Both the position numbers and the translations under genes were made by a program. Positions 1-64,000 of a stretch of 64,000 bases of DNA are shown one piece after another. Numbering within the stretch: position 1 is the stretch's first letter; each line of letters begins with the position of its first letter. Source of the DNA: an uncultured Candidatus Saccharibacteria bacterium (lineage in GTDB: Bacteria; Patescibacteriota; Minisyncoccia; Phycocordibacterales; JAKFXT01). Below the pieces are notes generated by a model. The model made no database searches. It had not been told where the DNA came from and saw only the letters and a list, made by a program, of their open reading frames with translations. The stretch is taken from the NCBI GenBank assembly GCA_964385825.1, contig CAYLPX010000001.1, positions 84,493 to 148,492 of the forward strand, in the 5' to 3' direction.

Positions 1-1017
1 TTTACTTTCTCCTATCCAGAATGGCTGGTGCTTGAAGTTGGGGCTGATCATCCAGGAGATTTAACAAAGCTCATGAAGTGGGTGAAGCCAGACATGGTAG
101 TTGTCACCCGTTTTCCAGCTATTGCTCCACATGTGGAGTACTACAGTGGAATGGAGGCTTTAATTGAAGAAGAGTCACAGCCAGTGTATGCACTTAAAGA
201 TGGCGGCATATTGATACTAAACGACGATGATGAACGGGTGGTGGCGCTGCGGGAAAAAGTACGTGGAGCGAAAGTTATAACGTACGGTACAACTACAAGA
301 GCGAATGTAGTAGGCAGGGGGGACGATATTTTCTATGGCAGTGATGTTGAGGGAGTAGTGCCACTCGGTATTACGTTTAATGTTGTGGCGAAGAGTGAAG
401 AGGTTCCTTTTGTGATCCATGGAGCACTTGGTGTACAACAAATGTACCCAGTATTAGCAGGTGTTGCAGTGGGTACTGCGTTTGGAGTAGAGCTCAAGGC
501 GTTATCTACTCGGTTCGCTGGTCACAAAACTCCAGCCGGGCGCATGCGCATCATTGAAGGACTGAAGGGCACTACGATCATCGACGATTCGTATAATTCT
601 TCGCCGACTGCCGCCGAGTATGCACTTCTCACTTTAGGAAGAGTGAAAGGCAAACGACATGTCGCAGCGCTCGGCAGCATGAATGAATTAGGGAGTTATA
701 GTGAGGAGGCGCACAAAGAGCTTGGAAAACTTGCCGCGGAGTATGCTGATATGCTCGTGACGGTAGGGGATAAGGCGCGCGGTATTGCTGAAGGAGCGCT
801 TAATGCTGGAATGGATGAAAGTACTATTTTTCAATTTGAGGATTCTCGTGAGGCGGGTAAGTTTTTGGAAGGAACGCTACAAGAGGGGGATATTATTTTA
901 ATTAAAGGATCACAGGGCGGAGTGCGCATGGAAAAAACAGTTGAGGAAATAATGGAACACCCAGAGGATAGAATGAAGCTTTTAGTGAGACAGGAGGGGG
1001 AGTGGCAAACAAGATAG
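1..1017 (+). CDS. murF: UDP-N-acetylmuramoyl-tripeptide--D-alanyl-D-alanine ligase MurF, C-terminal part (5' end outside window)
   Basis: The frame is open from base 1. Mur-ligase central and C-terminal motifs are present (ELGANHPGE-like region, DDSYNSSP, GSMNELG). Stop is TAG at 1015-1017. Confidence 0.8.
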   Translation, partial: FTFSYPEWLVLEVGADHPGDLTKLMKWVKPDMVVVTRFPAIAPHVEYYSGMEALIEEESQPVYALKDGGILILNDDDERVVALREKVRGAKVITYGTTTRANVVGRGDDIFYGSDVEGVVPLGITFNVVAKSEEVPFVIHGALGVQQMYPVLAGVAVGTAFGVELKALSTRFAGHKTPAGRMRIIEGLKGTTIIDDSYNSSPTAAEYALLTLGRVKGKRHVAALGSMNELGSYSEEAHKELGKLAAEYADMLVTVGDKARGIAEGALNAGMDESTIFQFEDSREAGKFLEGTLQEGDIILIKGSQGGVRMEKTVEEIMEHPEDRMKLLVRQEGEWQTR

Positions 1018-1073
1018 TCTTTATTTTTATAGAAATTCTGTTATAGTGAGCCATGTTTCGTAAGGAGAAATAA

Positions 1074-1148
1074 GGCCCTATCGTCTAACGGCTAGGACGG
1101 CACCCTCTCACGGTGCAAATCGGAGTTCGATTCTCCGTAGGGTCGCCC
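1074..1148 (+). tRNA. tRNA-Glu (anticodon CUC)
   Basis: Cloverleaf built by hand. Acceptor GGCCCTA pairs with TAGGGTC. D stem is GTCT/GGAC. Anticodon stem GCACC/GGTGC carries loop CTCTCAC. T arm is CGGAG-TTCGATT-CTCCG. Discriminator is G. Confidence 0.85.
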
Positions 1149-1153
1149 CAAAC

Positions 1154-1184
1154 AAAAACCACTCTTTCTTTGAGTGGTTTTTGT
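1154..1184 (+). terminator. intrinsic terminator downstream of tRNA-Glu
   Basis: Hairpin aaaaaccactc-tttcttt-gagtggttttt with a trailing T run. Confidence 0.6.
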
Positions 1185-1269
1185 TTGGTTGGGTCTAGGA
1201 GAATCGAAAGACGGAGCGCGACGGCGCGAGTCGGGGTCGCGTAAAAACTAGCAAAGTTTTATGCGTGAC

Positions 1270-1289
1270 CGATTCTCCGTAGGGTCGCC
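1270..1289 (+). repeat. 20-nt direct copy of the tRNA-Glu 3' end (T-arm 3' half plus acceptor 3' strand), about 120 bp downstream of the tRNA
   Basis: cgattctccgtagggtcgcc is identical to 1128-1147. The downstream copy ends in gcca. Confidence 0.7.
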
Positions 1290-1359
1290 AATATGGGAAA
1301 ATAAAGTAGTTTGACTTATAAAAAACTAACTTTCACTTAATATCGATAGAAAATGATAA

Positions 1360-1386
1360 CCGCCGGCGCGCTTTGCGCGCCGGCGG
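1360..1386 (-). terminator. GC-rich hairpin terminator for the minus-strand small gene
   Basis: ccgccggcgcgc-tttg-cgcgccggcgg palindrome immediately 3' of the 1405..1623 ORF on the minus strand. Confidence 0.5.
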
Positions 1387-1404
1387 GCTGGTTGGTGGGA
1401 GTGA

Positions 1405-1623
1405 TTACCGCTCCCCGAGGAAAAAGGTACGGCGCCGCTTCTTGCGGTCAAGCAAGAGGATGCATGTCCCCGATATTCCCGTGATGAATTCCGCAAAGAG
1501 GAACCAGAAATCTGTTTCCGTCTCTGGATACCCTACGAAAAATGGGCTGGAGTCCATGAGCTGGGCATGGACCAGAAAGAAGGCTGCGACGGTGATACCG
1601 ATCGCGATTATGCGGCTCCGCAT
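1405..1623 (-). CDS. hypothetical small (72 aa) membrane protein encoded in a GC-rich patch
   Basis: ATG at 1623 is preceded by AAGGAGAG. There are two hydrophobic segments and a basic C-tail. Local GC is clearly above flanking DNA, and a hairpin lies downstream. Confidence 0.45.
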   Translation of the reverse strand: MRSRIIAIGITVAAFFLVHAQLMDSSPFFVGYPETETDFWFLFAEFITGISGTCILLLDRKKRRRTFFLGER

Positions 1624-1693
1624 GTTTCTCTCCTTGAGTTATGCTACTAATTAGTAGCCTAACTCCAACTACCCAAAAGTCAATTGTTTTTCA

Positions 1694-1733
1694 CCAAGAT
1701 TTAATTCCAGCGATAGCTGGAATTAAATCTTGG
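1694..1733. repeat. perfect 18-bp-stem hairpin (ccaagatttaattccagc / gctggaattaaatcttgg, loop gata), about 80 bp upstream of the ABC transporter start
   Basis: Exact inverted repeat read directly from the sequence. A second 16-bp palindrome gctactaattagtagc lies at 1643-1658. Confidence 0.6.
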
Positions 1734-1814
1734 TTCTTGGTCGTTTACCACTCCTTTTTGTGACTGATTATGGAGATTTAGTTTATTTTAGAGCGTTGCT
1801 ATATAATTATTTTT

Positions 1815-3608
1815 ATGGCGTCTGAAAAAACTACAACTACCAAAGGAGATTTCAAAAAAGGATTAAAGGCTATCATATTTCGTCACCTCAAACCATATAG
1901 ACGCGAAATAAATTTACTTTTAATACTCGGATTGATTTCCGCAGTACTTAATGGTTTTGTTCCTTTTGTAACTGGCCGCTTTTTTGATGCACTCATACAT
2001 ATGTCCCAGGGGGTAGCAGAGGTTAAATTACTTACTCCCTGGATTCTCTTTTTTATACTATGGTGTGTAATACAGTTTTTGGTAAATATTGTTGACTGGT
2101 ATATACAAAAGGTTAATAGACACATTGATAATAAAAGCCATTTTGGAATTCAGGCTGCAGGGCTCGCTCATCTTTTACGTTTACCCATGAGTTTTCACAA
2201 AAAAGAAAGAAGCAACGGATTAATTCAAAAAATAAGTGATGTTAGTTGGCGAGTCGCAAGTATGGGAAATACCGTACTTAGCCTTGTACCAAGTTTTATT
2301 AGTGTGTTTGTCGGCATACTTCTTTCTTTTACGCTTAATATAGTATTGGCTTCAGTGCTCTTGGTAGGTATGGTAGTTTATGCAATAATTCTTTTCCGTT
2401 TGGTTTTGCCGACCGCCGAATTAAATAAAAAAGGACATGAAGTTTGGAATAAGGAGTGGGATGCCGCTTCAGCTTCGGTCCAACAAGTAGAAAATGTTAA
2501 GCAGGCAACGGCGGAAGATTATGAAGAGAAAAAAATTACAGAAGGACTGGCTAAGAAGACGTATGGTATTTGGATTTCTCTCGCAAATCGTTGGAGTACT
2601 ATTGGAGGACTACAAAGACTCGTTGTTTTTGTAGTGCAGGTAACAATTTTTGTTTTGGCTATTGGGTATATTCAAAAAGGGATACTGACCGTAGGAGAAC
2701 TTATTACTTTCAATGGCTATGCGCTCATGATTTTGGGACCAATAGTTTCTTTGGGATACAACTGGCAGAATATTCAAAATAGTATTATTGCTGCAGCATT
2801 AGCCGAAGATATTTTTGGAGCAGAAACAGAAGTTTATAACAAAAATTCTAAAGAGAAAAACAAAATAGTTGAGGGAGTGGTAGAGTTTAGAGATGTAACA
2901 TTTCGTTATGCAAAAGATCAGCCAATAGTGCTGGATAAGGTAAGTTTTACAGTGGCAAAAGGAGAAGTAGTGGCGCTTGTGGGTAAAACAGGGGTGGGCA
3001 AGAGTAGTCTCATTGGATTATTAGGAGGATACTTTTTTCCAACTGAAGGCGAGGTGCTTATAGACGGCGTATCAACGAGAGAATTAAACCTAATTGATCT
3101 TCGCAGTAGTATGGCTACCGTACCGCAAGAAGTAGCGCTCTTTAATGATTCTATTAAAAATAATATAAAATACGGTTCGTTCTCTGTGTCGGATAAGACA
3201 TTGCTTCACGCAGCCAAAGAAGCTCATGTAGATGAGTTTGTGGAAAAGTTTCCTGAGAAATACGAACAAGAAGTGGGGGATAGGGGGGTTAAACTATCTG
3301 TTGGACAAAAGCAGCGCGTGGCTATCGCGAGAGCAATGCTACGTGACCCGAAGATTCTTATACTTGATGAGCCAACAAGCGCACTTGATATTGAAACAGA
3401 ACATTTTATTACAGCCTCGCTTGAAAAGCTAATGAAGGGACGTACGACGTTTATTGTGGCTCATCGTTTAAGTACAGTGCGTCGTGCTGATAAGATTTTG
3501 GTAATTGAAGAGGGAAAAATAGTTGAGGAGGGGAATCACGAAACTCTTATTAAAAAGCGTGGTGGAGTGTACAAAAAATTACACGAATTACATATTGGGC
3601 TCGCATAA
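1815..3608 (+). CDS. ABC transporter, fused permease/ATP-binding protein (MsbA/exporter type)
   Basis: N-terminal 6-TM domain. Walker A GKTGVGKSS, signature LSVGQKQRVAIARA, Walker B ILILDEPTSALD. Confidence 0.9.
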   Translation: MASEKTTTTKGDFKKGLKAIIFRHLKPYRREINLLLILGLISAVLNGFVPFVTGRFFDALIHMSQGVAEVKLLTPWILFFILWCVIQFLVNIVDWYIQKVNRHIDNKSHFGIQAAGLAHLLRLPMSFHKKERSNGLIQKISDVSWRVASMGNTVLSLVPSFISVFVGILLSFTLNIVLASVLLVGMVVYAIILFRLVLPTAELNKKGHEVWNKEWDAASASVQQVENVKQATAEDYEEKKITEGLAKKTYGIWISLANRWSTIGGLQRLVVFVVQVTIFVLAIGYIQKGILTVGELITFNGYALMILGPIVSLGYNWQNIQNSIIAAALAEDIFGAETEVYNKNSKEKNKIVEGVVEFRDVTFRYAKDQPIVLDKVSFTVAKGEVVALVGKTGVGKSSLIGLLGGYFFPTEGEVLIDGVSTRELNLIDLRSSMATVPQEVALFNDSIKNNIKYGSFSVSDKTLLHAAKEAHVDEFVEKFPEKYEQEVGDRGVKLSVGQKQRVAIARAMLRDPKILILDEPTSALDIETEHFITASLEKLMKGRTTFIVAHRLSTVRRADKILVIEEGKIVEEGNHETLIKKRGGVYKKLHELHIGLA

Positions 3609-3615
3609 AAAAACA

Positions 3616-3637
3616 GAGCGCGCATTGCTGCGCGCTC
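3616..3637. terminator. hairpin between convergent genes (ABC transporter and the 3642..3830 ORF)
   Basis: gagcgcgca-ttgc-tgcgcgctc. Confidence 0.45.
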
Positions 3638-3641
3638 GGGA

Positions 3642-3830
3642 CTAATCCCAGATTGGAGGCATGTTACCAGTGTCCTCTGGCAATCCCTCGGTGCCCGTAG
3701 GTGTTTCGAGGGCATCAAGGCCATTCTGATGTATGAACTTCTTTCCCGACCCATGTTCACTAGGAGGGGTATTGGCTGCAGCTGGCGAGGGACTTCCGTC
3801 TCCAACTGCTGGAAAAAAAAGTTTCTGCAT
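3642..3830 (-). CDS. hypothetical small protein (62 aa), GC-rich island gene C
   Basis: ATG at 3830 has GAGGGG 7 nt upstream. An upstream hairpin gagccgcg..cgcggctc (3852-3872) separates it from gene B. Confidence 0.35.
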   Translation of the reverse strand: MQKLFFPAVGDGSPSPAAANTPPSEHGSGKKFIHQNGLDALETPTGTEGLPEDTGNMPPIWD

Positions 3831-3884
3831 TTTCATTCCCCTCATGAAAGCGAGCCGCGGGTTGCGCGGCTCGGGTGTGCGGGG

Positions 3885-4220
3885 TCAGTCAGCCTCGGCG
3901 GGGGCTAGCCCGTAAAACTCGGCTTCGTGACGGTGTTCTACTGCTGTCAGTTTTCCACCACGCAGCCACGGCTTCAGCACCTGGAACTCAGCCTGTTTCC
4001 TGCTGAGTGCTTCTCCTGCGAGCCGTTTCATTTCGCAGGCCATGGCAGCATTGCCCATCATGCGAATCTCGGCCGAACGTGTTGTTCGCGCCGAACCGCT
4101 CATGCCGACCAGGAATTCATCCAAAAGCTGGCTCATTGCCCGGCGAGTATTGCCGTTGCATTCCGTGACGAGCTCTTTGGCTCGACTCTTCACAATTTCA
4201 TCTTGGTTCTTGCTTTTCAT
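3885..4220 (-). CDS. hypothetical protein (111 aa), GC-rich island gene B
   Basis: ATG at 4220 with GGGAGGAAG SD. Codon usage has high GC3, unlike neighbouring genes. Its own terminator follows. Confidence 0.5.
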   Translation of the reverse strand: MKSKNQDEIVKSRAKELVTECNGNTRRAMSQLLDEFLVGMSGSARTTRSAEIRMMGNAAMACEMKRLAGEALSRKQAEFQVLKPWLRGGKLTAVEHRHEAEFYGLAPAEAD

Positions 4221-4401
4221 GCCACTTCCTCCCAAGGAAAAAACGACGATTGAAAAACATACCAGTAACGCTGAAAATAATTATACTACTAACCCCCCAA
4301 ATGTCAAATACTGCTATGGGGGTAAAAATAGGAGGGAAAATAAAAGGGGCGCGGCCGGATATTCTCGGTCGCGCCCTGGGGTGTCGTTGCATGTTGCCCT
4401 T

Positions 4402-4812
4402 TCAGCGAACCAGTGAAAGCCGGTGTCGCACACTTTTTTCGGAGGGGAGCACCTGGGTGGTTGCGCCCATTTTGAAGTTCTGGTGCACCCACGTTTCGAT
4501 TTCCCACAGGAGTTCCGGCAGGGGCGTGATGGCGCCATTCTCGGAGCGAACCATGGGGAAGTGGATGCTCAGAATCCAGGACCCGTCAGGGCCGCGTACA
4601 AGTTCGCTCGCCGCCTCGTAGGCCCGCAGTTCACGTCGGAACTTTTCGGTATCCCTTCTGTTGGCGTGGCCAGGGAGAGGGATGCGGCAGCCCACACGAG
4701 CCTCCTTTTCGAAGTTGGCGGGGAAGTAGATCTCCGCTTCAGCGCCCGACTTGTGGAGAAGCCCTCGTACTTCCCGTACGAAAGCTCTCCAGACAGACAA
4801 TATGATTTGCAT
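4402..4812 (-). CDS. hypothetical protein (137 aa), GC-rich island gene A
   Basis: ATG at 4812 with GGAGG 5 nt upstream. It is followed on the minus strand by hairpin 4347-4376 plus a T-rich run. Confidence 0.5.
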   Translation of the reverse strand: MQIILSVWRAFVREVRGLLHKSGAEAEIYFPANFEKEARVGCRIPLPGHANRRDTEKFRRELRAYEAASELVRGPDGSWILSIHFPMVRSENGAITPLPELLWEIETWVHQNFKMGATTQVLPSEKSVRHRLSLVR

Positions 4813-4886
4813 ACAAGCCTCCATTAAATGGTGGGTGGGAACAGGTGTTACTGGTTAAAAATAGTACAATAGAAGGGTGTATAAGT

Positions 4887-4919
4887 AAACCCCTCCGGCG
4901 CAAAGCGCCGGAGGGGTTT
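4887..4919 (-). terminator. intrinsic terminator of yqeY (perfect 15-bp stem)
   Basis: aaacccctccggcgc-aaa-gcgccggaggggttt. Confidence 0.6.
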
Positions 4920-4934
4920 ACCAACCTTACTTTT

Positions 4935-5381
4935 TTAAAACAAGGTTTCTACCACTTCCTTAACTAGGGCGCCATCAGCAGCCCCCTTAAGTTCTTTCAT
5001 AAGTGCCCCCATGAAAATACCCATTTTAGATTTATCGGTTGCGCCAAGCTTTTCTTTGAGCTCTTTTGCTATTTTTTCTATTTCATCGCGTCCCATTTGA
5101 GCTGGAAGATACACCTCAAGAAGTTTCAGTTCAGCTTGTTCATTTTCTACCAGGTCAGTGCGCCCACCTTTAGTGAACTGCTCTATGGAGTCTTTGCGCT
5201 GCTTCACTGCGCGCTTAACCACCGCTAATTCTTCCTCGGGAGTGAGTTTGTCCTGTGGGGTGCGGCCTTTGGCCACGAGCTCATTGGTAAAAGCAGAAAG
5301 GAGTCCGCGAATAACATTTAGTTTTACCGAGTCTTTGGCACGCATAGCATCCTTCATTTCTTCACGTAGTTTCTCTTGCAT
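4935..5381 (-). CDS. yqeY: GatB/YqeY domain protein
   Basis: Full-length similarity to the YqeY family (C-terminal GatB-like helical domain). Confidence 0.8.
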   Translation of the reverse strand: MQEKLREEMKDAMRAKDSVKLNVIRGLLSAFTNELVAKGRTPQDKLTPEEELAVVKRAVKQRKDSIEQFTKGGRTDLVENEQAELKLLEVYLPAQMGRDEIEKIAKELKEKLGATDKSKMGIFMGALMKELKGAADGALVKEVVETLF

Positions 5382-5470
5382 AGAGGTTTATTTTATTGGG
5401 TTATATAGTACTTATCTTAGCAAAAATGAGGGTAATCGTGAATGCGGAAGGCTCGTGTTAAAATAACGGA

Positions 5471-6562
5471 ATGTCTACAACCACTATTGTTATTATCTTT
5501 GTTGCACTCCTTTTTCTACTCCTTAATGGCTTTGCTTTTTGGGCAGTACTTCGTCGTATGGGTACTAAAGATGAGGGGGAGGGGGATAGTGGCATGAAGC
5601 TCTTACTTGAGCAAATGAATGAGCTTACGCGTCGCCAAGGTGACCTTACGAGCATGATGGATAAGAAGTTGCTTGAAAGCTCCCGCGCCATGACCGAGTC
5701 ACTTCACCGTACCGGTGAAACTACTACGCGTATTATTACTGATATTACCGAGAAACTCACCCGACTCGACGAAACCAATAAACAGGTAGTCTCTTTTGCT
5801 GATCAACTTCAGTCTCTCCAGGATATTTTGAAGAACCCGAAACAGCGAGGAATACTTGGTGAGTATTATCTTGAAACACTACTTAAAAATGTACTGCCTC
5901 CTGGGGGGTATCAAATGCAGTATGGGTTTAGCGATGGAGAGATAGTTGATGCAGTGGTGTTCGTGCAGGATAAGATTATACCTATAGACTCTAAGTTCAG
6001 CTTGGAGAACTACAATCGCTGGGTAGAGGAGAAGAACGAACTTGAGAAAATCCGCTTTGAGAAAGTGTTTGTCAACGACCTCAAACTGCGCATACAAGAA
6101 ACTGCTAAATATATTCGCCCGGGAGAAAAGACCATGGACTTCGCGTTCATGTTTATCCCGCATGAGGCTATTTACTATGATTTACTGGTGAACAAAATCG
6201 GCGGGGTAGATGAGAGTAGTGACAACCTTATTCAAAGAGCGGCTACAAAATATAAAGTAATTATTGTTTCTCCTACTTCGTTCCTCGCGTACCTTCAGAC
6301 GGTGCTTCAGGGACTTAAGGCACTAGCCATAGAGGAGAAGGTGGTTGAGGTCATAAAGCGAGTAGGAGAACTTGGTAAACATATGAAGAGCTATGAAGAG
6401 TATCATGGCAAACTCGGAAATGCGCTTGGAACAGTGGTGAATCACTTTAATGCATCAGGTAAGGAGTTTAAAAAGATAGATAAAGATGTGATGCGTATCA
6501 CCGGCGAGAGTATGGATATAGCGACTATTGCACTTGAGGGGCCTGAAAAAGATGTGGAGTAA
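5471..6562 (+). CDS. rmuC: DNA recombination protein RmuC
   Basis: N-terminal TM segment, a long coiled coil and a C-terminal RmuC nuclease-like domain. Confidence 0.85.
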   Translation: MSTTTIVIIFVALLFLLLNGFAFWAVLRRMGTKDEGEGDSGMKLLLEQMNELTRRQGDLTSMMDKKLLESSRAMTESLHRTGETTTRIITDITEKLTRLDETNKQVVSFADQLQSLQDILKNPKQRGILGEYYLETLLKNVLPPGGYQMQYGFSDGEIVDAVVFVQDKIIPIDSKFSLENYNRWVEEKNELEKIRFEKVFVNDLKLRIQETAKYIRPGEKTMDFAFMFIPHEAIYYDLLVNKIGGVDESSDNLIQRAATKYKVIIVSPTSFLAYLQTVLQGLKALAIEEKVVEVIKRVGELGKHMKSYEEYHGKLGNALGTVVNHFNASGKEFKKIDKDVMRITGESMDIATIALEGPEKDVE

Positions 6563-6780
6563 ATAAAAAAAGCCGCCCTTCGCAGGACGGCTCAATGCAG
6601 GGGATCTTCCTGCTTTGATGCAACGCGTACAACATGCCCTCCCGAGCATGTTGGCATACTACAGTATTTAACAGTAAATAAAAGGAGGCAGGCTCGGGGG
6701 AGCCCACCTCAAGGGGAAGGGTAGATGAAGACCCTTACGTCAGAAGAGGAGTCAACTGACGCTCTTTAATAGTACTATAA
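6563..6780 (-). ncRNA. candidate structured RNA (about 220 nt) ending at a minus-oriented terminator
   Basis: The 530-bp gap has no ORF and is moderately GC-rich, with five or more stable hairpins. Hairpin 6571-6592 is followed by a U7 run only on the minus strand. Confidence 0.2.
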
Positions 6781-6784
6781 AATT

Positions 6785-6868
6785 AAAAAAAGAGGGCGGC
6801 CGTGTGAAGGTCGCCCAAATCCATCCTTGCGGATGGTGGAGGAGACTGGGTGTTCCAGTTAGGTAGCA
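6785..6868 (-). ncRNA. candidate small RNA (about 85 nt)
   Basis: Extended -10 TGtTATAGT lies on the minus strand (plus 6875-6883). Hairpin CCATCC-gcaa-GGATGG is followed by terminator GGGCGACC..GGCCGCCC plus a U7 run on the minus strand (plus 6785-6816). The RNA contains CUCCUCC. Confidence 0.25.
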
Positions 6869-7055
6869 CAGTCCCATAGCTAGGACTATAACATATATAG
6901 CTCGTGCAAAATTATCTCAAAATAAATAATTAAAAAAGTAAAGGCCTGTGTGTCACTAAATGGCAGAGAATTGGCTTAAAGGGAAGTCTCCCCCTAGTCT
7001 GGAGTATTTGGGGGCTAGGCTTAAATTTGATTGAATATTGCCCCCTGGGGGATAC

Positions 7056-7083
7056 TTGCAAACCGGCTAGTTTTGTGTAGAAT
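7056..7083 (+). promoter_or_regulatory. sigma70-like promoter of rplU (TTGCAA-16-TAGAAT)
   Basis: The -35 and -10 hexamers are read directly. The predicted start lies only a few nt before the rplU ATG. Confidence 0.4.
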
Positions 7084-7092
7084 ACGTGAATT

Positions 7093-7449
7093 ATGGCTAC
7101 AAAGAAAGCTACAACTAAGAAGGCCTCATCCGACGAATTCGCCGTTATTTTTACTGGTGGAAAGCAGTACAAAGTCTCTGTGGGCGAGAAGATTGATATT
7201 GAAATTATGAAAGGGGACTTCAAGGAGGGGGATAAGGTCGTTTTTGATAAGATTCTCATGGTGGATGATGGCAAGGATACAACAATTGGTGCTCCATATA
7301 TAAAGGAAGCTAAGGTTGAGGGTAAAATCACTAAGATTGCTAAGCATGATAAGGTTATGGTAACGAAGTACAAGGCCAAGAGCCGCTACCTTAAAACCAA
7401 CGGGCACCGCCAGCCATTTTTTGAAGTAGAAATCACTACTCTAAAATAA
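7093..7449 (+). CDS. rplU: 50S ribosomal protein L21
   Basis: AVIxTGGKQYKV motif and full-length L21 similarity. Confidence 0.9.
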   Translation: MATKKATTKKASSDEFAVIFTGGKQYKVSVGEKIDIEIMKGDFKEGDKVVFDKILMVDDGKDTTIGAPYIKEAKVEGKITKIAKHDKVMVTKYKAKSRYLKTNGHRQPFFEVEITTLK

Positions 7450-7454
7450 GAAAT

Positions 7455-7484
7455 AAAAAAAGCGCGCCGCGAGGCGCGCTTTTG
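7455..7484. terminator. bidirectional terminator after rplU
   Basis: aaaaaagcgcgcc-gcga-ggcgcgctttt. Confidence 0.6.
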
Positions 7485-7508
7485 CGCTATGAGGCCCCCC
7501 TTGGGCTA

Positions 7509-7874
7509 CTAGCCTCTCCTGCGCAGGTGATGAGTCAGTGCCATGACACTGAAAACAAGGGTTGATATGTGGAAGGTGCAGTAGGCAATACTCCCGGCCA
7601 GCAGCCACACAACCATGTGGCTAAGAAGTTGCACTACAATGTCCGGATGCTCCATCCCCACATTCTTGATTGAAAGAATACCAATCAGGAACAATAGTGC
7701 ACAGTACACAAGGACAACCCTTTCCCCAGCCGTTTTCGCAGTTATCTCCTTTTCCGGGGCTAAATGTACAACCAGGATGGTGAGCCCCCAGAGGAGAAGC
7801 CCGAGATGGACCCCTCCTGTGGTGGCAATGATGACGAAGGTCTGGATTGACCAAGCAAATTCAAGCTCACTCAT
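7509..7874 (-). CDS. hypothetical polytopic membrane protein
   Basis: ATG at 7874 with AAGGAAGG SD. About 4 TM segments. It is translationally coupled to the upstream gene with a 1-nt gap. Confidence 0.5.
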   Translation of the reverse strand: MSELEFAWSIQTFVIIATTGGVHLGLLLWGLTILVVHLAPEKEITAKTAGERVVLVYCALLFLIGILSIKNVGMEHPDIVVQLLSHMVVWLLAGSIAYCTFHISTLVFSVMALTHHLRRRG

Positions 7875-7875
7875 C

Positions 7876-8223
7876 TCACACCTTCCTTTTTCGTACGAGG
7901 AGCAGAACAATGACAGCACTCCCGATTACGAGATATGCTCCTAAGCTGACAATGAGGCCATCTAAAAGAGCGTTCCCGATCATTTCCCCGCTCGGAGGAC
8001 CCACACCCTCATGGTGCGTGAGGCGGGTATAGGAATGAGTGAAGAAGACCCCGACGCTGAAGACGCCGGCGATGAGTAGCTGGAATTTCCCCCGCGTAAG
8101 TTTCAAAAAAGTCCTTACCTCCGACAGAATTGCGTCGATCCCGAAGGTAAAGGGCATTCCCATCACAGCAAGGGCCACAATCACTTTCCCGTGACCCGCA
8201 AGTACTTCCAAGATTTCAGGCAT
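7876..8223 (-). CDS. small membrane protein, possibly Mrp/Mnh antiporter subunit G-like (weak)
   Basis: ATG at 8223 with GAGGAG SD. Two or three TM segments. The motif YTRLTHHEGVGPPSG resembles the MnhG YxRxHAAGKxxTLG region. Confidence 0.35.
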   Translation of the reverse strand: MPEILEVLAGHGKVIVALAVMGMPFTFGIDAILSEVRTFLKLTRGKFQLLIAGVFSVGVFFTHSYTRLTHHEGVGPPSGEMIGNALLDGLIVSLGAYLVIGSAVIVLLLVRKRKV

Positions 8224-8291
8224 GGTGCCACTCCTCAAGGTTCAAAACAGATTGCATTAAAACACTAAAATACTGGTATTACAAGAAGAGA

Positions 8292-8909
8292 CTATGAACG
8301 ATTACGTAGAGCACTTTTAATAGTTTCGCTATCGGTGTATTCAACTTCAGAGCCAGTTGAGAGTCCGCGGCCAAGGACTGATAGCTTAATTTTGTATTGT
8401 TCACTTAATGGCTTAAGAAGTGAAGTAAGGTAGGAAATAGTATTCTCACCCTCAGCGTTAACCGCAAAAGCAAAAATAACTTCTTTGAGTACTCCGCTTG
8501 TGGCGAGGGTTTCTACATGTGTAAGACAGGGAGTGGCCCGTACTTTTTCTTCAGGATTTTTTTCAAGTATGGGGACAGTTCCGCCAAGTACGAAGTAGTA
8601 GCCACTGTAAGCTCCACTCTTTTCAATATTATCCAAATCTATGTCTTTTTCTACCACCATAAGGAGGCTCTGATCCCTATCGGCATTGCGACAGATGGGG
8701 CAAAGGGGGTTCGTGGTATTCCCGTTGTAGAACCTAAAACAGTTTTTACAGACGCGAATTTCTTTTTTAATGGCTTTGATGAGTTCCGAGAGCTCGTCAA
8801 GATAGCTACTGTTGCGGGAAAGCAAAAAATACACAAAGCGTTTTGCTTGGCGTGGCCCAATACCTGGGAATTCACGGAACTTAGCAGTGAGGGAGTCAAT
8901 GGCAGACAT
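8292..8909 (-). CDS. recR: recombination protein RecR
   Basis: N-terminal HhH (GIGPRQAKR), C4 zinc finger CKNC...CPIC and Toprim domain. Confidence 0.9.
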   Translation of the reverse strand: MSAIDSLTAKFREFPGIGPRQAKRFVYFLLSRNSSYLDELSELIKAIKKEIRVCKNCFRFYNGNTTNPLCPICRNADRDQSLLMVVEKDIDLDNIEKSGAYSGYYFVLGGTVPILEKNPEEKVRATPCLTHVETLATSGVLKEVIFAFAVNAEGENTISYLTSLLKPLSEQYKIKLSVLGRGLSTGSEVEYTDSETIKSALRNRS

Positions 8910-8959
8910 AGGGGGAGTTTATAGCAAAACAGATTATAGTTTATAGTGAAAAATAAAAG

Positions 8960-10402
8960 CTAGAAGGATTCCGCGGCGCTATTATTAGCGTCACTAAAGG
9001 CTCCAAAATCATTTTTATCGATGGAAAGAAAGGTAGTTTTCTTCTCATCAAAGTAAAGATCAACTTTACCGGTGGGACCATTGCGGTGCTTTTCAACCAA
9101 GATCTCAGCAATGTTTACTTTGTCTGAATCTTCTTTGTACTTATCTTCGCGGTGAATAAACATCACTACATCAGCATCCTGTTCAATAGAGCCGGAATCA
9201 CGAAGGTCAGAGAGGCGAGGTTTACCCCCACGTTGCTCTACAGCACGAGAGAGCTGTGAGAGCGCGAGTACTGGCACATCAAGGTCACGGGCCAAATGTT
9301 TGAGCGAGCGAGAAAGTTCGGTTACTTGTTGTACAGCAGAATCAGAGTTACGGGTGTTAATAGGGGTCATGAGCTGGAGGTAATCAACCACAATTAAACC
9401 AAGGCCACCCTCACGCTTCATCCGACGGGCCACAGAGCGCATCTTAAGAATATTGTTACCTGGTTGATCATCAATAGTGATAGGAGCTTTAGAGAGTCGG
9501 TCAAGTGAATCACGAATACGGTTGAAGTCTTCGTCGAGTGAAATATTACCAGTACGCAAACTCCACGCATTGACGCGTGATTCAGCAGCAATCATACGAT
9601 CTACGAGCTGCTCATTACTCATTTCAAGAGAGAAGATGCAGACAGGGTTTTTATGAAGTGTGGATGTTTGACGGGCGATATCAAGGGCTAGTGCAGTTTT
9701 ACCCATTGAAGGACGAGCAGCGAGAATGATGAGATCAGACTTCTGAAGTCCGGCTAGCATATTATCCAAATCCTTAAAACCAGTTTTGATACCACGGACC
9801 TCATTTTTGTTCTGGTGCAATTTTTCAATACGCTCCCAAGCGTCCCCCAGTACATTTTTTAGCTCTATGAATTTCTTCGCGCCTCCCGCATTGTTGGTGA
9901 GTTCAAAGAGTTGATGCTCAGCTTTTTCAAGGAGCATTTCAACTTCTTCATTTTCTTCATATCCAAGATCGTTGATGCCTTCAGCAGCTTCAATCAAAGC
10001 ACGCATCATAAACTTTTTGTAAATGATATCCGCGTAGTACTTAATGTTGGAAGCAGAAGGTACGCTATTTACAAGATCTGTGAGATACGCAGCTCCACCA
10101 ATTTGGTCTAATTGACCCTTCTCGCGCAACTTTGAGGATAGTGAAAGTAGATCAATAGGATCGCTCTTGCTGTAGAGCTCCAACATGCTGGAGAAAATCA
10201 TGCGATGCTTTTCGGCGTAGAAACTTTCAGGACTGATAACGTCAAGCACATCTATCATGGCGTCAGGTCGAAGCATAATAGCTCCGAGGAGTGCGCGCTC
10301 GGAATCAATGTTCTGTGGAGGAACACGAAGACGAGCTAGGTCGTAGCGGGTTTGTTTCCCCTCATAGGTTGGTCTTTGGTTTTGTTTGAAGTCACGCGCC
10401 AT
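8960..10402 (-). CDS. dnaB: replicative DNA helicase DnaB
   Basis: DnaB N-terminal domain and RecA-like core with Walker A ARPSMGKTA. Confidence 0.9.
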   Translation of the reverse strand: MARDFKQNQRPTYEGKQTRYDLARLRVPPQNIDSERALLGAIMLRPDAMIDVLDVISPESFYAEKHRMIFSSMLELYSKSDPIDLLSLSSKLREKGQLDQIGGAAYLTDLVNSVPSASNIKYYADIIYKKFMMRALIEAAEGINDLGYEENEEVEMLLEKAEHQLFELTNNAGGAKKFIELKNVLGDAWERIEKLHQNKNEVRGIKTGFKDLDNMLAGLQKSDLIILAARPSMGKTALALDIARQTSTLHKNPVCIFSLEMSNEQLVDRMIAAESRVNAWSLRTGNISLDEDFNRIRDSLDRLSKAPITIDDQPGNNILKMRSVARRMKREGGLGLIVVDYLQLMTPINTRNSDSAVQQVTELSRSLKHLARDLDVPVLALSQLSRAVEQRGGKPRLSDLRDSGSIEQDADVVMFIHREDKYKEDSDKVNIAEILVEKHRNGPTGKVDLYFDEKKTTFLSIDKNDFGAFSDANNSAAESF

Positions 10403-10498
10403 TAGTAAGATTCTACCACGAGCAGAATTAGAGAAGGGAAGGGAAAAAGGGTCTAAACAGGGGAAAGACTGTGCATAATCCGGTTGAATGACAAGGCT

Positions 10499-10528
10499 AT
10501 TGCTAAATAGTAAAATATGTTATATAAT
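10499..10528 (+). promoter_or_regulatory. sigma70-like promoter (TTGCTA-18-TATAAT, TGt extended -10) for the GC-rich small gene
   Basis: Hexamers read directly. The 5' leader is about 55 nt. Confidence 0.4.
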
Positions 10529-10588
10529 ACAACTCAGTAAGTTTTTCCGATCAACCTTTTGTGGCCTACGGGCCGAGGAGTAAAGAGG

Positions 10589-10891
10589 ATGTTCAATCTC
10601 GTCAATGCCAATCCCGAAAGGGATACCACGCCAGTCGTTCACGTAGAGCGGCTGGCGGACATCATTCACAGCATGCTGGGGGCGAGGATTGTATATCGTC
10701 CTTGGGAAGTGGCAGGGCCGTCCGAGCAGGATGAAATCCTGCTGCAGAAGGCGGAAGAAATCTGCGTGGTCACCGTGAAGGCGGGAGATCGCCGTCAGGC
10801 CTTTGAGGTCCATAACCTTGGGGCCCAATTCATCGGGCTGGTGAAGATTTTGAGTCAGCAGACCGGCTTCGAGTACCGCGCGGTATTCTGA
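10589..10891 (+). CDS. hypothetical protein (100 aa) in a GC-rich islet
   Basis: ATG is preceded by GAGGAGTAAAGAGG. Local GC is clearly above flanking DNA. A canonical terminator follows immediately. Confidence 0.45.
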   Translation: MFNLVNANPERDTTPVVHVERLADIIHSMLGARIVYRPWEVAGPSEQDEILLQKAEEICVVTVKAGDRRQAFEVHNLGAQFIGLVKILSQQTGFEYRAVF

Positions 10892-10909
10892 GACGGTACT
10901 CGGGTGGGT

Positions 10910-10942
10910 GCGCGCAGCAATGCGCGCATTTTTTTATTTTTT
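10910..10942 (+). terminator. intrinsic terminator (gcgcgca-gcaa-tgcgcgc plus T run), shared with the convergent cysS 3' end
   Basis: GC hairpin followed by TTTTTTTATTTTTT. Confidence 0.65.
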
Positions 10943-12310
10943 ACTAACTTTTGTGCCTTCTGGGGTGTCGTCCAAGGAATAACCCATTCCTGCAATTTCA
11001 CTGCGAATGGCGTCAGAGCGAGCAAAATCTTTTTTCTCTCTTGCCACTTCACGTTCTTTGAGTAAGTTTTGTACTGCAATCGGTAGCTCCAACTCTTCTT
11101 CTTTTGCAGTTTTGTCCAAGTGAAGTCCGAGTACTTCATCAAACTTTAGAATTGTCGCTCTTTTATCAGCATCGGATATATCAGATTTTAAAACTTCAAA
11201 CACAAGGGCGAGCGCCTGTGGGGTACCAAGATCATCATCAATAAATTTTCCAAATTTCTCAATACTTGCTTTGTCGGGTGAACCACCCTCCGGCAGGGCG
11301 CTTACTGTTTTGCAAAGGTTGGTATATGCAGTTTGGGCACCCTCTAGTGCCTCAAAGCTGAAGTTCATTGGAGAGTTGTAACGAGATTGTAGTAAAAGAT
11401 ACCGGTATGCAAGTGGGGAAATACTTTTTTCAATAAGTGTCTTGAGGGTAATAAAGTTGTCTCCTGATTTGGCCATTTTTTCTTCTCCCATATTAAGGTG
11501 TGCATTGTGTAGCCAATAGTTCACATACTTTTTATCAGTAGCCTTTTCGGATTGAGCGATTTCGTTTTTATGATGGACGGGAATGTGGTCAATACCACCA
11601 GTATGAATATCAAATGGCTGCCCGAGGTATTTCTCACTCATGGCAGAACATTCTATGTGCCAGCCAGGGAACCCTTTACCCCACGGAGCATTGTACCCAA
11701 GCTCCTCGTTAAATTTCCAGAGAGCAAAGTCACGAGGATTTTTCTTCTCACTATTAGTTCCAATGCGGGAATGCTCGTCGTCTATGGTTGATGCGCCGCC
11801 GAAGTTGTCGTACGAAGGAAAGGTACTTGTATCAAAATAGAGTCCATCGTTGGTGCTGTATGTTGCTCCTTTATCAACAAGTTTTTGAATAAGGCTAATG
11901 TCTTCTGGGATATGGTCACTTGCAAAAGGGAAATGTTCAGGGGTTTCTATATTAAGCGTTGTTAAATCTTCCTTAAATCTTTCAAAATAAAAATCTGCTA
12001 TTTCGCGCATAGCTACAAGGGTCATGGGCTTTCCTTCGCGCTTAAGAGCCCTTGTCATCTTATCGTCGCCATCATCCCCATCACTTGAGAGGTGACCAAT
12101 ATCAGTTACGTTTATAACTTGAGTTACTTTATACCCGTGCCACTGTAGTGCGCGGCGAACTGTGTCTGCAAATACATACGAGCGAAGGTTGCCGATATGG
12201 GCATAGTTGTAGACGGTAGGACCGCAATTATACATACGGACTTCGCCTTCGGTAATAGGCTTAAACTCCTCTTTTTGCTTAGTTAGGGTGTTATAGAAAA
12301 CTAGACTCAT
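10934..12310 (-). CDS. cysS: cysteine--tRNA ligase
   Basis: HIGH motif (HIGN) and KMSKS (KMAKS), with full-length CysRS similarity. Confidence 0.9.
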   Translation of the reverse strand: MSLVFYNTLTKQKEEFKPITEGEVRMYNCGPTVYNYAHIGNLRSYVFADTVRRALQWHGYKVTQVINVTDIGHLSSDGDDGDDKMTRALKREGKPMTLVAMREIADFYFERFKEDLTTLNIETPEHFPFASDHIPEDISLIQKLVDKGATYSTNDGLYFDTSTFPSYDNFGGASTIDDEHSRIGTNSEKKNPRDFALWKFNEELGYNAPWGKGFPGWHIECSAMSEKYLGQPFDIHTGGIDHIPVHHKNEIAQSEKATDKKYVNYWLHNAHLNMGEEKMAKSGDNFITLKTLIEKSISPLAYRYLLLQSRYNSPMNFSFEALEGAQTAYTNLCKTVSALPEGGSPDKASIEKFGKFIDDDLGTPQALALVFEVLKSDISDADKRATILKFDEVLGLHLDKTAKEEELELPIAVQNLLKEREVAREKKDFARSDAIRSEIAGMGYSLDDTPEGTKVSKK

Positions 12311-12488
12311 AAATATGAGTGTATCGTAAAAAATAGGAATTGTAACGTGCTTTAAAAATCTTCAAAACTTTATAATTTTGAGTATAGTTCAAGGCGCGAG
12401 TAGTTTTTACGACTAAGCTGTAGATGGGCTACTGCGCATGAGTAAAAGCTAGAAGCAACGCAGAAATACACCAAAAGTATAAGTTTTA

Positions 12489-13403
12489 CTACAACCAGTG
12501 TTTGTGCTTGAAATACGCAAACATCCCAATAGTCACTGCCACCATAATACCTAAAATATCATAGAAGCCCGTCGCATCGCTCACAATGGGAGTTACGGTG
12601 GTATTCATACCGAAGATTCCGGCAATTAAAGAAAGTGGGAGCATGATAAAAGATATGAGCGCGAGGACTCGCATAGTTTCATTTTGCTTGGTTGAAAGCA
12701 AGGAGTCGTTGGTGGCGCGGAGTTCATTCAACGTGTCAGTATTTGACTCTATAGCACTTTGTACTCGAGAGTAGGCACCCAAAATAGCCTGGACGTAATA
12801 ATTGAAATCTTCGCCAAAGAATTTGCGTACGGCAAGTTCAAGGGAAGCCAGTACTTCATCGTGTAAGGAAAGGGCTTGTTTAAATTGTAAAATCTCGCGA
12901 GCCACTTTAGAAAGTTCAAACACCATTTGACGTTCATTGCCCATAAAAATGCGGTTTTCGATAACCTTGAGCCTATCAGTAACATAGTCTAATTCATGTG
13001 TTAGGGACTTATAGAGTTTCTTAATCATGTGGAAGAAAATGTATCCCGCATGATCTCCTAAACTTTCTTTCTCTAAAATAGCGTTCACCTCAAATACTTT
13101 AGAGAATTTGTGTAGCGCATCTATAGAGTCGTAATGTGTAGTGATGAGAAAGTTCTTGCCGATGACAAAATCTATTTCCTGATTTTGATCTTGGCCATGT
13201 GAGTGGTGGAGAGCGGGGAAGTGGAGGATGAGGTAAATATAATTTTTATATAAATCCACCTTTGGTTTAAGGCTCGGTGTCATGAGATCCTCTGCTACTC
13301 GTGGGTCAAGGCCGTAGGTAGCCATAACCTCACGCACCTCTTCTATAGAAGGGGAAGAGAGATCAATCCAAATTAACTCTTTGTGTGTGTAGCGGGTAAT
13401 CAT
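12489..13403 (-). CDS. corA: magnesium/cobalt transporter CorA family
   Basis: Cytoplasmic domain, two C-terminal TM helices and a GMN motif. Confidence 0.85.
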   Translation of the reverse strand: MITRYTHKELIWIDLSSPSIEEVREVMATYGLDPRVAEDLMTPSLKPKVDLYKNYIYLILHFPALHHSHGQDQNQEIDFVIGKNFLITTHYDSIDALHKFSKVFEVNAILEKESLGDHAGYIFFHMIKKLYKSLTHELDYVTDRLKVIENRIFMGNERQMVFELSKVAREILQFKQALSLHDEVLASLELAVRKFFGEDFNYYVQAILGAYSRVQSAIESNTDTLNELRATNDSLLSTKQNETMRVLALISFIMLPLSLIAGIFGMNTTVTPIVSDATGFYDILGIMVAVTIGMFAYFKHKHWL

Positions 13404-13443
13404 AGATAAGAGAGGGGTCTATGCATTATATAGAAGGAGCTTC

Positions 13444-14769
13444 TTGTTGGTAAGGGGGCTCTTCTGTATAATGCATAAGTATTTCTTTTTTTGTTCAATG
13501 ACTCCAAAATCTCATTTCAAATTATATGTGCTGCCGACCATCTTGGCCGGTCTTTTAATTGCCGGAACTTTTTCACTCGGTGTGTATATAGGTAGTCGTC
13601 ATGCAATGGCTTCGCTTCCCCTTGTAACAACTAGTAGTGGGGCAAAGGTTGATATAGATGCATTTTGGAAAGCATGGGGAATATTGAATGAGCGGTTTGT
13701 GGGTGATGCGATACCAAAAGATCAAGATAAGGTGTATGGAGCTATTGCTGGGCTCGCTGCGTCATATAAAGATCCGTACACGGTCTTTTTCCCACCAGTT
13801 GAGTCTAAAGCTTTTAATGAACAGGTGAGTGGTGCATTCGAAGGAGTGGGTATGGAAGTTGATATAAAAGCGGGAGTGCTCACGGTAGTGGCACCTATTA
13901 AAGATGCTCCAGCAGATAAGGCAGGAATGCTTACGGGAGACCATATTATAAAAATTGATGGCAAGAATACTGCAGGACTTGCGGTTGAAGATGCTATTAA
14001 ACTTATAAAAGGTAAGAAGGGGACAACTGTAGTGCTCACAGTAATTCGGGCAAGTAGAAAAGATCCTTTTGATGTTTCAATCGTTCGTGACACTATAGAT
14101 ATCCCTTCAACTAAAGCGGAGATGCGCAAAGATGGAATCTTTGTCATCAGTATTTATAGTTTCTCGGCTCCTTCATATATTAAGTTCCGTGAGGCCCTCC
14201 GTCAGTTTGTAGAAGCAAAGAGCGATAAACTGATTATTGATTTGCGTAATAACCCAGGTGGTTACTTGGAGGCAGCGGTAGATATTGGCAGCTGGTTCTT
14301 GCCACAGGGGAGTGTGATTGTGAGCGAGGATTATGGTAAGGCTAAAGAACCGCTTTACCACAGAAGTACTGGCTACAATATTTTTAACGATAAGTTGAAA
14401 CTCATTATTCTCATTAATGGCGGCTCAGCCTCAGCTTCTGAAATTTTGGCTGGTGCACTTCATGATCACAATAAAGCACGACTACTTGGAGAAAAAAGTT
14501 TCGGAAAGGGGTCTGTGCAGGAACTAATTCCCATCACATCTGACACGTCTCTTAAGGTGACTATTGCTCGTTGGCTCACTCCGAATGGCACTTCTATTTC
14601 TCACCAAGGGATCGTGCCTGATATTGTGGTGCCCATGACGTTTGATGACTTCAAGGCTAAGGGGGACATTCAAATGGCAAAGGCAGTGGAAACTTTGCTT
14701 AAAGAATCTGCTACCTCTTCCACAGCTTATATACTAAACGCCCCACAATTTACAGTAACAGGACACTAG
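13444..14769 (+). CDS. ctpA: carboxyl-terminal processing peptidase (S41 family, PDZ-containing)
   Basis: PDZ domain and the S41 catalytic region GGSASASEILAGAL...FGKGS. Signal/TM at the N-terminus. Exact start is uncertain. Confidence 0.85.
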   Translation: MLVRGLFCIMHKYFFFCSMTPKSHFKLYVLPTILAGLLIAGTFSLGVYIGSRHAMASLPLVTTSSGAKVDIDAFWKAWGILNERFVGDAIPKDQDKVYGAIAGLAASYKDPYTVFFPPVESKAFNEQVSGAFEGVGMEVDIKAGVLTVVAPIKDAPADKAGMLTGDHIIKIDGKNTAGLAVEDAIKLIKGKKGTTVVLTVIRASRKDPFDVSIVRDTIDIPSTKAEMRKDGIFVISIYSFSAPSYIKFREALRQFVEAKSDKLIIDLRNNPGGYLEAAVDIGSWFLPQGSVIVSEDYGKAKEPLYHRSTGYNIFNDKLKLIILINGGSASASEILAGALHDHNKARLLGEKSFGKGSVQELIPITSDTSLKVTIARWLTPNGTSISHQGIVPDIVVPMTFDDFKAKGDIQMAKAVETLLKESATSSTAYILNAPQFTVTGH

Positions 14770-14838
14770 GCCTTCCGTGGACAGGTGGTAGTAAATACGT
14801 TACTATCCTCTTATTATTATCCGTTTACTTATTCTTAT

Positions 14839-15282
14839 ATGAAGGTTGTATTTCTACAGGATGTCGCGCGTATCGCACACAAATATGATATTAAAGAGGT
14901 TTCTGGAGGTTATGCTTCCAATTTTCTATTTCCACGAAAATTAGCTGTTGTTGCAACCCCAGAAATGATCTCAAAAGTAGAGGGAGAGAGGGCAAAGCAA
15001 AAGGATCTACAGAAGATGCAGGAAGAGTTACTTATGAAAAGTCTCGCTACGCTTGAGGGAACAGTCATTACTTTAAAGGAAAAGGCGAATGAGGAAGGAC
15101 ATTTGTACGCTAAAGTGCAAGCTCCTGAACTTATTAAGGCTCTAAAGGCACAAGCCGGTATAGACTTACAATCTGATCACTTAACTTCTAAGGAGCCACT
15201 TAAGGCGGTGGGGGAACATACAGTAGACATTGAGGTACAAGGTAAGAAGTCTTCGTTTAAGGTTGTTATTGAAGCTTTGTAG
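14839..15282 (+). CDS. rplI: 50S ribosomal protein L9
   Basis: Begins MKVVFLQDV and has the L9 N- and C-domain pattern. Confidence 0.85.
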   Translation: MKVVFLQDVARIAHKYDIKEVSGGYASNFLFPRKLAVVATPEMISKVEGERAKQKDLQKMQEELLMKSLATLEGTVITLKEKANEEGHLYAKVQAPELIKALKAQAGIDLQSDHLTSKEPLKAVGEHTVDIEVQGKKSSFKVVIEAL

Positions 15283-15287
15283 AGAAA

Positions 15288-15324
15288 CAAAAAAACCGGC
15301 GCCCTAGGGCGCCGGTTTTTTTTG
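15288..15324. terminator. bidirectional terminator between rplI and rpmA
   Basis: aaaaaaaccggcgccc-tag-gggcgccggtttttttt. Confidence 0.65.
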
Positions 15325-15326
15325 TT

Positions 15327-15599
15327 TTATTTAACGTGAGCGACTTTCTTGAGAATTGTCTTACCGTCAAAATGAGTCTTGCGAGTAGTACCAAATGAAA
15401 CCAACCCTTCCTTTAGAGCATAAAGAGTATGATCTTTTCCGATGCCCACATTGAGTCCTGGGAGAATACGTGTACCACGCTGGCGGATAATAATAGCGCC
15501 GGCTTTAGCTTTTTCTCCAGCATAAAGCTTCGTACCCAAATACTGGGCGTTTGAGTCTGTCAGGTTTTTGGCGGAACCTCCCGCTTTCCTTGTTGCCAT
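15327..15599 (-). CDS. rpmA: 50S ribosomal protein L27
   Basis: Full-length L27 similarity (GGSAKN...GxKxxxG). Confidence 0.9.
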
Positions 15600-15623
15600 A
15601 GCTTAGTTTGTAGTTAGTTCAGA

Positions 15624-16154
15624 GTGGTTTATAGTAGTAAGAGGAATTGTGTAATTCCAAGCGCCACACGAACAACAATGCAGACTACTATAAAGGAATT
15701 GGAGGAAAATAGCAAGGTAGGGGGTGGGGGAAGCATCCCTTGGGGAGTCTCTCATAAAAATGGCTTAAAATATGGGTTTTTAGCCATTTCTGAGGAGGTA
15801 TACCTCGTCAGTATCATTGTTTTGGTTGGACTGCTTGGGTTTGGACTCGGACGACTTTCGACTCGAGAGGAAAAAGTGAAAACCCCAGTAAAACTCATAA
15901 CTTCTGATGCTACTGCACAGGTGGCGCAGGTTTCCTCAAGTATTAGACCCACCGCTTCACCTATTACCGCAGAAGAAGTGCATGGAGCTTCTCCGGCGGT
16001 CGGCACAGAAGTAGTGGCTTCAAAGCAGGGGAGTAAGTATCATTATCCCTGGTGTCCGGGAGCTTCTAAGATTATCGCGGCTAACAAAATAACTTTCGCC
16101 TCAGAAGCGGAGGCAGAGAGCGCAGGATATACTAAGGCCAGTAACTGTAAGTAA
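15624..16154 (+). CDS. hypothetical membrane-anchored protein with a C-terminal Cys-containing motif (YHYPWCPG...AGYTKASNC)
   Basis: Single TM segment and a Ser/Ala-rich linker. The conserved-looking C-terminal about 40 aa resembles a small metal-binding module. The start is probably the internal Met at 15678. Confidence 0.45.
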   Translation: MVYSSKRNCVIPSATRTTMQTTIKELEENSKVGGGGSIPWGVSHKNGLKYGFLAISEEVYLVSIIVLVGLLGFGLGRLSTREEKVKTPVKLITSDATAQVAQVSSSIRPTASPITAEEVHGASPAVGTEVVASKQGSKYHYPWCPGASKIIAANKITFASEAEAESAGYTKASNCK

Positions 16155-16178
16155 GTTTTTCATATATACTATAAACCT

Positions 16179-16778
16179 ATGATTGCATTAGACATTGAAG
16201 CTTCAGGCGTGGATTACCATAAAAACTCCATTATAAGTATAGGGGCACTTGATCTGGAAAACCCTACTAATAGGTTTTATGGAGAGTGTCGTGTGTGGGA
16301 TGGGTCTCATATTGCAGAGGATACGATGGTTTTTTTGCAAATGACTGAAGAGCAGTTTCGGGATCCTACGAAGCAGAGCGAGGCAGAATTACTTGTGAAA
16401 TTTTTAGCATGGTGTGAGGGGGTGCGAGATCGAACTTTTTTAGGTCAAAATATTTCATTTGATCGGGACTATATAAAAGCTGCTTGTGAACGTATACACC
16501 ACGACTATCCTTTTGCGCACCGAACGGTAGATACCCACTCTCTTTGTTATATGCACATGGTAAAGAGGGGAGTTACTCCACCCTTTAATGAAGAACACCA
16601 CCGTACTGCCCTTAATTTGGATGCTATTCTCCTGTACTGTGGAATTCCTGAAGAGCCTCAACCCCACAATGCATTAACAGGAGCGCTTTCTCATGCTGAG
16701 GTGGCCTATAGATTACTCTATGACAAAAAGTTTTTGCCAGAATTTGATAAGTTTGAAATTCCGTGGCAAAAGGCGTAG
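16179..16778 (+). CDS. DEDD-family 3'-5' exonuclease domain protein (DnaQ-like)
   Basis: Exo I motif IALDIEASG and an HNALTGAL Exo III-like motif (partly degenerate). Confidence 0.5.
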   Translation: MIALDIEASGVDYHKNSIISIGALDLENPTNRFYGECRVWDGSHIAEDTMVFLQMTEEQFRDPTKQSEAELLVKFLAWCEGVRDRTFLGQNISFDRDYIKAACERIHHDYPFAHRTVDTHSLCYMHMVKRGVTPPFNEEHHRTALNLDAILLYCGIPEEPQPHNALTGALSHAEVAYRLLYDKKFLPEFDKFEIPWQKA

Positions 16779-16789
16779 GATACTACCAT

Positions 16790-16999
16790 ATGGAACATAA
16801 TCTAAAAAAGAAACTTTATTTATCAGTAACAGATAGGAAAATTGCTGGTGTTCTCGGGGGTCTTGGAGCATATTTCGAAATTGACTCAACTTTGCTCCGT
16901 TTAGCCTTCCTGCTCCTTTTAGTCTGCACCGCTTTTTTCCCAATGACTGTTTTCTATCTTCTTGCGTGGGTGGTTATCCCTGAGCAATCAAACTCATAA
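16790..16999 (+). CDS. PspC-domain membrane protein
   Basis: The DRKIAGVLGGLGAYFEIDSTLLRL PspC signature followed by one TM segment. Confidence 0.6.
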   Translation: MEHNLKKKLYLSVTDRKIAGVLGGLGAYFEIDSTLLRLAFLLLLVCTAFFPMTVFYLLAWVVIPEQSNS

Positions 17000-17011
17000 T
17001 TAGAAAGTGTT

Positions 17012-17039
17012 AAAAAAACTGTCCAAAGACAGTTTTTTG
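17012..17039. terminator. bidirectional terminator
   Basis: aaaaaactgtc-caaa-gacagtttttt. Confidence 0.6.
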
Positions 17040-17084
17040 TTTTTAATATTGGAAGTAGTTTGTGTGTTATACCCACTCCTTTTA

Positions 17085-17100
17085 GTCGGGATATTGGGAG
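17085..17100 (-). repeat. degenerate copy (15 of 16 nt) of the tRNA-Pro 3' end, 25 bp downstream of the tRNA
   Basis: gtcgggatattgggag compared with gtcgggatactgggag at 17123-17138. Confidence 0.5.
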
Positions 17101-17123
17101 CGTTACGTCTTTTCAAAACCCTG

Positions 17124-17195
17124 TCGGGATACTGGGAGTCGAACCCAGTGTTATGTGCACCCCATGCACATGTGTTACCGGTACACTATACCCCG
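17124..17195 (-). tRNA. tRNA-Pro (anticodon GGG)
   Basis: Minus-strand cloverleaf. Acceptor CGGGGTA pairs with TATCCCG. D stem is GTGT/ACAC. Anticodon stem TGTGC/GCACA carries loop ATGGGGT. T arm is CTGGG-TTCGACT-CCCAG. CCA is not encoded. Confidence 0.85.
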
Positions 17196-17298
17196 ACAGG
17201 ATTTTTAAAAGCCAGAATTTTTTAATTGTATACAATATAAAAAAATTCGTTCTGTATGTCCACTAAGTAAAGAAGTTTACTTAGATGGCTATCCAGAA

Positions 17299-17335
17299 CC
17301 CCCATGCACGTGTGTTACCGATACACTATACCCCG
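17299..17335 (-). repeat. copy of the tRNA-Pro 5' half (acceptor 5' strand through the anticodon loop; about 35 nt, 2 mismatches plus 1 extra C), 108 bp upstream of the tRNA and 3 nt from the stop of the adjacent gene
   Basis: cccatgcacgtgtgttaccgatacactataccccg compared with 17161-17195. Confidence 0.7.
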
Positions 17336-17338
17336 TAC

Positions 17339-17893
17339 TTATTGCTCAATAGTATAAGACTTATAAAGCGTAACTGGAAGTCCCGCAGCTTCAGCTTTTT
17401 TTATAGTGTCACCAGTACCATAACTCTTGTTTACATGGAAGGCATAGACTTCATCGGAAAAAGTAACTTCTTCAATATGTCGTAGATCATACTGGTCTTG
17501 GGTTATGTCCCCACTGTCTTTGCGTACTTCAAACATTGAACTTGGATTTCTTTGTTTTATTATTTTTAAAATATACTCAATGTTATCTATGTCAGCATCA
17601 GTAATAGTTTCTGGTTTCCAGTTTTTGCGATAGTCAGCGATGAAATGGTCGAGTCGAGCAGGGATAAAGATGCGGATGCGGGTGCAGTCAGGGTTCAATT
17701 TTACAAACTCGTCCATAGCGAAATAGTCTACGCCGGTAGCTCCTCCAGTGACAAGGCCATCACCACGTTCAAAAACTTTGCGGGCCGCCTCGCGCACGTC
17801 TTGCTCCACTTCTTTATTCCATAGTCGCCATGACCCAGTGAAAATTACCCAGCGCATAAGGTATGAAAATACCATATTTTTGCCATTTTTCAT
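17339..17893 (-). CDS. DprA/Smf-like (SLOG-type) Rossmann-fold protein, single domain
   Basis: VIFTGSWRL, GDGLVTGGATGVDYFAMDE and IRIFIPARLDHF match the three conserved DprA/LOG Rossmann motifs. ATG at 17893 lies directly after the DoxX terminator. Confidence 0.45.
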   Translation of the reverse strand: MKNGKNMVFSYLMRWVIFTGSWRLWNKEVEQDVREAARKVFERGDGLVTGGATGVDYFAMDEFVKLNPDCTRIRIFIPARLDHFIADYRKNWKPETITDADIDNIEYILKIIKQRNPSSMFEVRKDSGDITQDQYDLRHIEEVTFSDEVYAFHVNKSYGTGDTIKKAEAAGLPVTLYKSYTIEQ

Positions 17894-17908
17894 AGAGGTG
17901 CTGAGATA

Positions 17909-17939
17909 CAAAAAAACCGGAGAAGACCCCGGTTTTTTT
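17909..17939. terminator. bidirectional terminator (aaaaaaaccgg-agaagacc-ccggttttttt)
   Basis: Read directly. Confidence 0.6.
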
Positions 17940-17960
17940 GTTTTGAATGTCAGCTTCGGA

Positions 17961-18425
17961 CTACATTCCCATACCGCCAGTCATGCCGCGGTTCATCATT
18001 TTGTTGTCCATGCTCATCTTGTCAGCACCATGTTTTGCAACAAGGAGAAGGCCACCGATGATTGCTAGGTTCTTGAGAGCGCTTACCCAATCAACTTGGA
18101 AAGGAACTCCAGCTGGAGCTAGCATACTGGTGTGAACAATAAGGGTTGCTATAACGGTGAAGATAATAAGCATCCATGAAGCAAGGCGTGTCTTGTAGCC
18201 AGCAAGGAGTAGAAGCGCTCCACCGAGTTCAAAGACTACTGCAAGGAGTGCCCAAGCTGTACCAGGGAGCACTTTAAGCGCTGTACCTAGGTTGCTTGCA
18301 AGACCAGAGAAGCCCATGACTTTCTGATAGCCTGCCATAATAAAAACTATCGCTATAAATACGCGAGCAATAACTGGAGCCCACATATCTACCTTATCGC
18401 ACCACATCTTACACTTTTCCATCAT
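17961..18425 (-). CDS. DoxX-family membrane protein
   Basis: Four TM segments and a DoxX-like AGYQKVMGF segment. Confidence 0.55.
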   Translation of the reverse strand: MMEKCKMWCDKVDMWAPVIARVFIAIVFIMAGYQKVMGFSGLASNLGTALKVLPGTAWALLAVVFELGGALLLLAGYKTRLASWMLIIFTVIATLIVHTSMLAPAGVPFQVDWVSALKNLAIIGGLLLVAKHGADKMSMDNKMMNRGMTGGMGM

Positions 18426-18587
18426 ATAGATACTTATAATTAATATTCAATAATGAGAGTATTATACTCTAAAAAATGAAGTTGTGGGGCAGGGGAGTGG
18501 ATAAGGTTTATGCTTGGCGTGGCATTTACGAAAATATATTTTCGTGTCGTTATGCCGCCATAAAGAGATGGTGTTATACTTTACTGC

Positions 18588-19130
18588 ATGAAAAAGAAGA
18601 CAGGAGCTGTTAGAAGGGATTCGCAAATAACAGGCTACTGGCTTATGAAGTCAGAGCCGGAAGAGTATTCTTTTGAAGATCTAGAAAATCATAAAAATGG
18701 GGGACGGTGGGATGGGGTACGGAATTACCAGGCCCGGAATTTCCTTCGGGATATGAAGGTTGGGGATAAAGCCCTCTTTTACTACTCCAGCGTTAAAGTT
18801 CCGGCCGTAGTCGGCGTAGCGACCATTGTAGGGGCTCCATATCCCGATCCTACGCAGTTTAACCCCAAGAGTAAGTACTTTGACCCAAAGGCCACAAAAG
18901 ACCGTGCCATATGGGTTTCTAGGGATTTGGCACCTGTGGATAACTTTTTAAGGGGTAAGGAGGGTAGGGGAGTAACGCTCCCCCAAATGAGGGCGAATCC
19001 TAAGCTTTCAGGTATGAGGCTTCTTGCGAGGGGTAACCGGCTCTCAGTTATGCCGGTTACTAAGGCCGAGTTTGAAGAAATAGTAAAAATGGCCAAAAGG
19101 AAGCTCCGGGACCCCCTCTTTTGGGATTAA
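18588..19130 (+). CDS. EVE (PUA-like) domain protein
   Basis: YWLMKSEPEEYSFEDL...WDGVRNYQARNFLRDMKVGDKALFYYS is a classic EVE/DUF55 signature. Confidence 0.65.
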   Translation: MKKKTGAVRRDSQITGYWLMKSEPEEYSFEDLENHKNGGRWDGVRNYQARNFLRDMKVGDKALFYYSSVKVPAVVGVATIVGAPYPDPTQFNPKSKYFDPKATKDRAIWVSRDLAPVDNFLRGKEGRGVTLPQMRANPKLSGMRLLARGNRLSVMPVTKAEFEEIVKMAKRKLRDPLFWD

Positions 19131-19257
19131 GGATGCGGGAATTAATACCTAGCTTGATAAAATTTCGATAGTCTAGTCGAGTAGAAAATCGTGAAACTAT
19201 GGCTCTGTAGAGCCATTTTATGCCTATTGACACCCCCCTAAAATCCTTGTCTAACCA

Positions 19258-19286
19258 TTGACAAAATAAACCAAAGGTGATACAAT
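19258..19286 (+). promoter_or_regulatory. near-consensus sigma70 promoter TTGACA-17-TACAAT driving the 19359 gene
   Basis: Read directly. The leader is about 65 nt. Confidence 0.5.
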
Positions 19287-19358
19287 AATAACAAATCAGA
19301 GTATACCTCTGGTTCTTTCATTTAAGGCTGATCAATTCAATTTCGGAACAACTTAAGT

Positions 19359-19952
19359 TTGAGGGCCAAGCGCCGCATCCCTAAGTGCCTTCTATGGAGA
19401 TTACGAGCTAATAATTGGCTTATTTTAGGAATAGCAACAGGAATTCTTCTCTTCATCTCTAACGCTACTAATAATAATGCTGAAGCCGCTCTACAACCTG
19501 TAGTAGCTACAACTTCAGTTAAGGTAGTAGTTAAAGATAAGAACCCAGTACGTTCAGAATCAAATAAGGGAACTCTTAAGAAAGAAACCCCAGTAGTATT
19601 GTCAGCAAGTTCGACCGAAGTTATCGTTCGTGCGTACTTTGAGGACATACCACAGTTAGCTGAAGTTTCTCGTTGTGAATCAGAATTTCACCAGACTAAT
19701 AAGGATGGAACCATCTATCGTGGTGAAGCCAACCCTAAAGACGTTGGTGTGATGCAAATCAATGAATTCTATCACGCAGAAACTGCAAAGAAGCTTGGTT
19801 TTGACATCTACACGCTAGAAGGAAATATGGCCTATGCTCGTTATATCTACGAGAAACAAGGTATAGCTCCGTGGAGCGCATCAGCTCCATGTTGGAACAA
19901 AAAAGTTTCCCAAATCAATCTAGTCTCAAACGGGCTTGCACTCAATAAGTAA
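19359..19952 (+). CDS. secreted lysozyme-like / SLT-type transglycosylase domain protein
   Basis: Signal peptide. CESEFHQ...GVMQINEFYH matches the SLT-type E-S...GxMQ catalytic motif. The start uses TTG. Confidence 0.45.
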   Translation: MRAKRRIPKCLLWRLRANNWLILGIATGILLFISNATNNNAEAALQPVVATTSVKVVVKDKNPVRSESNKGTLKKETPVVLSASSTEVIVRAYFEDIPQLAEVSRCESEFHQTNKDGTIYRGEANPKDVGVMQINEFYHAETAKKLGFDIYTLEGNMAYARYIYEKQGIAPWSASAPCWNKKVSQINLVSNGLALNK

Positions 19953-19964
19953 AAGACCCAAAAC

Positions 19965-19995
19965 AAAATCCTCCGGCCAAAAGTCGGAGGATTTT
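19965..19995. terminator. bidirectional terminator (aaaatcctccg-gccaaaagt-cggaggatttt)
   Basis: Read directly. Confidence 0.6.
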
Positions 19996-20086
19996 GTTTT
20001 GGAAAACTACACGAAATACAGGGGGATCATGGACGGGGACATGGGTTTTATAAGTTTCCTTCTCTAGTACTAATGTTCGCACAATA

Positions 20087-20196
20087 TATCTTTTGCGTAA
20101 ATAACTATAGGCTATGCCGAGGAGAAAAACTTATCCACTTCCCCGTCTGTAGTAATTTTTTAGTTTGGACGCGGTTCGTTATTTACGCAAAAGATA
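20087..20196. repeat. 18-bp perfect inverted repeat (tatcttttgcgtaaataa / ttatttacgcaaaagata) with a 74-bp spacer, followed by a nested 11-bp inverted repeat gcatgttgtgc/gcacaacatgc (20199-20241) and three copies of gcacaaNat
   Basis: Exact matches read from the sequence. No convincing ORF spans the region. Confidence 0.6.
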
Positions 20197-20306
20197 GCGC
20201 ATGTTGTGCAACAAAGGGTTCCCCTATATCGCACAACATGCTTGGCAAAAAACCTTCTAATTGCATGAATGTTTTTTGCTTAAAATGCACTTAAAATTTT
20301 AATACA

Positions 20307-20333
20307 AAAACAGGGGAGTCTCTCCCCTGTTTT
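20307..20333. repeat. palindromic hairpin aaaacaggggag-tct-ctcccctgtttt, copy 1 (immediately 3' of the 2-TM gene stop; acts as a bidirectional terminator)
   Basis: Identical to copy 2 at 21496-21530 except for one loop base. Confidence 0.7.
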
Positions 20334-20335
20334 AA

Positions 20336-21457
20336 TTAGTCACCAGTTTTTTGAGTTTTAAGTAGATTTACTAACTCTAGTATTAATTGCTTATCATATT
20401 TAATTTTGTTCTCAATTACCGGCTCCGTAAAAATTACGTTTAAACTTCTTAATAATATTGGATCTTTTGCGGGCTCATTTGATGGAAATTGATTTCTCAG
20501 ATTTATCATTGTCTGAGTCGCAACATCTTTAAAGGAGTATGCCTCATAAAGGCGTCGATGGTTTGAATATTGTTGTGCGCTGAAAATAGTAAAGTAAGCT
20601 GGAATTAGAAGAATAGCGAAATGTAAAAGGGCTGATCCTATACTTATATTCTCACCGCTACGTATTAGTAATAGTAAACTAAGGGCAACAATTGTTGCTC
20701 CAAACAATGAGCTAAGCAGGAGCCAAAATATAGAGCCACTAGGATACGGGATTTTAAATTTATTAAAAAATGGGGTCTTTAGCCAATTAATTTTAAGTGT
20801 TTTGTGTTCTGCGGCTTTTTTAGCCGAATCAGTTGCATTTGCTTTTAATATTAAACTCACTGCCTCCTTATCTTTTTCAATTAAGTCCCTTGCACGTTCT
20901 AAGGCTAGTTTAATTAAATCCGCATTCTCAATTAATTCATCGATTAGCTCCTCTGTTGGTGAAAATTTATTTTTTAATTCTGTAAGTTCAGCTGCAATAT
21001 TTTTAATATTATCTTTTTCAATATCCCACTCATTTTTAAAAGATTTTAAAATTACATCGTATTTATTTTCGAATAAATCTTCAATAAAATTTTTATCTAG
21101 AAAGTCTGATTGCTGGGTGAATAAAAAATGATAACGGCCTAAGCTATTATAAATTTCAACCTCAAGACCTTTTAAATCATTAATTAATTCTTGTCTACGA
21201 GGTACATCTAGGAATGTAATAACTCTACTATCGATAAAGGTGAGTAAGGATTGAAGGGAATTGTTAATTTGGCTTTGAATTGTTGCTGGGAGTGTGCTAA
21301 TTATCTGATTTGATACTATATTGTCAAAAAAACTTTTTAATCTTTTAAAAACTGGTTCAGTATCGCTAAGGTCGCCAGTGGGACCAAGATCTTTTCTACT
21401 AAGTCTTGCCCAGTCAATTAAACCATAGCGCTCAAATTTTTGGTATATATCTTGCAT
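20336..21457 (-). CDS. hypothetical protein (about 373 aa). N-terminal 230-aa helical cytoplasmic domain, two TM helices and an 80-aa C-tail. Very AT-rich codon usage.
   Basis: Long ORF with local GC near 30%, well below neighbouring genes. TM segments are WLLLSSLFGATIVALSLLLLI and LLHFAILLIPAYFTIF. The start is ATG 21457 or TTG 21463. Confidence 0.55.
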   Translation of the reverse strand: MQDIYQKFERYGLIDWARLSRKDLGPTGDLSDTEPVFKRLKSFFDNIVSNQIISTLPATIQSQINNSLQSLLTFIDSRVITFLDVPRRQELINDLKGLEVEIYNSLGRYHFLFTQQSDFLDKNFIEDLFENKYDVILKSFKNEWDIEKDNIKNIAAELTELKNKFSPTEELIDELIENADLIKLALERARDLIEKDKEAVSLILKANATDSAKKAAEHKTLKINWLKTPFFNKFKIPYPSGSIFWLLLSSLFGATIVALSLLLLIRSGENISIGSALLHFAILLIPAYFTIFSAQQYSNHRRLYEAYSFKDVATQTMINLRNQFPSNEPAKDPILLRSLNVIFTEPVIENKIKYDKQLILELVNLLKTQKTGD

Positions 21458-21495
21458 ACTCAATTTAGTCGAAGTCTACACCTGTCCTAAAAAAA

Positions 21496-21530
21496 GTCAA
21501 AAACAGGGGAGCCTCTCCCCTGTTTTTGAC
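21496..21530. repeat. palindromic hairpin gtcaaaaacaggggag-cct-ctcccctgtttttgac, copy 2, with a partial third half-repeat tcccctgttt at 21531-21540
   Basis: Direct repeat of the 20307-20333 element flanking the AT-rich gene. Confidence 0.7.
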
Positions 21531-21551
21531 TCCCCTGTTTGTTCTTTTAAA

Positions 21552-21872
21552 CTATTGGCCTAAATCTACCTTTGGTGGATCAATGGCTGTGGGTCTGCCA
21601 GCCTTGAGATCCTCTAAGGCCCCAATGAATGGAGTCCAGATAAGCTTGATGAAAACGTCGTTATAGAGGTAGGTAGCAGGTTTTTCTAGGTAGTGGGACC
21701 AGATGCCTACACTAAGATCTCTAACATAACCAAAGTTACTCTGACCAGTTGGTGAGTCTACGATACCCTTGAGGCTAATGCCAAAATAGCTGATTGAAAG
21801 CAGGGCGATAATAAGGAGTACGAGAAGGCCGATGATTCCTTTATTTGTTTGACGAGCACCAACTTGATTCAT
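21552..21872 (-). CDS. hypothetical small membrane-anchored protein (106 aa)
   Basis: N-terminal TM segment and a conserved-looking soluble domain. No family recognised. Confidence 0.4.
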   Translation of the reverse strand: MNQVGARQTNKGIIGLLVLLIIALLSISYFGISLKGIVDSPTGQSNFGYVRDLSVGIWSHYLEKPATYLYNDVFIKLIWTPFIGALEDLKAGRPTAIDPPKVDLGQ

Positions 21873-21920
21873 ATCGATATTTTATAGCAAAGGTGTCTTG
21901 TTACCAACAAAGTTCTCCAC

Positions 21921-23264
21921 TTATAAATAAAGCATTGGGTTAAGGTAGGCCTTGTAGTCTGCAACGGGTACAGTGTAGGTGCCGCTGCAGATTTTACTTT
22001 TAAGACTAACGACGCGTACACCTTGAGAAGCAAAAAGTCCAAAGTGTAAGTGTGGCCCTGTAACGTAACCAGTTGAACCCGAGTAGCCGATCAGGTCTCC
22101 AGTTTCTACCTGATCTCCCGCTACGGCCTTAATTAGTGAGAGGTGCGCGTAGACAGTTGAGAGTCCGTTACCGTGTTTTATAAAAACCCACTTTCCATAA
22201 GAGGCTCCTGGACAAACGGTATCCGTATTCCCAGTGCCAACAACCATACCAGCAAGCGCCGCATACACAGGAGTACCCACATAGGCCTTGAGGTCTATAC
22301 CATTGTGACCCTTACCACCGTAGGCTCCGTTATGAGCCTTAGCGAATTCGGTATCGCCAAAGAGTTGCGTAACTACGAACTCTTTAAGTGGTGAATGGAG
22401 CACTTTGGCTGGAGTTGGGTAGCTACTCGGGTCAATGGTAAGTTTCAGTTGGGATTCATAATCATCAAGCTCCTTCTGCAGTGCCAGTCGTCTAGTTTCG
22501 CTTTCAGCCACCATTTTTTTGTAGGTTGCTTCCGTATTCTTACTTTGAGTGAGTAGCTCGTTTGTTTGGCTCTTGTTTATTTCAACGATTTTTTTCTGAT
22601 CGGCTAACTGTGCGCGCAAACTAATAAGTTCACGTTTCTTTTTTTCGGTACTGGTTTTAGTGTTGGTAAGATCAGTTTTGGCAGCAGAGAGTTTAGTTAC
22701 TTGGGTTTTGATACCGCCTTGAAGCTCTGCTAATTGGTTCTCGGCATTCCACGCCTCGGTGATGCTCTTTTGGCGAAGAAGTGTTTCTACAAAGGGAGTA
22801 GAGTCATTTTCGTGTAGCCGCATAAGTGATGCCCGAAGACCATCAAGCTCTGTGTTTATGGCATCTTCTTTGTTTGAAATCTGACCGGTTAAACTTTCTA
22901 TAGATAGGGTGGCCGCATCTATTTTATTCTCGGTGATTGAGATATCAGCAGCCAGTTTTTTGCGATTGAGTTCAAGCACGGTTAGGGCACTTTGGAGGGT
23001 TTTGCCTTGCTTGTTGGCTTTTTGCATTTCATCTTGGAACTGCTTTATATTGCGCTCAAGGTCAGCGATGTCTTTGTTCTTTGCGTCGATTTTGGCTCGC
23101 AGTTCATCAACAGGGTTCGGTGCTTCAGAAATGGTTACTGGTGTTGTGCTACTTGTATCAGTACTCACTGTTTCAGCAAGAAGTGTATATAGTGGGAAGC
23201 AAAAGGTGCTTGATACTAGCATACCGAGAAGGAAGTGTGTCTTTTTCGGTAGTAGTGTACGCAT
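21921..23264 (-). CDS. M23-family peptidase with N-terminal coiled coil (EnvC/LytM-like)
   Basis: Signal peptide, a long coiled coil and the C-terminal LytM motifs HNGIDL...GSTGYVTGPHLHF. Confidence 0.8.
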   Translation of the reverse strand: MRTLLPKKTHFLLGMLVSSTFCFPLYTLLAETVSTDTSSTTPVTISEAPNPVDELRAKIDAKNKDIADLERNIKQFQDEMQKANKQGKTLQSALTVLELNRKKLAADISITENKIDAATLSIESLTGQISNKEDAINTELDGLRASLMRLHENDSTPFVETLLRQKSITEAWNAENQLAELQGGIKTQVTKLSAAKTDLTNTKTSTEKKKRELISLRAQLADQKKIVEINKSQTNELLTQSKNTEATYKKMVAESETRRLALQKELDDYESQLKLTIDPSSYPTPAKVLHSPLKEFVVTQLFGDTEFAKAHNGAYGGKGHNGIDLKAYVGTPVYAALAGMVVGTGNTDTVCPGASYGKWVFIKHGNGLSTVYAHLSLIKAVAGDQVETGDLIGYSGSTGYVTGPHLHFGLFASQGVRVVSLKSKICSGTYTVPVADYKAYLNPMLYL

Positions 23265-23270
23265 AGGCTT

Positions 23271-24698
23271 TTAATTGGGCATAGTAGTAGAGAGGAGGCT
23301 GAGTGCGGTAGTAAGGCGCAGAAGGGTTTCAGTTTTGCCAAGTACGTGGGACAGGGTGAATGGGTCGGCAGATTTTTCTTTTCCGGATAGGGCAAAGCGA
23401 AGTGGCCAGAGTACCTGTGCCCTCCCCGCCTCTGTAGCATAGTCCCACAAGGTGTTTTTAACGGTATCTTTATTCCAAGCAGTTTCATCAAGCGCTTCTA
23501 GAAACTCTTTAACTTTTTTCAAATGCCCCGCTGTACTTTCGAGAGTAACGGACTCCCCTTTTTTTGCTTTGGGTAGTAACTGCTGTACTTCAAAGGTTGG
23601 CTTGGCGAAGAAGTAGGTTAAGTCCCCTTCTTCAGCAAGCGTTGTTACATCGTTAAATGTATTGATTCGCTCTTTGATATCGGGAAGAGCGCGGCTGAAA
23701 CGTTCCTCGTTCCATTCAGGGAGTGCTTTTATAGAGTCAGGTAGAAAGATGAGTACCTGTTTTTTAAAATCACTATCAGAAAGTTTTTTAATATGTTCAC
23801 GGTTAAACCAAATTAGTTTTTCAATATCAAAGATAGCACCGGCCTTCTGAATTCGCTCAAGAGTAAAAGCTTCTACCAGTTCCTCACGGGTAAATACTTC
23901 TTGAGTAGTTCCTGGATTCCAGCCAAGAAGCGCTAGATAGTTTATAAATGCATCAGGGAGAATACCCATCTTTCGGTACTCTGAAACCGGGACTGAACCA
24001 TTGCGCTTACTCAGTTTTGAACGATCGCTGCCGAGGATAAATGGGAAGTGACAGTATGTTGGGCGGGGTGCTCCGATAGCTTCTTGAATTAGGATTTGGC
24101 GGGGAGTGTTGTAGATACCATCTTCTCCACGAATGATGTGAGTAACCCCCATTTCGAAATCATCTATAACCACAGCCAAGTGATAGAGCGGTTCCTCAAT
24201 AGTGCGTGCAATCACGAAGTCCCCTAGCTCAGTTGTGTCCACATTAATTTCTCCACGTAAAAGATCGGTAAAGGTTACAACCTTATTCGGGTTCTTAAAG
24301 CGAATAACCCGTTTGGTGTCATGTACTTCTCTAGGGCTTCCATCTTCCTCTTCGTCTTCACCTTCGCTCCCTTCTCTCTCGTTAATGACCGTACTTTCCT
24401 CTGAAAGATAAGCTTTGCCCTCTCCCAGCATTTTTTCAATATGTTTTTGGTAAATGAGAGTGCGCTCAGACTGATGGTAGACTTCACTGAAGGTAAGGCC
24501 AAGCCATTCTAGGGTTTCAAAAATATTTTGCTCGTACTCCTTTTTTGAACGAGCTTTGTCAGTGTCTTCCCAACGAAGAATAGTTTTACCACCATTCTTT
24601 TTAGCAAAGAGATAGTTAAGGAGTGCAGTTTTTGCCGTACCTACATGTATGAGGCCAGTTGGACTTGGTGGGAAACGGGTAATAATAGACATAGGCAA
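23271..24698 (-). CDS. gltX: glutamate--tRNA ligase
   Basis: PSPTGLIHVG (HIGH) and KLSKR (KMSKS). Contains an acidic insertion EREGSEGEDEEEDG. Confidence 0.9.
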   Translation of the reverse strand: MPMSIITRFPPSPTGLIHVGTAKTALLNYLFAKKNGGKTILRWEDTDKARSKKEYEQNIFETLEWLGLTFSEVYHQSERTLIYQKHIEKMLGEGKAYLSEESTVINEREGSEGEDEEEDGSPREVHDTKRVIRFKNPNKVVTFTDLLRGEINVDTTELGDFVIARTIEEPLYHLAVVIDDFEMGVTHIIRGEDGIYNTPRQILIQEAIGAPRPTYCHFPFILGSDRSKLSKRNGSVPVSEYRKMGILPDAFINYLALLGWNPGTTQEVFTREELVEAFTLERIQKAGAIFDIEKLIWFNREHIKKLSDSDFKKQVLIFLPDSIKALPEWNEERFSRALPDIKERINTFNDVTTLAEEGDLTYFFAKPTFEVQQLLPKAKKGESVTLESTAGHLKKVKEFLEALDETAWNKDTVKNTLWDYATEAGRAQVLWPLRFALSGKEKSADPFTLSHVLGKTETLLRLTTALSLLSTTMPN

Positions 24699-24707
24699 AA
24701 TGGTGTA

Positions 24708-25838
24708 TTAGTTAGTCTCGTGTGAGAGTGCAATGGTAAAAATAGCACGAGCCAACTTTTCGGCTGCGTCTCCCTTGTGAAATGCCTTGGCGGCTTCGTG
24801 CATACGCTGTCTCCCTTCAGTATCAGCCATGAGACGGTTGATTTCGTAAAGAAGGAGGTGTGGAGTAAGGTTTTTTTCTTCAATAGCAATACCGGCATTA
24901 CTTCTTGCATAGGCAAAGGCATTTTTAGTTTGATCGTGACTGATATCCTCTGGGATAGGAATGACAATTGCAGGAACTCCCCATGAAGCGATTTCAAAAA
25001 GGGATGATCCAGCTCGGCTAACCACTAAGGAAGCCACTCCGGCGCTCATGCGCAGAGCCAGTTCGTTGAGGTAGCTAAAGGGTTTGTAGCGAGTGATATT
25101 AGGATTGCCTTCAAGTACAACTCCTGCAGTTCCAGCCACTTCCTTAAAATTTTTCTCACCAGTTTGATGAATAATCTGATAATTTTCCAAAAGCTGTGGT
25201 AAGCATTCAAGAAGAGCGCTATTTATTTTTTCAGCTCCTTGTGATCCACCGAGAATTAGGATAGTTGGGATACTTGGATCAAGCTTCAGAAAATCATACG
25301 CACCTTCTTTAATTGGTACCATAACATCCTTGCGTATAGGGAGTCCCGTCCAGACAGCTTTTCCTTTGGGGAAGTATTCAGCAGCTTCTGGGTAGGCAAC
25401 GGCAATTTGAGTAGCGAACTTACCTGCCCAAGCATTAACTCGGCCGGGTTTAGAATCCGATTCATGGATAATAACGGGAATACGGAATAGTTTGGCTGCA
25501 AGAAGTGCTGGGAAACTCCCCGCTCCACCCTTGCCAAAAACAACGTCGGGGTAAATAGCAAAAACGGAATACATAGCTTTCAAAACGCCAGCCGCAGTCT
25601 TGAATAGGTCAAAAAAGTTAGCAATGGAGAAGTAGCGACGGAGCTTCCCTACTGGGGCATAAATATAGGTTATATTGTTTTCAAACAAAAGCCGGCTGTC
25701 GTAGGGGGTTGGTGACATGAAATAAAGCTCAGGCGGTAGCGTATGCTCCGCCTTTGACATTTCTTGTATTTCCTTGGCTACTGCAATAATCGGGTAAAAA
25801 TGCCCGCCAGTAACCCCTCCTGCAAAAAGAATTTTCAT
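24708..25838 (-). CDS. murG: undecaprenyldiphospho-muramoylpentapeptide beta-N-acetylglucosaminyltransferase MurG
   Basis: N-terminal GGTGGH motif and GT-B fold similarity. Confidence 0.9.
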   Translation of the reverse strand: MKILFAGGVTGGHFYPIIAVAKEIQEMSKAEHTLPPELYFMSPTPYDSRLLFENNITYIYAPVGKLRRYFSIANFFDLFKTAAGVLKAMYSVFAIYPDVVFGKGGAGSFPALLAAKLFRIPVIIHESDSKPGRVNAWAGKFATQIAVAYPEAAEYFPKGKAVWTGLPIRKDVMVPIKEGAYDFLKLDPSIPTILILGGSQGAEKINSALLECLPQLLENYQIIHQTGEKNFKEVAGTAGVVLEGNPNITRYKPFSYLNELALRMSAGVASLVVSRAGSSLFEIASWGVPAIVIPIPEDISHDQTKNAFAYARSNAGIAIEEKNLTPHLLLYEINRLMADTEGRQRMHEAAKAFHKGDAAEKLARAIFTIALSHETN

Positions 25839-25948
25839 GAGAATTGATGAAAACTGCGGTTTTTAAGTAGCAAACAGTAAGTATGTGTTCCGAGCCAATG
25901 CGTACCAACAGTGGCCATAATTATAGCAAAAAGTAGCCTTTTTTTCAC

Positions 25949-27067
25949 CTATTTCTTGGTACTATGACGAGAAATACTGAGGAGTATACCGGCTTCCGCA
26001 AGAGCGGTGAGTAGTGCTGTTCCCCCTTGGCTTACGAAAATAAGAGGCTTACCGGTTAGTGGAAAAAGAGCCAGCATAGAAGCAATATTTAAAAGGGATT
26101 GTGCACTAATTAGGGTTACTATTCCCACCCCAAGCAGTATGCCGAATAGATCAGGAGCATGGATTGAAGTGCGTATTCCGCGTAAGGTGAAGGCTACAAA
26201 AAGAAGAATGAGGAAAGCACTCCCAATAAAGCCGAACTCTTCTCCCGTTACAGCAAAAATAGAATCACCCACTGGCTCTGGCAAGTATTGGAATTTTTGT
26301 ACACTTTGCCCGAATCCTTTTCCAAAAAGTCCTCCTGATCCAATTGCTATGAGGGATTGGTTCACTTGGTAGCCCGCTCCCCTAATATCAGCTTTTTCAA
26401 AATTGACGAAGGTCATAATGCGCTCCTTCACATAGGGCCTTGCCATAATAATTATTCCCCCTCCCAGTATCGCTATGACAACAAGCATTAAAATATAGCG
26501 CCATGGGCAGCCGGCTAGGAAAAGCATAGCAAACCCCGCTATACCCATAATGAAAAAATCGATTGTATCAGGTTGGAGGAGGAAAACAGCGCCAGTTATG
26601 GCTGTCAGAATTATAAATGGCATAAGCCCTAGTTTGAAAACCTGACTCTGATTTTTGATAGTGGAGAGCCAGGTTGCAAGATAGATAACAAAAGCGATTT
26701 TAAGTAACTCGCCAGGTTGGAATGAAATAGGACCAAACTCCAGCCAGCGGGTAGCCCCTCCGTGGGTAACTCCAAAATGAGGGATAAAGACAAGCGCAGT
26801 TAAGGCAAGTGCTCCCACGAAAAAGTAGAAGGCGTATTTGCGCCAAAAGCGATATGGAATAAGTGAAGTAACAAATAGGGCTACTCCTCCAAAAAGGATG
26901 CCATACACAAACTGTTTGATAACAACAGCACCAAATTGAGCCCCTTCACGAGCCAAAAGACCCATTGAAGCAGAAGAAAAGATAATGAACCCCGTAGTAA
27001 TCAGTATTAGTAAGATACCAAACAGTAACTTATCCGGTGCGTGGGTGCTCCGCATGGCGTTATCCAA
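25949..27067 (-). CDS. ftsW: SEDS-family peptidoglycan polymerase FtsW/RodA
   Basis: Ten TM segments and SEDS conserved blocks. It sits in the murG-ftsW-mraY context. Confidence 0.85.
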   Translation of the reverse strand: MDNAMRSTHAPDKLLFGILLILITTGFIIFSSASMGLLAREGAQFGAVVIKQFVYGILFGGVALFVTSLIPYRFWRKYAFYFFVGALALTALVFIPHFGVTHGGATRWLEFGPISFQPGELLKIAFVIYLATWLSTIKNQSQVFKLGLMPFIILTAITGAVFLLQPDTIDFFIMGIAGFAMLFLAGCPWRYILMLVVIAILGGGIIIMARPYVKERIMTFVNFEKADIRGAGYQVNQSLIAIGSGGLFGKGFGQSVQKFQYLPEPVGDSIFAVTGEEFGFIGSAFLILLFVAFTLRGIRTSIHAPDLFGILLGVGIVTLISAQSLLNIASMLALFPLTGKPLIFVSQGGTALLTALAEAGILLSISRHSTKK

Positions 27068-28130
27068 TTAGGGCAAGGGCCATGCCAAGGATTGCGAATA
27101 CGACTCCCACAATCCAGAAGCGCATTACTACTTTGTACGGTGGCCAACCAATAGCTTCAAAGTGGTGGTGAATCGGAGCAACAAGAAAAACTTTTTTCCC
27201 TCTTAATTTTTTGGAGGTTACTTGGATAATATCTGAAAGGGTTGTCACAATAAGTGGTAAGGCAATAACTGGAAGCACAATAAGACCATGTCCACCTCCC
27301 AAGCTGTCTGTCATGAAGGCAACAACGGCCAAGGTTATAGTGAGGCCCATCATACCGGTTTCTGACATGTAAAAGCGTGCCGGAGGAATATTGAACCAGA
27401 GGAAGGCCAGTATTCCGCCGACTACTACAAGGCAGAATGCAGCTAGGTTAATTTGGTTTTGGTAATACGCAATACCGGCGTAGGCTGCAAACATGGCTGA
27501 GAAGATTCCACCGGAGAGGCCGTCTATGCCATCTATCACTCCCCCTGAATATATGCCGATAACCACGAGGACAAATAAAGGTATGAAAGCAATTCCTAGG
27601 TACCAATCACCAAGCACTGGTAATCCAATTGAGGCAACTCCGAGTTTGTAGTAAAACCACAGAGCGCAAAGTAAACCGATAGTTCCAACTATGAGCAATC
27701 TCTTTTTTAGCGAAAGACCTCCTGCTATGTGGTCTCCCCCACCCTTCACTTCAAGATAGTCGTCAATAAGTCCAAAGAGCGAGCCAACAATAAGGACAGC
27801 GAGTGGAATCCATGTTTGGTTACGGCTGATAAAATCTAATTTAGAAAAAGTTTCGCCTCCAAGTATGTGACTTAAAAGCATGAGAAGGAGTGCTGTTAGG
27901 AAGACAGAAACCCAGACTACCACCCCCCCCATTTTCGGAGTGCCTACTTCTTTGTGTTTATGTAATTCGTTAAAAATGGGTGTAGCACTACCTGAGAGAT
28001 CTACTTTGCCCGATTTTTTCTTCCACATCTCGTTTTTGTAGAGGTAGTTGGTCAGAATGGGGGTGAACGCTACGCCTATGGTGAAAGCAAGGGTAAAAGG
28101 GATAAATAGTTTTACAATGTCTATAATCAT
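27060..28130 (-). CDS. mraY: phospho-N-acetylmuramoyl-pentapeptide transferase MraY
   Basis: Polytopic protein with the HHHFE motif. Confidence 0.9.
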   Translation of the reverse strand: MIIDIVKLFIPFTLAFTIGVAFTPILTNYLYKNEMWKKKSGKVDLSGSATPIFNELHKHKEVGTPKMGGVVVWVSVFLTALLLMLLSHILGGETFSKLDFISRNQTWIPLAVLIVGSLFGLIDDYLEVKGGGDHIAGGLSLKKRLLIVGTIGLLCALWFYYKLGVASIGLPVLGDWYLGIAFIPLFVLVVIGIYSGGVIDGIDGLSGGIFSAMFAAYAGIAYYQNQINLAAFCLVVVGGILAFLWFNIPPARFYMSETGMMGLTITLAVVAFMTDSLGGGHGLIVLPVIALPLIVTTLSDIIQVTSKKLRGKKVFLVAPIHHHFEAIGWPPYKVVMRFWIVGVVFAILGMALALIG

Positions 28131-28156
28131 AGTTTTTTCAGTATAGCATGCACTAT

Positions 28157-28735
28157 TTAGGCTTCGGTTGTTGATTGCCCAGTCTCTCGGAGATCTTCCT
28201 TCTTACTCGCTTCTTTGCGGGCTTCAATTTCAGCTCGAGTGGTTTCGTACTCTGGTAACTCCTCCACGCTTCCAATCCCAAGGAATGAAAGGAGTTCAAA
28301 GGTTGGTCGGTACTTGAGGCTACGCTTATCCGTTTCGTGTTCAATGCGCTCAACTAACCCGCGCATGAGGAGATTGCGAAGAATAAAGTTGGAATTAACC
28401 CCCCGAATGTAGTCTATTTCACTTCTTGAAACTGGCCCTAAGTACAGCACGATTGAAAGCGTTTCAAGCCCTGCGCGGCCCAAATCTTTGTGAAGTTCTT
28501 CTTTAATGAATTTTTCAATGATGGGTGCCGCTTCTTTGTGCGTACCGAGCATAACTTCCCCATCCTTTTGAATGAGGGCAAGTCCACGATTCTCTAAGGT
28601 TGCAGCTAATGCTTCTATAGCTTCGCTTACTTTTGACACCTCTTCTCCGGTTAGCTCGGAAAGCTTTTTAAGGCTAAGAGGCTCTCCTTTAAAGAAGAGA
28701 ATAGATTCAATGAGTGAAGAAAGTGGTAGGGACAT
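28157..28735 (-). CDS. scpB: segregation and condensation protein B
   Basis: Tandem winged-helix ScpB pattern. Confidence 0.8.
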   Translation of the reverse strand: MSLPLSSLIESILFFKGEPLSLKKLSELTGEEVSKVSEAIEALAATLENRGLALIQKDGEVMLGTHKEAAPIIEKFIKEELHKDLGRAGLETLSIVLYLGPVSRSEIDYIRGVNSNFILRNLLMRGLVERIEHETDKRSLKYRPTFELLSFLGIGSVEELPEYETTRAEIEARKEASKKEDLRETGQSTTEA

Positions 28736-28737
28736 AG

Positions 28738-29466
28738 TTATGAAATGGTTGGGACCCCGATCTCTGCGGTTTCCATAGTAATATCGCTAAATCGGTCTTC
28801 TTGGGTTACTGCTATAATACCCTGCTTTACTAACTCTAGCATAGCAAGAAACCCTACAATGACATGTACTTTCTCGGCTCTCTCTCCCCCAGCAAATTGC
28901 TTGAAGGAGGTCCTCAAATTGCTCTGTATACGAGTGACTAGTCGTTCTATCATTTCTTCTATACTAACCACTTTTTTAACTATGGCTTGAGGGATAAGTT
29001 CCTTAATTGGGATTGCAAGTAGCACTTTCTTGATACTCTCTCTAATTGAGGATGGGGTGATTGTTTCCTCCGGAGAAAAAATAGGGTTAACTACTTTTTG
29101 CTCAGATTTACTAAATATTGGGGTTTTGCCAAAACGCTCCTTGATGTGGAAACTTAGGGCGCGCATACGCTCTAGAGTTTTCAGGCGCTCTTCAAGGTCA
29201 GCCACATCAGCACTTTCCTCCATGGTGAGTGAGAGATTGGGTAGGAGGGATTTTGACTTTATTAACAGGAGTGTTGAGGCCACAAGAACAAAGTGTGCAA
29301 TATGAGGTATCCCTTCCTCCTCTAGGTTTTTTACATGTTCAATAAAGTCATCGGTAACGCTTGCTAGTGAGATGTCGTTGATATGAAGCTTACGCTTTTC
29401 TATGAGATCAAGCAGCAGATCGAGCGGTCCTTCGAATTGTTCCAAGTTTACTTTAAAGGCTTCCAT
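28738..29466 (-). CDS. scpA: segregation and condensation protein A
   Basis: ScpA N-terminal LDLLLDLIEK motif. Confidence 0.8.
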   Translation of the reverse strand: MEAFKVNLEQFEGPLDLLLDLIEKRKLHINDISLASVTDDFIEHVKNLEEEGIPHIAHFVLVASTLLLIKSKSLLPNLSLTMEESADVADLEERLKTLERMRALSFHIKERFGKTPIFSKSEQKVVNPIFSPEETITPSSIRESIKKVLLAIPIKELIPQAIVKKVVSIEEMIERLVTRIQSNLRTSFKQFAGGERAEKVHVIVGFLAMLELVKQGIIAVTQEDRFSDITMETAEIGVPTIS

Positions 29467-29516
29467 ACGGTTTAATGCTTACTATAACGGGTTTAGACCC
29501 TTCGGGCAATTGTGTA

Positions 29517-29545
29517 TTGCCAAATAAGGGGTTTTGTCCTATAGT
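29517..29545 (+). promoter_or_regulatory. sigma70-like promoter TTGCCA-17-TATAGT for the GC-rich small gene/RNA
   Basis: Read directly. The leader is about 65 nt. Confidence 0.4.
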
Positions 29546-29616
29546 GAAATTTGCTGTTCAATTTTGGAAGGCGCGACCAATAAAAATTCGCGTCACCGAG
29601 TATAGGAGGGTCAGGA

Positions 29617-29874
29617 ATGACCGAGTTGGCAAGAAACCTGCCGGATAGTCCGGCGCGGTGCAATTGTGCCCCAGGGCACAGTCGTTGCGCTGGCAAGACC
29701 AGCAAGAACACGTGCCCAGGCATGGCAGTAACGCCCGTTCGGTGCGTTTCGCGGCACATGGACAAGGGGGTGGTGGGGTTTCGCCTGACAGTTTCTGTTC
29801 GGGCAGACGAGACCACCCATTTCGTCAGGTCGAACTGGCAGGGCGCAACCCCCGAAATCGAAGCTCGGGCCTGA
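29617..29874 (+). CDS. hypothetical Cys-rich small protein (85 aa) in a GC-rich islet (alternatively a structured ncRNA)
   Basis: AGGAGGG lies 6 nt before the ATG. The N-terminus reads CNCAPGHSRCAGKTSKNTCPG. A strong terminator follows. Composition is low-complexity, so protein coding is not certain. Confidence 0.35.
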   Translation: MTELARNLPDSPARCNCAPGHSRCAGKTSKNTCPGMAVTPVRCVSRHMDKGVVGFRLTVSVRADETTHFVRSNWQGATPEIEARA

Positions 29875-29888
29875 ATCGGCAATTCGGA

Positions 29889-29918
29889 AGCCGCGGCGTA
29901 CGCCGCGGTTTTTTTTAT
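29889..29918 (+). terminator. intrinsic terminator (gccgcggcg..cgccgcgg plus T8), abutting the aspS stop
   Basis: GC hairpin followed by TTTTTTTTATTT. Confidence 0.65.
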
Positions 29919-31244
29919 TTACTTACTGAGAAGTGTGTCTATGCGGTTAATGTCACGAGGGAAAAGTGTGGCTTCTTTTACATTAGCAAGGCCCAAAAAT
30001 TTCTGTGTTAAGCGTTCAAGTCCGATAGCAAGTCCTCCGTGTGGTGGCATACCGGTATCAAAGGCTTGGAGATAGAACGAGAATAGTTCTGGGTTAAGCC
30101 CCTTGTTTTTAAGGCCCTCAAGCATGAGCTCTCTGGTGTGGCGACGCTGTCCCCCGGTCGTTATTTCAACTCCACGGAATAGTAGGTCAAAGGACTTAGA
30201 AAAGCCTTTATCATTTTCATCCTCGTATGTGTAGAAGGGGCGCTTAGTAATTGGATAGTGAGTGATAAAAATAAAATCAGAATTATGTGTTTTCTTAGCC
30301 CACTCACAGAGCTGCCTTTCATGTTCTGGTTCAAGGTCTGGCTCCCCTACTGCTTTACCGCCAAACTCCTTCTCAATAAGTTCCTGGGCCTCGCGGAGTT
30401 TCATGGTAGGGATATTTTTTGGTACTACAGGGATTTCTGCAGCAAGAAGGGCGAATTCCTTTTCGCACGTGTTATGTAGATGCTTTGTTATGGCTATCAT
30501 CATGTCATTTTCAAGGCGCATGATATCTGTGTGGTCTTTAATAAAACCAAACTCTAAATCAAGAGAGGTGTATTCATTGAGGTGGCGGGAGGTGGCATGT
30601 TTTTCTGCTCGGAACACATTACCAATAGTGTAAACTCGTTCAAATACTCCCACCATAATCTGTTTGTAGAGTTGTGGTGAGGTAGCAAGACCGGCTTTGT
30701 GACCAAAGTGATCAATAGCGTATATAGCGCTTCCCCCCTCGGCATCACCCCCTACAATTTTAGGACATTGGAATTCTGTAAAACCGTTACTATCTAAAAA
30801 AGCATGAAAAGCTTTAATGATTTCACTTTGTACTTTAAAGATCGCATGACTCCTTTCACTGCGAAGGGTGTAGGGTTGGTTATCAAGAAAAGTATCTATA
30901 TTAAGTTCAGTACCGAGTTCAAAAGGTACTTCTGCCTTAGCAAGTACGCGTATAGCTTTTATTTCAAGTTCAATTGAACCATTCATAACTCCAGCCTTTA
31001 CCATTTTCTCTGGTCGTTTGTTTACCTGTCCCTCTATTTCAACTACCCATTCTGGTCGGAGGGTTTGTGCCACAGTGAGTGCTTCTTCATGGCTTGGCAA
31101 CACCACTCCTTGTACTAGGCCCGTGGCATCACGTATATCAAGAAAGATGAGCTTACCATGATCACGACGAATATGTACCCAGCCCTTTATGAGTGCGGTC
31201 TCCCCTACTTTCTTTTCTAAATCTTGAATAAATGTTCTTTGCAT
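29919..31244 (-). CDS. aspS: aspartate--tRNA ligase, short archaeal/type-2 form (class IIb)
   Basis: N-terminal OB fold (GWVHIRRDHGKLIFLDIRD). Class II motifs FRAE...RH and GLAIGLERL. At 441 aa it lacks the bacterial GAD insertion. Confidence 0.8.
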   Translation of the reverse strand: MQRTFIQDLEKKVGETALIKGWVHIRRDHGKLIFLDIRDATGLVQGVVLPSHEEALTVAQTLRPEWVVEIEGQVNKRPEKMVKAGVMNGSIELEIKAIRVLAKAEVPFELGTELNIDTFLDNQPYTLRSERSHAIFKVQSEIIKAFHAFLDSNGFTEFQCPKIVGGDAEGGSAIYAIDHFGHKAGLATSPQLYKQIMVGVFERVYTIGNVFRAEKHATSRHLNEYTSLDLEFGFIKDHTDIMRLENDMMIAITKHLHNTCEKEFALLAAEIPVVPKNIPTMKLREAQELIEKEFGGKAVGEPDLEPEHERQLCEWAKKTHNSDFIFITHYPITKRPFYTYEDENDKGFSKSFDLLFRGVEITTGGQRRHTRELMLEGLKNKGLNPELFSFYLQAFDTGMPPHGGLAIGLERLTQKFLGLANVKEATLFPRDINRIDTLLSK

Positions 31245-31247
31245 AAT

Positions 31248-32225
31248 TTAAAGTGTTACCCCAACAAGATCACGAACCTTCTCCATTGTTTGTTTTGCTT
31301 TAGCGCGCGCTCGCTCTCCTCCTTGCGCCAGAACTGAGGCAATAAGCGAACTATCATTTCGGATCTCCTCATAACGGTTTCGAAGTGGGGTCATAAAGTT
31401 CTGCATATTCCCAAACAATATATCTTTAGATTCTTTGTATCCAATTCCCCCCTTTTGATAGCGCTCGGTTAGTGTTGCAAGATCATTTTGGCTAAAAAGT
31501 TTGTGATAGGTAAAAACAAGATCGGTGGCAGGGTCTTTTGGTTCCTCTACGCCTTTTGAATCAGTAGTAATACTCATAACAGCTTTGCGTAATGTTTCCT
31601 CGTCAGCAAAGAGTGGAATAATATTGCCGTAACTTTTACTCATTTTTTGTCCATCAATACCTGGAATGGTTTGAACAGTCTCATCAATAAAGGCTTCTGG
31701 TATTACAAAAGCTTCTCCGAAAGTACTATTGAACTTTTGGGCAGTATCACGGGCTATCTCTATATGTTGTTTCTGATCAGCTCCAACTGGAACAATATGT
31801 GCCTGTTCAATTAAAATATCGGCGGCCATTAAGAGTGGGTAATCAAAAACACCGACATTAATTTCCTTATTCTTTGCTTCAGCGTCCTTGAAGGCGTGTG
31901 CTCGCATAAGGTATGGCATGGTCGTTATGCAATTGAATATCCAAGCTAGTTCGGTTACTTGAGGAACATCGGATTGCTTATAGAGAGTAACTTTTTCAGG
32001 ATTAAGACCAATAGCCAAATACCCCGCCACGGTGTCTTTAATGATGTTTTGCATCTCCTCTTTATTTTGGAGGGTGGTTAGAGAGTGTAGGTCGGCAACA
32101 AAGATGTTGCAATCATAGGAATCCTGGAGGGTTAGGAATTGGCGCATGGCTCCAAAATAGTTGCCAATATGGAGGGTTCCGGTCGATTTGATACCAGAAA
32201 CTAAGGTTTTTTTAGCGGTTACCAT
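31248..32225 (-). CDS. trpS: tryptophan--tRNA ligase
   Basis: HIGH motif (TLHIGN) and KMSKS, with full-length TrpRS similarity. Confidence 0.9.
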   Translation of the reverse strand: MVTAKKTLVSGIKSTGTLHIGNYFGAMRQFLTLQDSYDCNIFVADLHSLTTLQNKEEMQNIIKDTVAGYLAIGLNPEKVTLYKQSDVPQVTELAWIFNCITTMPYLMRAHAFKDAEAKNKEINVGVFDYPLLMAADILIEQAHIVPVGADQKQHIEIARDTAQKFNSTFGEAFVIPEAFIDETVQTIPGIDGQKMSKSYGNIIPLFADEETLRKAVMSITTDSKGVEEPKDPATDLVFTYHKLFSQNDLATLTERYQKGGIGYKESKDILFGNMQNFMTPLRNRYEEIRNDSSLIASVLAQGGERARAKAKQTMEKVRDLVGVTL

Positions 32226-32276
32226 AGGCGCTATACTAGCAGAAATAAGGGGTTTTTCAAAACAGCAAAGGAGGGG

Positions 32277-32999
32277 CTAGTGTTTGCTTTGCGTAAAAAA
32301 ACGCTTGGGTAAAAGGTACATGAGGAGGGTTATTGAGCCTGCCAAAACAGCTAGTGAAAGCCCCAAAAGATTTTGGACTGAATTGATTGAAATATGGATA
32401 AGAAAACCTGCTGTACCAAGGAGAAAGCCAACGGCGCTTAGGGTTAGTAATTTAAAGCGGCCATAAGAATCTTTCAGTAGCATGGCTGCTTCATAGAAAA
32501 TAACACCCCAAAGGTATCCGTAGATGAAAAAGGTTAAGCCAACGAGCCAGCGGACTATTGGGTTTGCAACCCAAGTCATAACTCCGAGCTCATTAACTAC
32601 CGGTAGTCTAAAATCATAAAAAAGGAGTGCCGTTGAGAAGATGGTAATAATGCCAACAGTAATAATACCGAGTACTTCTTCTTTTTCGGAAATAATGGAA
32701 CTGGCCATAAGACGAAGTAATCTGAAACCAACCATGAGAGCACAAAGAGTTAGGGTAGTACCGATAATGTAGGCGTAGGCAAAAAGAAGCATATTGGAGG
32801 CGTCAATAAAGTACGGCACTACGAAACAGACACACCGAAGAGAAATAAAAGTAAAGAAAATACCCGCTGCAAGCACAGCTTCATTTCGGGTGCGGTGGTA
32901 GGAAATGAACATGTAGCTTGAAGCACAGATAAAACAAAAGCCAGTTATGGCTGACGCCAGTAAACTTAGGGGGGCGTGTAATATTTCAGTTAGCATCAT
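32277..32999 (-). CDS. hypothetical polytopic membrane protein (7-TM-like)
   Basis: About 7 hydrophobic segments. It overlaps the histidine kinase stop by 4 nt, so it is in the same operon. Confidence 0.5.
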   Translation of the reverse strand: MMLTEILHAPLSLLASAITGFCFICASSYMFISYHRTRNEAVLAAGIFFTFISLRCVCFVVPYFIDASNMLLFAYAYIIGTTLTLCALMVGFRLLRLMASSIISEKEEVLGIITVGIITIFSTALLFYDFRLPVVNELGVMTWVANPIVRWLVGLTFFIYGYLWGVIFYEAAMLLKDSYGRFKLLTLSAVGFLLGTAGFLIHISINSVQNLLGLSLAVLAGSITLLMYLLPKRFFTQSKH

Positions 33000-34648
33000 A
33001 CAGTTTTAGCAAAATTAGTAACAGTGTTGGCTCTGATAGCCTCGCTATCCTCCAAAAGTTCTACAAAGAAGGTGGTTCCCTTCCCTATTCCTTCTGATTC
33101 TATCCAAACTCGGCCCTTATGTCCTTCTACAATTTCTTTCACAATATAAAGCCCGAGCCCCGTACCGATAACGTTCACTTTGTTAGCATCTTTGGCTCTT
33201 GAGAATTTTGCAAAGAGAACGGGTATGGTTTCTTTATCAACTCCAATACCAGTGTCTGCAATAGATAGTATAATCTTTCTCTCAGCTCGCTTTTTAGTGA
33301 GGCGCACCGCAATACTCCCCTTAGGGGTATATTTAATGGCGTTGTCTATAAGGTTAACGGCAACTTGGCGTATTTTACTAATGTCGGCTTTAACAAGATA
33401 GGGAGTGAGGTGATCAGTACTAAAAGTGAGCACAAGGTCACGCTGTGTAGCTGATGCTTTCTGTTCTTCAACTACGCTCTTTACGATTTTCTCAAGATCC
33501 ACGGTTTCAAACTCATACTTCATGCGACCCTGTTCAATGCGCGAAACATTGAGGAAGTCCTCAACCATCACTACAAGTGATTGGCAGGATTGGAACATTT
33601 TATCCACCGCTTCGTTGATGGCAGGAGGGACCTTGCCATAGGACCCATCTAAGATGAGCGAAGCGTAACCCTTAATAGCGGTTAGTGGGCTGCGGAGTTG
33701 GTGTGAGGCAATCGAAACGAATTCAGACTTTAGTTTATCAAGTTCTTTAAGGCGATCGTTGGCGCGTGCTAGATCAGTGGCTAGTCGCTCGATTTCTTCG
33801 CGTGACTCAATTTCCTTCATAACACTGCGGATAAGGAAGACTCCAGAAATAATTGTCGCGATAAGAAGGCCTGAAGTTATAAGTTGATCTTCGGTAGTTG
33901 GTGAAACTAGAATACGAGAGAATAAGAGTCCCCAGATAGCAAAAGTGAAAAGCTCAGCAGACACCACTTTTATATTAAAGAGGTGGTGTCGCAAAATAGC
34001 GTAGGTAATGATTATCGGATAGAGCGAGAAAAGAATAAGTGGGTATGGTGGAATAGGAATGTTAAATGTTAAAAGGAAGACACTTCCCCCACCGATAAAA
34101 CCAGCTGTTGAAGAAAATAGTACGTACCCAAGACGTGTTTTTTCTGTTCCCTTTACCTTACCGATTGAAATAAAAAGAATTATTTCTGCTACTAGTACAA
34201 TGATGAAAAAGTAGGCCGTGAAGTATATATAGAGTGGACCTGCATCAGGTGCAAAGGCCAGTGGGCTTTTGGGAAAGACGTCACGCACGAATAATAAACT
34301 TTTACTAACGAGGAGGAAAAAGACTGCCAGGAATGAAAAAATAATCGTGAGTGGCAGGTATTTTTTATTGGTGTTGGTTAGACTAATGATGAAGTAGAAG
34401 TAAAGGACAGGAATTAATATTGCTCCAAGATGAAGGATCCAGTCACTTTCTATAGCGGAAGTTCTACTGCTAGCAACAAGCATAGAAAAATATCCGAAAC
34501 TCCAAATAGCGGTTACTAGATTAAGGAGCATCCAAGCCCTATTTTCCTTTTTCTTGCTATCACTAAAAAATACAAAGGCACCGGATGCTATGGCGACTAA
34601 TCCACCAAGGAAGAGTGAGATATTGAAATAGTTAAGTGATTCAAGCAT
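32996..34648 (-). CDS. sensor histidine kinase with an N-terminal multi-TM sensor
   Basis: HisKA H-box SHQLRSPL and a HATPase_c (G boxes DTGIGV, GTGLGL). Confidence 0.85.
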   Translation of the reverse strand: MLESLNYFNISLFLGGLVAIASGAFVFFSDSKKKENRAWMLLNLVTAIWSFGYFSMLVASSRTSAIESDWILHLGAILIPVLYFYFIISLTNTNKKYLPLTIIFSFLAVFFLLVSKSLLFVRDVFPKSPLAFAPDAGPLYIYFTAYFFIIVLVAEIILFISIGKVKGTEKTRLGYVLFSSTAGFIGGGSVFLLTFNIPIPPYPLILFSLYPIIITYAILRHHLFNIKVVSAELFTFAIWGLLFSRILVSPTTEDQLITSGLLIATIISGVFLIRSVMKEIESREEIERLATDLARANDRLKELDKLKSEFVSIASHQLRSPLTAIKGYASLILDGSYGKVPPAINEAVDKMFQSCQSLVVMVEDFLNVSRIEQGRMKYEFETVDLEKIVKSVVEEQKASATQRDLVLTFSTDHLTPYLVKADISKIRQVAVNLIDNAIKYTPKGSIAVRLTKKRAERKIILSIADTGIGVDKETIPVLFAKFSRAKDANKVNVIGTGLGLYIVKEIVEGHKGRVWIESEGIGKGTTFFVELLEDSEAIRANTVTNFAKTV

Positions 34649-34653
34649 AGCGA

Positions 34654-36315
34654 TTATTCTATAGCTACTTGAGGTAGGTATTTATTTCCCAGTTCGGTGA
34701 AGTCCTTTGCCTGACCGATAAGTTCAGCTAACTTTTTCTGGGTTGGGTATGAAATATTTGTTCCATGATGTGGTTCGATATGAATGTCGCCTCTATACGC
34801 AAGCCCCTGTTGTCTTGCCTCGCTAAACGCCCTCAATTTACCCTCAAGAGCATAAAGAGCTGATTGGGGTGAAGAGCAGGCTACGTGTGGATTTTTTATT
34901 CCATGAACGCTCCAGCCTTCTGGAATATGTGAGGGGTTAATATAGCCATGCCAGTGTGAGAGGGCCATACCATGCTTCATTATATGCTCAAGAAATCTAT
35001 TAGTAGGGTCAGTGTAGTTAAGAATAGAAGCAATAATTGCGTTTCCCACACTATGAGCAAGCATTACGCCAGTATCAAAAGAAGGTTTGTAATCTTTCTT
35101 AAAGACCACCCCCTTTGGTGCCTGTATGTACATAATCCCATTTTTAAGACCGATTTTAACCACGTCTTTAATTGGGTCCATGTTGGTTTTATTGGCTCCT
35201 GATCGCTGACTAATGAGCCAAACTTCTGGTACCTTGAGTGCAAATTTTCCTTCTTTAATTTCAATAACGATATACATATCATCACCCACATAGAACAAGT
35301 CTTCTTGGGGTGGGTTGCCGCCCAATTCTTTTGCTATGTTTGCAAAAGGTATGAGTGGCGAAGGCATAACCGGCATTTGGTTAGCAAGAAATCCATAGCT
35401 CATACCGGTCCGATGATCGAGATGGAGCTGGCCAATCCAAGCATAAAACTTATTACGGAATGGAAGGTCGGAAATCTTTTTTCCCGGAGGATACATGGAG
35501 AATGATTCAAAAAGTGGCCCACTTTCAACAAGGTCACGCACAAGCGGGCTATGTACACTGTCTGTCGAGTCAAAAGGTTTTTGTATAACTGTAAAATCCG
35601 AAAATCGGTATGGTCGAATGGGGGCTGCAATTTTAGGTAAAAGACCGTACAACACATCGTGTTTAAAATTACTTTTAAGCTTATAGAAAGGATGTGAAGC
35701 ATTGAAGTTATAGACAACCCAGTTTTCTTTATCAACCACTATGACAATATTGGTCATATGGAAGGCAAAGAGTCTCATGGCAGTGTCAAAGTGGTCATAG
35801 AAGTTACTCTGCTCGGTGATGGTTTTCGGTTTATCGAGAATAGTTATAACCGAGCTCAATCTAAAGCTTGAAGCCACATCTATCGGCATGTGCCCCATTT
35901 CATTTTCTCCAAGTGCAATAACTGAAACACCAGGGCGAATACGATGCTTTTTAAGTATGCCTTTAATAGTTTTGCTATCGATGTATACGCGATCAGTTTT
36001 CCCTCTAGTTTTTTCAAAAAGATACAATACGTTATTACTAAGGCTGGCAAGGAGTCGTTTTATTCGCTTTTTTGTCGGGACATTTTCAAGCGCCTCTCTG
36101 TAGGGAATAATTCTAACCCCAAGTTCTATTAGAGTTTCTTCTAACTGTTTTGCAAACGCCAGAACGGGGGCACTAAGTGTTGTAAGGTTTTGAATGGGAT
36201 AAAAGGAAAGAATTACCTGTTTGGCCATTTGTTTTGGCTCCTTTTCCACCCCCTCTTCAAGGCCTAATATAGTTTGAATTGTTTTTTCACTAAGCATAGA
36301 CATGTATGTGTTCAT
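34654..36315 (-). CDS. hypothetical 553-aa soluble protein, His-rich C-terminal region (HWHGY, EPHHG)
   Basis: Long intact ORF that overlaps plsC by 26 nt (translational coupling). No family recognised. Confidence 0.5.
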   Translation of the reverse strand: MNTYMSMLSEKTIQTILGLEEGVEKEPKQMAKQVILSFYPIQNLTTLSAPVLAFAKQLEETLIELGVRIIPYREALENVPTKKRIKRLLASLSNNVLYLFEKTRGKTDRVYIDSKTIKGILKKHRIRPGVSVIALGENEMGHMPIDVASSFRLSSVITILDKPKTITEQSNFYDHFDTAMRLFAFHMTNIVIVVDKENWVVYNFNASHPFYKLKSNFKHDVLYGLLPKIAAPIRPYRFSDFTVIQKPFDSTDSVHSPLVRDLVESGPLFESFSMYPPGKKISDLPFRNKFYAWIGQLHLDHRTGMSYGFLANQMPVMPSPLIPFANIAKELGGNPPQEDLFYVGDDMYIVIEIKEGKFALKVPEVWLISQRSGANKTNMDPIKDVVKIGLKNGIMYIQAPKGVVFKKDYKPSFDTGVMLAHSVGNAIIASILNYTDPTNRFLEHIMKHGMALSHWHGYINPSHIPEGWSVHGIKNPHVACSSPQSALYALEGKLRAFSEARQQGLAYRGDIHIEPHHGTNISYPTQKKLAELIGQAKDFTELGNKYLPQVAIE

Positions 36316-36970
36316 TCTGTGTTTCCATTATGGCACGAGCAGTCTCCCGATAATACGCGGGGTCTTCTGTGTGGCTGTGTATATCGTACTGAGGCTTACC
36401 GATACGTACTTGAATATGGCGTTTTCTACCGAGCAACTCTCGAAGCGTAATTTTATAAGCCCCGGTTATGGTGACGGGGATAATAGGAGCATGTGAGACA
36501 CTGGCTAGATACACCACTCCCCCATGAACATCGCCAAGGGAGCCAGTTTTGCTAATTCTGCCTTCTGGGAAGATGCAGACAGTGTTCTTTTCCTTAAGTA
36601 GCTTGATATGATTCTTTAATGACTCGCGGTAATCCTTGAGCCCGGATTCTGCGGGGTAAGCCCCCCAAGCTTTAAAGAAAAACCCGCCATAAAAGAATTT
36701 CCGCATCCCCTTAATTGAGGCTAGATAATTTTTTCTGGAGACATAAAAGAGCGGCGCAAGCGATGATAAGCATGGCAGGGCGGCTCGCACAAGTATAGGG
36801 TCGAGCTCACTAATATGATTTGAAGCAAAAATAACAGGAGGTTTTACAAGCCGTAGGTTTTCAAGCCCCACAACTTCAAAGTGAATGAAATAATTTAGCA
36901 ATAGTCTTGTTGGAATCCACGCGGTTGATTGCAACACTTTTGGTATATATAGTTTCAGGGCCTTTTTCAT
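36290..36970 (-). CDS. plsC: 1-acyl-sn-glycerol-3-phosphate acyltransferase (LPLAT family)
   Basis: NHISELDP (HX4D) and FPEGRIS motifs. Confidence 0.8.
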   Translation of the reverse strand: MKKALKLYIPKVLQSTAWIPTRLLLNYFIHFEVVGLENLRLVKPPVIFASNHISELDPILVRAALPCLSSLAPLFYVSRKNYLASIKGMRKFFYGGFFFKAWGAYPAESGLKDYRESLKNHIKLLKEKNTVCIFPEGRISKTGSLGDVHGGVVYLASVSHAPIIPVTITGAYKITLRELLGRKRHIQVRIGKPQYDIHSHTEDPAYYRETARAIMETQNEHIHVYA

Positions 36971-36994
36971 ACTGATAGATAGCGTGTTTTCGCT

Positions 36995-37483
36995 CTAGGA
37001 TGATCGTTTGGAGGTTAGGAAAAGCGCAAGGAAAGAGGCAACAACCCAATAGAAAAAGATATTAGGAATGCCTAAGAACTTTTTAAACGTTGGTAGATAT
37101 GGGAATACAGTTTCGCCTCCAAGTAGCGCGTTAAGGCAGAGCGTTGCAAGGCCAATAATTGCAATTGATAGAACAATTGCTTCAAAAATTCTTGGGATTG
37201 AGCTCCAGGAGAAGACAGCCGAAATCACCCGACGCAGGGCGAAAAAGAATAGAAGGCTACTAACCACAAAGAAACCAATGTGTACTAGGTTTTTATCAGT
37301 AGCGGCACCTAGATTTCCCATGAGCAGTGTGGGGAGTGGAGAAATCGTTCCTAGGAAATAACTTATAAAGAGAGATAGAAAGAGGGTGACCCCAGCACTT
37401 TTGCCAAAGTAGAGCAACCACGAAAAAAGTGTTGCGAACGCCACAATAATAACAAGAATATCAAAAGGCATACCAAAGAACAT
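36995..37483 (-). CDS. hypothetical membrane protein
   Basis: Five hydrophobic segments. No family recognised. Confidence 0.45.
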   Translation of the reverse strand: MFFGMPFDILVIIVAFATLFSWLLYFGKSAGVTLFLSLFISYFLGTISPLPTLLMGNLGAATDKNLVHIGFFVVSSLLFFFALRRVISAVFSWSSIPRIFEAIVLSIAIIGLATLCLNALLGGETVFPYLPTFKKFLGIPNIFFYWVVASFLALFLTSKRSS

Positions 37484-37531
37484 AGTAATATTTTTTACTT
37501 TTAAAGGTAACTATATTGTAATACAACTTTA

Positions 37532-38596
37532 CTAAATCCCCTCACCTTTTAGTTTTTCCACAAGCTCACGAGCCTGCTTGCTTAATTTTTGTGGCATGGC
37601 AATAGCAATTTTTATAAGAAGATCTCCACGGTGGTTCTTATCAATAGGGACACCCTTTCCTTTTACGCGGAGTATTTCACCAAAACCAATACTTGAAGGA
37701 ACTGTTACTTTAAGTGGTCCCTCAACACTGGCAACACTATACTCACCCCCAAGAAGCGCATCGCTTAATTTAATTGAAAGTTCGGTGATAAGATTATTCC
37801 CGTCGCGATAGAGTTTGGGATGTGGTTTAACATGAATCTTGATGTAAAGGTCGCCTGAGGCTCCGCCCTGTGCCGCTTCTCCGCGGCCCTGCATGCGAAT
37901 AACTTCACCATTATCAATCCCCGCTGGGACAGAAATTGAAAGTTCTTCTTGTTTGCGGAGAACACCTTCCCCATGGCAAGCAGCACATTTCTCTTTTGGT
38001 ATTTTCCCGCTTCCACGACAGGTGGTACAGGCACGGACAACACTCACCTGACCAAAGAAAGAGCGTTTTGTTTCGTGGATCTTTCCATTACCATTACAAG
38101 TTTTACAAACCTGCATCTCAGTTCCCTTTTTTGCCCCACTCCCCGAGCATGTGTCACATACACCAAGTTTTGTTAGTAAAACTTTACGCGTAACACCAAA
38201 CACTGATTCTTCAAAGGTCAATTCAAGGTCAATAGAAATATCCCGTCCTCGTGGTTTGCTTTCCCGTCCTCCTCCAAACATGTCGCCGAAAATATCGCCC
38301 AAATCCCCGAAGTCAAAGTTTTGTCCTCCAGTAAAACCAGAAAAATCAAAGTCCCCAAAGCCTTGCGGGCCTGGTCCCTGCGAGCCGGAAAAGGTTTGGC
38401 CATAGGTGTCATACTCAGCCCGCTTTTTTTCATCTGAGAGGATGGAGTAGGCTTCACTAATTTCTTTGAACTTAGCGTCGTCCCCTCCCTTTTTGTCAGG
38501 ATGATATTTATGTGCGAGTTTGTGGAAGGCCTTTTTAACTTCCTCTTTGTTGGCCTTCTTGTCTACCCCTAGAATGTCGTAATAGTTTTTTGCCAT
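37532..38596 (-). CDS. dnaJ: chaperone DnaJ
   Basis: J domain with HPD, a G/F region and four CxxCxGxG zinc-finger repeats. The start is taken at MAKNYYD. Confidence 0.9.
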   Translation of the reverse strand: MAKNYYDILGVDKKANKEEVKKAFHKLAHKYHPDKKGGDDAKFKEISEAYSILSDEKKRAEYDTYGQTFSGSQGPGPQGFGDFDFSGFTGGQNFDFGDLGDIFGDMFGGGRESKPRGRDISIDLELTFEESVFGVTRKVLLTKLGVCDTCSGSGAKKGTEMQVCKTCNGNGKIHETKRSFFGQVSVVRACTTCRGSGKIPKEKCAACHGEGVLRKQEELSISVPAGIDNGEVIRMQGRGEAAQGGASGDLYIKIHVKPHPKLYRDGNNLITELSIKLSDALLGGEYSVASVEGPLKVTVPSSIGFGEILRVKGKGVPIDKNHRGDLLIKIAIAMPQKLSKQARELVEKLKGEGI

Positions 38597-38626
38597 GAAT
38601 TGATTATACACAAACTAATCTTGATG

Positions 38627-38667
38627 TAAAAAACTCCTTAACCATTTTTGCTTTTAAGGAGTTTTTT
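38627..38667. terminator. bidirectional terminator after dnaK
   Basis: aaaaaactccttaa-ccatttttgctt-ttaaggagtttttt. Confidence 0.6.
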
Positions 38668-38681
38668 ACTTGTTTTATAGC

Positions 38682-40574
38682 TTATTTAGTGTCTGTTGAT
38701 TCCTCGCTAGTGCCCTCTGGAGTATCCGTTTTCGCCTCTTCACTTTGCGGGGCTGCACTTCCCTGTTCTTTGTAAAGTGCCTCACCAATCTTTGAGAGCT
38801 CAGTACTCAGTGCCTCAGTAGCTGCTTTAAGTGCCTCAGCCTCTCCTTCGCGTACCTTTTTAACTTCAGCTATTTTACTTTCAATACCAGCTTTCATTTC
38901 AGGTGTGACTTTATCAGCATTATCCTTAAGTGATTTCTCCGCGGTGTAGACAAGCTGATCTGAGGAATTACGAAGTTCGGCCAATTCCTTTTTCTTAGCA
39001 TCTTCTGCACTGTAATTTTCAGCATCTTTGCGCATACGTTCGATTTCTGCATCCGATAGGCTTGAACTTGCTTCAATGCGGATAGTCTGCTCTTTCCCAC
39101 TAGCCTTATCCTTTGCTTTCACTTGTAGGATTCCATTTGCATCAACGTCAAAGGTAACTTCAATTTGCGGCATATTACGTGGAGCTGGTGGAATACCGTC
39201 AAGGATAAATTGGCCGAGGCTTTTATTATCAGAGGCCATAGGGCGATCTCCTTGGATAACATGAATTTGTACTGAGGTTTGATTATCAGCTGCTGTTGAG
39301 AATACTTGAGAGTGTGACGTTGGAATAGCTACATTACGCTTAATGAGGGTTGTATTAACTCCACCTAATGTTTCAATACCGAGTGAAAGTGGAATAACAT
39401 CAAGGAGGAGGATGTCCTTCACATCTCCCTGCATGATTCCAGCCTGGAGTGCTGCACCAGCAGCCACAACTTCATCAGGGTTGATAGACTTGTTAGGCTC
39501 CTTACCAAAGAGTTCCTTCACAGCCTTTTCAATGGCTGGCATACGAGTCTGTCCACCTACAAGAACAACCTCATCAATTTCATTCACTTTAAAAGGAGAG
39601 GCTTCAATAGCACGCTTGGTGATTTCGATAGAACGCTCAATAAACTCACGAGCCAACTCCTCAAGCGTTGCTCGACTTAGCTTCATTAGTAAGTGTTGAG
39701 GTCCTGAAGCACCAGAGGTAATAAAAGGAATATTTACTTCAGTTTCTGTAGTAGTTGAAAGCTCGTGTTTCGCCTTTTCAGCAGCCTCATCGAGTCTCTG
39801 AAGGGCTAGTGGATCGGTTGAAACATCAATGCCACTTTCCTTTTTATACTCATCGGCTATGTAACGAATAATCTTGCGATCAATATCTCGTCCTCCAAGG
39901 TGGCTATCCCCATCGGTAGACTTTACTTCAACCGTATCATCTTCCCCAGCGATTGATACTTCAAGGATTGAGATATCAAACGTTCCGCCTCCAAAGTCGT
40001 AAACGGCAATTTTCTCATTCTTCTTTTTGTTAAAACCATATGCAAGGGCGGCCGCGGTCGGTTCATTAATGATGCGTCGTACGGTTAGTCCAGCAATAGC
40101 CCCAGCATCTTTAGTTGCTTGCCTTTGAGCATCATTGAAATATGCTGGAACTGTTATGATTGCTTCGGTTACTTTCTCGCCAAGCTTGCTCTCAGCATCA
40201 GCTTTTAATTTTGAAAGGATCATGGCTGAAATGGCTTCTGGTGAATACCAGTCAGTTCCCATCTGTATCTTTACTCCCCCATTGTCAGCTTTCTCTACTT
40301 TGTAGGGAACATTTTTCTTATCACTTTGTACAGCTGCTTCATCAAATGAGTGGCCAATGAATCGCTTAATACCATAGACGGTGTTAGTTGGATTGGTGAC
40401 TGCCTGACGTTTAGCTAGCTGCCCAACTAAGCGCTCCCCTGTTTTAGAAAGCGCCACAATAGAAGGAGTGGTACGAGCACCTTCAATATTCTCAATAATA
40501 CGTGGTTCACCATTTTCAATAATGGCTACTGCTGAGTTGGTTGTACCAAGATCAATACCTAAGATTTTTGCCAT
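38682..40574 (-). CDS. dnaK: chaperone DnaK (Hsp70)
   Basis: [16 protein letters not shown] and full-length Hsp70 similarity. Confidence 0.95.
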
Positions 40575-40597
40575 AGTTTTTATGTTAGTGAATAAGT

Positions 40598-41212
40598 TTA
40601 TTGTGCAATTTTGCCGACAACAACACGTGCTCCACGGAGCACCTTGCCTTGTAGCATAAATCCTTTTTGTAATACTGCAACTATTTTGCCATCATCTTCT
40701 TTTACTCCAACTTCCCTTGTTTCAACGGCCTCATGGAGTGAGGGGTTAAACTCTTCGTTAAGTGGATTGATGACGGTAAGTCCCCGTTGCTTTAGGACAT
40801 CAAGAAGCATGGTGTAAATATACTCAATTCCCATTCTCCAGGCGCTATCCACCTTCTCCCAAACTTCCTTATTGGCCATAGCACTATCAAAACTCTGTAG
40901 TACGGGAATTAGATCCTCTATAAGACCCAGGGTTGCGAATTTAACAAGATCCTTACGCTCTTCCTCCTGCTGCTTTTTAACGTTAATGAACTCCGCTTTA
41001 CTTCTCTGCCAGCCGGCAAGATACTCCATCTTCTCTTGCTCAGCAATTTTCAATTTTTCCCGAAGTTTTTTGAGCGCTCCTGTAGTGAGCTCCTCCTCGT
41101 CCTCTAGCGATATGTCCTCGTTTGTGTCTTCCCCTCCAAAGTTAAGTGTTGATTCAGGGTCGAGTTCTTCCCCATCTTGTTTTGAAGCGTCTTTTTTCAT
41201 AATAGTGGTCAA
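40598..41212 (-). CDS. grpE: nucleotide exchange factor GrpE
   Basis: Coiled coil plus the C-terminal GrpE beta domain, in a grpE-dnaK-dnaJ arrangement. Confidence 0.85.
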
Positions 41213-41286
41213 GTTAAAAAACTAATGTCACTTTGTAACACGAGAAGCCTAAGAAAGAATTGTAAAGGCTGAAAGTTGGAGTGCAA

Positions 41287-41703
41287 TTAACGCTTACTCC
41301 ACTGTGGAGCCTTGCGAGCTTTTTTAAGCCCGAACTTCTTGCGTTCTTTGCGACGAGGGTCGCGCTTTAGGAAACCAGCTTGCTTAAGCTCCTTGCGGAG
41401 GGTTTCGTCAAATGAAGTTAATGCGCGGGCAATTCCATGGCGAATAGCATCAGCTTGAGCGCGGATCCCGCCACCAACAACCTTTGCTGATACCTCAAAT
41501 TGCTTGGTCTCGGCATTTTGGCTAAGTGGACTTAAGACAGTTGCTTGCTGCTCGGCAATAACAAAGTAATCATTAAGGCCTTTACCATTAACCACAACTC
41601 CTTGCTTGGTAGCTTCTGTGATGCGCACACGAGCAATAGCGCTCTTGCGGCGACCAATTCCTTCTATGTATCCTTTAAGAGTTTTTGTTGACATATTATT
41701 CAC
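41287..41703 (-). CDS. rpsI: 30S ribosomal protein S9
   Basis: C-terminal ...KKARKAPQWSKR and full-length S9 similarity. Confidence 0.9.
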   Translation of the reverse strand: MNNMSTKTLKGYIEGIGRRKSAIARVRITEATKQGVVVNGKGLNDYFVIAEQQATVLSPLSQNAETKQFEVSAKVVGGGIRAQADAIRHGIARALTSFDETLRKELKQAGFLKRDPRRKERKKFGLKKARKAPQWSKR

Positions 41704-42046
41704 TGATTTCTAGGTTAAGAAGCATAGTATCACGATGCTTGTTTTTTGGAAGCATACGAGAAACAGCATGCTTGATAACTTCACCATACCCCTTGGTATC
41801 AGCTACGCGCTTTGCGGTCATTTGAGTGATACCACCTGGGTAGCCAGAGTAACGGGTGTGAAGAATACCTTCAAGGCGAGTCTGTGTAGCATTAAGCTTA
41901 CTTGCATTAGTAATAGTAACTTTGGCTGTAGGCGCAAAGTGCTTTCTAAATGTTGGACTATCCTTACCCATGAGAAGTGTTGCTACTTCGGTTGCAAGGC
42001 GTCCGAGTTTCTTTCCTGTCGCGTCGATAGTGTGAGTTTTCTGCAT
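41696..42046 (-). CDS. rplM: 50S ribosomal protein L13
   Basis: DATGKKLGRLAT motif. ATG at 42046 lies 4 nt after the rplQ stop. Confidence 0.85.
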   Translation of the reverse strand: MQKTHTIDATGKKLGRLATEVATLLMGKDSPTFRKHFAPTAKVTITNASKLNATQTRLEGILHTRYSGYPGGITQMTAKRVADTKGYGEVIKHAVSRMLPKNKHRDTMLLNLEISE

Positions 42047-42050
42047 ATAT

Positions 42051-42404
42051 TTATACAAATTCAATAACAGCTTGCTTACTACCATCCTTAATACGAGGAG
42101 AAAGCTTGGTAATGCGAGTGTAGCCACCAGCGCGTTTCTCGTAGCGAGGAGCTAAGGTTTTGAAAATCTTTTCAACACTTGCGCGACCACTTCCAAGTCG
42201 TGCTAGCACAAGGCGGCGGTTAGCAACAGAATCAGCCTTTCCTTTGGTTACTAGTTTTTCTACGAATGGGCGGAGCTCTTTTGCTTTAGCCTCAGATGTA
42301 GTGATTTTCTCACGGATAATGAGAGAGCGGGCCAAAGAGCGGATGAGGGCTGTCCGACCCTTATCTACTAGTCCAAACGCTCGACCTTTTTTGTGGTGAC
42401 GCAT
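42051..42404 (-). CDS. rplQ: 50S ribosomal protein L17
   Basis: MRHHKKGR... full-length L17 similarity. Confidence 0.9.
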   Translation of the reverse strand: MRHHKKGRAFGLVDKGRTALIRSLARSLIIREKITTSEAKAKELRPFVEKLVTKGKADSVANRRLVLARLGSGRASVEKIFKTLAPRYEKRAGGYTRITKLSPRIKDGSKQAVIEFV

Positions 42405-42412
42405 ATATGTGC

Positions 42413-43369
42413 TTATTTAAGAGTTACTCCAAAGCCTGCTAACATTTTCTTAATTTCCTGCATACCCTTACTGCCAAGTCCGTCAATATCAAGTATGTCC
42501 TCTTCCTTCTTTCGAGCAAGACCACCTAAAGTACGGATGTTGGCGGTGGTTAGGGCGTTAATGGTGCGAGGAGAAAGATCTAAGGTTTCAATGCGCGTCT
42601 TTAGCATATCAGGATCAATAGAGCTTTCTTTTTCAGTGTTCGTAGGAGTTGGCTCACTGTGGTGGAGTGAAAGGTCTTCTTCCTTAAAGCCGATAATGGC
42701 CTTAAGCTGATTGATCATAATTTCAATAGATTTCTCAAGTGCCTCATGTGGAGTGATGATACCATCAGTCTCAATAAAAATCTTAAGACGATTAAAGTCG
42801 GTACGATTACCAACACGCATGTTTTCTACTTCGTAGTTCACACGGCGGATTGGGGTAAAAGAAGCATCGAGGGCGATAGTACCAATATCAACTTTTTCTT
42901 TTTGAAGATTTTCCTTTGAAACATAGCCCATTCCCTTTTCAACACGAAGTTCAGCTTTGAAAGCAACCTTACCAGTAACTGTAGCAATAACTTGATCTTT
43001 GTTGATGATCTCAACCTGACCAGGTGCCTCAATATCCTTAGCGGTAACTTCCTTTGGACCCTTAACATCAATAGTAAGAGTTTGTGGTTCGTCAGTTAGC
43101 ATCTTAATGCGCACACGCTTGAGGTTAAGGAGGATAGTAATAACATCCTCTTTAACACCCTCTAGGGTTGAGAACTCGTGACTCACCCCTTCAATCTTTA
43201 CATGAGTAATAGAGGCTCCAGGAAGGCTAGAGAGGATAATGCGGCGAAGTGAGTTACCAAGCGTGTGTCCGTACCCAGGGTAAAGACCATCTATTTCGTA
43301 GCTTCCACTTAGCTCTGACTCCTCTACCACCTTTGGTTTTGAGGGAAGAATGACATTAATATCTGACAT
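42413..43369 (-). CDS. rpoA: DNA-directed RNA polymerase subunit alpha
   Basis: N-terminal dimerisation domain and C-terminal CTD HhH, within the conserved rpsM-rpsK-rpsD-rpoA-rplQ order. Confidence 0.9.
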   Translation of the reverse strand: MSDINVILPSKPKVVEESELSGSYEIDGLYPGYGHTLGNSLRRIILSSLPGASITHVKIEGVSHEFSTLEGVKEDVITILLNLKRVRIKMLTDEPQTLTIDVKGPKEVTAKDIEAPGQVEIINKDQVIATVTGKVAFKAELRVEKGMGYVSKENLQKEKVDIGTIALDASFTPIRRVNYEVENMRVGNRTDFNRLKIFIETDGIITPHEALEKSIEIMINQLKAIIGFKEEDLSLHHSEPTPTNTEKESSIDPDMLKTRIETLDLSPRTINALTTANIRTLGGLARKKEEDILDIDGLGSKGMQEIKKMLAGFGVTLK

Positions 43370-43435
43370 ATTTTTTTACTATTTAAACAATTGCTAATTC
43401 TACAATAATTTTAAACAAAAGGCAATTTTTACGGC

Positions 43436-44044
43436 TTAACGGCTATAGAACTCAAGGACTGGCACCAAATCGTATGCAAGCTCACTTCTTACATATACTG
43501 GTGTACCTACCACCTTTCCTTCTGCCCGGTCGGCATTAAAAGAAACCCAAGAAGGGGTGGTATGGTCTTTGAGTTTAGCTGCAAGCTCAGTAAAGAGCAC
43601 ACTCGTCTTACTACCCTCACGTACAGAAACCACATCATTAGCTGATACAACAAAAGAAGGAATGGTTACCTTGCGACCATTTACCATGATGTGACCATGA
43701 GAAACAAGCTGGCGGGCCTTGCGACGGGTGTTAGCAAGTCCCATACGGTACACAGTATTATCAAGGCGGCTCTCAAGAGAGCGGTAGAGAGTTTCAGCTG
43801 GGTTGCTACTCTTCCCTTCCATAGCTTTGGTAATGTAGTTCTTAAATTGCTTCTCCGTAATCCCGTAGGTGAAACGAACGCGTTGCTTTTCAATAAACTG
43901 CTTTGCGTAGTCACTCTTTGGTGCTCGGCGCTTGCCAGAACTTTCTGAGCGAGCCTGTGAAAGTTGAAAACGCTGTGTTTGGAGTTGCTCAAACACTGAT
44001 GATCCAAGACGCTTTCCTATTTTATACTTTGGTCCAATTTTCAT
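43436..44044 (-). CDS. rpsD: 30S ribosomal protein S4
   Basis: S4 domain ([10 protein letters not shown]) and C-terminal ...EFYSR. Confidence 0.9.
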
Positions 44045-44058
44045 ATGAGATTTTTACA

Positions 44059-44493
44059 TTAAATGCGACGAGGCTTAGGTGGCTTTGGTCCATTGTGTGG
44101 AACAGGGGTGATATCACGGATTGAAAGAAGACCAATACCTTTTCCAGAAAAGGCGCGAATAGCCGACTCGCGACCAGCTCCAACTCCTTTTACTACTACA
44201 TCAACTTCACGAACACCAATAGCAGTAGCTTTTTCACCAATAAGTTCACCTACCTTAGCAGCAGCAAAAGGAGTTCCCTTTTTGGCTCCAGCAAACCCGA
44301 GTGAACCGCTTGAAGAAGAGCAAATAGCATTCCCCTTTTTATCGGTTAAAAGAACGCGGGTATTGTTGTAGGTGGAGGCAACATAGAGGACACCCGTATC
44401 AATCTTCTTTTTAGCGGCGCGCGCTAAAGACTTGGCCCGGAGTCCCTGGTCAACTTCACCTCCACTTTTACTTGCTACTCGTTTTTTACCCAT
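44059..44493 (-). CDS. rpsK: 30S ribosomal protein S11
   Basis: C-terminal ITPVPHNGPKPPKPRRI. Confidence 0.9.
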   Translation of the reverse strand: MGKKRVASKSGGEVDQGLRAKSLARAAKKKIDTGVLYVASTYNNTRVLLTDKKGNAICSSSSGSLGFAGAKKGTPFAAAKVGELIGEKATAIGVREVDVVVKGVGAGRESAIRAFSGKGIGLLSIRDITPVPHNGPKPPKPRRI

Positions 44494-44518
44494 ATTGGTT
44501 TAATGTTTTTAATGTTGA

Positions 44519-44902
44519 CTATGTCTTAGATTCCTTACGACGACCGCTTCCCATTGTCTTACGAACATTTCCACGTACAGTTCGAGAATTAGTTTTAGTG
44601 CGTTGTCCGCGACTTGGTAGGTGTTTCGCATGACGGCTACCTCGGTAAGTCTTTATATCCTTGAGGCGCTTAATATTGGCTTGAACAATACGCTTTAGAT
44701 CCCCTTCTATTTTATAGTCTCTTTCAATGATAGTTCGGATGGCTTGCTCATCACTTTCTTTCAAATCCTTTGCTTTAGTGTCAATTGAAACTTTAGCTTC
44801 CTTAAGGATTTTGCGGGCGCTGGTAGTACCAATACCGTAGAGAGCCGTGAGCGCGTACTCCATACGCTTATGTTCGGGAAGTGTTATACCAAGGATTCTC
44901 AT
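44519..44902 (-). CDS. rpsM: 30S ribosomal protein S13
   Basis: MRILGITLP...ALTALYGIG. Confidence 0.9.
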   Translation of the reverse strand: MRILGITLPEHKRMEYALTALYGIGTTSARKILKEAKVSIDTKAKDLKESDEQAIRTIIERDYKIEGDLKRIVQANIKRLKDIKTYRGSRHAKHLPSRGQRTKTNSRTVRGNVRKTMGSGRRKESKT

Positions 44903-44930
44903 AATAGAAATAAATAAATGTTTTTATAGA

Positions 44931-45044
44931 CTAGCCCTGACGTTGCTTGTGACGAGGGTCAGCGCAAATAACGTGCACCCGCCCCTTGCGGCGGACCATT
45001 TTACATTTGGTACAAATCTTTTTAACTGAAGCACGTATTTTCAT
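44931..45044 (-). CDS. rpmJ: 50S ribosomal protein L36 (37 aa; not in the ORF track)
   Basis: Hand translation gives [37 protein letters not shown]. Confidence 0.8.
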
Positions 45045-45050
45045 GTGTAT

Positions 45051-45275
45051 TTAAAGTCTCCGTACAATTTTGCCTTTTGAGAGATTGTAAGGGTCAATTT
45101 CTACCTCAACCGTATCACCCACAAGGACGCGAATACGGTGTAATCGCATACGACCAGAGAGATACCCTAGCATGGTCTCCCCGCCTTCTTGTAGTTCAAT
45201 ACGGAAAAGAGTATTAGGCAGTGCTTCAATAACAGTGCCTACTTTTTTCTCCTTACTCTCTTTTTCGTTACTCAT
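45051..45275 (-). CDS. infA: translation initiation factor IF-1
   Basis: S1-like fold with GTVIEALPNTLFRIEL...GKIVRRL. Confidence 0.85.
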   Translation of the reverse strand: MSNEKESKEKKVGTVIEALPNTLFRIELQEGGETMLGYLSGRMRLHRIRVLVGDTVEVEIDPYNLSKGKIVRRL

Positions 45276-45473
45276 TATGGCTTTTACGGAACAATGCCCC
45301 ATAGAATAACAAAAAACCTTTTAAGCGTCAAATGTGAGAAACAGTAAAACGGCTCTTTGTAGAGCGGTTTTTGTAGGATTGAATATAGCACAAAAAGTGG
45401 CTTAAAACCATTTTTGGCATTGGCACCTCTTTGGCCCTTCAGGAATGCTAAAATATGGCCTAAAATAAGGGTT

Positions 45474-46883
45474 TTATCGGATTATAATGTCGCTGTTGAT
45501 AATATCTATCTTCTCACTATCTTCAGGAAGGGTTGATTTCCAGGCTGGTCTAATCGAAACCTCGGCCTTCTTTATTCCCTCATAATTCTTAAATATCTCA
45601 TTAACTTTATTTTGTGGTACACCAGATAAGTCCTTTTTTAGTTTCTCGCTATCGTATAGCCAGGTCAATGTTGTTGTGCCAGAAAGAGTAAACGGCAAGT
45701 TACCACTATTCCAAGGGGCTGTTTCAAGACTGTCCGGTGAGAAGGTTAGGTTTTGGAGGTTGAGTGAGGTGAGTGGTGCCCCTTTATAATCAGGCAGGGT
45801 ATTTTTGGCGATAAACATAGCGAGTTCATCCTTTTTAAAAAGAATGGCATGAAGGCTAGCTTTCATAGATATTTCAGTATCCTCTGGCTTAGAGAGAAGT
45901 GTGTAGGTGGTATATACAGCGCCATCGTAAAGGAGGAAGCCGGCTGGAACCTGTTCTTTGGCCTTATTAACAAGCTTACTTTTGAGTGAGGTTTTAAGGT
46001 CAGCTTGGCCTGCTTCAAGGTCGTGGGCACTAGCAGTTTTAATAGTGCCTTTCATACCACCCTGCATTTCAGTTTTTGAGCGGCCATAAATAGTGCTATA
46101 GCGTGGGTCACCCTTAAATCCAGGAATGGTAAAGTCAGCAAGCCCAATATTGTACCCTTCTCCTGCAGTATCTGCATTGGCGACGACCTCTACACTTCCT
46201 GGGGTTGTCCCTTTTTGTGCAGGTACTACTACAGAATTATCAATGCGGAATATTAAGTTATCTCCCGTTTCAAGACGGGTATTACGCACAAGCCGTTGCG
46301 ATTTGCTGGTTTTGTTAAAGATAACTACCTTACCGCTCGCTCGGCGCTCAATGACTTTTTCTCCTGTTGAGGGTACGGATTTCTTATCGGTATCTTCAAG
46401 GGTGAGAACCGTGAAGGCTAAGTCACCAGCTTGTGGATTCTTTTTGGCGGAGAAAGAATTTTTAAGTCCAACATCTTCAGTTTTTTGGGTTACGGTTATG
46501 AGAGCCCCAACATTTAAGAAAAGGTAAAGGAAGTACACAAGTACTATGGCAACTATAAATCCACCAAAAGAAGCAATTCTAGTTATACGCTTTGAATAAG
46601 AATGTATGCTGTCTGTTGAGGGAATGGCAGGGTTCGGCAGATCGGGACTGATATTTTCAGTTGGGTACTGTGGTTTTTGAACCGGCGTTTTTAAAAATGA
46701 ATTTCCGCTGGCCATGCGCTCTTTTGCCTGTTCGCGGAGCGGCAATCGGGGTGTACTGCTTTGTGGTGAGGTAGGAATGGGGGGAAGTTTTTTGCGCCTT
46801 GAAGGAAGCTCAATATCACGAATACTTCTTTTTTCGCTGGGGGGCACAATATCTTCTATTTGTGGTTTTTTCATGGCTGCCAT
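45474..46883 (-). CDS. hypothetical membrane-anchored protein (Pro-rich cytoplasmic N-terminus, one TM segment, large extracytoplasmic domain)
   Basis: Intact 469-aa ORF. No family recognised. Confidence 0.45.
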   Translation of the reverse strand: MAAMKKPQIEDIVPPSEKRSIRDIELPSRRKKLPPIPTSPQSSTPRLPLREQAKERMASGNSFLKTPVQKPQYPTENISPDLPNPAIPSTDSIHSYSKRITRIASFGGFIVAIVLVYFLYLFLNVGALITVTQKTEDVGLKNSFSAKKNPQAGDLAFTVLTLEDTDKKSVPSTGEKVIERRASGKVVIFNKTSKSQRLVRNTRLETGDNLIFRIDNSVVVPAQKGTTPGSVEVVANADTAGEGYNIGLADFTIPGFKGDPRYSTIYGRSKTEMQGGMKGTIKTASAHDLEAGQADLKTSLKSKLVNKAKEQVPAGFLLYDGAVYTTYTLLSKPEDTEISMKASLHAILFKKDELAMFIAKNTLPDYKGAPLTSLNLQNLTFSPDSLETAPWNSGNLPFTLSGTTTLTWLYDSEKLKKDLSGVPQNKVNEIFKNYEGIKKAEVSIRPAWKSTLPEDSEKIDIINSDIIIR

Positions 46884-46905
46884 ACTACTAGTTTAACATG
46901 GGAGG

Positions 46906-48150
46906 TTAGCTCTTTTTGGGGGGATAAAGTTCCGGAAGAGTTTCTTTGGCTGCGGCGGCGAATGAGGCGCTAATAGCCAATATGGTGTCGAAACGAATAT
47001 CAAGACTAAAACTAACTGAGTCAGCAAGGAGGGCTGTATCAACAAGATTTACATTAAAACCATTAGGCACTAGTGTTTGACTTGCAAATCCATGGGCTGC
47101 ACTTATTTCGGAGAAAATGTCTTTAAGGTCAGTGTCTACCAGAAGATATAAATCAGGGGGAACAGAAGTTTCTTCTGTAAGATTGATTAAAGATCTTTCA
47201 AGGTATACCAGCCATTCAGCTTGGGCTTGCTTTATGAGTGGTTCAAGCTTTATTCGCTCTGGCTCGCTAAGTTTTTTGTCATGGTAGAGCCCAAGGCGGG
47301 TTAAAGCATCTTCGTTTGTAGTGCTAAGTTTTTGTGCGATAAAACGTACGAGAGAGTATTTACCATATGGGAAAGACACGGTTTCAAGTAGCGCATGATT
47401 ACGAACAAGCGAAACTTCGGAAACTTCGCTTCCTATTGTCATAAACAGAAAATCTGATTCAGCATCTATACGGTTGCGAAGCGCAATGAAAGCGGCTAGG
47501 GAGAGGGGTTCCACGGAAACTTTGGCAGGGGTATACTTGCGTACTAACGTAGTAATCCCCTCAAGCACAGCTGGATCTATTGAGGTTCGGAATGCAGAAA
47601 TAGTAATATCTGATGTTTCTCTGTTGTAGGGGTCAGTAACATGATAGCCATTCACTTTAATATCAATAATACGTTCGTGAACGATTGTTGCATTATCCCC
47701 CACTAGCTCATTTTCATGTGCAGAAAGTGACGCCTTCTTTTCAACTTTAAGTAAAGAATCAACAAAATGGGGTGTTACTACGAATTCCTTTTCGTTTTTG
47801 TGATGAATAAGGGTCGTGTGTGAAAGATAGTAAGGAGCAGCAAGGATGCAGCAGACCTCATCAGCAGCAAGTAATTCATGGTCACGTTTATTCTTTTGAA
47901 GAATGCGGGCTATTTGCTCTAGTACTTGCCCAAGGGATTGCAAGGCTGTGGTTACAATATCAGGACTATCTTTTTCACTCACCCGTTGTTCGCCGAGCAC
48001 GGTATAGAGGATGTGTGGTTTGCCACTGCGCATTTCAACAACGGCTCCACGGCAGTTACCGCGTCCAATATCGAGATAGAGGACAATTTTTAAAGGAACA
48101 GTTCTTGTGCCGCTTAAAGTATTAAGAAAAGGAAAAAAACCCATGAACAA
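46906..48150 (-). CDS. actin-fold ATPase-like protein (FtsA/PilM-like, weak)
   Basis: N-terminal LDIGRGNCRGAVVE resembles the FtsA/PilM phosphate-1 motif. Overall similarity is weak. Confidence 0.3.
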   Translation of the reverse strand: MFMGFFPFLNTLSGTRTVPLKIVLYLDIGRGNCRGAVVEMRSGKPHILYTVLGEQRVSEKDSPDIVTTALQSLGQVLEQIARILQKNKRDHELLAADEVCCILAAPYYLSHTTLIHHKNEKEFVVTPHFVDSLLKVEKKASLSAHENELVGDNATIVHERIIDIKVNGYHVTDPYNRETSDITISAFRTSIDPAVLEGITTLVRKYTPAKVSVEPLSLAAFIALRNRIDAESDFLFMTIGSEVSEVSLVRNHALLETVSFPYGKYSLVRFIAQKLSTTNEDALTRLGLYHDKKLSEPERIKLEPLIKQAQAEWLVYLERSLINLTEETSVPPDLYLLVDTDLKDIFSEISAAHGFASQTLVPNGFNVNLVDTALLADSVSFSLDIRFDTILAISASFAAAAKETLPELYPPKKS

Positions 48151-48202
48151 ATTATAACAGGAGAAGCTGTTAGCTTGTAGTTTTGGGTGTTAGTAGAGAA
48201 AA

Positions 48203-48906
48203 CTAGTCGTTGTTAGTATTTATTTCGGCTAAGCATTTCTTCTGAAGGAAGTCATAGTCTATTTTTTCACAGAGTCTTGCATTTTTAGTATGGATGGCAA
48301 TATTTCCATAGCAATTATTTTTTGCTATTTCGTAAGCACCATAGTGTGCTAATGGTCTTGCTTCACATGCTGCGACTTGATTGGTTAAAAGGCCGAAATC
48401 ACTGTAACACTGGTCTATAGCATCTTCCTGAGTTGTGGTCATAATTTTCTGCCTTTTTTCTTCAGATCTGCTCATAAATCCTTCACCACTTTGATCGCAT
48501 AAATGCATGTCATTTTTTGCAATCGCAACTGCTCGTATGCAATCTTCCTTTAAGTATCCATTTGTAAAAGTTTTACAAACACTAACAGAATTCATTTTAC
48601 TTGCAACTGATACTTGGCACTGTCCTTGCGCAAGCGAGGTTTTCCCAATAGGAAAATCAGAATCAAGCAAAACATAAGGAGTGGGAGCTGAACATTGATA
48701 AAATTCTTTCTCAATTTGAGATCCCACAGCTGCAGCATCATAGCCCGAATTACTAAGAATATTATTAATTACAGTATCTGCTACAATAGTGCTATTTTCC
48801 TTAGCCGCTACGATATTTAGTTTATAAGGTTTTGAAGAATATCTTATATAAAAAAAGTGCTTACAAAAATAATTGCAACTAAGGTTAGTAAAATATTTTT
48901 CTTCAT
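48203..48906 (-). pseudogene. secreted Cys-rich protein gene interrupted at a T7 homopolymer (signal-peptide ORF 48844..48906 is -1 out of frame with the body 48203..48727)
   Basis: MKKNILLTLVAIIFVSTFF then a stop. The body frame (YIRYSSKPYKLNIVAAK...GSQIEKEFYQC...) is open across the tract. One extra T, or a -1 slip on T TTT TTT, fuses them. Confidence 0.4.
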
Positions 48907-48909
48907 ACT

Positions 48910-50664
48910 TTAGTTGAGTACTGCTTTGATACGACGAACACCAGCTGAAACTGCTTCTTCTTTTTGGATACTAAAAGCACCAAGGGTTCCGGTATTTTCT
49001 ACATGGGGACCACCACAGAACTCTAAACTGAAGTCCCCTATTTTGTAGACGCGTACTGTGTCACCATACTTTTCTTCAAAGAGTCCGATAGCTCCCTTCT
49101 TCTCAGCTTCGTCTTTCGGTAGATCTTCAAAGGTAACTGGTAGTCCTGCTTTAATTTGTTCATTCACCAATACTTCCACGGCCCTTTTTTGTTCATCAGT
49201 CATTTTCTCTGGGTGGGCAAAGTCAAAGCGAAGACGCTCGGTAGTAATGTTGCTTCCCTTCTGGGCAACGTGTTCACCAAGGATAGTTTTAAGTGCTTTG
49301 TGTAGTAGATGAGTTGCGGTGTGGTATTTTACGGATTGCTCGCTGGTATCAGCAAGACCACCTTTAAACTTTTTCTCCGAGCCCATGCGAGAAATGTCTT
49401 GGTGTTTTTGCATTTCTTCTTTAAACCCCTCCTCATCTATTGCAATACTGCGCTCATGAGCCAGCTCTCGAGTCATTTCAAATGGGAATCCATACGTGGA
49501 GAAAAGCTTGAAAGCTTCTTTTCCGGTAATCTTTCCGGTTGAAAGTTTAGTAAACTCTTTCATGCCATCAAGGAGGGTACGACGAAACCGTTTTTCTTCT
49601 TCCAATATTTCTTCTCGGATGACATTGCTTTCACTTTCAAGGTTTGGATAAGTTACTTTGTATTTTTCAATAACTGGGGCAACGAGGTGAGCGATATCGC
49701 CTTCTTTAAACTTTAAAATATCAGCAAAGCGGATGGCACGACGCAAAAGTCGGCGAAGTATGTACCCTTGATCAGTATTGGATGGTCGTACTCCATCAGC
49801 AATAAGGAAAACGCTGGTACGAATATGATCAGCCACTACGCGTATTGCTTTAACATCATGTTCTAGGGCGAAGTCTTCAATTTTCTGGATAAGAGGTTCA
49901 AAGATATCGGTATCATAGGCTGTTTTCTTGCGCTGCATAACAGCGGTAATGCGCTCAAGCCCAGCCCCCGTATCTACATTTTGTTGTGTGAGCTTTCCAA
50001 CAACCTTACCACCCTCTTTCTTGTACTCCATGAATACATCGTTCCAAATCTCAATAACATCTTCACGTTTCATGGCTGCAAGAAAAGCTTCTTTGTCTAA
50101 GTCGCCAAGACCCTTTTCAGTCATGTCGTAGAACATTTCCGTATCTGGTCCACAGGGGCCATTATCCCCTGGACTCCACCAATTATCTTCGGCAGGCAAA
50201 AAGTAAATACGCGCTTCGGGTATGCCGAGGGATTTCCAAATAGCCGGAGCTTCTTCGTCACGCGGAGCATTATTGTCTCCTTCAAATACAGTTACATACA
50301 GGCGTGTTGGATCAAGACCAAGTCCCTCTTCTTTTGAGGTAAGGAATTCAAAACTCCATGTGATAGCATCTTTTTTAAAATAATCGCCGAGTGACCAGTT
50401 CCCCATCATTTCAAAAAAAGAAAAGTGTCGCAAATCACCAATGTCTTCAAGATCACCAGTTCGGACACACTTTTGAACGTCAGCAATGCGCTTACCTAAA
50501 GGGTGTGGCGCCCCCATCAAAAAAGGTACCAGTGGTTGCATTCCGGCAGTATTAAAAAGCACTGAAGGGTCATTTTCCGGTACTAAAGAGGCTGAGGCGA
50601 TAATGGCGTGCCCTCTTTTTTTAAAAAAATCTAGGAACCGGGAGCGGATTTCGTTGGATTGCAT
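48910..50664 (-). CDS. alaS: alanine--tRNA ligase, short form (584 aa; catalytic, tRNA-recognition and editing-core domains; no C-Ala domain)
   Basis: N-terminal class II core FLDFFKKRGH, and the editing motif HTATHLLHKAL. Confidence 0.85.
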   Translation of the reverse strand: MQSNEIRSRFLDFFKKRGHAIIASASLVPENDPSVLFNTAGMQPLVPFLMGAPHPLGKRIADVQKCVRTGDLEDIGDLRHFSFFEMMGNWSLGDYFKKDAITWSFEFLTSKEEGLGLDPTRLYVTVFEGDNNAPRDEEAPAIWKSLGIPEARIYFLPAEDNWWSPGDNGPCGPDTEMFYDMTEKGLGDLDKEAFLAAMKREDVIEIWNDVFMEYKKEGGKVVGKLTQQNVDTGAGLERITAVMQRKKTAYDTDIFEPLIQKIEDFALEHDVKAIRVVADHIRTSVFLIADGVRPSNTDQGYILRRLLRRAIRFADILKFKEGDIAHLVAPVIEKYKVTYPNLESESNVIREEILEEEKRFRRTLLDGMKEFTKLSTGKITGKEAFKLFSTYGFPFEMTRELAHERSIAIDEEGFKEEMQKHQDISRMGSEKKFKGGLADTSEQSVKYHTATHLLHKALKTILGEHVAQKGSNITTERLRFDFAHPEKMTDEQKRAVEVLVNEQIKAGLPVTFEDLPKDEAEKKGAIGLFEEKYGDTVRVYKIGDFSLEFCGGPHVENTGTLGAFSIQKEEAVSAGVRRIKAVLN

Positions 50665-50688
50665 AATAGAGAGATTTTACCACATTGG

Positions 50689-51252
50689 TTAGTTGGGTAA
50701 AAATGCCGCTTTGGCTTGCGTTAAAACCTCTCTATGCATCATCACGAGTGGAGCTTCTTTGCCAAGTTTTTCTTCAATGATTGCAAAAACCTCATCATGG
50801 AACCAGGCATATTGCGTAGGGTCCTTAATCAAAATCTTCTCAGGGTTTTCAAGAGCGCTTAAAAGATTATGGATTTTGTCAGCCGAAGCAATGAGCGCAG
50901 TATCTTCCCCAGCGTTTTTTAATTTCCCTATATAGAGCTCTTTGCGTGCACGCCATGAGGAGAGATGCTTATCCTTTTTTAAAAGTTCAGTCACGGTTAA
51001 AACTAGAGAGGCCACACGCTTACCTAAGTGCTCTTCTATTTTTTGTAAGGGATAATCAGTGTCCTCAAGTATGTCGTGGAGGAGGGCGGCTGAGATCACC
51101 TCTTCATCGGTACTGTGGTTACTTACCATACTCGCAACTGAGTAGAGGTGGCTGACATAAGGTAGTGGGTAATCATAGGCAGCGCGGTATATGCCGTCGT
51201 GGGCAGCCGTAGCTATTTTAATCGCTTTTTCTATTCTGGGAGTGTAATTCAT
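50689..51252 (-). CDS. HD-domain phosphohydrolase, RelA/SpoT-type (p)ppGpp hydrolase-like
   Basis: AAHDGIYR...HLYSVASMV...ALLHDILEDT matches the Rel/Spo HD domain signature. The start is taken 4 nt after the UDG stop. Confidence 0.6.
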   Translation of the reverse strand: MNYTPRIEKAIKIATAAHDGIYRAAYDYPLPYVSHLYSVASMVSNHSTDEEVISAALLHDILEDTDYPLQKIEEHLGKRVASLVLTVTELLKKDKHLSSWRARKELYIGKLKNAGEDTALIASADKIHNLLSALENPEKILIKDPTQYAWFHDEVFAIIEEKLGKEAPLVMMHREVLTQAKAAFLPN

Positions 51253-51256
51253 TAGG

Positions 51257-51862
51257 TTAAAGGAATTGCTGGAGTATAGAAAAGTCACGTTTCAGTTCAT
51301 CCTTTGTTTTATTGTTATACACGGCAACAGCTGGATGGTAAAGGGGAATGATTTTGACTTCTCCATAGGAAGTTTGAGCTTTGAACACTTTGCCGTGAAT
51401 TTTACTAATGGGTGCAAGGTCACTTTCGAGGTTGAATTTTTCCATAATGTACTTCATGGAATATCGACCTAAGGTAGCTAAAACCTTTGGCTTGATGATA
51501 GTAATTTGTCTATCAAGAAATGGGCCATAGACAGATATTTCTTTTGGTGTCGGGTCACGGTTTTCTGGCGGTCGGTCTTTTACAATATTAGTTATATATA
51601 CTTTTTCACGTGGGAGTTTAATAGAAGCTAGTAGTTCGTCGAGCACACGGCCAGAGGCCCCGCAAAATGGTTTTCCCGTTAGGGCTTCGTTTTTACCAGG
51701 AGCTTCACCTATAAACATAATGGAAGTATCAAAACTTCCTTCGCCGATGACGGGGAACACTTTATTTTTAATACGTTCGGCATAAAGAGGAGAGTTTTTA
51801 AGCACTAAAATTTCATCAGAAATTTCTTTCATATAAAGCTCCTTTTCCTCCCTTTTTTTCAT
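51257..51862 (-). CDS. uracil-DNA glycosylase, family 4
   Basis: GEAPGKNEALTGKPFCGASG motif. Confidence 0.8.
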   Translation of the reverse strand: MKKREEKELYMKEISDEILVLKNSPLYAERIKNKVFPVIGEGSFDTSIMFIGEAPGKNEALTGKPFCGASGRVLDELLASIKLPREKVYITNIVKDRPPENRDPTPKEISVYGPFLDRQITIIKPKVLATLGRYSMKYIMEKFNLESDLAPISKIHGKVFKAQTSYGEVKIIPLYHPAVAVYNNKTKDELKRDFSILQQFL

Positions 51863-51895
51863 AGGGTTAGTATACCAAAATGTAAAACCCGCTTG

Positions 51896-52336
51896 TTAGG
51901 CGGGTCTTCCTCCGTGGTCGCGGTTTGGTCGGCAGGGTGAACTTACGCGGTCCGGTCCCGCGTGTCCAGTTGCCGGGTTGGCGGCGATTGCCACACCGTC
52001 AGTGCGGCGCCGCGGTGGATCACGTGAATGGGACATGGGACGCTCGACTTTTCGAGTGACTGCGAAAGCTTCTACGGTCAAAAGGGAAATGTCAGGCGAT
52101 GGTAACACTGGCAGATCGAAGCCAAGGCGAAGCTCGTGCTCCTGCTTTGGCTCGGACTCAGTGAGTACCACTACTGGCAAGTTCGTCAGCTCTTTGATGA
52201 GCCTTAATTCTTGCCCGCCTTCGAGCGTTTGCGCGTCAACAATGACTTGTATGCCGCGCATATGTGCGAGAGCCTCTAGGGCTGCCAAATCAAACGGCCC
52301 AAGAAGGCCGCTACTGATGAGCAATACGCGCATCAT
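51896..52336 (-). CDS. hypothetical protein (146 aa), GC-rich. N-terminal part weakly resembles a degenerate receiver domain, followed by an Arg/Pro-rich tail.
   Basis: ATG ATG at 52336 with AAGGAGG 4 nt upstream. Promoter TTGTCA-17-TATGCT (minus strand, 52375-52403). Terminator hairpin at 51887-51905. PVVVLT-like block is present but the acidic pocket (DD) is absent. Confidence 0.4.
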   Translation of the reverse strand: MMRVLLISSGLLGPFDLAALEALAHMRGIQVIVDAQTLEGGQELRLIKELTNLPVVVLTESEPKQEHELRLGFDLPVLPSPDISLLTVEAFAVTRKVERPMSHSRDPPRRRTDGVAIAANPATGHAGPDRVSSPCRPNRDHGGRPA

Positions 52337-52438
52337 GGTGCCTCCTTTGTGGGTTGTGTACGAAACTAAAAAAGAGCATACCAGCAAAGCCCCCTTTTGA
52401 CAAGGAGATACGGTATAAGGAAGGTGCAAGCACAATAC

Positions 52439-52472
52439 AGTACGCATTCTCCCAATTGGGAGAATGCGTACT
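52439..52472. promoter_or_regulatory. perfect 34-bp palindrome agtacgcattctccc-aatt-gggagaatgcgtact upstream of the GC-rich gene promoter
   Basis: 15-bp arms with a 4-nt centre, read directly. There is no adjacent U run on the minus strand, so it is more likely an operator or protein-binding site than a terminator. Confidence 0.5.
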
Positions 52473-52516
52473 AAAATATTCCTTTTTTTATAAACTATAA
52501 ACTTCTCTGATACAAA

Positions 52517-52786
52517 CTACTTTATCGCTCCTTCTGCTTTAAGTAAGGCTCTCTTTTTCTCGGGGCCACCGCGGTTGTATTCTCCGATCTTGCCGTCACT
52601 CCGTATAACGCGGTGGCATGGCACAGAGGGGTCGTAATTATTTTTCATAATGGTTCCAACGGCCCTAGCCGCACCAGGATTACCAGCGTGCAGAGCAACC
52701 GCTCCGTAAGTCATAGTTTTCCCTTTGGGGATACTTCTAACCACTTTACGTACCCGTTCTTCAAAAAGAGTCTCTTGTTTTTTCAT
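52517..52786 (-). CDS. methylated-DNA--protein-cysteine methyltransferase, DNA-binding/catalytic domain only (89 aa)
   Basis: The PCHRVI active-site motif is retained. Confidence 0.75.
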   Translation of the reverse strand: MKKQETLFEERVRKVVRSIPKGKTMTYGAVALHAGNPGAARAVGTIMKNNYDPSVPCHRVIRSDGKIGEYNRGGPEKKRALLKAEGAIK

Positions 52787-52789
52787 AGC

Positions 52790-53569
52790 TTACTTTTTCT
52801 TGCGCAAATTCGCATCAGCCATGGCAGCTGCTTTGCGATAGGCACAGTATTGGCAGGTCTCACTGGGGTTTGGTAATTTTTCTTCTAGCAAACACTGTTT
52901 AATTTGTTTTAGTGTTTCTGGAATCCAGGATGGATCTCCTTTGTATGGTAACAGCACTACATCAAACTCTAGTTTGGCATCAAAGGCTTCCCTATCCTGC
53001 TTACCATTTACATACACAAAGTAACCAGTCTCTGATACTTTGAAGCCATTCTGTCTAAAGAGCCACTGATAGACTTCCATTTGCCTCTTGTATCCTATCT
53101 GCCATTCAGCATCGAGGTTTATTTCAGCCTCAGCGTCAGCCTTACTAGTTGCTTTGTAGTCAGCAATAATAAGTTCACCTTCTGGGTTTACCCACACATC
53201 ATCTATCCCACCGCGGATAATAAGATTTAGTTCCTTATCTAAATATTTTATGCCGTTGCGAAGGGCATCACGCCATTCATCCATACGATCGTCTTGTAGC
53301 GGCACAGCATCAAGGCCGTAGCTCTCAAGTAATGGATGCTTACTCTGAGCTTTGCGATGAATATCAAATTCTTTTTTAAGTAAGGCATCAACGGCATTGT
53401 TAAGGGTGAAGGGAAAAGAATCTGGTCGACCTATACCAAGTCGGCGATCAAGATAAAAGCAGCGAGCACACTCAAGAAAGAGGTCGATTTTGCTACGAGA
53501 AAGTTCAAAGGGCTCCTTACTTTCTGGATTAAATATTTTGTAAGTTTTAACTTTATAGAGAAATGCCAT
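52790..53569 (-). CDS. PD-(D/E)xK nuclease with Cas4-like Cys4 cluster (RecB-family exonuclease fold)
   Basis: GGIDDVWVNPEGELIIADYKAT gives a D...E.K core. Cys pairs CARC (N-terminal) and CQYC (C-terminal) match the Cas4/AddB Fe-S arrangement. Confidence 0.55.
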   Translation of the reverse strand: MAFLYKVKTYKIFNPESKEPFELSRSKIDLFLECARCFYLDRRLGIGRPDSFPFTLNNAVDALLKKEFDIHRKAQSKHPLLESYGLDAVPLQDDRMDEWRDALRNGIKYLDKELNLIIRGGIDDVWVNPEGELIIADYKATSKADAEAEINLDAEWQIGYKRQMEVYQWLFRQNGFKVSETGYFVYVNGKQDREAFDAKLEFDVVLLPYKGDPSWIPETLKQIKQCLLEEKLPNPSETCQYCAYRKAAAMADANLRKKK

Positions 53570-53616
53570 GGAGCAATAGGTAAAGTAATAAGCGGACAAA
53601 CAAAAAGAAAGCAGGC

Positions 53617-54117
53617 TTACTCTATGGGGTCGTGGCGAAGCTTTTCTTCAACTCCCCAGAGGGTAGAGAAGATAAAAAGGGTGAGCAGGGTTGTCATAAC
53701 AGCAATGGTGTAATAACCAAAAGCTACTGCAATACCTATACCATTAGCTACCCACATACCGGCAGCAGTAGTAACTCCTACCACTCTGTTGTCGTGGTAA
53801 ATGATGATTCCTCCACAAAGAAATCCTATACCCATCACAATACCAGCGGCCATACGCATCGGGTCGAAGTTGGTAAAGCCAATGAAGCGTTCTGTAGCGA
53901 GGAGTGAAATAATAACTAGAAGACAGGATCCCAAAGAAACGAAAGCGTATGTACGCATCCCCACCATTTTGTGCGATAGAGTACGCTCGGCTCCAATAAT
54001 GGCTCCAAGCCCCACCGCCGTTACCAGTTTTATAATAAGAGGAAGATTGGTAGTAAGGTAGGTTGCAAATGGTTCTGGGATCATAAATAGTGAGTTAATT
54101 ATAATGTATTTTGACAA
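53617..54117 (-). CDS. MgtC/SapB family membrane protein
   Basis: GAIIGAERTLSHKMVGMRTYAFVSLGS signature and four TM segments. Confidence 0.7.
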   Translation of the reverse strand: MSKYIIINSLFMIPEPFATYLTTNLPLIIKLVTAVGLGAIIGAERTLSHKMVGMRTYAFVSLGSCLLVIISLLATERFIGFTNFDPMRMAAGIVMGIGFLCGGIIIYHDNRVVGVTTAAGMWVANGIGIAVAFGYYTIAVMTTLLTLFIFSTLWGVEEKLRHDPIE

Positions 54118-54938
54118 AGAACCTTTCCTTCTTCAAGTACTTTGTTCATTTTTGCTTCACTCATGCCAAGTTTTTGAAGTGCTTCTCTATTCTCCCCTAC
54201 TGATTTGCAAAGAACAACCCCACCATTTAGGAGGTTAAGCTTCTCCTGCTTGTTTAAGGTAGTAAGACAGGTTATGGGATGTATTCCAGTTTGCTCTATA
54301 AGGTCTTGCAGGTTACCAAAACGTGGATAGGTCCAACTAAGTACCTTCATACCCTTACAATTGGCATACTGTACTGCCTGCTTAGTGAACTTAGTGTTGG
54401 TGATAAGCCATGCTTCGTCCACCGGTCGCTCGCCGCGCTCCGCTCGATACTTTTTAATATCGTCAATGCGAGAGTTTACATAGAGAGCCACTTTAACATC
54501 AGATTTAATACCGAGTTGGTTGTGATACTTTACTTCTCCCAAGATAGATTTTTGTTCATTTTCAGCCACTAGGTCTACTTCATGTTCCACGCAGGAGCCT
54601 TGGAGTACGACACCAGTTTCAACTTTAAAGCCCTTGGCCTTAAATATTTCTCCTATAAAATCCTCAAAAGGAAATCCTGATGGACCGAGCTCCATAACCG
54701 CACGTTTTAGTGAGTAACGCATAGCTGCAGGCTTTTCCAGTGAGCGTAAGTGGTCATAGGCTAGTTTGTAGATTAGGCCGGTAGGCATGCCGGGTTTTAT
54801 CTCGCTTTTGACCAGCTTAACGACAGCTGTAATTGATTTGTCATTAGCGCCAGAGCGGTGGAGGGAGTGAATGAGCTTGCTTACATCGAAAGCTTCTAGC
54901 TCACCATTTTCTTTCATGACGAGAAGTGGTTTTTTCAT
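54099..54938 (-). CDS. ATP-cone domain fused to a restriction-endonuclease (Mrr-like PD-(D/E)xK) domain
   Basis: An N-terminal ATP-cone (as in NrdR, about 90 aa) is followed by FEDFIGEIFKAKGFKVE...EVDLVAENEQKSILGEVKYH. Confidence 0.55.
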   Translation of the reverse strand: MKKPLLVMKENGELEAFDVSKLIHSLHRSGANDKSITAVVKLVKSEIKPGMPTGLIYKLAYDHLRSLEKPAAMRYSLKRAVMELGPSGFPFEDFIGEIFKAKGFKVETGVVLQGSCVEHEVDLVAENEQKSILGEVKYHNQLGIKSDVKVALYVNSRIDDIKKYRAERGERPVDEAWLITNTKFTKQAVQYANCKGMKVLSWTYPRFGNLQDLIEQTGIHPITCLTTLNKQEKLNLLNGGVVLCKSVGENREALQKLGMSEAKMNKVLEEGKVLCQNTL

Positions 54939-54951
54939 TTACTGTAGTATA

Positions 54952-54986
54952 GCAAAAAAAATGCCCGGCGCAGAACTCGCGCCGGG
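54952..54986 (-). terminator. strong minus-strand intrinsic terminator (cccggcgc-agaactc-gcgccggg plus a U8 run)
   Basis: Read directly. It terminates the transcript coming from mnmA. Confidence 0.65.
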
Positions 54987-55195
54987 ACTTGCTCGTTTTG
55001 AGGCTTGATTCAGCCTCTTTGCGTGTTGCATGCACTGATTGCGACAAGGGCCGCAAGGGTGCAGAGCAGAAAGAACGACCTGTACTGTGCAGGGCAGACC
55101 ATCCCCGCCGGGCCACATTGATACGTTTGGGGGCCTGTGGAAAGCCCCCCGATTCCTGCGTGCATGCCCATCTCCTTTGTGTTGAGACTTTTTTA
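54987..55195 (-). other. 209-nt GC-rich structured element between the mnmA stop and the terminator (3' UTR or independent sRNA)
   Basis: There is no plausible ORF; the candidates overlap mnmA or are low-complexity. Hairpins include gaggct-tgattc-agcctc and gggggc-tttccaca-gccccc. Local GC is clearly above flanking DNA. Confidence 0.3.
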
Positions 55196-56263
55196 TTATA
55201 CACCAGCTTCTAAAATAGCTCCACCAAGACATATATCTCCTTGATAAAAAACAACTGATTGGCCGATGGGGGCAAGGAGTGGCTCTTTGAAGGTGACAGT
55301 TTTGTTTTCAGTGTTTAGGATGGCAGGATAAAAATCGCCATGGTACCTAATTTGCGCTTCACAAGTTATTTCTTTCTCCCTATTTCCGCGAAGTATCAGA
55401 TTGCTTAGCTTGTAGTGTGAAGTATTGCTAGTAGCTTCCTCGGGGTTTTCTGAAACGGTTATGGTATTTTTCTCTATATCTTTCGCAATCACATAGTATG
55501 GTTTATCGAGGGTTGTTTTTTTAGTGATAGTAAAACCATGTCGCTCCCCCAGAGTATATAGCACAGACCCCTCATGAGTTCCTATGTCTTCTCCCTGTTC
55601 GTTTAGTACTAAGCCTTCACTTGTTGTAATGAAGTGCTTTAGAAAACTTTTCATATCAACATTGCTTACAAAGCAGAGGCCTTGGCTGTCCTTTTTGGTT
55701 GCTGTTACAAGATTAGCCCTTTCAGCAATTTTGCGAACTTCACTTTTTAACATTCTCCCAACGGGAAATAGGGTGTGAGCAAGAATGTCCTCAGTAAGTG
55801 TCCAGAGGAAGTAGACTTGATCTTTACCCGCATCTTTTGCCTTGAGTAACTCTAACTGTGGACTAATTTGTACGTAGTGGCCAGTTGCAACAAAATCAGC
55901 ACCCTCATTCCTAGCCCAATTATAAAAAGCCCCGAACTTTACTTCTTTGTTACAAAAGACATCAGGGTTTGGGGTCCTACCCTTTTGGTATTCAGCGAGG
56001 AGGTAATCAATTACTCCTTCTTTGTATTCCTTCTCTAAGTCTAGGGTTTTAAAAGGAATATTGAGCTTGGCGGCTACACGCATGGCGTCCAGTCGATCTT
56101 CCCTCCAGGTGCAGGGCACAAAATCTGGCTGCCAGACTTTTATGAACACACCAGTGACGTCATACCCAGCTTTTTTGAGCAGGTAGGCTGAAACAGAGCT
56201 GTCCACTCCGCCTGAGAGTCCCACATATACTTTTTTTCCTCGTCCTTCTTTCATGCGAGGCAT
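55196..56263 (-). CDS. mnmA: tRNA-specific 2-thiouridylase MnmA
   Basis: PP-loop SGGVDSS and full-length MnmA similarity. Confidence 0.9.
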   Translation of the reverse strand: MPRMKEGRGKKVYVGLSGGVDSSVSAYLLKKAGYDVTGVFIKVWQPDFVPCTWREDRLDAMRVAAKLNIPFKTLDLEKEYKEGVIDYLLAEYQKGRTPNPDVFCNKEVKFGAFYNWARNEGADFVATGHYVQISPQLELLKAKDAGKDQVYFLWTLTEDILAHTLFPVGRMLKSEVRKIAERANLVTATKKDSQGLCFVSNVDMKSFLKHFITTSEGLVLNEQGEDIGTHEGSVLYTLGERHGFTITKKTTLDKPYYVIAKDIEKNTITVSENPEEATSNTSHYKLSNLILRGNREKEITCEAQIRYHGDFYPAILNTENKTVTFKEPLLAPIGQSVVFYQGDICLGGAILEAGV

Positions 56264-56269
56264 CTTACC

Positions 56270-57262
56270 CTAATTTGCGGCGTTAAGGTAGCGGCGCTTG
56301 TTTGTTAAATGTTCTTCGTACGTTGTTGCGTAGTAGAACGATCCTCCACGACTGGTAAGATAAAAAAGATACTTAGTTGGTTTAGCGGAAAGAGCGGCCT
56401 TTATAGATTCAAGTCCAGGATTTGCAATCGGAGTTGGTGGAAGTCCTTTATATTTGTAAGTATTGTACGGCGATGTTGTGGCAAGATCTTTGGTCGTTAG
56501 TTCATAGGTATTTTTACCGAGCGCATAGTCTAAAGTTGAATCAACCTGTAGAAGCATTCCGACGGCAATACGCTTCCATAAAATGCTAGCTACGTTTTGT
56601 CTGTTTTCAAAGTTTTGGGCCTCCTTTTCTAGAATTGAGGCCATGGTCACCACATCATGTAAGCTTTTACCGAAGCTCCGCACTTCTTTGTTGAGCGGAT
56701 CAGTTTTTTCTTTAAAGGTACTTTGCATAGTAGTAATAACTTCTTTGGCATCAGCGGATTGTAGAAAGAAATAGGTGTCAGGGAATAAGAAGCCCTCAAG
56801 AGGTGTGCCGAGGGTTATGAAGTCTTTTTCATTGCAGAGTGGAAGGGACTTGGCGCAGAGAGCGGCCAACTCGCGCACAGCAAGTCCTTCAGGAAAGGTA
56901 ACGCGGATAGATAGCAACTGATGGTCTCCATGTGCAAGACGGCGAGCGACTTCCACTAAGTTTTGCTTATGATTAAAAAGGTACCCTCCGGCCAGTACCC
57001 CGTTTGAACCGCTAAGTTTAACTATCATAGAAAAGAGGACTGTTGAGCGGATAATATGTCTGCTTTTGAGTAATTCGGCAGCAGCTACAACTGAACTATC
57101 TTTAGGGATAATGACCATATCATTTTCTGGAAAGTTGAGTGGTGCCGCCAAAAACATTCCATAAGCTACAAAGCTAACAAACAAAAGAGCAAGAACAACT
57201 CTGGCAACCGTTTTGGGTATAGCAAGATAAAAACGAATAACGAGTTCCTTCGGTTTATGCAT
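56270..57262 (-). CDS. mltG: endolytic murein transglycosylase MltG (YceG family)
   Basis: N-terminal TM segment and a YceG-like domain. Confidence 0.75.
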   Translation of the reverse strand: MHKPKELVIRFYLAIPKTVARVVLALLFVSFVAYGMFLAAPLNFPENDMVIIPKDSSVVAAAELLKSRHIIRSTVLFSMIVKLSGSNGVLAGGYLFNHKQNLVEVARRLAHGDHQLLSIRVTFPEGLAVRELAALCAKSLPLCNEKDFITLGTPLEGFLFPDTYFFLQSADAKEVITTMQSTFKEKTDPLNKEVRSFGKSLHDVVTMASILEKEAQNFENRQNVASILWKRIAVGMLLQVDSTLDYALGKNTYELTTKDLATTSPYNTYKYKGLPPTPIANPGLESIKAALSAKPTKYLFYLTSRGGSFYYATTYEEHLTNKRRYLNAAN

Positions 57263-57265
57263 AGT

Positions 57266-58522
57266 TTAGTGCGGCAAATTAGTTGGAGCATCTGCCCTAC
57301 GCGAGGTAACACGATTAATCATCGGTGTTTGTAGTGTTGAACCAATAGGGTGGAAAATAGTGGCCATCTCTTCGGTGTTTAGAATAATAGGATGTTCTTT
57401 GTGTGGATTATAAAAGAACATACGACGACGATAAGCATCAACTGCATGGTGTTTAATTTTATCCTTACGGATATCTCTAAAGTCTTGCCATGGATAGTCA
57501 AAGGGGTCAGCTACATGGTTAACTGTAAAACCATTTAGATTTGTTGAGTTGTACTGCTTCATTAAAGTTAAAAGGGTTGCAATACGTCCCCCATTAAACT
57601 TTTCTGGTTCAGCAAAGTAGATTAGGCGTATACCCACATCAAAGGCAATTTTAGAAACGCTTCGTTCAATAGCCGCAAAAAGATCGGCTTCTCCTTTGGT
57701 GGGGATTCGTTCGAATTCAACTTGCTTATCACCTTGAGTTTTTGTCTGTGCGAGCATTTTGGCACGAAGTTCTGTAATAAGCGCCTTACCTTCCTCCTCA
57801 AGTGTTGTCTCACCAAACCATGTTCCATGCTTATGTTTTTTCTTGTGAGCAGTAAATACAATTTGGTACCATGCGTACTCTCCTTTTTGAAGGGTGCTTA
57901 GGTATTCAAGAAGGTGTGAGAATGGATCTATTTTGAACTCCTCTTTGGGATCCTTATCAAGCCCATAGTCCACATAGGTTTTGATTGGATATGGGTCTGG
58001 TTTCGTTAGGCCAAAGTTGTTACACCAAACCAAAAATTTCTTTTTATTATAATGAGGCATCATGTCGGTGTAATCCTCTACTTCATTTATCTCTATATTG
58101 GGATACTGCCCGTAAAACTGTGCCTCAACAAGATTTTTGAATGAAGCGCGTGTCCAAAAGTAAAAGTGAATGTTGCCCTCAAAAGAAACAATTTCAATTG
58201 AGTACCACGGACGCATTTTCCCGTCTATATACTTTGCGTACCAACTTCCCTCTCCCCCTGTCTGGTGGAGGTTGGATAACACTAGTTCCATAGCAAGTGG
58301 AGATTTGAATACTTCTGGAGGAAATTTTAGCTCAAGGAGGACGTATTTTTGCTTAGCAATAAAATCTGAGCGGATATAGACAATCCAAATATTCCAAAAC
58401 CCTATGCCAAGGGCTATTGGGAGCCAGACTGGTGAGGCAATAAACAGATAATGAAGCAGGGCACCAAACCAGTCGCTATAAAAGACTCCGAAGAGTGGCT
58501 GCCAAAAATCAGTAGATCCCAT
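57266..58522 (-). CDS. hypothetical membrane protein (2 TM segments plus a large soluble domain)
   Basis: Intact 418-aa ORF. No family recognised. Confidence 0.5.
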   Translation of the reverse strand: MGSTDFWQPLFGVFYSDWFGALLHYLFIASPVWLPIALGIGFWNIWIVYIRSDFIAKQKYVLLELKFPPEVFKSPLAMELVLSNLHQTGGEGSWYAKYIDGKMRPWYSIEIVSFEGNIHFYFWTRASFKNLVEAQFYGQYPNIEINEVEDYTDMMPHYNKKKFLVWCNNFGLTKPDPYPIKTYVDYGLDKDPKEEFKIDPFSHLLEYLSTLQKGEYAWYQIVFTAHKKKHKHGTWFGETTLEEEGKALITELRAKMLAQTKTQGDKQVEFERIPTKGEADLFAAIERSVSKIAFDVGIRLIYFAEPEKFNGGRIATLLTLMKQYNSTNLNGFTVNHVADPFDYPWQDFRDIRKDKIKHHAVDAYRRRMFFYNPHKEHPIILNTEEMATIFHPIGSTLQTPMINRVTSRRADAPTNLPH

Positions 58523-58571
58523 ATAGCAATATTGTAACGCACAGTTGTAAGTTTAGTGAAATACTCAAAGG

Positions 58572-58603
58572 AAAAACCCTCCGCCAAATGGCGGAGGGTT
58601 TTT
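58572..58603 (-). terminator. intrinsic terminator (accctccgcc-aaat-ggcggagggt plus a T run)
   Basis: Read directly. Confidence 0.6.
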
Positions 58604-58612
58604 CGTGGAGTG

Positions 58613-59650
58613 TTACGCAGCTACGTATTTTCCTTCTTTATTTTTCTTGAAAAACTTAGGGTTCTGGAGATTAACTGAAATAGTATTTTCTTTCACATAA
58701 CGCTCCTTCAAAACCTTCTCTACAATTTCTTGCTTGGTAAGTGGGCCGTGTTTCTTAATGATTTCGCGGATAACATCTTTTACAACACCAGCGGCATATC
58801 CCCATTCTGACAATGCATACAATCCTCGTCCAACCAAAACAAAACGTTTATCCTTAATAAGTTCGTTGTGGCAAGTAGCAACATGAGCTTCACGATCAAA
58901 AAGTTCTTGAATAGCCTTAGCAACTTCGGTGAAGTGCATAGGAGATCCATGACGACGAATAGCAAGATAGGCAAAATCACGCATACCCTTCGCTTTAATG
59001 TTAGCTGAATGAGCTGCTCCCCACTCCCCAAGTGGGTTACGATTTATTTTCTTAGAAAGTGAGAGCCAGCGCTTAGCAAGTTCTTTATCCTTATACTCTT
59101 CAGAGACTTCTTTTAGTTCATTCAAAAAGGTATCTATCATTTCAGCTTCAGGAATAAGAGCATCGTCTTCAAGTGACTCATAGAGTCTCTTAAGGGATCC
59201 TTCGATCTTGTTAGCGAGCGTATCGTCAGTAAACCAGCGGTGGTGGAAATGCTCATCCTCCTTGCGCTTCTTAAAAGCGTCTCCAAGCACAAGCATAAAA
59301 TGAATACAGTTTTGTGTGCCTGGATCATCGCTAATTGCCTTAAGGAAATGCGCTTCAGAGACAATAGAGCCCATTTCTTTCATGGCGCGAGCAAGATCAG
59401 AAAGAGCTTCAACTTCTTTGGTATAAGCCGGAGACTTACGGATTACACCAAAAGAGTAGTTTTCGATTTGGCGAACACGCTCACGAGTGATTTTGTAGGT
59501 CTTACCAATGCTTTCAAGGGTCATGTGCTCAGAGGTTTTACCAAGTCCGTAACGGTTGGTGATAACGTCCCGAGCACGTAGAGGAAGCGCCCCGAGGAGG
59601 CGCTTAACGACTTGCTTTGGCTTAAAATTAAGTGTGACCTTCATAATCAA
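58613..59650 (-). CDS. sigma-70 region-4-like HTH domain protein with a C-terminal winged-helix-like domain (putative transcription factor)
   Basis: LKRLLGALPLRARDVITNRYGL...TLESIGKTYKITRERVRQIE is a strong match to the sigma70 region 4 signature. Regions 2 and 3 are absent. Confidence 0.55.
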   Translation of the reverse strand: MIMKVTLNFKPKQVVKRLLGALPLRARDVITNRYGLGKTSEHMTLESIGKTYKITRERVRQIENYSFGVIRKSPAYTKEVEALSDLARAMKEMGSIVSEAHFLKAISDDPGTQNCIHFMLVLGDAFKKRKEDEHFHHRWFTDDTLANKIEGSLKRLYESLEDDALIPEAEMIDTFLNELKEVSEEYKDKELAKRWLSLSKKINRNPLGEWGAAHSANIKAKGMRDFAYLAIRRHGSPMHFTEVAKAIQELFDREAHVATCHNELIKDKRFVLVGRGLYALSEWGYAAGVVKDVIREIIKKHGPLTKQEIVEKVLKERYVKENTISVNLQNPKFFKKNKEGKYVAA

Positions 59651-59742
59651 TTTGTGTTGTATTTATACGTTTTAGCACTTAGTTGTGGAATAGTCAAGTC
59701 CTCCCTGTTAGTAGCTATTTTTGCCTTTTTCCACAGCTGTTT

Positions 59743-59865
59743 TTACTTTTTAATGAGGTCTATCCAAGGGCCATGGAGGGTCAGGACTAATACCCAAGCG
59801 GGAAACATCACAATCCCTCCTACAATAAAAACCCCAAAACGTATGATTTTACCGACTGTCTCCAT
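59743..59865 (-). CDS. possible 40-aa small membrane protein (METVGKIIRFGVFIVGGIVMFPAWVLVLTLHGPWIDLIKK)
   Basis: Hand-translated ORF starting 4 nt after the leuS stop. It has one hydrophobic helix and no clear SD. Confidence 0.25.
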   Translation of the reverse strand: METVGKIIRFGVFIVGGIVMFPAWVLVLTLHGPWIDLIKK

Positions 59866-59868
59866 AGG

Positions 59869-62751
59869 TTAGATAATGATATTAAGAACTTTGCCTGGAA
59901 TGTAAATGGTACGCTTTATTTCTCCCGCTATCCACTTAGCAATGGAATCTTCCCCTTTGGCCGCTTTAAGTGCCTCTTCTACAGGAGCTTCACTACCTAC
60001 AGTAATAACCCCACGGGCTTTTCCATTGATAGAAACAGAAATAGTGACAGTATCAGTCTTTAAGTATTTAGGATTAAAGACAGGCCACTTCTCGAGGTGA
60101 ATTGATTTCTTATTTCCAAGTTCTTGCCAAAGTTCCTCTGTTACATGTGGGGCAAATGGAGCAAGAAGACGCAGGAATATTTGATACTGCTCTCTTGTTA
60201 CTGTTGGATTATGCTCCATTTCATTGAGTAGAATCATGAGCTGGCTAATAGCCGTATTCATTTTAAGCCCCTCAATATCCTCACTAACCTTTTTTATGGT
60301 TTTGTGAAGTAACGGTAAGAAAGCTTCGGTATTGTGGTTCCGACAATCACGGCAAGTTTCCTTAAGTGGAACTCCAATATAAAACTGCCCAATGTTAAAT
60401 ACCCTTTCGATGAATCGCCTGGAGCCAGCCATGCTGTCTCCATCCCAGGCAATAGGTTGATCAAATGGTCCCATGAACATTTCAAAGAGACGTAGTGTGT
60501 CAGCTCCCAAAGTTTCAACGATAGTATCGGGGTTAATAACATTACCCTTTGATTTGGACATTTTAGCACCACCCTTAGCTAAGATAAGGCCATGACTTGT
60601 ACGCTTTTTATAGGGTTCACTAGTTGGAACAAGCTTTAAGTCGTAAAGAAACTTATGCCAAAAACGTGAATACAAAAGATGGAGTGTGGTGTGTTCCATT
60701 CCCCCGTTATACCAATCAACCGGCGTCCAGTAGGAAAGAGTTTTTTTACTCGCAAACTCTTTTTTATTTTGTGGATCGGCGTAGCGTAAGAAATACCATG
60801 ATGAGCCAGCCCACTGTGGCATGGTGTCTGTTTCGCGTCTTGCTGGACCCTTACACTTTGGGCAGGTAGTTGTTATCCACTTCTCCATGAGAGAAAGCGG
60901 TGACTCTCCAGTACTGGTTGGTTTGTAACTTTTAACTTTAGGAAGGACAACGGGGAGATTTTTTTCGGGTACAGGGACAATGCCACAGGTTTCGCAGTGA
61001 ATGATTGGTATTGGTTCACCCCAGTAGCGCTGACGAGAAAAAATCCAGTCGCGTAATTTGAAGGAAATTTTCTTTTTGCCTAAAGTTGCTTCTCTAATTT
61101 TTACTTTAGCCTCTTCGCTGGTAAGCCCGGTGAAGGGGCCAGAGTTAATGAGGACGCCGCTTTCGGTGTACACACTATCTTCCTTCTCCCACCGTGCTAG
61201 CCAATCAGCAAGTTCAGCATGAACTACTTTTGGATACACTATTTCTTCCTTACTGAACCATTGTAGATCGTAAGCATCCCCCTCTTCTTTGGTTCTCTCT
61301 ACTACAGTCTCATCAAGCAAATCAAACATGACGGCTTGTGTGAAAGCTATACGATTCTGATCTTTATGAGCAGCAAAATATTCTGCGCGTACCTGTCCTC
61401 CTAAAACTTTTATAAACTTTAAGTTTGTGTACCCTGTTTCTTCCGCCACTTCTCTTTTAGCAGCAGTTACAACATCTTCCCCGGCTTCTACCCCGCCCAT
61501 AGGAAAAGTAATCCAGGGCTGGGCTTTCCATTTGAGGAGTAAGTATTTATTGGTCTGGGGGTTACGAACAATGCAGTGAACATTTTGTCTTTCAACAACT
61601 CTTTTACCTTCTCGTGGTGGGTTGTTTTGATCGACTCGATTTGGTACCACTACTTCTTTTATGGGAAGATTGTGAGCTTTGGCAAAAGCGTAATCACGTT
61701 CATCATGCGCGGGAACGGCCATAATGGCCCCTGTTCCATAATGTGCTAAGACATAATCCGCTATAAAAATTGGCACTGTCTCTTTTGTGCCGGGGTTTAT
61801 GGCTACAACACCCTCAAGCTGTACACCCGTCTTTTCTTTGCCTTCTGCTGTTCTTTCAATATCCTCCTTTGCAAGCGCTGCCTTTTGATATGCTTCCAAA
61901 GCCCTTTGATTAGTAATAGCTGGTGCTAATACTTTTAAGATGGGATGCTCTGGAGCAAGTACAACATAAGTAGCGCCAAAGAGCGTGTCTGGCCTTGTAG
62001 TAAAAACTTCAAGTTTGGCTAATACATCCTGGCCCGCATTAGCAATAGGAAAGGTTAGTAAGGCCCCTTCGCTTTTTCCTATCCAGTTACGTTGCTGGAT
62101 TTTAATTTTTTCTAAATAATCAACAGAGTCTAGATCTTTGTCCAAGCGCTCAGCATATTTAGTAATAGCAAGCATCCATTGCTCTCGCTCACGCTTCTCG
62201 GTTGGTGTTCCACAGCGCTCGCACTTCCCATCTATGACTTCTTCATTAGCTAAGCCCACCAGATCCTTCGGACACCAATTAACTACGGTACGAGCTTTGT
62301 AGGCTAAACCCTTCTTTAGTAACTGTAAAAATATCCATTGCGTCCATTTGTAGTAAGCCGGATCGGTAGTATTAACCTCACGACTCCAGTCAAAAGAAAA
62401 ACCAAGTCTTTGGAGTTGCTTACGAAAATTGGCTATATTTTTCTTGGTTTGAATGGCGGGATGAATACCTGTTTTAATTGCATAGTTTTCAGCCGGAAGT
62501 CCAAAAGCATCCCAACCAATCGGAAAAAGTACGTTATACCCCTCGCCTCGCCGTTTGCGAGCGACAATGTCCATAGCGGTATTGCTACGAATGTGACCAA
62601 CGTGTAAACCCTCTCCCGAAGGGTATGGGAACTCAATAAGACCGTAGAATTTTTTAGTTTTTGAGGGGAAGTTGGCCTTACCAAGGTTTTCCTTCTTCCA
62701 AACTGCCTGCCATTTCTTTTCAATCCTTTTGTGGTTATAGGTTCTAGCCAT
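59869..62751 (-). CDS. leuS: leucine--tRNA ligase carrying an inserted NUDIX hydrolase domain (about aa 371-531)
   Basis: HIGH (HVGH) and KMSKS are present. The TTRPDT editing region is intact. The insert contains a complete Nudix box GGVEAGEDVVTAAKREVAEETGY. Confidence 0.9.
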   Translation of the reverse strand: MARTYNHKRIEKKWQAVWKKENLGKANFPSKTKKFYGLIEFPYPSGEGLHVGHIRSNTAMDIVARKRRGEGYNVLFPIGWDAFGLPAENYAIKTGIHPAIQTKKNIANFRKQLQRLGFSFDWSREVNTTDPAYYKWTQWIFLQLLKKGLAYKARTVVNWCPKDLVGLANEEVIDGKCERCGTPTEKREREQWMLAITKYAERLDKDLDSVDYLEKIKIQQRNWIGKSEGALLTFPIANAGQDVLAKLEVFTTRPDTLFGATYVVLAPEHPILKVLAPAITNQRALEAYQKAALAKEDIERTAEGKEKTGVQLEGVVAINPGTKETVPIFIADYVLAHYGTGAIMAVPAHDERDYAFAKAHNLPIKEVVVPNRVDQNNPPREGKRVVERQNVHCIVRNPQTNKYLLLKWKAQPWITFPMGGVEAGEDVVTAAKREVAEETGYTNLKFIKVLGGQVRAEYFAAHKDQNRIAFTQAVMFDLLDETVVERTKEEGDAYDLQWFSKEEIVYPKVVHAELADWLARWEKEDSVYTESGVLINSGPFTGLTSEEAKVKIREATLGKKKISFKLRDWIFSRQRYWGEPIPIIHCETCGIVPVPEKNLPVVLPKVKSYKPTSTGESPLSLMEKWITTTCPKCKGPARRETDTMPQWAGSSWYFLRYADPQNKKEFASKKTLSYWTPVDWYNGGMEHTTLHLLYSRFWHKFLYDLKLVPTSEPYKKRTSHGLILAKGGAKMSKSKGNVINPDTIVETLGADTLRLFEMFMGPFDQPIAWDGDSMAGSRRFIERVFNIGQFYIGVPLKETCRDCRNHNTEAFLPLLHKTIKKVSEDIEGLKMNTAISQLMILLNEMEHNPTVTREQYQIFLRLLAPFAPHVTEELWQELGNKKSIHLEKWPVFNPKYLKTDTVTISVSINGKARGVITVGSEAPVEEALKAAKGEDSIAKWIAGEIKRTIYIPGKVLNIII

Positions 62752-62780
62752 AGTTACTTGATATTACTAAAGAGATACCA

Positions 62781-62826
62781 AAAATCAAAACCCCTCCCCA
62801 AACTTGGGGAGGGGTTTTGATTTTTT
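62781..62826. terminator. bidirectional terminator (16-bp stem atcaaaacccctcccc / ggggaggggttttgat)
   Basis: Read directly. Confidence 0.65.
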
Positions 62827-63793
62827 AGTCTATAGTAGGGTCCACCGGTGTTTTCCCTCTTGTCTTATAGATATCGGGATCTATGGTCCGGGAGAAACAA
62901 TAATTTCCCGCTGGATGCTTCCAATTATCCCCCTCAAGACCCAATTGTGGATAGCTGGCGTAGGTATTGGTGGATGGATAGGCACGATCATTACTTGCTT
63001 TGTTAAATGTTGCACAAATTTCAAAAGAATTAGCCCCTTTTACTGTGTAGGTATACGCCTCTCCTCTTTGCTTATCAACAGGAATACTGCCATAGCCGAG
63101 GGTGTCCTTTGTTTCAGCTAACGTTGTTGGCAACTTACTCTTGTTTTGCCAGTAACTCACCACCTCAGTTTGGATATTCATAAGATCAGTAACCTTTTGA
63201 TTATCAAAACCAAGCAATCGAGCAGTCATTGGAGACCCGATTATGAAGAAGCCACTCACCACACTTCCGAGGACTATAAGTACAGCAACTATACCGAACG
63301 TGTGTCCTTTGCGTGGACTTGCTATATAAGCTCCGCGAAGGTCAAGAAGATAGTAATAGAGAGTTAGTCCGGCAATAATAAGCACAGCTAAGACCTTATA
63401 GAGGAATCGGCTAGTCACCTCTCCATTCAGGAAGGTATTAATAAGTGTGATGAGGTCACCTATAACAAGCGCGGCAGCCAAAAAAAGTGTGAGGAATAAG
63501 AGCCACTTGCGGACTCCAACATCTTTGCGCGCTGGATCAAGGCGAAGTTGCTTGTTCTGGTAGTATGAAAGTCCAAGGAAAACTGGAAACAGTACCATGA
63601 GCACCGCAAGTGAAAATCGAACAGCACCTGAATAGGGATCGTAATAATACGGCATGTCAGTTAGTGCGTCTGGGAATAAATAATCTACATAGTTGAACAG
63701 TAAAGCGAGAAGACTTCCTACTGAACTATAAAGAGTGCTGATAATAGCTAGATAGACGAAAAAGTCTTTAGCAGTTGATTTTGTTGGTTCCAT
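62825..63793 (-). CDS. hypothetical membrane protein (4-5 TM segments plus a C-terminal extracytoplasmic domain)
   Basis: Intact 322-aa ORF. No family recognised. Confidence 0.5.
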   Translation of the reverse strand: MEPTKSTAKDFFVYLAIISTLYSSVGSLLALLFNYVDYLFPDALTDMPYYYDPYSGAVRFSLAVLMVLFPVFLGLSYYQNKQLRLDPARKDVGVRKWLLFLTLFLAAALVIGDLITLINTFLNGEVTSRFLYKVLAVLIIAGLTLYYYLLDLRGAYIASPRKGHTFGIVAVLIVLGSVVSGFFIIGSPMTARLLGFDNQKVTDLMNIQTEVVSYWQNKSKLPTTLAETKDTLGYGSIPVDKQRGEAYTYTVKGANSFEICATFNKASNDRAYPSTNTYASYPQLGLEGDNWKHPAGNYCFSRTIDPDIYKTRGKTPVDPTID

Positions 63794-64000
63794 ATTTATT
63801 AAGTCTAGTACTATTCCATGAGGACTTCATGAATTGTCATTAAGTATAGCAAATTTTATTAGCCAAGTGTTACTTGGGTGGAAAACCTAAATAGGTAAGA
63901 TAGCCGAATTTTTGCAAAATCGGGTAATAGATGAGACCTGCCCCCTTCCAAATTATTGCCTGCACAGTCAAAAGTAAAAGTACAAATGGATAACGAATGT

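Follow-up and report, generated by a model that had tools for sequence, protein, structure and literature searches.

The anticodon loop and the T-loop of tRNA genes are known integrase sublocations, as Williams is said to have reported in 2002. Such fragments of tRNA genes, left by integrations, are pervasive in prokaryotes (PMC9897764), and the Islander database is devoted to islands integrated in tRNA genes (PMC4383910); tRNA fragments are usually taken as island footprints. Patescibacteria, in addition, are rich in tRNA introns (PMC13011429). Among archaea, disrupted tRNA genes include the multi-intron genes of the Thermoproteales and the split genes of Nanoarchaeum, with their complementary leader and trailer.

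Here, we describe a tRNA-Pro(GGG) locus, in the 64,000-nucleotide stretch of DNA that was analysed (the window), where fragments of this kind probably mark a working tRNA inside the remains of its predecessor. Like the tDNA sites of islands and prophages (attL/attR; Islander; the classes of Williams 2002), the locus has partial direct copies adjoining an intact tRNA, boundaries in the anticodon loop and T-loop, and variation between relatives. Unlike them, it has no integrase or cargo; its fragments lie on both sides, nested and apparently of one gene; inside lies a whole tRNA instead of a restoring partial copy; and the spacers, of 23-104 nt, are structurally conserved over species-level divergence. 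With the archaeal genes it shares insertion in the anticodon loop (in the related genome L016 also in the T-loop) and a long helix formed by the sequences that flank the junction. However, the host here is bacterial (tRNA-Pro C1-G72, A73), the insert is a whole tRNA with the same anticodon, and the outer gene in the window has decayed. No bulge-helix-bulge (3-4-3) was seen by eye at the junctions of either L016 or the window. The tRNA introns of Patescibacteria come from the same phylum and likewise target, in general terms, the anticodon loop of tRNA genes, whereas the insert here is too short for one and consists mainly of a tRNA. Rfam scans for group I introns in 16500-19500 and in L001, L003, L005, L016 and L018 gave tRNA only.

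The features of the locus are as follows.

17905..17945, strand not assigned: stem-loop with an A-run and a T-run, AAAAAAACCGG-AGAAGACC-CCGGTTTTTTT, between the DoxX stop and the SLOG start
17339..17857, minus strand: stand-alone Rossmann protein of the SLOG/DprA clade, 172 aa from MRWVIFTG, co-directional with the tRNA module and abutting it
17300..17335, minus strand: outer 5' piece, about positions 1-37 of a putative older tRNA-Pro copy, with U15 and C27, ending in the anticodon loop
17249..17299, minus strand: hairpin 1, core CUAAGUAAA-CUUC-UUUACUUAG within an outer GUUCUG/CAGAAC stem, from RNA folds
17215..17248, minus strand: hairpin 2, a 13-15-bp A/U-rich stem, from inverted repeats
17196..17213, minus strand: leader GGCUUUUAAAAAUCCUGU, complementary to the trailer, from an inverted repeat and folds
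17124..17195, minus strand: inner (working) tRNA-Pro(GGG), 72 nt, U27-A43, variable loop UAACA, without encoded CCA
17109..17123, minus strand: trailer CAGGGUUUUGAAAAG, which pairs with the leader and lengthens the acceptor stem by about 16 bp
17101..17108, minus strand: outer middle piece ACGTAACG, 8 nt, positions 41-48 of the putative older copy
17085..17100, minus strand: outer 3' piece, T-loop to 3' end, positions about 58-73 plus 1 of the putative older copy

The working gene was called at 17123-17195 on the minus strand by ARAGORN and at 17124-17195 by the Rfam tRNA model (53.5 bits, E 5e-10). A repeat search showed that 17300-17335 is a 36-nt direct copy of the tRNA 5' half (17160-17195), identical at 34 of 36 positions (94%), and that 17085-17100 is a 16-nt copy of 17123-17138, running from the T-loop to the 3' end (15/16, 94%). 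Gaps of 104 nt and 23 nt, neither with an ORF, separate the working tRNA from the 5' and 3' copies, respectively, and the outer 5' piece starts 3 nt past the stop codon of the SLOG reading frame (17339..). An earlier interpretation made from the letters alone (the sequence-only reading) had already placed this tRNA between its own fragments, with the 5' copy 3 nt from that stop codon and neither integrase nor cargo between the repeats; ARAGORN, Rfam, the repeat search, shuffles and the sequence itself bear this out. Its 16-nt 3' copy also stands, while its 35-nt 5' copy and gaps of 108 and 25 nt need correction to the values given here.

Local alignment scores were 62 for the 5' copy and 25 for the 3' copy. 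In 300 shuffles of the flanks, the best score averaged 16.0 (sd 2.0), with a 99th percentile of 22 and a maximum of 27. The 5' copy is far beyond chance by this measure, and the 3' copy by itself is borderline. The 3' copy is, in addition, found at the equal relative position in a sister species (L017/L032), and the shuffles together with this recurrence rule out a chance origin of the copies. For a suspected third copy, a more decayed 3' half at 17040-17079, the score was not above that of the shuffles. The region 17040-17345 is 100% identical across six independently assembled contigs and in the covered part of two more (L022-L031), and L014 matches window positions 16382-21521 at 99.98%. 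We rejected an assembly artefact, the module being the same in eight contigs of independent assemblies.

To place the fragments, we compared the window species (W) with two sister species, B (L032/L033/L017) and C (L015), in which the exonuclease is 88% and 81% identical to that of W, respectively. The outer pieces of W carry U15, C27, G43 and the variable loop UAACG, as against C15, U27-A43 and UAACA in the inner tRNA. They match the inner tRNAs of the sisters at 36/36 and 8/8 positions (B and C) and at 16/16 (C). The middle piece, ACGTAACG, supplies G43, which pairs with C27 of the outer 5' piece, and the loop UAACG; it is kept in W, B and C and is the same as positions 41-48 of the inner tRNA of B and C. 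The presence of this piece and the C27-G43 match tie both fragments to one gene. In the minimum-energy fold, moreover, an acceptor stem forms between the outer 5' and 3' pieces. Between the middle and outer 3' pieces, about 10 nt of T-stem and T-loop sequence are absent. When the outer W pieces were joined as they stand, ARAGORN called no tRNA, nor did its intron mode call an outer one, and with 13 nt added back the result was a tRNA-Pro. In all three species, 10-13 nt are missing from the outer gene, which cannot yield a tRNA. We consider it probable (roughly 60%) that both fragments and the 8-nt piece are remnants of a single older tRNA-Pro(GGG) gene, with the working tRNA nested in its anticodon loop.

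On the single-gene reading, the older tRNA-Pro(GGG) would have been split after position 37, within the anticodon loop, when a segment of ~210 bp with a complete tRNA-Pro(GGG) entered it. This segment would be the source of the working tRNA, of the two hairpins and of the mutually pairing leader and trailer. From the older gene, now a pseudogene, positions 38-40 and 49-58 (about 13 nt) would later have disappeared. The nest probably formed before W and its two sister species split, and would have been kept afterwards. The most likely source of the inserted segment would be an integrating element that disrupted the gene, brought a replacement tRNA and was later deleted down to the part needed by the cell. 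Neither an element nor an integrase nor an empty-site/filled-site pair was found for the W/B/C nest, and hence the insertion itself is inferred.

The module can be aligned across W, B and C, with the junction GGGGG/U and the order 5' piece, hairpin 1, hairpin 2, leader, tRNA, trailer, ACGUAAC and 3' piece. At the position of hairpin 1, B and C have a counterpart whose stem sequences differ; we left hairpin 1 out of the clean covariation count, as its alignment is out of register in B. Of the 13 pairs of hairpin 2, 7 show changes on both sides, with 94-100% paired in W/B/C, and the extension by leader and trailer of the helix known as helix 7 has 15 pairs, 9 of them changed on both sides. For the whole module, 87% of cells are paired, versus 36-49% with the partners slid, and pairs changed on both sides number 23, versus 11.9 ± 2.4 in shuffles, in a sample of only three lineages (four sequences). 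Given that the module is also present in two sister species, where compensatory changes are many, it is old and has been maintained, and the RNA structure flanking the nested tRNA appears to have been kept by selection. The leader-trailer duplex has a predicted energy of -13.8 kcal/mol for the nested tRNA of the window and of -13.8 to -33.8 kcal/mol in five nested tRNAs, compared to -2.2 to -7.2 kcal/mol in 14 non-nested ones. Such a clamp could keep the inner tRNA from mispairing with the nearly identical outer 5' half as it folds and is excised.

Transcripts of the module might arise by read-through from the adjoining protein gene on its 5' side, SLOG in W and PspC in the sisters. The distance from the stop codon of the co-directional upstream gene to the module is 3 nt in W, about 17-22 nt in B and about 10 nt in C. 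In the W spacer, a promoter scan found a promoter-like site, TGGACA-17-TATATT (17262->17234, 10/12), whose -10 hexamer overlaps hairpin 2. Because this site lies within the spacer, read-through from SLOG is not required in W. Promoter scans of B and C gave no match to it, and because it is seen in W only, we dropped an own promoter as a general feature.

Nests of the same design recur for other tRNAs in other, related Paceibacteria, which are ultra-small bacteria. In L016, a tRNA-Pro lies within a different tRNA-Pro allele (the D-arm and variable loop differ), with inserts in the anticodon loop as well as the T-loop (56/57); in L001, a tRNA-Ser(GGA) lies within a tRNA-Ser(GGA). Removal of the inserts leaves a complete tRNA as the outer gene in both cases. 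L021, at the same chromosomal site as L016, has the inner-type tRNA alone. These tRNA-Pro (L016) and tRNA-Ser (L001) nests are independent of the W/B/C nest, and they belong to a phylum of tiny genomes, where useless DNA should vanish. More broadly, partial tRNA copies flank most of the tRNAs sampled, including the tRNA-Glu of the window, and several other tRNAs have 3'-end copies behind them that begin in the T-loop. Fragments beside tRNAs are a trait of the clade and not peculiar to the tRNA-Pro locus. The 3'-end copies beside tRNA-Glu, tRNA-Ile and others might stem from related events in the T-loop.

Tentatively, and as a possibility that we place well below even odds, these loci could reflect an undescribed invader of tRNA genes in the Paceibacteria. 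Such an invader would consist of a complete tRNA with a complementary leader/trailer clamp, often with one or two hairpins upstream; as a short cassette, it would insert in the anticodon loop of the chromosomal gene for the same isoacceptor and replace it functionally. The three independent nests would then be successive stages, with the outer gene intact, then decaying, and finally removed as in L021. Alternatively, the intact nests could be spliced, making them a new type of bacterial tRNA intron. If general, nesting would offer a route for tRNA genes to be replaced or moved in Patescibacteria and would account for the tendency of assemblies to break at such loci; finders of islands based on tRNA fragments, and completeness estimates based on tRNA counts, could then mislead in this phylum.

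The tRNA module has as neighbours genes for an exonuclease, PspC, SLOG, DoxX and EVE. The SLOG gene is present at the tRNA site in the window species only; in its place are a histidine-phosphatase gene in C and nothing in B. Among six species the orientation of the module flips, and the W module is inverted compared to its two closest relatives. An AT-rich gene at 20336-21463 is absent in C. Variability of the locus among relatives had been predicted and is evident in all of these respects. Because the W module is inverted and a stand-alone SLOG gene lies directly upstream, we regard the tRNA locus as a small hot spot of rearrangement. In B and C, EVE and DoxX, together with the SLT-like gene that separates them, belong to the syntenic core. 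The EVE domain recognized from the sequence was recovered by Pfam (PF01878, E 5.9e-50, 169.5 bits, positions 2-145 of 145), as was DoxX (PF07681, 65.7 bits), and both passed the gathering score. EVE and DoxX are ordinary conserved neighbours. Like stand-alone EVE (PUA-like) proteins, the one in the window is a full-length match to the Pfam model; it differs in being a syntenic, conserved single-domain gene that is neither fused nor linked to restriction or effector domains.

Several other explanations of the locus deserve consideration. The sequence-only reading took the fragments for two att duplicates of the present tRNA, and the site for a decayed or recycled integration hotspot. In such a case, a T-loop crossover would have left the 3' end and an independent anticodon-loop crossover, with 5' displacement, the 5' half, both elements since having been almost wholly deleted. 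Since the fragments are bounded in the anticodon loop and the T-loop, where integrases classically cross over, two separate integrase events are conceivable; the pervasiveness of integration-derived tRNA fragments (PMC9897764; Islander, PMC4383910), the variation in gene content and orientation, and the T-loop-start copies behind several other tRNAs agree with them. However, a Pfam scan of ORFs in 15.6-21.5 kb found no integrase or cargo nearby, and IMG/VR gave neither a viral contig with this tRNA nor an attP, with 0 exact matches for the 36-nt and 23-nt patterns. Moreover, ACGTAACG and the C27-G43 match bind the fragments to one gene, and the outer pieces of L016 and L001 rebuild a complete tRNA, as one insertion predicts and two crossovers do not. 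The would-be remnants between the pieces are structurally conserved, not decaying, and the nest seems to predate the split of the three species. We consequently think independent scars unlikely and have abandoned the duplicates of the present tRNA. Still less probable, in our judgement, is a local origin through tandem amplification of a tRNA-Pro unit and subsequent deletion of redundant parts, with no foreign DNA. In its favour, species C has a tandem duplication of the tRNA-Glu 3' end and about 170 nt downstream of it (L047), and the outer and inner tRNA-Pro were probably identical when the W/B/C nest formed. Against this, the 3' end of SLOG or PspC is unlike the spacer, just as what follows the 3' piece is unlike the trailer, so that a simple tandem duplication was rejected; the outer and inner genes of L016 are different alleles; and several precise deletions would be needed.

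A functional arrangement, either an intron-like insert whose excision restores the outer tRNA and so gives two tRNAs per gene, or an outer 5' half with a regulatory or decoy role as RNA within the 3' UTR of the gene upstream, is very improbable. The intact outer genes of L016 and L001, the conserved spacer structure, the outer 5' half of W (0 changes in 36 nt) and the abundance of tRNA introns in Patescibacteria (PMC13011429) would suit it, but the 10-13 nt missing from the outer gene in W, B and C preclude a tRNA, and neither a group I intron or other Rfam family nor, at the L016 junctions, a bulge-helix-bulge was seen. The unchanged state of the W piece is nevertheless odd for a pseudogene, given four changed positions in the functional inner tRNA and the decay of the outer pieces in B and C, and hints at constraint, recent refreshment by recombination or another function. 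With regard to splicing, we know of no tRNA splicing endonuclease in bacteria. Equally hard to credit is a defence or conflict islet spanning 17.0-21.5 kb, with SLOG, EVE and the AT-rich 2-TM protein acting together, as was proposed from the sequence. The SLOG fold, the absence of both SLOG and the 2-TM gene from these sites in C, and an EVE gene 2 kb from SLOG in L003 are in its favour, as are PADLOC matches to PsyrA (E 0.005, SLOG) and PbeC (E 0.0017, 2-TM protein), which are too weak to use. However, EVE, DoxX and the SLT-like gene between belong to the syntenic core, SLOG lacks any conserved or recurrent neighbour across 13 genomes, its divergence is about as slow as that of GyrB, and the 2-TM gene lies 2.4 kb away from SLOG and differs from it in base composition. 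The SMODS, TIR or SLATT partners for which a search had been proposed were not found with Pfam, which gave no SLATT match in the 2-TM protein even at E<=10, and PADLOC gave no convincing match. The locus is variable, yet not a demonstrable defence islet, and the tempting but unsupported annotation as a SLOG and EVE islet has been removed.

The SLOG protein itself is a single domain of 172 aa, with in-frame starts further upstream, up to 17911. As had been read from the sequence, it is a single-domain Rossmann protein of SLOG/DprA type with the motifs GSxR, GGATGVD and IPARLD, and among 287 homologues of about 172 aa GGATGVD is nearly invariant. Its AlphaFold2 model (pLDDT 92.7) matched YpsA, DprA, TM1055, ThsA-SLOG, ShosA and LOG, as well as viral DUF2493 and cpYpsA, in Foldseek; the closest were YpsA (2nx2) and H. 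pylori DprA (4ljk), with probability 1.0 and TM 0.63-0.65. LOG structures were weak matches (E about 0.02), and the LOG/PpnN catalytic motif PGGxGTxxE is absent, the alignment showing TGGATGVDYFAMDE. The protein had no Pfam match at E<=0.1 and none in NCBIfam, and phmmer against PDB sequences returned noise only; relatives at 37-41% identity pass Pfam DNA_processg_A (PF02481) with 39.8-42.3 bits against a cut-off of 29.6. Thus, it shares the fold and the glycine-rich GGxxGxD loop of the SLOG superfamily (DprA Rossmann, YpsA, DUF2493/YspA-cpYpsA, LOG, ThsA SLOG), but has neither the flanking domains of the multi-domain DprA nor the LOG motif nor a linked effector or sensor. A general tie to tRNAs was rejected, SLOG adjoining a tRNA in L003 alone and not in the other 12 genomes, as was a SLOG cassette between tRNA repeats, alignment against shuffles revealing no second copy on the far side. 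We regard SLOG as a strongly constrained Rossmann protein and, from its modelled fold, as a candidate nucleotide- or nucleic-acid binder. Upstream of it, the stem-loop at 17905..17945, whose weak Rfam matches align solely to a terminator-like stem, resembles the stem-loop after DoxX in B and is, judging from its sequence, probably the DoxX terminator.

The window comes from a genome of the Paceibacteria (Patescibacteria/CPR), and homologues of its proteins come from MAGs of that group. Between PspC and DoxX lie a tRNA-Pro(GGG) gene, called by ARAGORN and scoring 53.5 bits with Rfam, and a 172-aa ORF for a stand-alone DprA/YpsA-like Rossmann protein (SLOG). A repeat search found a direct partial copy of the tRNA on each side, with local alignment scores of 62 (36-nt copy) and 25 (16-nt copy), compared to best scores of 16.0 ± 2.0 in shuffled flanks (99th percentile 22, maximum 27, 300 shuffles). 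The same layout, identical, is present in contigs independently assembled from other samples. The sequence-only reading, that the tRNA is flanked by its own fragments, is thus confirmed as to their presence; its sizes need correction, as the 5' copy measures 36 nt and the gaps 104 and 23 nt.

Layout of the locus, in order along the tRNA strand (−). The module, or nest, begins 3 nt past the SLOG stop codon.
17961-18425, − strand: DoxX, one flank of the interval
17339-17857, − strand: 172-aa ORF (SLOG)
17300-17335, tRNA strand: outer 5' piece (positions 1-37), including the 36-nt direct copy of tRNA positions 1-36 (34/36)
17299->17249, tRNA strand: Hairpin 1
17248->17215, tRNA strand: Hairpin 2
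17213->17196, tRNA strand: leader, directly before the inner tRNA
17124-17195, − strand: inner tRNA-Pro(GGG)
17123->17109, tRNA strand: trailer
17108->17101, tRNA strand: 8-nt piece, ACGTAACG
17100->17085, tRNA strand: outer 3' piece, the 16-nt direct copy of the tRNA 3' end (15/16)
16763-16999, + strand: PspC, the other flank

These copies had been taken for scars of the present tRNA. Instead, they are the two halves of an earlier gene that now encloses the present tRNA. The outer 5' piece has U15 and C27. ACGTAACG corresponds to the last part of an anticodon stem, including G43, followed by a variable loop UAACG. In the inner tRNA, position 15 is C, positions 27 and 43 form a U-A pair, and the variable loop reads UAACA. 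Because C27, and G43 with UAACG, differ from their inner counterparts, the outer pieces covary with one another and not with the inner tRNA. Compared to the inner tRNA of the two sister species, they match at 36/36 (0 substitutions across 17300-17335) and 8/8 positions, and the 3' piece matches that of species C at 16/16. The minimum-energy fold pairs the outer 5' piece with the outer 3' piece in an acceptor stem that encloses all the rest. Joined as they stand, the outer pieces of the window form no tRNA; with 13 missing nucleotides added back, ARAGORN calls a tRNA-Pro(GGG). Collectively, these data indicate that the flanking pieces are what is left of an older tRNA-Pro gene, split and slightly eroded, in which the working tRNA is nested. 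The anticodon loop of the older gene, after position 37, holds ∼210 bp including the working tRNA.

To place the nest among relatives, which were recovered by a metagenome scan with a D-arm pattern and by look-ups via the neighbouring exonuclease, we used the chromosomal backbone common to related species (S41 peptidase, L9, L27, hypothetical, exonuclease, PspC, [tRNA-Pro], DoxX, EVE, SLT-like, on to M23). The same nest is found in two sister species, B (L032/L033/L017; exonuclease 88% identical) and C (L015; 81%), with the junction GGGGG|U and the order of parts alike in all three. Decay of the outer pieces differs, from none or one change in the window species to about three changes plus an indel in B and heavy decay in C. 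The window's inner tRNA, though functional, has changed at four positions (15, 27, 43, 48), in contrast to the unchanged outer 5' half beside it; in B and C, it is the outer halves that have decayed. Across the three species, spacer sequences diverge and their pairing is kept. In an alignment of only four sequences from three lineages, 87% of cells are paired, versus 36-49% with partners slid by 1-3 columns, and 23 pairs show changes on both sides, versus 11.9 ± 2.4 in shuffles. Such double changes occur in 7 of the 13 pairs of Hairpin 2 and in 9 pairs of the leader-trailer helix. Small as the sample is, the pairing signal is consistent, and the arrangement is old and maintained.

Leaders and trailers are complementary in nested tRNAs only, with duplex energies of −13.8 to −33.8 kcal/mol (five tRNAs) as against −2.2 to −7.2 kcal/mol in 14 others. 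This clamp may prevent mispairing between the inner tRNA and the near-identical outer 5' half, and could also offer a double-stranded site for processing. The module begins, in each of the three species, 3-22 nt past the stop codon of a co-directional gene, which is PspC in B and C and SLOG in the window species. A consensus-like promoter lies within the spacer of the window species only; none matched when we looked in B and C. Given this, the simplest reading is that the module would be transcribed by read-through from the upstream gene. The exonuclease (RNase T/Rv2179c-like 3'-5') and PspC precede tRNA-Pro (window 16179-17195) in most related species examined, excepting L039 and L040; in B, C and L044, both lie on the same strand as the tRNA. 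Trimming of tRNA-Pro by this exonuclease is conceivable.

Nests have also arisen elsewhere. In another lineage (L016, 430-660), a tRNA-Pro flanked by complementary arms of 21 and 19 nt is inserted at 38/39 of a different tRNA-Pro allele, whose T-loop carries a further 30-nt insert (56/57). Without the two inserts, this outer gene yields a perfect cloverleaf and is called by ARAGORN; L021 (645-716) has the same site, with near-identical flanks and the inner-type tRNA alone, representing the un-nested version. In L001 (11380-11690), a tRNA-Ser(GGA) with a hairpin and a long leader-trailer helix sits within another tRNA-Ser(GGA), which is complete after removal of the insert. As a control, we considered seven unrelated tRNAs; for five of them, a strong partial copy (scores 30-40) lies on the same strand no more than 500 nt away. 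One of the five is tRNA-Glu of the window.

The tRNA-Glu element of the window.
1074-1147, + strand: tRNA-Glu(CTC)
1148-1188, + strand: stem-loop after tRNA-Glu
1191-1210: antisense copy of the tRNA-Glu T-loop and 3' end, then two more hairpins
1270-1289, + strand: perfect 20-nt sense copy, T-loop to 3' end (CGATTCTCCGTAGGGTCGCC)

The region 1074-1290 folds far better than shuffles (z −7.9), and no Rfam family matches this element or any other of these inserts. In species C (L047:4000-4420), the element is present but inverted relative to MurF, and the unit of tRNA-Glu 3' end copy plus ∼170 nt is tandemly duplicated. By eye, it has short motifs in common with the insert that follows tRNA-Glu in L003. 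A 79% MurF relative (L046:3871-4341) lacks the element and has instead a 129-aa SET-domain gene beginning 9 nt past tRNA-Glu. With independent nests and five of seven control tRNAs having partial copies, those at tRNA-Pro are one case of a wider habit of these genomes.

How did the nest originate? Its geometry, age and structure are shown by the data above; as its source, we favour an integrating element that would have carried in a replacement tRNA and later been reduced to the part that is essential. The alternatives are two integrase scars or a local duplication followed by deletion; both are less parsimonious. Clamped same-isoacceptor nests recur, two of them with intact outer genes, and this recurrence would be compatible with a novel type of invader of tRNA genes, or of intron, in Patescibacteria.

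Gene content at the locus varies. SLOG lies between the module and DoxX in all strains of the window species; species B has no gene there (∼350 nt between PspC and DoxX), in species C a histidine-phosphatase-family gene starts 37 nt past the tRNA, and L039 has a 229-aa ORF without a tRNA. L037 has a decayed 3'-end copy following the tRNA. The tRNA is directed towards PspC in the window species, L036 and L037/L038 and away from it in B, C and L044/L045, so there have been several inversions; compared to B and C, the entire nest with its outer pieces lies inverted in the window species. Many relatives' contigs end exactly at this locus, suggesting that assemblies break there through repeats or strain polymorphism. 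Contigs L036, L038, L040, L041, L043, L044 and L045 end ∼50-500 nt past the exonuclease gene or PspC. These patterns support a hot spot, and provide no evidence for any particular recombinase. In L040 (3621-4082), a 68% relative, a different SLOG-type protein (Pfam LDcluster4; NCBIfam TIGR00730 family) directly follows the exonuclease, at PspC's place.

SLOG has no Pfam or NCBIfam match, and weak PHROG matches to a family labelled "GTP-binding domain" and a DprA-like family. Its 287 close homologues (66-80% identity, ∼172 aa) all start MRWVIFTG or MKW..., and only 195 clusters match in a representative library of 1.84 billion proteins. The next relatives are at ≤45% identity; several pass Pfam DNA_processg_A and are fused to ASCH, methyltransferase, MazG-like or Mur-ligase domains. 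A confident AlphaFold2 model (pLDDT 92.7) is closest to YpsA (2nx2) and the Rossmann domain of H. pylori DprA, followed by TM1055, ThsA-SLOG, ShosA and LOG; among viral models, the closest are DUF2493, DprA-like and cpYpsA proteins. SLOG is not DprA proper, being a single domain, nor LOG, as the PGGxGTxxE motif is missing. We can only say that it probably binds or processes a nucleotide or nucleic acid. In 13 species-level genomes, SLOG stands alone, mostly after a visible −35/−10 promoter, and has no recurrent neighbour. In the 150 nt upstream of the gene (L001-L013; window 17858-17900), most have a TTGA... −35 and an extended −10 (TGnTATAAT-like) ending ∼7-10 nt before the ATG, which suggests leaderless or near-leaderless mRNAs. 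Where syntenic, SLOG identity is 75-78% versus 78-79% for GyrB; with divergence like that of GyrB, it behaves as a tightly constrained gene and not a fast-evolving defence gene. L004 carries two paralogues (6001-6516, 7628-8143), 1.1 kb apart, with 77% and 60% identity to the SLOG of the window.

The sequence-only interpretation was right about the variable locus and the SLOG fold, and wrong about the origin of the fragments; nor did we find evidence for the SLOG-EVE defence unit it proposed, as EVE (Pfam 5.9e-50) and DoxX are kept in place in B and C and SLOG has no constant partner. The AT-rich gene (20336-21463, − strand; 375 aa, GC 0.29-0.35) has a coiled-coil-like N-terminal part and two C-terminal TM helices, with no SLATT or other domain match. 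Missing in species C, where unrelated ORFs fill the site, it is a second, separate variable spot. In L003 (3491-6510), otherwise non-syntenic, SLOG and an EVE-domain gene (48% identity to that of the window) are 2 kb apart, with tRNA-Glu, tRNA-Ser and tRNA-Val between them and SLOG beginning 52 nt after tRNA-Val; this proximity could be coincidence (∼8% by a rough estimate).

Follow-up and report, generated by a model that had tools for sequence, protein, structure and literature searches.

The window, by which we mean the whole 64-kb stretch of DNA that was analysed, contains a 373-aa open reading frame (ORF) on the minus strand at 20336–21457, flanked at both ends by copies of one palindromic hairpin and located near envelope and division genes (M23 peptidase, MurG and FtsW). 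Its ATG is the start chosen in public gene calls, and a TTG upstream offers an alternative start that would give 375 aa. At 31.8% its GC content is the lowest among the genes of the window, with a GC3 of 23%, against 43.2 ± 2.0% and 39.2 ± 3.6% for the 45 other ORFs (z = −5.8 for GC and −4.5 for GC3); the AT-rich ORF described at these coordinates in an earlier note, made from the sequence by eye, is borne out. Low GC is partly a trait of the protein family described below: of 21 loci in other hosts, 19 have a family gene AT-richer than its flanks, and the protein's own composition thus accounts for some of the AT bias.

The hairpin on the side of the gene p197 (H2, minus strand) begins 3 nt past the stop codon of the ORF and lies at 20307–20333, exactly where the earlier note had placed it. 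A 12-bp stem closes a 3-nt loop (AAAACAGGGGAG-TCT-CTCCCCTGTTTT), and its minus-strand RNA is predicted to fold at −18.2 kcal/mol (z = −5.7). The hairpin on the side of the gene p106 (H1, 21495–21531, minus strand) has a perfect stem of 16–17 bp and a 3-nt loop reading CCT where H2 has TCT; a T7 run (21488–21494) comes next on the minus strand, and the hairpin is predicted to fold at −32.3 kcal/mol (z = −6.8). The single-base loop difference, the extended stem and the partial third half-repeat had all been recognised correctly, but the 27-nt core of this copy lies at 21500–21526 rather than at 21506–21530. The third element, an orphan half-site (CTCCCCTGTTT, 21530–21540), follows the p106 stop codon and precedes the complete hairpin H1; half-site and flank together show 79% complementarity to 20297–20320 (inverted repeat I4). 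Together H1 and H2 form a 29-nt direct repeat with one mismatch and a spacing of 1,193 nt, of a kind expected not once according to 100 shuffles, and the locus as a whole holds three left arms against two right arms.

In fold, U-run and position past a coding region, both hairpins, which a scan of the window also lists, are predicted Rho-independent terminators, and H1 is, judging by these features, a strong intrinsic terminator of the M23–p106 operon. The other terminators of the window have the same shape of A-run, GC stem and T-run, each with its own unique stem. The palindrome of this locus occurs nowhere else in the 64 kb and in none of the IMG/VR contigs; 21 kb of a sister genome holds one orthologous copy, and the other related loci hold none. 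The many dispersed intergenic copies that mark REP or BIME elements are thus missing from the 64 kb and from the 21 kb of the sister genome, and these sequences do not support the earlier suggestion of a REP-like element. The hairpin is not a common terminator here, nor is the gene it brackets syntenic in all relatives. An Rfam scan of 17–22 kb returned tRNA-Pro only; matches to sraA that overlapped a hairpin were weak and below threshold, and we rejected them. A candidate sigma-70-like promoter, identified by consensus match only, lies at 21473–21500 on the minus strand (TTGACT-16-TAGACT, 9 of 12 consensus positions). The final six bases of the 3′ arm of H1 double as its −35 hexamer, and the candidate stops 16 nt short of the ATG.

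Comparison with relatives indicates how this arrangement could have arisen. The slot that holds the ORF is bounded upstream by p106 (21552–21872, minus strand), which encodes a 106-aa small membrane protein without a Pfam family and is the last gene of a conserved MurG–GluRS–M23 peptidase–p106 block; its orthologues also follow M23 in the related loci L009, L010, L011 and L015. Downstream, the boundary is an intergenic region (19953–20306) that aligns in conserved blocks with the sister species, contains the p197 terminator (19958–20002; inverted repeats I5, I3 and I7) and matches no Rfam family. The window and the sister species (L009) share the order MurG–GluRS–M23–p106–X–hairpin–intergenic region–p197–EVE–DoxX at about 75% amino acid identity, and in the sister the place of X is taken by an unrelated 125-aa ORF that has a terminator of its own. 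The sister's hairpin (12148–12172 of L009) sits beside the conserved intergenic region and has the same stem as H2 and an identical loop (AGA in gene orientation), with the stem lengthened by G·U pairs that can form only on the gene-sense strand. No hairpin follows p106 there, and H1 has no counterpart.

Neither the sister species nor any of the 16 other related loci (L009–L025 in all) has the 373-aa gene, and the flanks there are syntenic. In the other relatives the interval from M23/p106 to p197 varies from 1.1 to 8.3 kb and contains NUDIX, NADAR, DUF1653, ABC-transporter and integrase genes. Every contig of the window's own species that extends past p106, as located by exact p106 matches, carries the gene, and we therefore saw no empty site within the species. 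The absence from relatives and the outlying GC and GC3 support the foreign origin first proposed from composition. Because the sister has one hairpin copy at the same place with an unrelated 125-aa gene in front of it, the GGGGAG hairpin probably serves the M23-peptidase/p106 operon as its resident intrinsic terminator, with a slot before it that probably accepts foreign genes. By orthology, H2 is then the ancestral copy and the predicted terminator of the cassette, and H1 looks new.

The repeated 29 nt and the half-site are a record of an insertion or duplication event, and, of the options named in the earlier note, cassette insertion or terminator duplication is supported. Neither a simple target-site duplication nor a simple Campbell integration fits three left and two right arms, and under a single insertion model the arms can be parsed in more than one way from the one instance at hand. 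It is conceivable that a small mobile cassette instead has the hairpins as its ends or its sites of recombination (integron attC-like, Xer/pdif-like, or a MITE whose 12-bp terminal inverted repeats are CTCCCCTGTTTT...AAAACAGGGGAG at 20322–21511), and that it was inserted specifically at the palindrome by a recombinase encoded elsewhere. Such a cassette would explain a 29-nt direct repeat around a 1.16-kb single-gene unit and the different cargo before the same hairpin in the sister species, and its insertion into the centre of an older, longer hairpin would fit both the half-site and the outermost flanks, which are partly complementary (I4). We nevertheless regard this as improbable. The 64 kb yielded no homologue of a recombinase, integrase or transposase, no additional copy of the site turned up in the window, at the sister locus or among viral contigs, the sister's cargo lacks a second bracketing hairpin, and the hairpins are not associated with genes of this family in other hosts. 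In geometry, too, a perfect palindrome of 27 nt around a 3-nt loop is unlike the 11-6-11 arrangement of dif or the extrahelical bases of attC. Integron cassettes, moreover, are promoterless, lie next to an integrase and carry imperfect attC sites of 57–141 bp, whereas the window has no tyrosine-recombinase homologue (tblastn with the L019 integrase) and its cassette combines a promoter-like site with a perfect 27-nt palindrome.

We instead favor a horizontally acquired cassette comprising its own candidate promoter, the 373-aa ORF and a terminator. Its insertion would have separated the final gene of the M23-peptidase/p106 operon from the operon's resident terminator in the chromosome of a Patescibacteria (Paceibacteria-like) host. 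The p197-side hairpin would be ancestral, and the longer p106-side copy would have arisen during or after insertion, either through duplication of the terminator or through a single crossover between an incoming hairpin and the resident one. Either origin would leave both transcription units insulated.

The encoded protein has a distinctive architecture. An AlphaFold2 model is confident (pLDDT 89) and contains two transmembrane (TM) helices. An N-terminal helical cytoplasmic domain (aa 1–217) and a β-hairpin (aa 222–240) precede TM1 (aa 243–266) and TM2 (aa 273–295), which are joined by an outside loop of about 6 residues and encoded at 20573–20731 on the minus strand (aa 243–295). Hydropathy windows above 1.6 at aa 240–269 and 271–295 agree with model helices at 243–266 and 273–323, both with pLDDT >90. 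Segments rich in K and R flank both TM helices, which under the positive-inside rule implies a predicted topology with both termini in the cytoplasm. The earlier description of a helical domain followed by two TM helices is therefore correct, with an N-terminal part of about 217 aa, but what it called a short tail is a 78-aa cytoplasmic helical module (aa 296–373; QQ[YF]xxH[RK][RK]LYExYxFK...[IV]IFxEP), the most conserved part of the family, in which Q296, E305, Y307, F309, E345 and P346 are near-invariant.

Curated resources do not recognize this protein: scans against Pfam, NCBIfam, PADLOC and PHROG gave no significant match, and sequence searches of the PDB with full-length and C-terminal family profiles gave no match. 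Its only hit in PADLOC-DB 2.0, to PbeC (E = 0.0017, 15 bits), covers a coiled-coil region and is not significant, and PADLOC returned nothing for relatives other than coiled-coil matches (LmuB/JetC). A word-indexed homologue search, which performs poorly on a composition-biased protein, yielded only 2, 4 and 6 matches; the exhaustive profile search that was needed instead found 244 cluster representatives at E ≤ 1e-3 among 1.84 billion. The earlier statement that no family could be recognized thus holds for curated libraries but not beyond them, because a rare and uncharacterized family does exist. Its conserved core is the C-terminal module, and its N-terminal helical domain, of about 145–220 aa, is conserved as well.

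The 373-aa gene could in principle be what is left of a prophage or phage-derived element, encoding for instance a membrane protein for superinfection exclusion or one resembling a holin. Its foreign composition is compatible with that idea, and its best structural matches in a viral library (Foldseek BFVD) are uncharacterized phage proteins, namely the Siphoviridae sp. protein A0A8S5TVZ3 (E = 6.6e-6) and A0A7G8Z7W7 (E = 3.8e-4). We consider it very improbable, given that the insertion is a single gene without flanking phage genes, that tblastn found no match in 50,697 phage records and that an IMG/VR scan with the family alignment found no confirmed relative. PHROG matches were all non-significant, and a 373-aa protein with a 240-aa cytoplasmic domain is unlike holins. 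We rejected assignment as a holin on its length (373 aa against <150 aa), its lack of phage context and its M23 peptidase neighbor, which is a conserved chromosomal gene. Searches of plasmids (tblastn) and E. coli genomes (blastn) also found no match.

The genomic neighborhoods of relatives bear on function. A DNA methyltransferase (MTase) lies within two genes of the family gene in 7 of about 16 lineages, and homologues of these context methyltransferases number six in 202 kb of family loci against none in 323 kb of control loci. In relatives L001, L030, L041, L042 and L046–L054 the family gene (X) lies in or next to a type III mod/res operon, in the orders Mod–Res–X (L001), Mod–174aa–X (L030), Mod–X with overlap (L041) and SoFic–Mod–X–261aa–Res (L042 and L046–L054); in the last arrangement X begins directly at the Mod stop or overlaps it. 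Elsewhere, X follows an EcoRI-type methyltransferase and DUF6602 (L036), lies near a LexA/S24–methyltransferase fusion (L035) or belongs to an island with a methyltransferase, S24, SMODS, a serine recombinase and Rep (L077/78). Among lineages whose context is usable, about half (L026, L038, L060, L062 and L075) have no defense gene nearby. By tblastn, the window itself contains no homologue of Mod, Res, Fic or the 261-aa partner, and its copy is not a type III accessory gene by location; nor did we find restriction–modification (R-M) genes, SMODS, a recombinase or any other partner of the 373-aa ORF in the 64 kb, which also lacks the 300-aa partner of one sub-branch (L028/L077, 42% identical to each other).

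A more ordinary account is that the gene encodes a lineage-specific accessory membrane protein without any role in conflict, for example an envelope-related or stress-related scaffold, its AT-richness arising from a K/N/I/L-rich composition and its R-M neighbors from co-residence in islands. The gene does lie beside envelope and division genes and is fixed in all contigs of the species, the family is AT-rich relative to its flanks in 19 of 21 loci irrespective of host, and several lineages lack a defense neighbor. We judge this account unlikely, if still worth taking seriously, as the gene is missing from the sister and from every other relative with the same envelope gene block, and it is an outlier in GC3 beyond total GC. 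In L041 and the L046 group, furthermore, the abutting or overlapping Mod stop and, in the latter, the position between Mod and Res argue for a shared operon rather than mere co-residence in an island.

Having distant relatives inside or beside R-M systems, the 373-aa protein is probably an anti-phage membrane effector. What kind of effector is suggested by SLATT proteins, which have two to three TM helices and are predicted pore-forming effectors that act as exchangeable accessories of defense systems (bioRxiv 10.1101/2021.12.02.470933). The hydropathy profile and the AlphaFold2 model of the 373-aa protein display a SLATT-type core, here a hairpin of two TM helices with cytoplasmic flanking helices. 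SLATT_1 is the only curated family to recur among the weak profile matches, being the top recurring match in NCBIfam (5 of 60 family members, best E = 8.7e-5) and matching 2 of 60 in Pfam (best E = 2.6e-4), with no member reaching the curated cut-off (PF18181/NF033634). The 373-aa protein itself has no SLATT match at E ≤ 0.1–1, and a scan of ten weak, longer family matches as a possible bridge found no SLATT. Five of the top 27 Foldseek BFVD matches are SLATT-annotated viral proteins, at E-values of 0.4–1.6, and L077/78 has a weak SMODS match about 5 kb from the family gene. A SLOG-like ORF, considered as a partner, lies in the window 2.4 kb from the 373-aa ORF; it is thus no direct neighbor, and elsewhere it is not found together with the family. 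Since R-M operons, of type III and otherwise, and mobile defense islands recur around the genes of relatives, and SLATT_1 is the only recurring remote similarity, we infer a membrane-perturbing effector. The conflict-effector architecture proposed earlier thus gains indirect support from the neighborhoods of relatives and from SLATT_1, the effector role itself being putative.

Taken together, our preferred reading, which we hold with modest confidence and think somewhat better than even, is that the locus is a horizontally acquired single-gene cassette in a variable slot that encodes a stand-alone, SLATT-like membrane effector of the abortive-infection type. Its large cytoplasmic helical N-terminal domain would be a putative sensor or autoinhibitor, and the tight two-TM hairpin with its cytoplasmic helical tail would be the conserved core of the family protein. 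The protein may oligomerize in the membrane in response to a phage-derived or defense-derived trigger and so perturb it, with the window copy acting on its own.

A bolder proposal, which we regard as doubtful, builds on the known behavior of PrrC, which is kept latent by an R-M enzyme and fires once a phage inhibits restriction (reviewed in PMC12707154). By analogy, the family could be an unrecognized class of membrane 'guard' effectors of R-M systems, working as PrrC does but through a pore instead of a nuclease. The type III enzyme would hold the two-TM protein inactive within Mod–X–Y–Res, the membrane would be permeabilized once a phage neutralizes restriction, and the copy analysed here would be a free-standing derivative obtained by terminator-hairpin capture. 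Our literature search for R-M-embedded membrane proteins returned only the unrelated extra helicase present in m4C type III R-M systems (PMC8259958). Should both the guard role and hairpin capture hold, terminator palindromes could serve as landing pads for single-gene defense cassettes in minimal genomes.

If the effector assignment is right, it would add to the anti-phage repertoire an unannotated family missing from Pfam, NCBIfam, PADLOC and PHROGs. It would likewise provide a second case of an abortive-infection-type gene wired into an R-M operon, and the first with a membrane protein. Bacteria of the candidate phyla radiation (CPR) have tiny genomes and few recognized defense systems, and a hidden single-gene defense cassette would therefore bear on their survival of phages. 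The locus also offers a clean before-and-after picture of a putative foreign gene slotted between an operon and its terminator with neither transcription unit disturbed.

Several known systems resemble parts of this arrangement. The hairpins share with bidirectional Rho-independent terminators the A-run, GC-rich perfect stem, 3-nt loop, T-run and placement right past stop codons, and differ from them in that 29 nt occur twice, 1.19 kb apart, with an additional half-site. Like integron attC cassettes and Acinetobacter pdif modules, the locus has a single gene between direct repeats of a short inverted-repeat site, with other cargo in the sister; unlike them, it is known from one locus, has a promoter-like site of its own and a different site geometry, and within the 64 kb yielded neither an integrase nor a Xer-type partner. 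The anticodon nucleases PrrC and RloC of type I R-M loci (EcoprrI) are also extra genes inside an R-M operon, with the same genetic logic as Mod–X–Y–Res in the L046 group. PrrC, however, is a soluble ABC-ATPase/nuclease of type Ic systems, whereas the family protein is a predicted two-TM membrane protein of type III systems whose window copy adjoins no R-M system. Finally, this family and SLATT proteins both combine a two-TM hairpin with cytoplasmic helical extensions and appear as exchangeable accessory or effector genes in defense islands, one relative's island includes a SMODS gene, and SLATT-annotated proteins recur in the Foldseek viral list. What sets the family apart is its large conserved N-terminal helical domain (about 145–220 aa), its own C-terminal motif and its company, which is mainly DNA methyltransferases and type III R-M rather than SMODS, SLOG and reverse transcriptases.

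The 373-aa ORF at 20336-21457 on the minus strand, intact and with an ATG start by ORF calling (375 aa from an alternative TTG two codons earlier), has the highest AT content of any gene in the window. It has 31.8% GC and a GC3 of 23%, compared with 43.2±2.0% and 39.2±3.6% across 45 other ORFs of the window (z = -5.8 and -4.5, respectively), in line with an earlier note that put it near 30%, far below its neighbours. The best-supported reading is a horizontally acquired, self-contained single-gene cassette carrying a member of an uncharacterised two-transmembrane (two-TM) family whose members accompany R-M systems and defence islands.

One flank of this target gene comprises MurG, GluRS, a coiled-coil M23 peptidase and p106 (a 106-aa membrane protein); the other comprises p197 (a 197-aa lysozyme-like protein), an EVE-domain protein and DoxX. 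Among GTDB species representatives, the M23 peptidase has relatives only in Patescibacteria/CPR MAGs, labelled Paceibacterota, Nomurabacteria, Adlerbacteria, Taylorbacteria or 'Saccharibacteria'. At least 14 metagenomic contigs encode the exact target protein; those examined are 99.98-100% identical to the window with the same context in all, and no empty site within the species is visible among them. One same-species contig (L007 6878-7388) diverges from the window inside the p197 gene (window about 19796), through either strain variation or an assembly chimera. In the closest other species (locus L009; about 75% amino acid identity over 13 flanking genes), the order is again MurG-GluRS-M23-p106-X-p197-EVE-DoxX, with X a 125-aa ORF (L009 11703-12080) that is unrelated to the target, high in GC for its genome, without a Pfam family and equipped with its own terminator before a shared GGGGAG hairpin. 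No tblastn match to the target gene was obtained in L009 or the other related CPR loci (L010-L025); this absence, with the synteny of the L009 flanking genes and the outlying GC and GC3, supports the foreign origin proposed earlier. In more distant relatives, the interval from M23/p106 to p197 spans 1.1 to 8.3 kb and is occupied by unrelated genes (NUDIX, NADAR, two DUF1653, a tyrosine integrase and an ABC transporter), and the p106 slot appears to be a long-standing accessory-gene hotspot. The slot after p106 in L010 (11576-19323) consists of 8 kb of low-GC accessory genes, among them the NUDIX, NADAR and two DUF1653 genes. Elsewhere in the window, a 190-aa ORF (17339-17911, minus strand) with a SLOG/DprA-like GGATGVD motif and weak matches only (PHROG DprA-like, PADLOC PsyrA) was not found in L009 or any other locus, and the tRNA-Pro segment beside it (17085-17335) is inverted relative to L009; these features point to another small insertion or rearrangement, at a distance of 2.4 kb from the target.

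Two hairpins bracket the target. On the p197 side, H2 is the palindrome AAAACAGGGGAG-TCT-CTCCCCTGTTTT at 20307-20333, exactly where the earlier note had it, starting 3 nt past the target stop codon. On the p106 side, H1 (21495-21531, loop CCT) has a perfect 17-bp stem, and its 27-nt core (21500-21526) lies a few bases from the position first reported; the partial third half-repeat described beyond it is indeed present as CTCCCCTGTTT (21530-21540). Together the hairpins form a 29-nt direct repeat with 1 mismatch and a spacing of 1193 nt (0 matches expected in shuffled sequence), and the outermost flanks (inverted repeat I4) are 79% complementary. No further copy of the palindrome exists in the 64 kb, the IMG/VR contigs or the fetched loci except at the orthologous L009 site. 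Within reach of these data, it is therefore neither a REP-type repeat, as had been suggested, nor a generic terminator of the kind found behind many unrelated genes.

Both hairpins consist of an A-run, GC stem, 3-nt loop and T-run, a layout shared with the other bidirectional terminators in the window, whose stems all differ. On the gene-sense strand, folding energies are -32.3 kcal/mol for the H1 RNA, which has a T7 run behind it, and -18.2 kcal/mol for the H2 RNA. A promoter-like site (TTGACT-16-TAGACT) opens within the final bases of H1 and stops 16 nt short of the target ATG, making the inserted unit a predicted promoter-ORF-terminator with insulation at both ends. The L009 hairpin, AGGGGAG-AGA-CTCCCCTGTTTTTG (L009 12148-12172), stands 17 bases past the X terminator; it has the stem of H2 and an identical loop, and both adjoin the same block-conserved intergenic region. 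Its stem is lengthened by G·U pairs that function in gene-sense RNA only, which argues for selection at the RNA level. No hairpin was found directly after p106 in L009. Taken with the varied cargo, this arrangement indicates that H2 is ancestral and predates the target gene, that the slot between p106 and H2 takes up foreign genes and that H1 is specific to the window lineage. The 350-bp intergenic region adjoining the ancestral hairpin (19953-20306; conserved blocks include TATTTNCGCAAAAGATATATTGTGCGAACATTA) contains a perfect 19-bp inverted repeat (20087-20105 / 20178-20196) and a hairpin (20199-20241), has no Rfam match and could be a small RNA or regulatory region.

H1 may have arisen when the terminator was duplicated during insertion, or when a hairpin on incoming DNA recombined with the resident hairpin in a single, Campbell-type crossover; either event would produce the observed 29-nt direct repeat. 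In this one instance, the extra half-site and the flank complementarity hint that a longer ancestral hairpin was split at its centre by the insertion, and they would also suit hairpins that serve as the sites of a dedicated mobile-cassette system. We consider such a system decidedly unlikely, however, as no recombinase homologue was detected in the 64-kb window and the palindrome is confined to this locus and its L009 counterpart.

The earlier note recognised no family for the protein, and this holds for curated libraries (Pfam, NCBIfam, PADLOC and PHROG). A word-indexed search gave only two homologues (39% and 31% identity), but when 1.84 billion cluster representatives were searched exhaustively with a profile, an uncharacterised family of 244 proteins emerged at E<=1e-3 (42 at E<=1e-30), mostly 320-450 aa long. 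A confident AlphaFold2 model from a 60-sequence alignment (mean pLDDT 89, pTM 0.50) has helices to residue 217, a beta-hairpin (222-240), TM1 (243-266), a 6-residue turn and TM2 (273-295), which runs on as a long helix to 323 before two more helices; hydropathy agrees with the model, which matches the helical domain and two TM helices originally described. K/R-rich segments on both sides of the TMs imply a predicted N-in, C-in topology that would expose almost nothing on the outside. Family conservation peaks in TM2 and the cytoplasmic tail, with the motif QQ[YF]xxH[RK][RK]LYExYxFK...IFxEP and near-invariant Y288, Q296, E305, Y307, F309, M317, F343, E345 and P346; the N-terminal region is more variable and is replaced by tandem coiled-coil repeats in one branch. 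Searches of the PDB by sequence and by fold returned nothing specific. The best matches in a viral structure library are uncharacterised phage proteins (E 6.6e-6 and 3.8e-4), as a phage remnant might give, an origin we hold to be very improbable. Five of the top 27 viral-structure matches are SLATT-annotated giant-virus proteins with non-significant E-values, and SLATT_1 is the only curated family recurring among weak matches (NCBIfam, 5/60 members, best 8.7e-5; Pfam, 2/60, best 2.6e-4). The SLATT_1 matches weakened when the query was cut to TM2 plus tail, and no bridge to SLATT was found via 10 outlying family members, so membership is not established, and a resemblance to SLATT is plausible.

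We called ORFs and clustered neighbours in 39 relative-bearing loci (L001, L002, L026-L062), with four more loci from exact-protein look-ups. In L042 and L046-L054, the order is SoFic, type III methyltransferase (Mod), family gene, a 261-aa unknown and type III restriction subunit (Res), with the start of the family gene abutting or overlapping the Mod stop. PADLOC recognises MTase_III (E 2.8e-216) and REase_III (E 3e-278) in this operon; neither Pfam nor PADLOC has a match for its 261-aa protein. The L046 operon (6045-14091) encodes a 449-aa two-TM protein with three tandem ~61-aa repeats in its N-terminal coiled coil. Other arrangements include a Mod (TypeIII_RM_meth domain) overlapping the family gene (L041), Mod-Res-family gene (L001), Mod-174aa-family gene (L030), a divergently transcribed LexA/S24-MTase fusion (L035), an EcoRI-type MTase and DUF6602 followed by the family gene, DUF6680 and T5orf172 (L036), a 799-aa protein upstream, bearing NPPY and DxxxGxG motifs and lacking a Pfam match (L032) and an island with an MTase, S24 peptidase, weak SMODS match, large serine recombinase and Rep protein (L077/78). 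In one sub-branch of the family, a conserved partner gene of about 300 aa without a Pfam family lies directly upstream, overlapping or abutting, in L028/29 (L028 5224-6156) and L077 (7093-7998, 301 aa), the two being 42% identical. Overall, a DNA methyltransferase lies within two genes of the family gene in about 7 of 16 lineages for which context was usable, and 323 kb of control CPR loci contain no homologue of these methyltransferases. An in-frame TGA breaks the family gene in two lineages (L030 1698-2817; L036 9251-10306, at the TM2 start); these are either pseudogenes or genes of hosts reading TGA as sense (code 4 or 25). The window copy is solitary: its 64 kb contain no homologue of Mod/Res, Fic, SMODS, a recombinase or the partner.

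Family genes are 3-13 points lower in GC than their surroundings in 19/21 loci, which fits frequent transfer but also a protein-intrinsic composition. The latter, and the lack of anything defence-like near the family gene in L026, L038, L060, L062 and L075, would also fit an innocuous accessory membrane protein. We find that unlikely, given the failure to detect the target gene in L009-L025 and the position of relatives against the Mod stop and between Mod and Res.

SLATT effectors and abortive-infection genes embedded in R-M loci, such as PrrC, offer an analogy on which the target protein is likely a latent membrane-perturbing effector. What the analysis shows is the anatomy and the associations; toxicity, trigger and defence role are inferred. 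Its cytoplasmic N-domain would sense or autoinhibit, and the TM hairpin with the conserved tail would execute. SLATT proteins are predicted pore formers and exchangeable accessories of CBASS, RADAR and DRT systems (bioRxiv 10.1101/2021.12.02.470933), and PrrC is restrained by EcoprrI and freed once phage inhibits restriction (PMC12707154). Embedding of this family in type III R-M operons was not found in the literature searched. The family is unannotated, and the duplicated-terminator bracket is a single example; already known in kind are a gene placed ahead of a terminator and a defence-island cassette that carries a conflict effector with two TMs.

Follow-up and report, generated by a model that had tools for sequence, protein, structure and literature searches.

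A conserved fusion of an ATP-cone to an Mrr/AF1548-type nuclease in Candidatus Saccharibacteria: a candidate nucleotide-regulated nuclease

The stretch of DNA analysed in this work (the window; 64,000 nucleotides of contig CAYLPX010000001.1 from an uncultured Candidatus Saccharibacteria bacterium) carries four consecutive open reading frames on the minus strand between positions 52517 and 54938. The first of these in the direction of transcription (54099-54938) encodes a fusion protein of 279 amino acids, which is composed of an ATP-cone domain (residues 1-82; 54693..54938), a PD-(D/E)xK nuclease core of the Mrr/AF1548 type (residues 88-205; 54324..54677), and a C-terminal AF1548-like helical domain resembling an (HhH)2 fold (residues 206-279 and the stop codon; 54099..54323). 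It is followed by a gene for an MgtC/SapB-family membrane protein comprising the membrane domain only (53617..54117, 166 residues as an open reading frame), a gene for a Cas4/RecB-like PD-(D/E)xK nuclease with a CxxC...CxxC pattern (52790..53599, 269 residues as an open reading frame), and the gene for a single-domain O6-alkylguanine-DNA alkyltransferase (MGMT) of 89 amino acids (52517..52786). All four reading frames lie exactly where the initial annotation, which was made without database searches, had placed them, and every domain named there was recovered with Pfam, including the ATP-cone, Mrr_cat and Cas4 assignments, each of which matched above threshold.

The four genes are bracketed by two terminator-like hairpins on the minus strand. 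The hairpin located 5' of the fusion gene (54964..54986) has a 9-bp stem with 8 GC pairs and a T8 tract and would mark the end of the mnmA and spacer transcript, while the second, a perfect 16-bp hairpin 3' of the MGMT gene (52438..52473), closes the four-gene unit. Direct reading of the sequence identified a -10-like TATACT on the minus strand (54946..54951), separated by 7 nt from the start codon (ATG) of the fusion gene, an arrangement also present in an 88%-identical relative (L001). It should be noted that a two-hexamer promoter scan did not call this motif; its assignment is therefore tentative, as is the possibility that the start of the fusion gene is leaderless. Compared with shuffled sequences, the spacer separating mnmA from the fusion gene shows only a modest gain in folding (z -2.5), and Rfam returned nothing in the two GC-rich flanking spacers, whether the entire window was searched at gathering thresholds or positions 51800-55300 at E-value thresholds. 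A riboswitch or sRNA in the mnmA-proximal spacer controlling the nuclease was considered and rejected, the spacer being unconserved even in the 88%-identical relative. No CRISPR-like repeats were found in the 40-64 kb part of the window. A family 4 uracil-DNA glycosylase (UDG; 51257-51862, TIGR00758, 195.7 bits) and a RelA/SpoT-type HD_4 hydrolase (50689-51288, by profile search) had been described as lying immediately upstream of the cluster; both identities are correct, but on the coding strand the two genes are downstream, and a strong hairpin terminator, together with an orphan open reading frame rich in GC, stands between them and the four-gene unit.

The three genes which follow the fusion gene could each be assigned to a family. 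The MGMT protein matches DNA_binding_1 (PF01035, 3e-30; TIGR00589, 80 bits), aligns only to the C-terminal part of full-length models, and thus has no counterpart of the N-terminal domain of Ogt or Ada; the proposed retention of the catalytic cysteine is borne out by its VPCHRV motif, of which P56-C57-H58-R59-V60 is conserved in 11 relatives. The Cas4-like protein, whose start is probably M11 at position 53569, passes the Pfam thresholds for PDDEXK_1 (5e-15) and Cas_Cas4 (1e-5) and on this basis belongs to the RecB/Cas4 superfamily. In 22 relatives the two cysteine pairs reported for it (C44/C47 and C249/C252) show at least 95% conservation, as do D134, D147-Y-K149 and Q173...Y177. Its score with the cas4 model TIGR00372 is 31.5, under the cut-off of 65, and its cysteines follow a CxxC...CxxC pattern as opposed to the C...CxxCx5C iron-sulphur pattern of Cas4; judged from its sequence the protein is a RecB/Cas4-superfamily nuclease and not a CRISPR Cas4. 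A sequence search of the PDB with this protein found nothing. The MgtC protein matches PF02308 (7.6e-32), and in identical contigs gene callers place its start at 54084, giving a protein of 155 amino acids.

All three parts of the fusion protein are supported by Pfam, with 26.3 bits for the ATP-cone (PF03477; cut-off 25.8, and thus barely over threshold), 27.2 bits for Mrr_cat (PF04471; cut-off 21), and 27.7 bits for AF1548-like_C (PF22357; cut-off 23.9). PF03477 is carried by 107 of the 120 closest relatives, with scores in other family members of up to 39.9 bits. The N-terminus has the beta-hairpin and four-helix fold of a cone, and the residues K9, G12, E15, F17, K21, T53 and I56 are invariant across the family, K9, G12, E15, K21, T53 and I56 aligning with K9, G12, E15, K21, T55 and I58 of NrdA. 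Position 10, which holds the arginine of the canonical K-R pair, is unconserved (E, A, Q or S in the family), so that ligand preference may differ from that of the cones of ribonucleotide reductases (RNRs) and NrdR, or binding may be weak. In the nuclease core E92, D122, E135 and K137 are invariant across phyla; D122, E135 and K137 constitute the D...(D/E)xK motif, and their invariance argues for a working enzyme. The core strands are followed by a TNTxFT..A motif typical of Mrr. Pfam detected neither an Mrr_N winged helix, the N-terminus being occupied by the cone, nor a CARF or SAVED domain, and no NCBIfam model matches the protein. Besides AF1548, the closest structural analogues are the sensor-domain-gated PD-(D/E)xK nucleases Can2, Card1, Cdn1 and NucC, with Cap4, MspJI and Shedu as further neighbours. 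Invariant Cys/His residues are also present in the family, C116, H119, H139, C194 and C244 being candidates for a metal site, and the insertions found in some members (P0132, P0200, P0228 and P0239) contain no Pfam domain.

This is a large, conserved chromosomal family. Members were found in at least 597 species, falling into at least 445 clusters at 50% identity; they occur in Patescibacteria, Bacteroidota and Chlamydiota, and their length is nearly constant at 275-290 amino acids; two homologues are borne on plasmids. The nuclease diverges about as slowly as its housekeeping neighbours, with a median identity of 47% compared to 50% for MnmA, 42.5% for MltG and 58% for AlaRS over the same genome pairs. 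A literature search for a fusion of an ATP-cone to a nuclease, or for its annotation name, found nothing relevant, the word "endonuclease" occurring in one review (PMC4390871) only in the references.

Across genomes the neighbours of the fusion gene include mnmA, mltG, alaS, MgtC, repair genes, or metabolic operons. In Patescibacteria the gene occupies a fixed place in an mnmA...alaS block and is followed by a variable set drawn from MgtC, Cas4-like, MGMT, UDG and HD_3 genes. Of 59 Patescibacteria-type loci, 34 have mnmA as the gene directly upstream, and a tblastn search placed it a short way upstream in 54 of 80 loci. Within four genes downstream, the 59 Patescibacteria-type loci contain a Cas4-like gene in 22 cases, MgtC in 18 (as the immediate downstream gene in 15), UDG in 17 and MGMT in nine, while a YfbR-like HD_3 5'-deoxynucleotidase is the next gene in seven Patescibacteria loci and within four genes in ten. 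None of the Cas4-like, MgtC, UDG or MGMT genes is present within the same distance in the 20 Bacteroidota loci. The description of the locus as a repair cluster applies to a recurrent but variable neighbourhood and not to a fixed system. The slot downstream of the fusion gene is as often filled by MgtC, DUF7282, PCMT or M3 peptidase genes as by repair genes and thus looks like a permissive insertion site, and the conserved gene order in Patescibacteria may reflect vertical inheritance only. No link with nrd genes was seen in any neighbourhood examined.

A different arrangement is found in Bacteroidota and Chlamydiota, where the fusion gene is the first in a tight operon together with genes for a beta-CASP metallo-beta-lactamase (MBL) hydrolase, a member of the archaeal-type thymidine/AMP-phosphorylase family, and a ribose-phosphate diphosphokinase (PRPP-synthetase)-like protein. 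This operon is present in Flavobacteriia, and plasmids carry it in Criblamydia (Chlamydiota) and Pontibacter (Cytophagia); its surroundings contain genes for Usp, PPK2, PFK, aldolase, GAPDH, 2-hydroxyacid dehydrogenase, phosphoketolase and acetate kinase. In Bradyrhizobium a like-named MBL/PRPP-synthetase/thymidine-phosphorylase trio, which may correspond to the operon partners, is induced by microoxia (PMC6515984). The beta-CASP, phosphorylase and PRPP-synthetase partners occur neither in the window nor in any Patescibacteria locus examined, so that for the present genome a link to salvage is carried over from other phyla.

The conserved catalytic triad, the conserved contact residues of the cone, and the sensor-gated structural analogues together make nucleotide-gated cleavage, which the initial annotation had suggested, the most economical reading. 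We propose that the 279-residue protein is an adenine-nucleotide-regulated, sequence-non-specific nuclease of three domains, whose role would be a turnover of nucleic acids tied to nucleotide or energy status, and we give this proposal an even chance of being correct. The N-terminal cone would act as the sensor by binding nucleotides, the Mrr/AF1548-type core would be the cutter, and the (HhH)2-like domain would grip nucleic acid through its backbone. If the cone behaves like all those characterised so far, in RNRs and NrdR, binding of ATP/ADP as opposed to dATP would rearrange cone-cone contacts, and the protein could switch between an oligomer that hides its nuclease and DNA-binding surfaces and one in which two catalytic cores can engage the substrate, the direction of this switch being conjectural. 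Mutagenesis of NrdR has shown that both the binding of nucleotides and the change of oligomeric state depend on the equivalents of V7, K9, E15 and K21 (PMC12176259). In the source genome the fusion gene would be expressed from its own start signals and co-transcribed with the MgtC, Cas4/RecB-like and minimal MGMT genes, a set which represents a lineage-variable addition to the conserved mnmA-[nuclease]-...-alaS block. The most likely physiological role would be controlled turnover, in a salvage or stress function overlapping with repair, and not restriction.

A more specific form of this proposal, which we consider rather unlikely as it stands, is that the enzyme is gated by energy charge or adenine nucleotides and opens a conserved, horizontally mobile route by which cellular or imported nucleic acid passes through the beta-CASP nuclease, the NMP/nucleoside phosphorylase and the PRPP-synthetase-like enzyme to pentose phosphates under starvation or hypoxia; it would then be, in Patescibacteria with their poor biosynthetic capacity, a core gene metering DNA/RNA salvage.

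A rival reading is a dedicated repair or recombination nuclease, structure-specific in the manner of NucS/EndoMS, Hjc or XPF with its HhH tail, which would partner UDG, MGMT and the Cas4/RecB-like protein in the maintenance of Patescibacteria genomes, the cone merely coupling it to dNTP availability. This we hold to be improbable, since the repair neighbours differ between genomes and are missing in Bacteroidota and Chlamydiota, where it is the nucleotide-catabolic partners which are conserved, and since MgtC, DUF7282, PCMT and M3 peptidase genes are equally frequent in the same slot. A defence function had also been put forward, and the catalytic domain does come from the Mrr family, with the effectors Can2, Card1, NucC, Cap4, MspJI and Shedu among the structural neighbours, a weak match to the ZorD nuclease domain (E 6e-4) and two homologues on plasmids; on these grounds the protein could be a type IV restriction enzyme resembling Mrr, or an effector of abortive infection that responds when phage distort the ATP/dATP pools. 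PADLOC, however, matched no system and returned only this weak ZorD hit, the surroundings of the fusion gene contain neither a methyltransferase nor a CRISPR array nor defence genes, and neither 50,697 phage records nor IMG/VR yielded a homologue. No Cas10 or CD-NTase signal generator adjoins the fusion gene among 80 loci. The chromosomal position is fixed, the substitution rate is that of a housekeeping gene, a DNA-modification reader is missing, the two termini being taken up by the cone and the HhH-like tail, and the plasmid copies are located in metabolic operons. A defence role is therefore not supported and appears very unlikely, whereas the stress function proposed as its alternative fits better with an operon of nucleotide-catabolic genes lying among universal-stress and fermentation genes in other phyla.

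Two further explanations have to be weighed against the nucleotide-regulated nuclease. The fusion gene is always the first of its unit, and NrdR, the best-understood free-standing cone protein, is a nucleotide-sensing regulator (PMC9110341, PMC12176259); the nuclease-fold and HhH domains could likewise only bind DNA and repress or activate the downstream genes according to adenine-nucleotide load. We give this little credence, given that the invariance of E92, D122, E135 and K137 points to selection for catalysis and that the downstream genes are entirely different between lineages. Alternatively the cone could be a degenerate structural or oligomerisation module without ligand control and the protein a constitutive nuclease, as the marginal Pfam score and the loss of the canonical Arg10 would allow; this is just as doubtful, the seven invariant residues of the cone occupying ligand-contacting positions of RNR and NrdR cones and other members of the family scoring up to 39.9 bits.

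In the literature searched, experimental work on ATP-cones deals only with their role as switches, in ribonucleotide reductases and in the repressor NrdR. Control of a nuclease by an ATP-cone would, if confirmed, carry this allosteric module over to nucleic-acid degradation and link nucleotide pools directly to DNA/RNA turnover; should the salvage route also prove correct, it would provide the first output of an ATP-cone beyond deoxyribonucleotide synthesis and define a new class of nuclease gated by a metabolite. Patescibacteria are not known to make nucleotides de novo and are hard to study, so that a conserved regulated nuclease is a good candidate for the management of salvage in this group. 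The presence of the operon in culturable Flavobacteriia offers a tractable genetic entry point.

Several known systems come close to the fusion protein. It shares a homologous core and C-terminal domain with the structural-genomics protein AF1548 of Archaeoglobus fulgidus (PDB 1Y88; 199 amino acids), which has only about 22 residues before the core and no ATP-cone. With Mrr and other type IV restriction endonucleases it has the catalytic domain (Mrr_cat) and the TNTxFT..A motif in common, but instead of the Mrr_N winged-helix reader it has the cone, an HhH-like tail, and housekeeping-like genomic behaviour. The sensors of Card1, Can2 and Cdn1 (CARF), of NucC, and of Cap4 (SAVED) read a cyclic-oligonucleotide alarm, whereas the cone of the fusion protein presumably reads bulk adenine nucleotides, and, unlike the Card1, Can2, NucC and Cap4 systems, the gene is found with no signal generator nearby and in no defence context. 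The cones of NrdR and of the reductases NrdA, NrdB and NrdD have the same sensor fold and key ligand-contacting residues, K9, E15 and K21 corresponding to K53, E59 and K65 of Escherichia coli NrdR, although the arginine beside K9 is not conserved in the present family. Finally, in NrdR as in the fusion protein the cone is coupled to an output that binds nucleic acid, which here is a PD-(D/E)xK nuclease in place of the Zn-ribbon of NrdR or the reductase of RNRs.

The fusion of an ATP-cone to an Mrr-type endonuclease, proposed in the initial annotation, is borne out by Pfam, with all three domains of the 279-aa protein (54099-54938, minus strand) scoring above their cut-offs: ATP-cone at 26.3 bits (cut-off 25.8), Mrr_cat at 27.2 bits (cut-off 21) and AF1548-like_C at 27.7 bits (cut-off 23.9). 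Homology to AF1548 (PDB 1Y88; E 1e-31) is clear over residues 94-273; in the GOS paper (PMC1821046) this structural-genomics protein is predicted to act as a nuclease of the restriction type, with D38, E51 and K53 as catalytic residues. The equivalents of these residues (D122, E135 and K137), together with the upstream E92, were invariant in an alignment of 24 relatives sharing 49-88% identity with the query. The predicted anatomy of the protein is that of a sensor followed by a cutter and then a non-specific DNA/RNA clamp. C116, H119, H139, C194 and C244, which span the nuclease core and the C-terminal domain, are also invariant family-wide; three invariant cysteines are present in AF1548 by pairwise alignment, and the invariant Cys/His residues could possibly form a metal site. 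Four family proteins from other genomes (P0132, P0200, P0228 and P0239) carry roughly 30-120 additional residues, without any Pfam domain, in a variable loop of the nuclease core, where split HMMER matches break after about query residue 162-169.

Although its Pfam score is marginal, sequence and profile comparisons identify the N-terminal 82 residues as a true ATP-cone, because PF03477 is present in 107 of the 120 closest relatives and reaches 35.7-39.9 bits in other family members, the domain profile retrieves the NrdR and NrdA cones in PDB, and hhalign (93% probability against E. coli NrdA) pairs K9, G12, E15, K21, T53 (NrdA T55) and I56 (NrdA I58) within the NrdA cone. All of these paired residues are invariant in the fusion family, and a degenerate cone is the less likely reading. 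NrdR depends on the equivalents of V7, K9, E15 and K21 both to bind nucleotide and to switch its oligomeric state, as mutagenesis has shown (PMC12176259). The position after the cone lysine is E, A, Q or S in the fusion family and Arg in canonical cones, so ligand preference may differ between them.

The fusion gene is the first of four successive minus-strand genes, which were found at precisely 52517-54938 and whose proposed identities held. It is followed by a gene for an MgtC-family membrane protein (Pfam, 7.6e-32), a RecB/Cas4-superfamily nuclease (Pfam PDDEXK_1 5e-15, Cas_Cas4 1e-5; NCBIfam TIGR00372 score under the cut-off) and a minimal MGMT, a single-domain O6-alkylguanine-DNA alkyltransferase (PF01035, 3e-30) with the catalytic Cys in an intact PCHRV motif that is kept in 11 relatives. 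The two Cys pairs described for the Cas4-like PD-(D/E)xK nuclease (CxxC pairs C44/C47 and C249/C252) are at least 95% conserved among 22 relatives, as are D134, D147-x-K149 and Q173xxxY177. The fusion gene is closely preceded by a strong terminator-like hairpin (54986-54964, minus strand) and, after it, a TATACT (54946-54951, minus strand) 7 nt from the ATG, while a second hairpin with a perfect 16-bp stem (52473-52438, minus strand) lies beyond the MGMT gene; these signals make it plausible that the four genes form a single transcription unit. In L001, an 88%-identical relative, TATACT (about 7985-7990) likewise stands exactly 7 nt ahead of the ATG, and no Shine-Dalgarno sequence was found at the fusion-gene start in either genome, which suggests that the mRNA is leaderless. 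The family-4 UDG and the RelA/SpoT-type HD_4 hydrolase were also correctly recognized, but they had been placed upstream; on the coding strand both lie downstream, separated from the cluster by the second hairpin and a GC-rich orphan ORF.

This orphan ORF (51896-52336, minus strand; 146 aa) has a GC content of about 60% against about 43% for the genome, a ribosome-binding site (AAAGGAGG) and a terminator (51908-51884). It matched nothing in Pfam, NCBIfam or PADLOC, nor by tblastn in 80 related loci, and the region could be a lineage-specific gene or a non-coding insert. A 230 nt spacer between mnmA and the fusion gene (54964-55195, minus strand; GC about 61%) has its own terminator, a 53-aa ORF (55010-55171) behind an AAAGGAG site and an RNA fold z-score of -2.5, and has no Rfam match. 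Three metagenome contigs have an identical copy, but the 88%-identical relative and the other loci from Patescibacteria lack it, and in these mnmA directly adjoins the fusion gene. Further short GC-rich islands (1348-1578, 3610-4848, 7457-8186, 10546-10942 and 29546-29963) reach 56-64% GC in 200-nt windows, against 42-45% for the remainder of the window, and share no sequence similarity with the two spacers flanking the cluster.

Patescibacteria-type loci (n = 59) share the block DUF8128, mltG, mnmA, fusion gene, variable genes and alaS. The mnmA gene is directly upstream of the fusion gene in 34 of the 59, and tblastn places it a short way upstream in 54 of 80 loci. A median of 5 nt separates the fusion gene from the next gene, which encodes MgtC (15), the Cas4-like nuclease (12), a YfbR-like HD_3 5'-deoxynucleotidase (7) or DUF7282 (7). 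Within four genes downstream we counted Cas4-like (22), MgtC (18), AlaRS (18), UDG4 (17), HD_3 (10), MGMT (9), PCMT (7) and M3 peptidase (7). The cluster neighbours initially pointed out (Cas4-like, MgtC, UDG4, MGMT) form a recurrent but variable set. Median identity over the same genome pairs was 47% for the fusion protein against 50% for MnmA, 42.5% for MltG and 58% for AlaRS; it is conserved to the same degree as the housekeeping genes around it, and defence genes usually behave otherwise. Upstream of mltG-mnmA, the conserved block also includes DUF8128 (57266-58522) and, next to it, a 345-aa protein with Sigma70 region 4 and HARE-HTH domains (58613-59650, minus strand). In a 960-aa leucyl-tRNA synthetase (59869-62751, minus strand), the editing-domain match (aa 221-376) is followed immediately by a NUDIX hydrolase domain (aa 388-517).

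The family is large and uniform, with 3,159 clusters at 90% identity (E 1e-5) and 445 at 50% identity (E 1e-30), nearly all of 275-290 aa, and occurs in at least 597 GTDB species. Carriers among the matches listed were Patescibacteria (Paceibacteria-type lineages), Bacteroidota (Flavobacteriia, Cytophagia, Saprospiria, Bacteroidales) and one Chlamydiota plasmid; neither IMG/VR nor a set of 50,697 phage records gave a match. Outside Patescibacteria the context differs and is more informative. In plasmids of Criblamydia sequanensis (L084, 6995-11602) and Pontibacter (L085, 1972-6597) the fusion gene is first in an operon whose genes overlap or abut, and is followed by an MBL-fold hydrolase (Beta-Casp and RMMBL domains), a thymidine-phosphorylase-family protein (archaeal-type TIGR02645/PRK04350, near AMP phosphorylase) and a ribose-phosphate pyrophosphokinase (PRK07199 subfamily). 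Three Flavobacteriia loci have the same four-gene set, and the fusion gene is followed by only the beta-CASP gene in 9 of 20 Bacteroidota loci. The surroundings have an energy-limitation and fermentation flavour: operon flanks include Usp, PPK2, PFK, class-I aldolase, type-II GAPDH, 2-hydroxyacid dehydrogenase, NDH-2, phosphoketolase, glycogen phosphorylase (glgP) and acetate kinase, and the two plasmid operons adjoin phosphoketolase, glgP and acetate kinase, or 2-hydroxyacid dehydrogenase. An MBL/PRPP-synthetase/thymidine-phosphorylase trio in Bradyrhizobium diazoefficiens, bll3115-3117, whose members carry the same names as the last three operon genes, is induced by microoxia at transcript and protein level (PMC6515984).

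Homology and residue conservation make an adenine-nucleotide-gated nuclease the most economical mechanism: nucleotides bound at the cone would gate cleavage of DNA or RNA, with either ATP or dATP as a possible off signal, and probably through a change of oligomeric state of the kind seen in RNRs and NrdR. An NrdR-like regulator is less likely. Four observations lead us to favour a role in controlled nucleic-acid turnover tied to nucleotide or energy status: the genes that share its operon in two other phyla, the HD_3 deoxynucleotidase found beside it in Patescibacteria, its non-specific, HhH-like tail and its housekeeping-like evolution. Service in DNA repair is the main rival, kept alive by the recurring repair neighbours. 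The defence effector initially considered plausible is less likely, as PADLOC detects no system and conservation at the level of housekeeping neighbours is unusual for defence genes.

The architecture already exists in databases, under no names other than "restriction endonuclease" or "ATP cone domain-containing protein", and the fusion itself is therefore no discovery. In the literature searched we found no publication on the family and no earlier description of an ATP-cone as a nuclease sensor; as far as we found, its size, conservation, fixed position in Patescibacteria and nucleotide-catabolic operon have not been described either. Among known systems, the protein belongs to the AF1548-like and Mrr_cat nucleases, with an ATP-cone added. 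It is not a full Mrr-type restriction enzyme, since it has neither a reader domain nor a defence context, and it is not one of the CARF/SAVED effectors; by its predicted domains, it would work like a sensor-gated PD-(D/E)xK nuclease.
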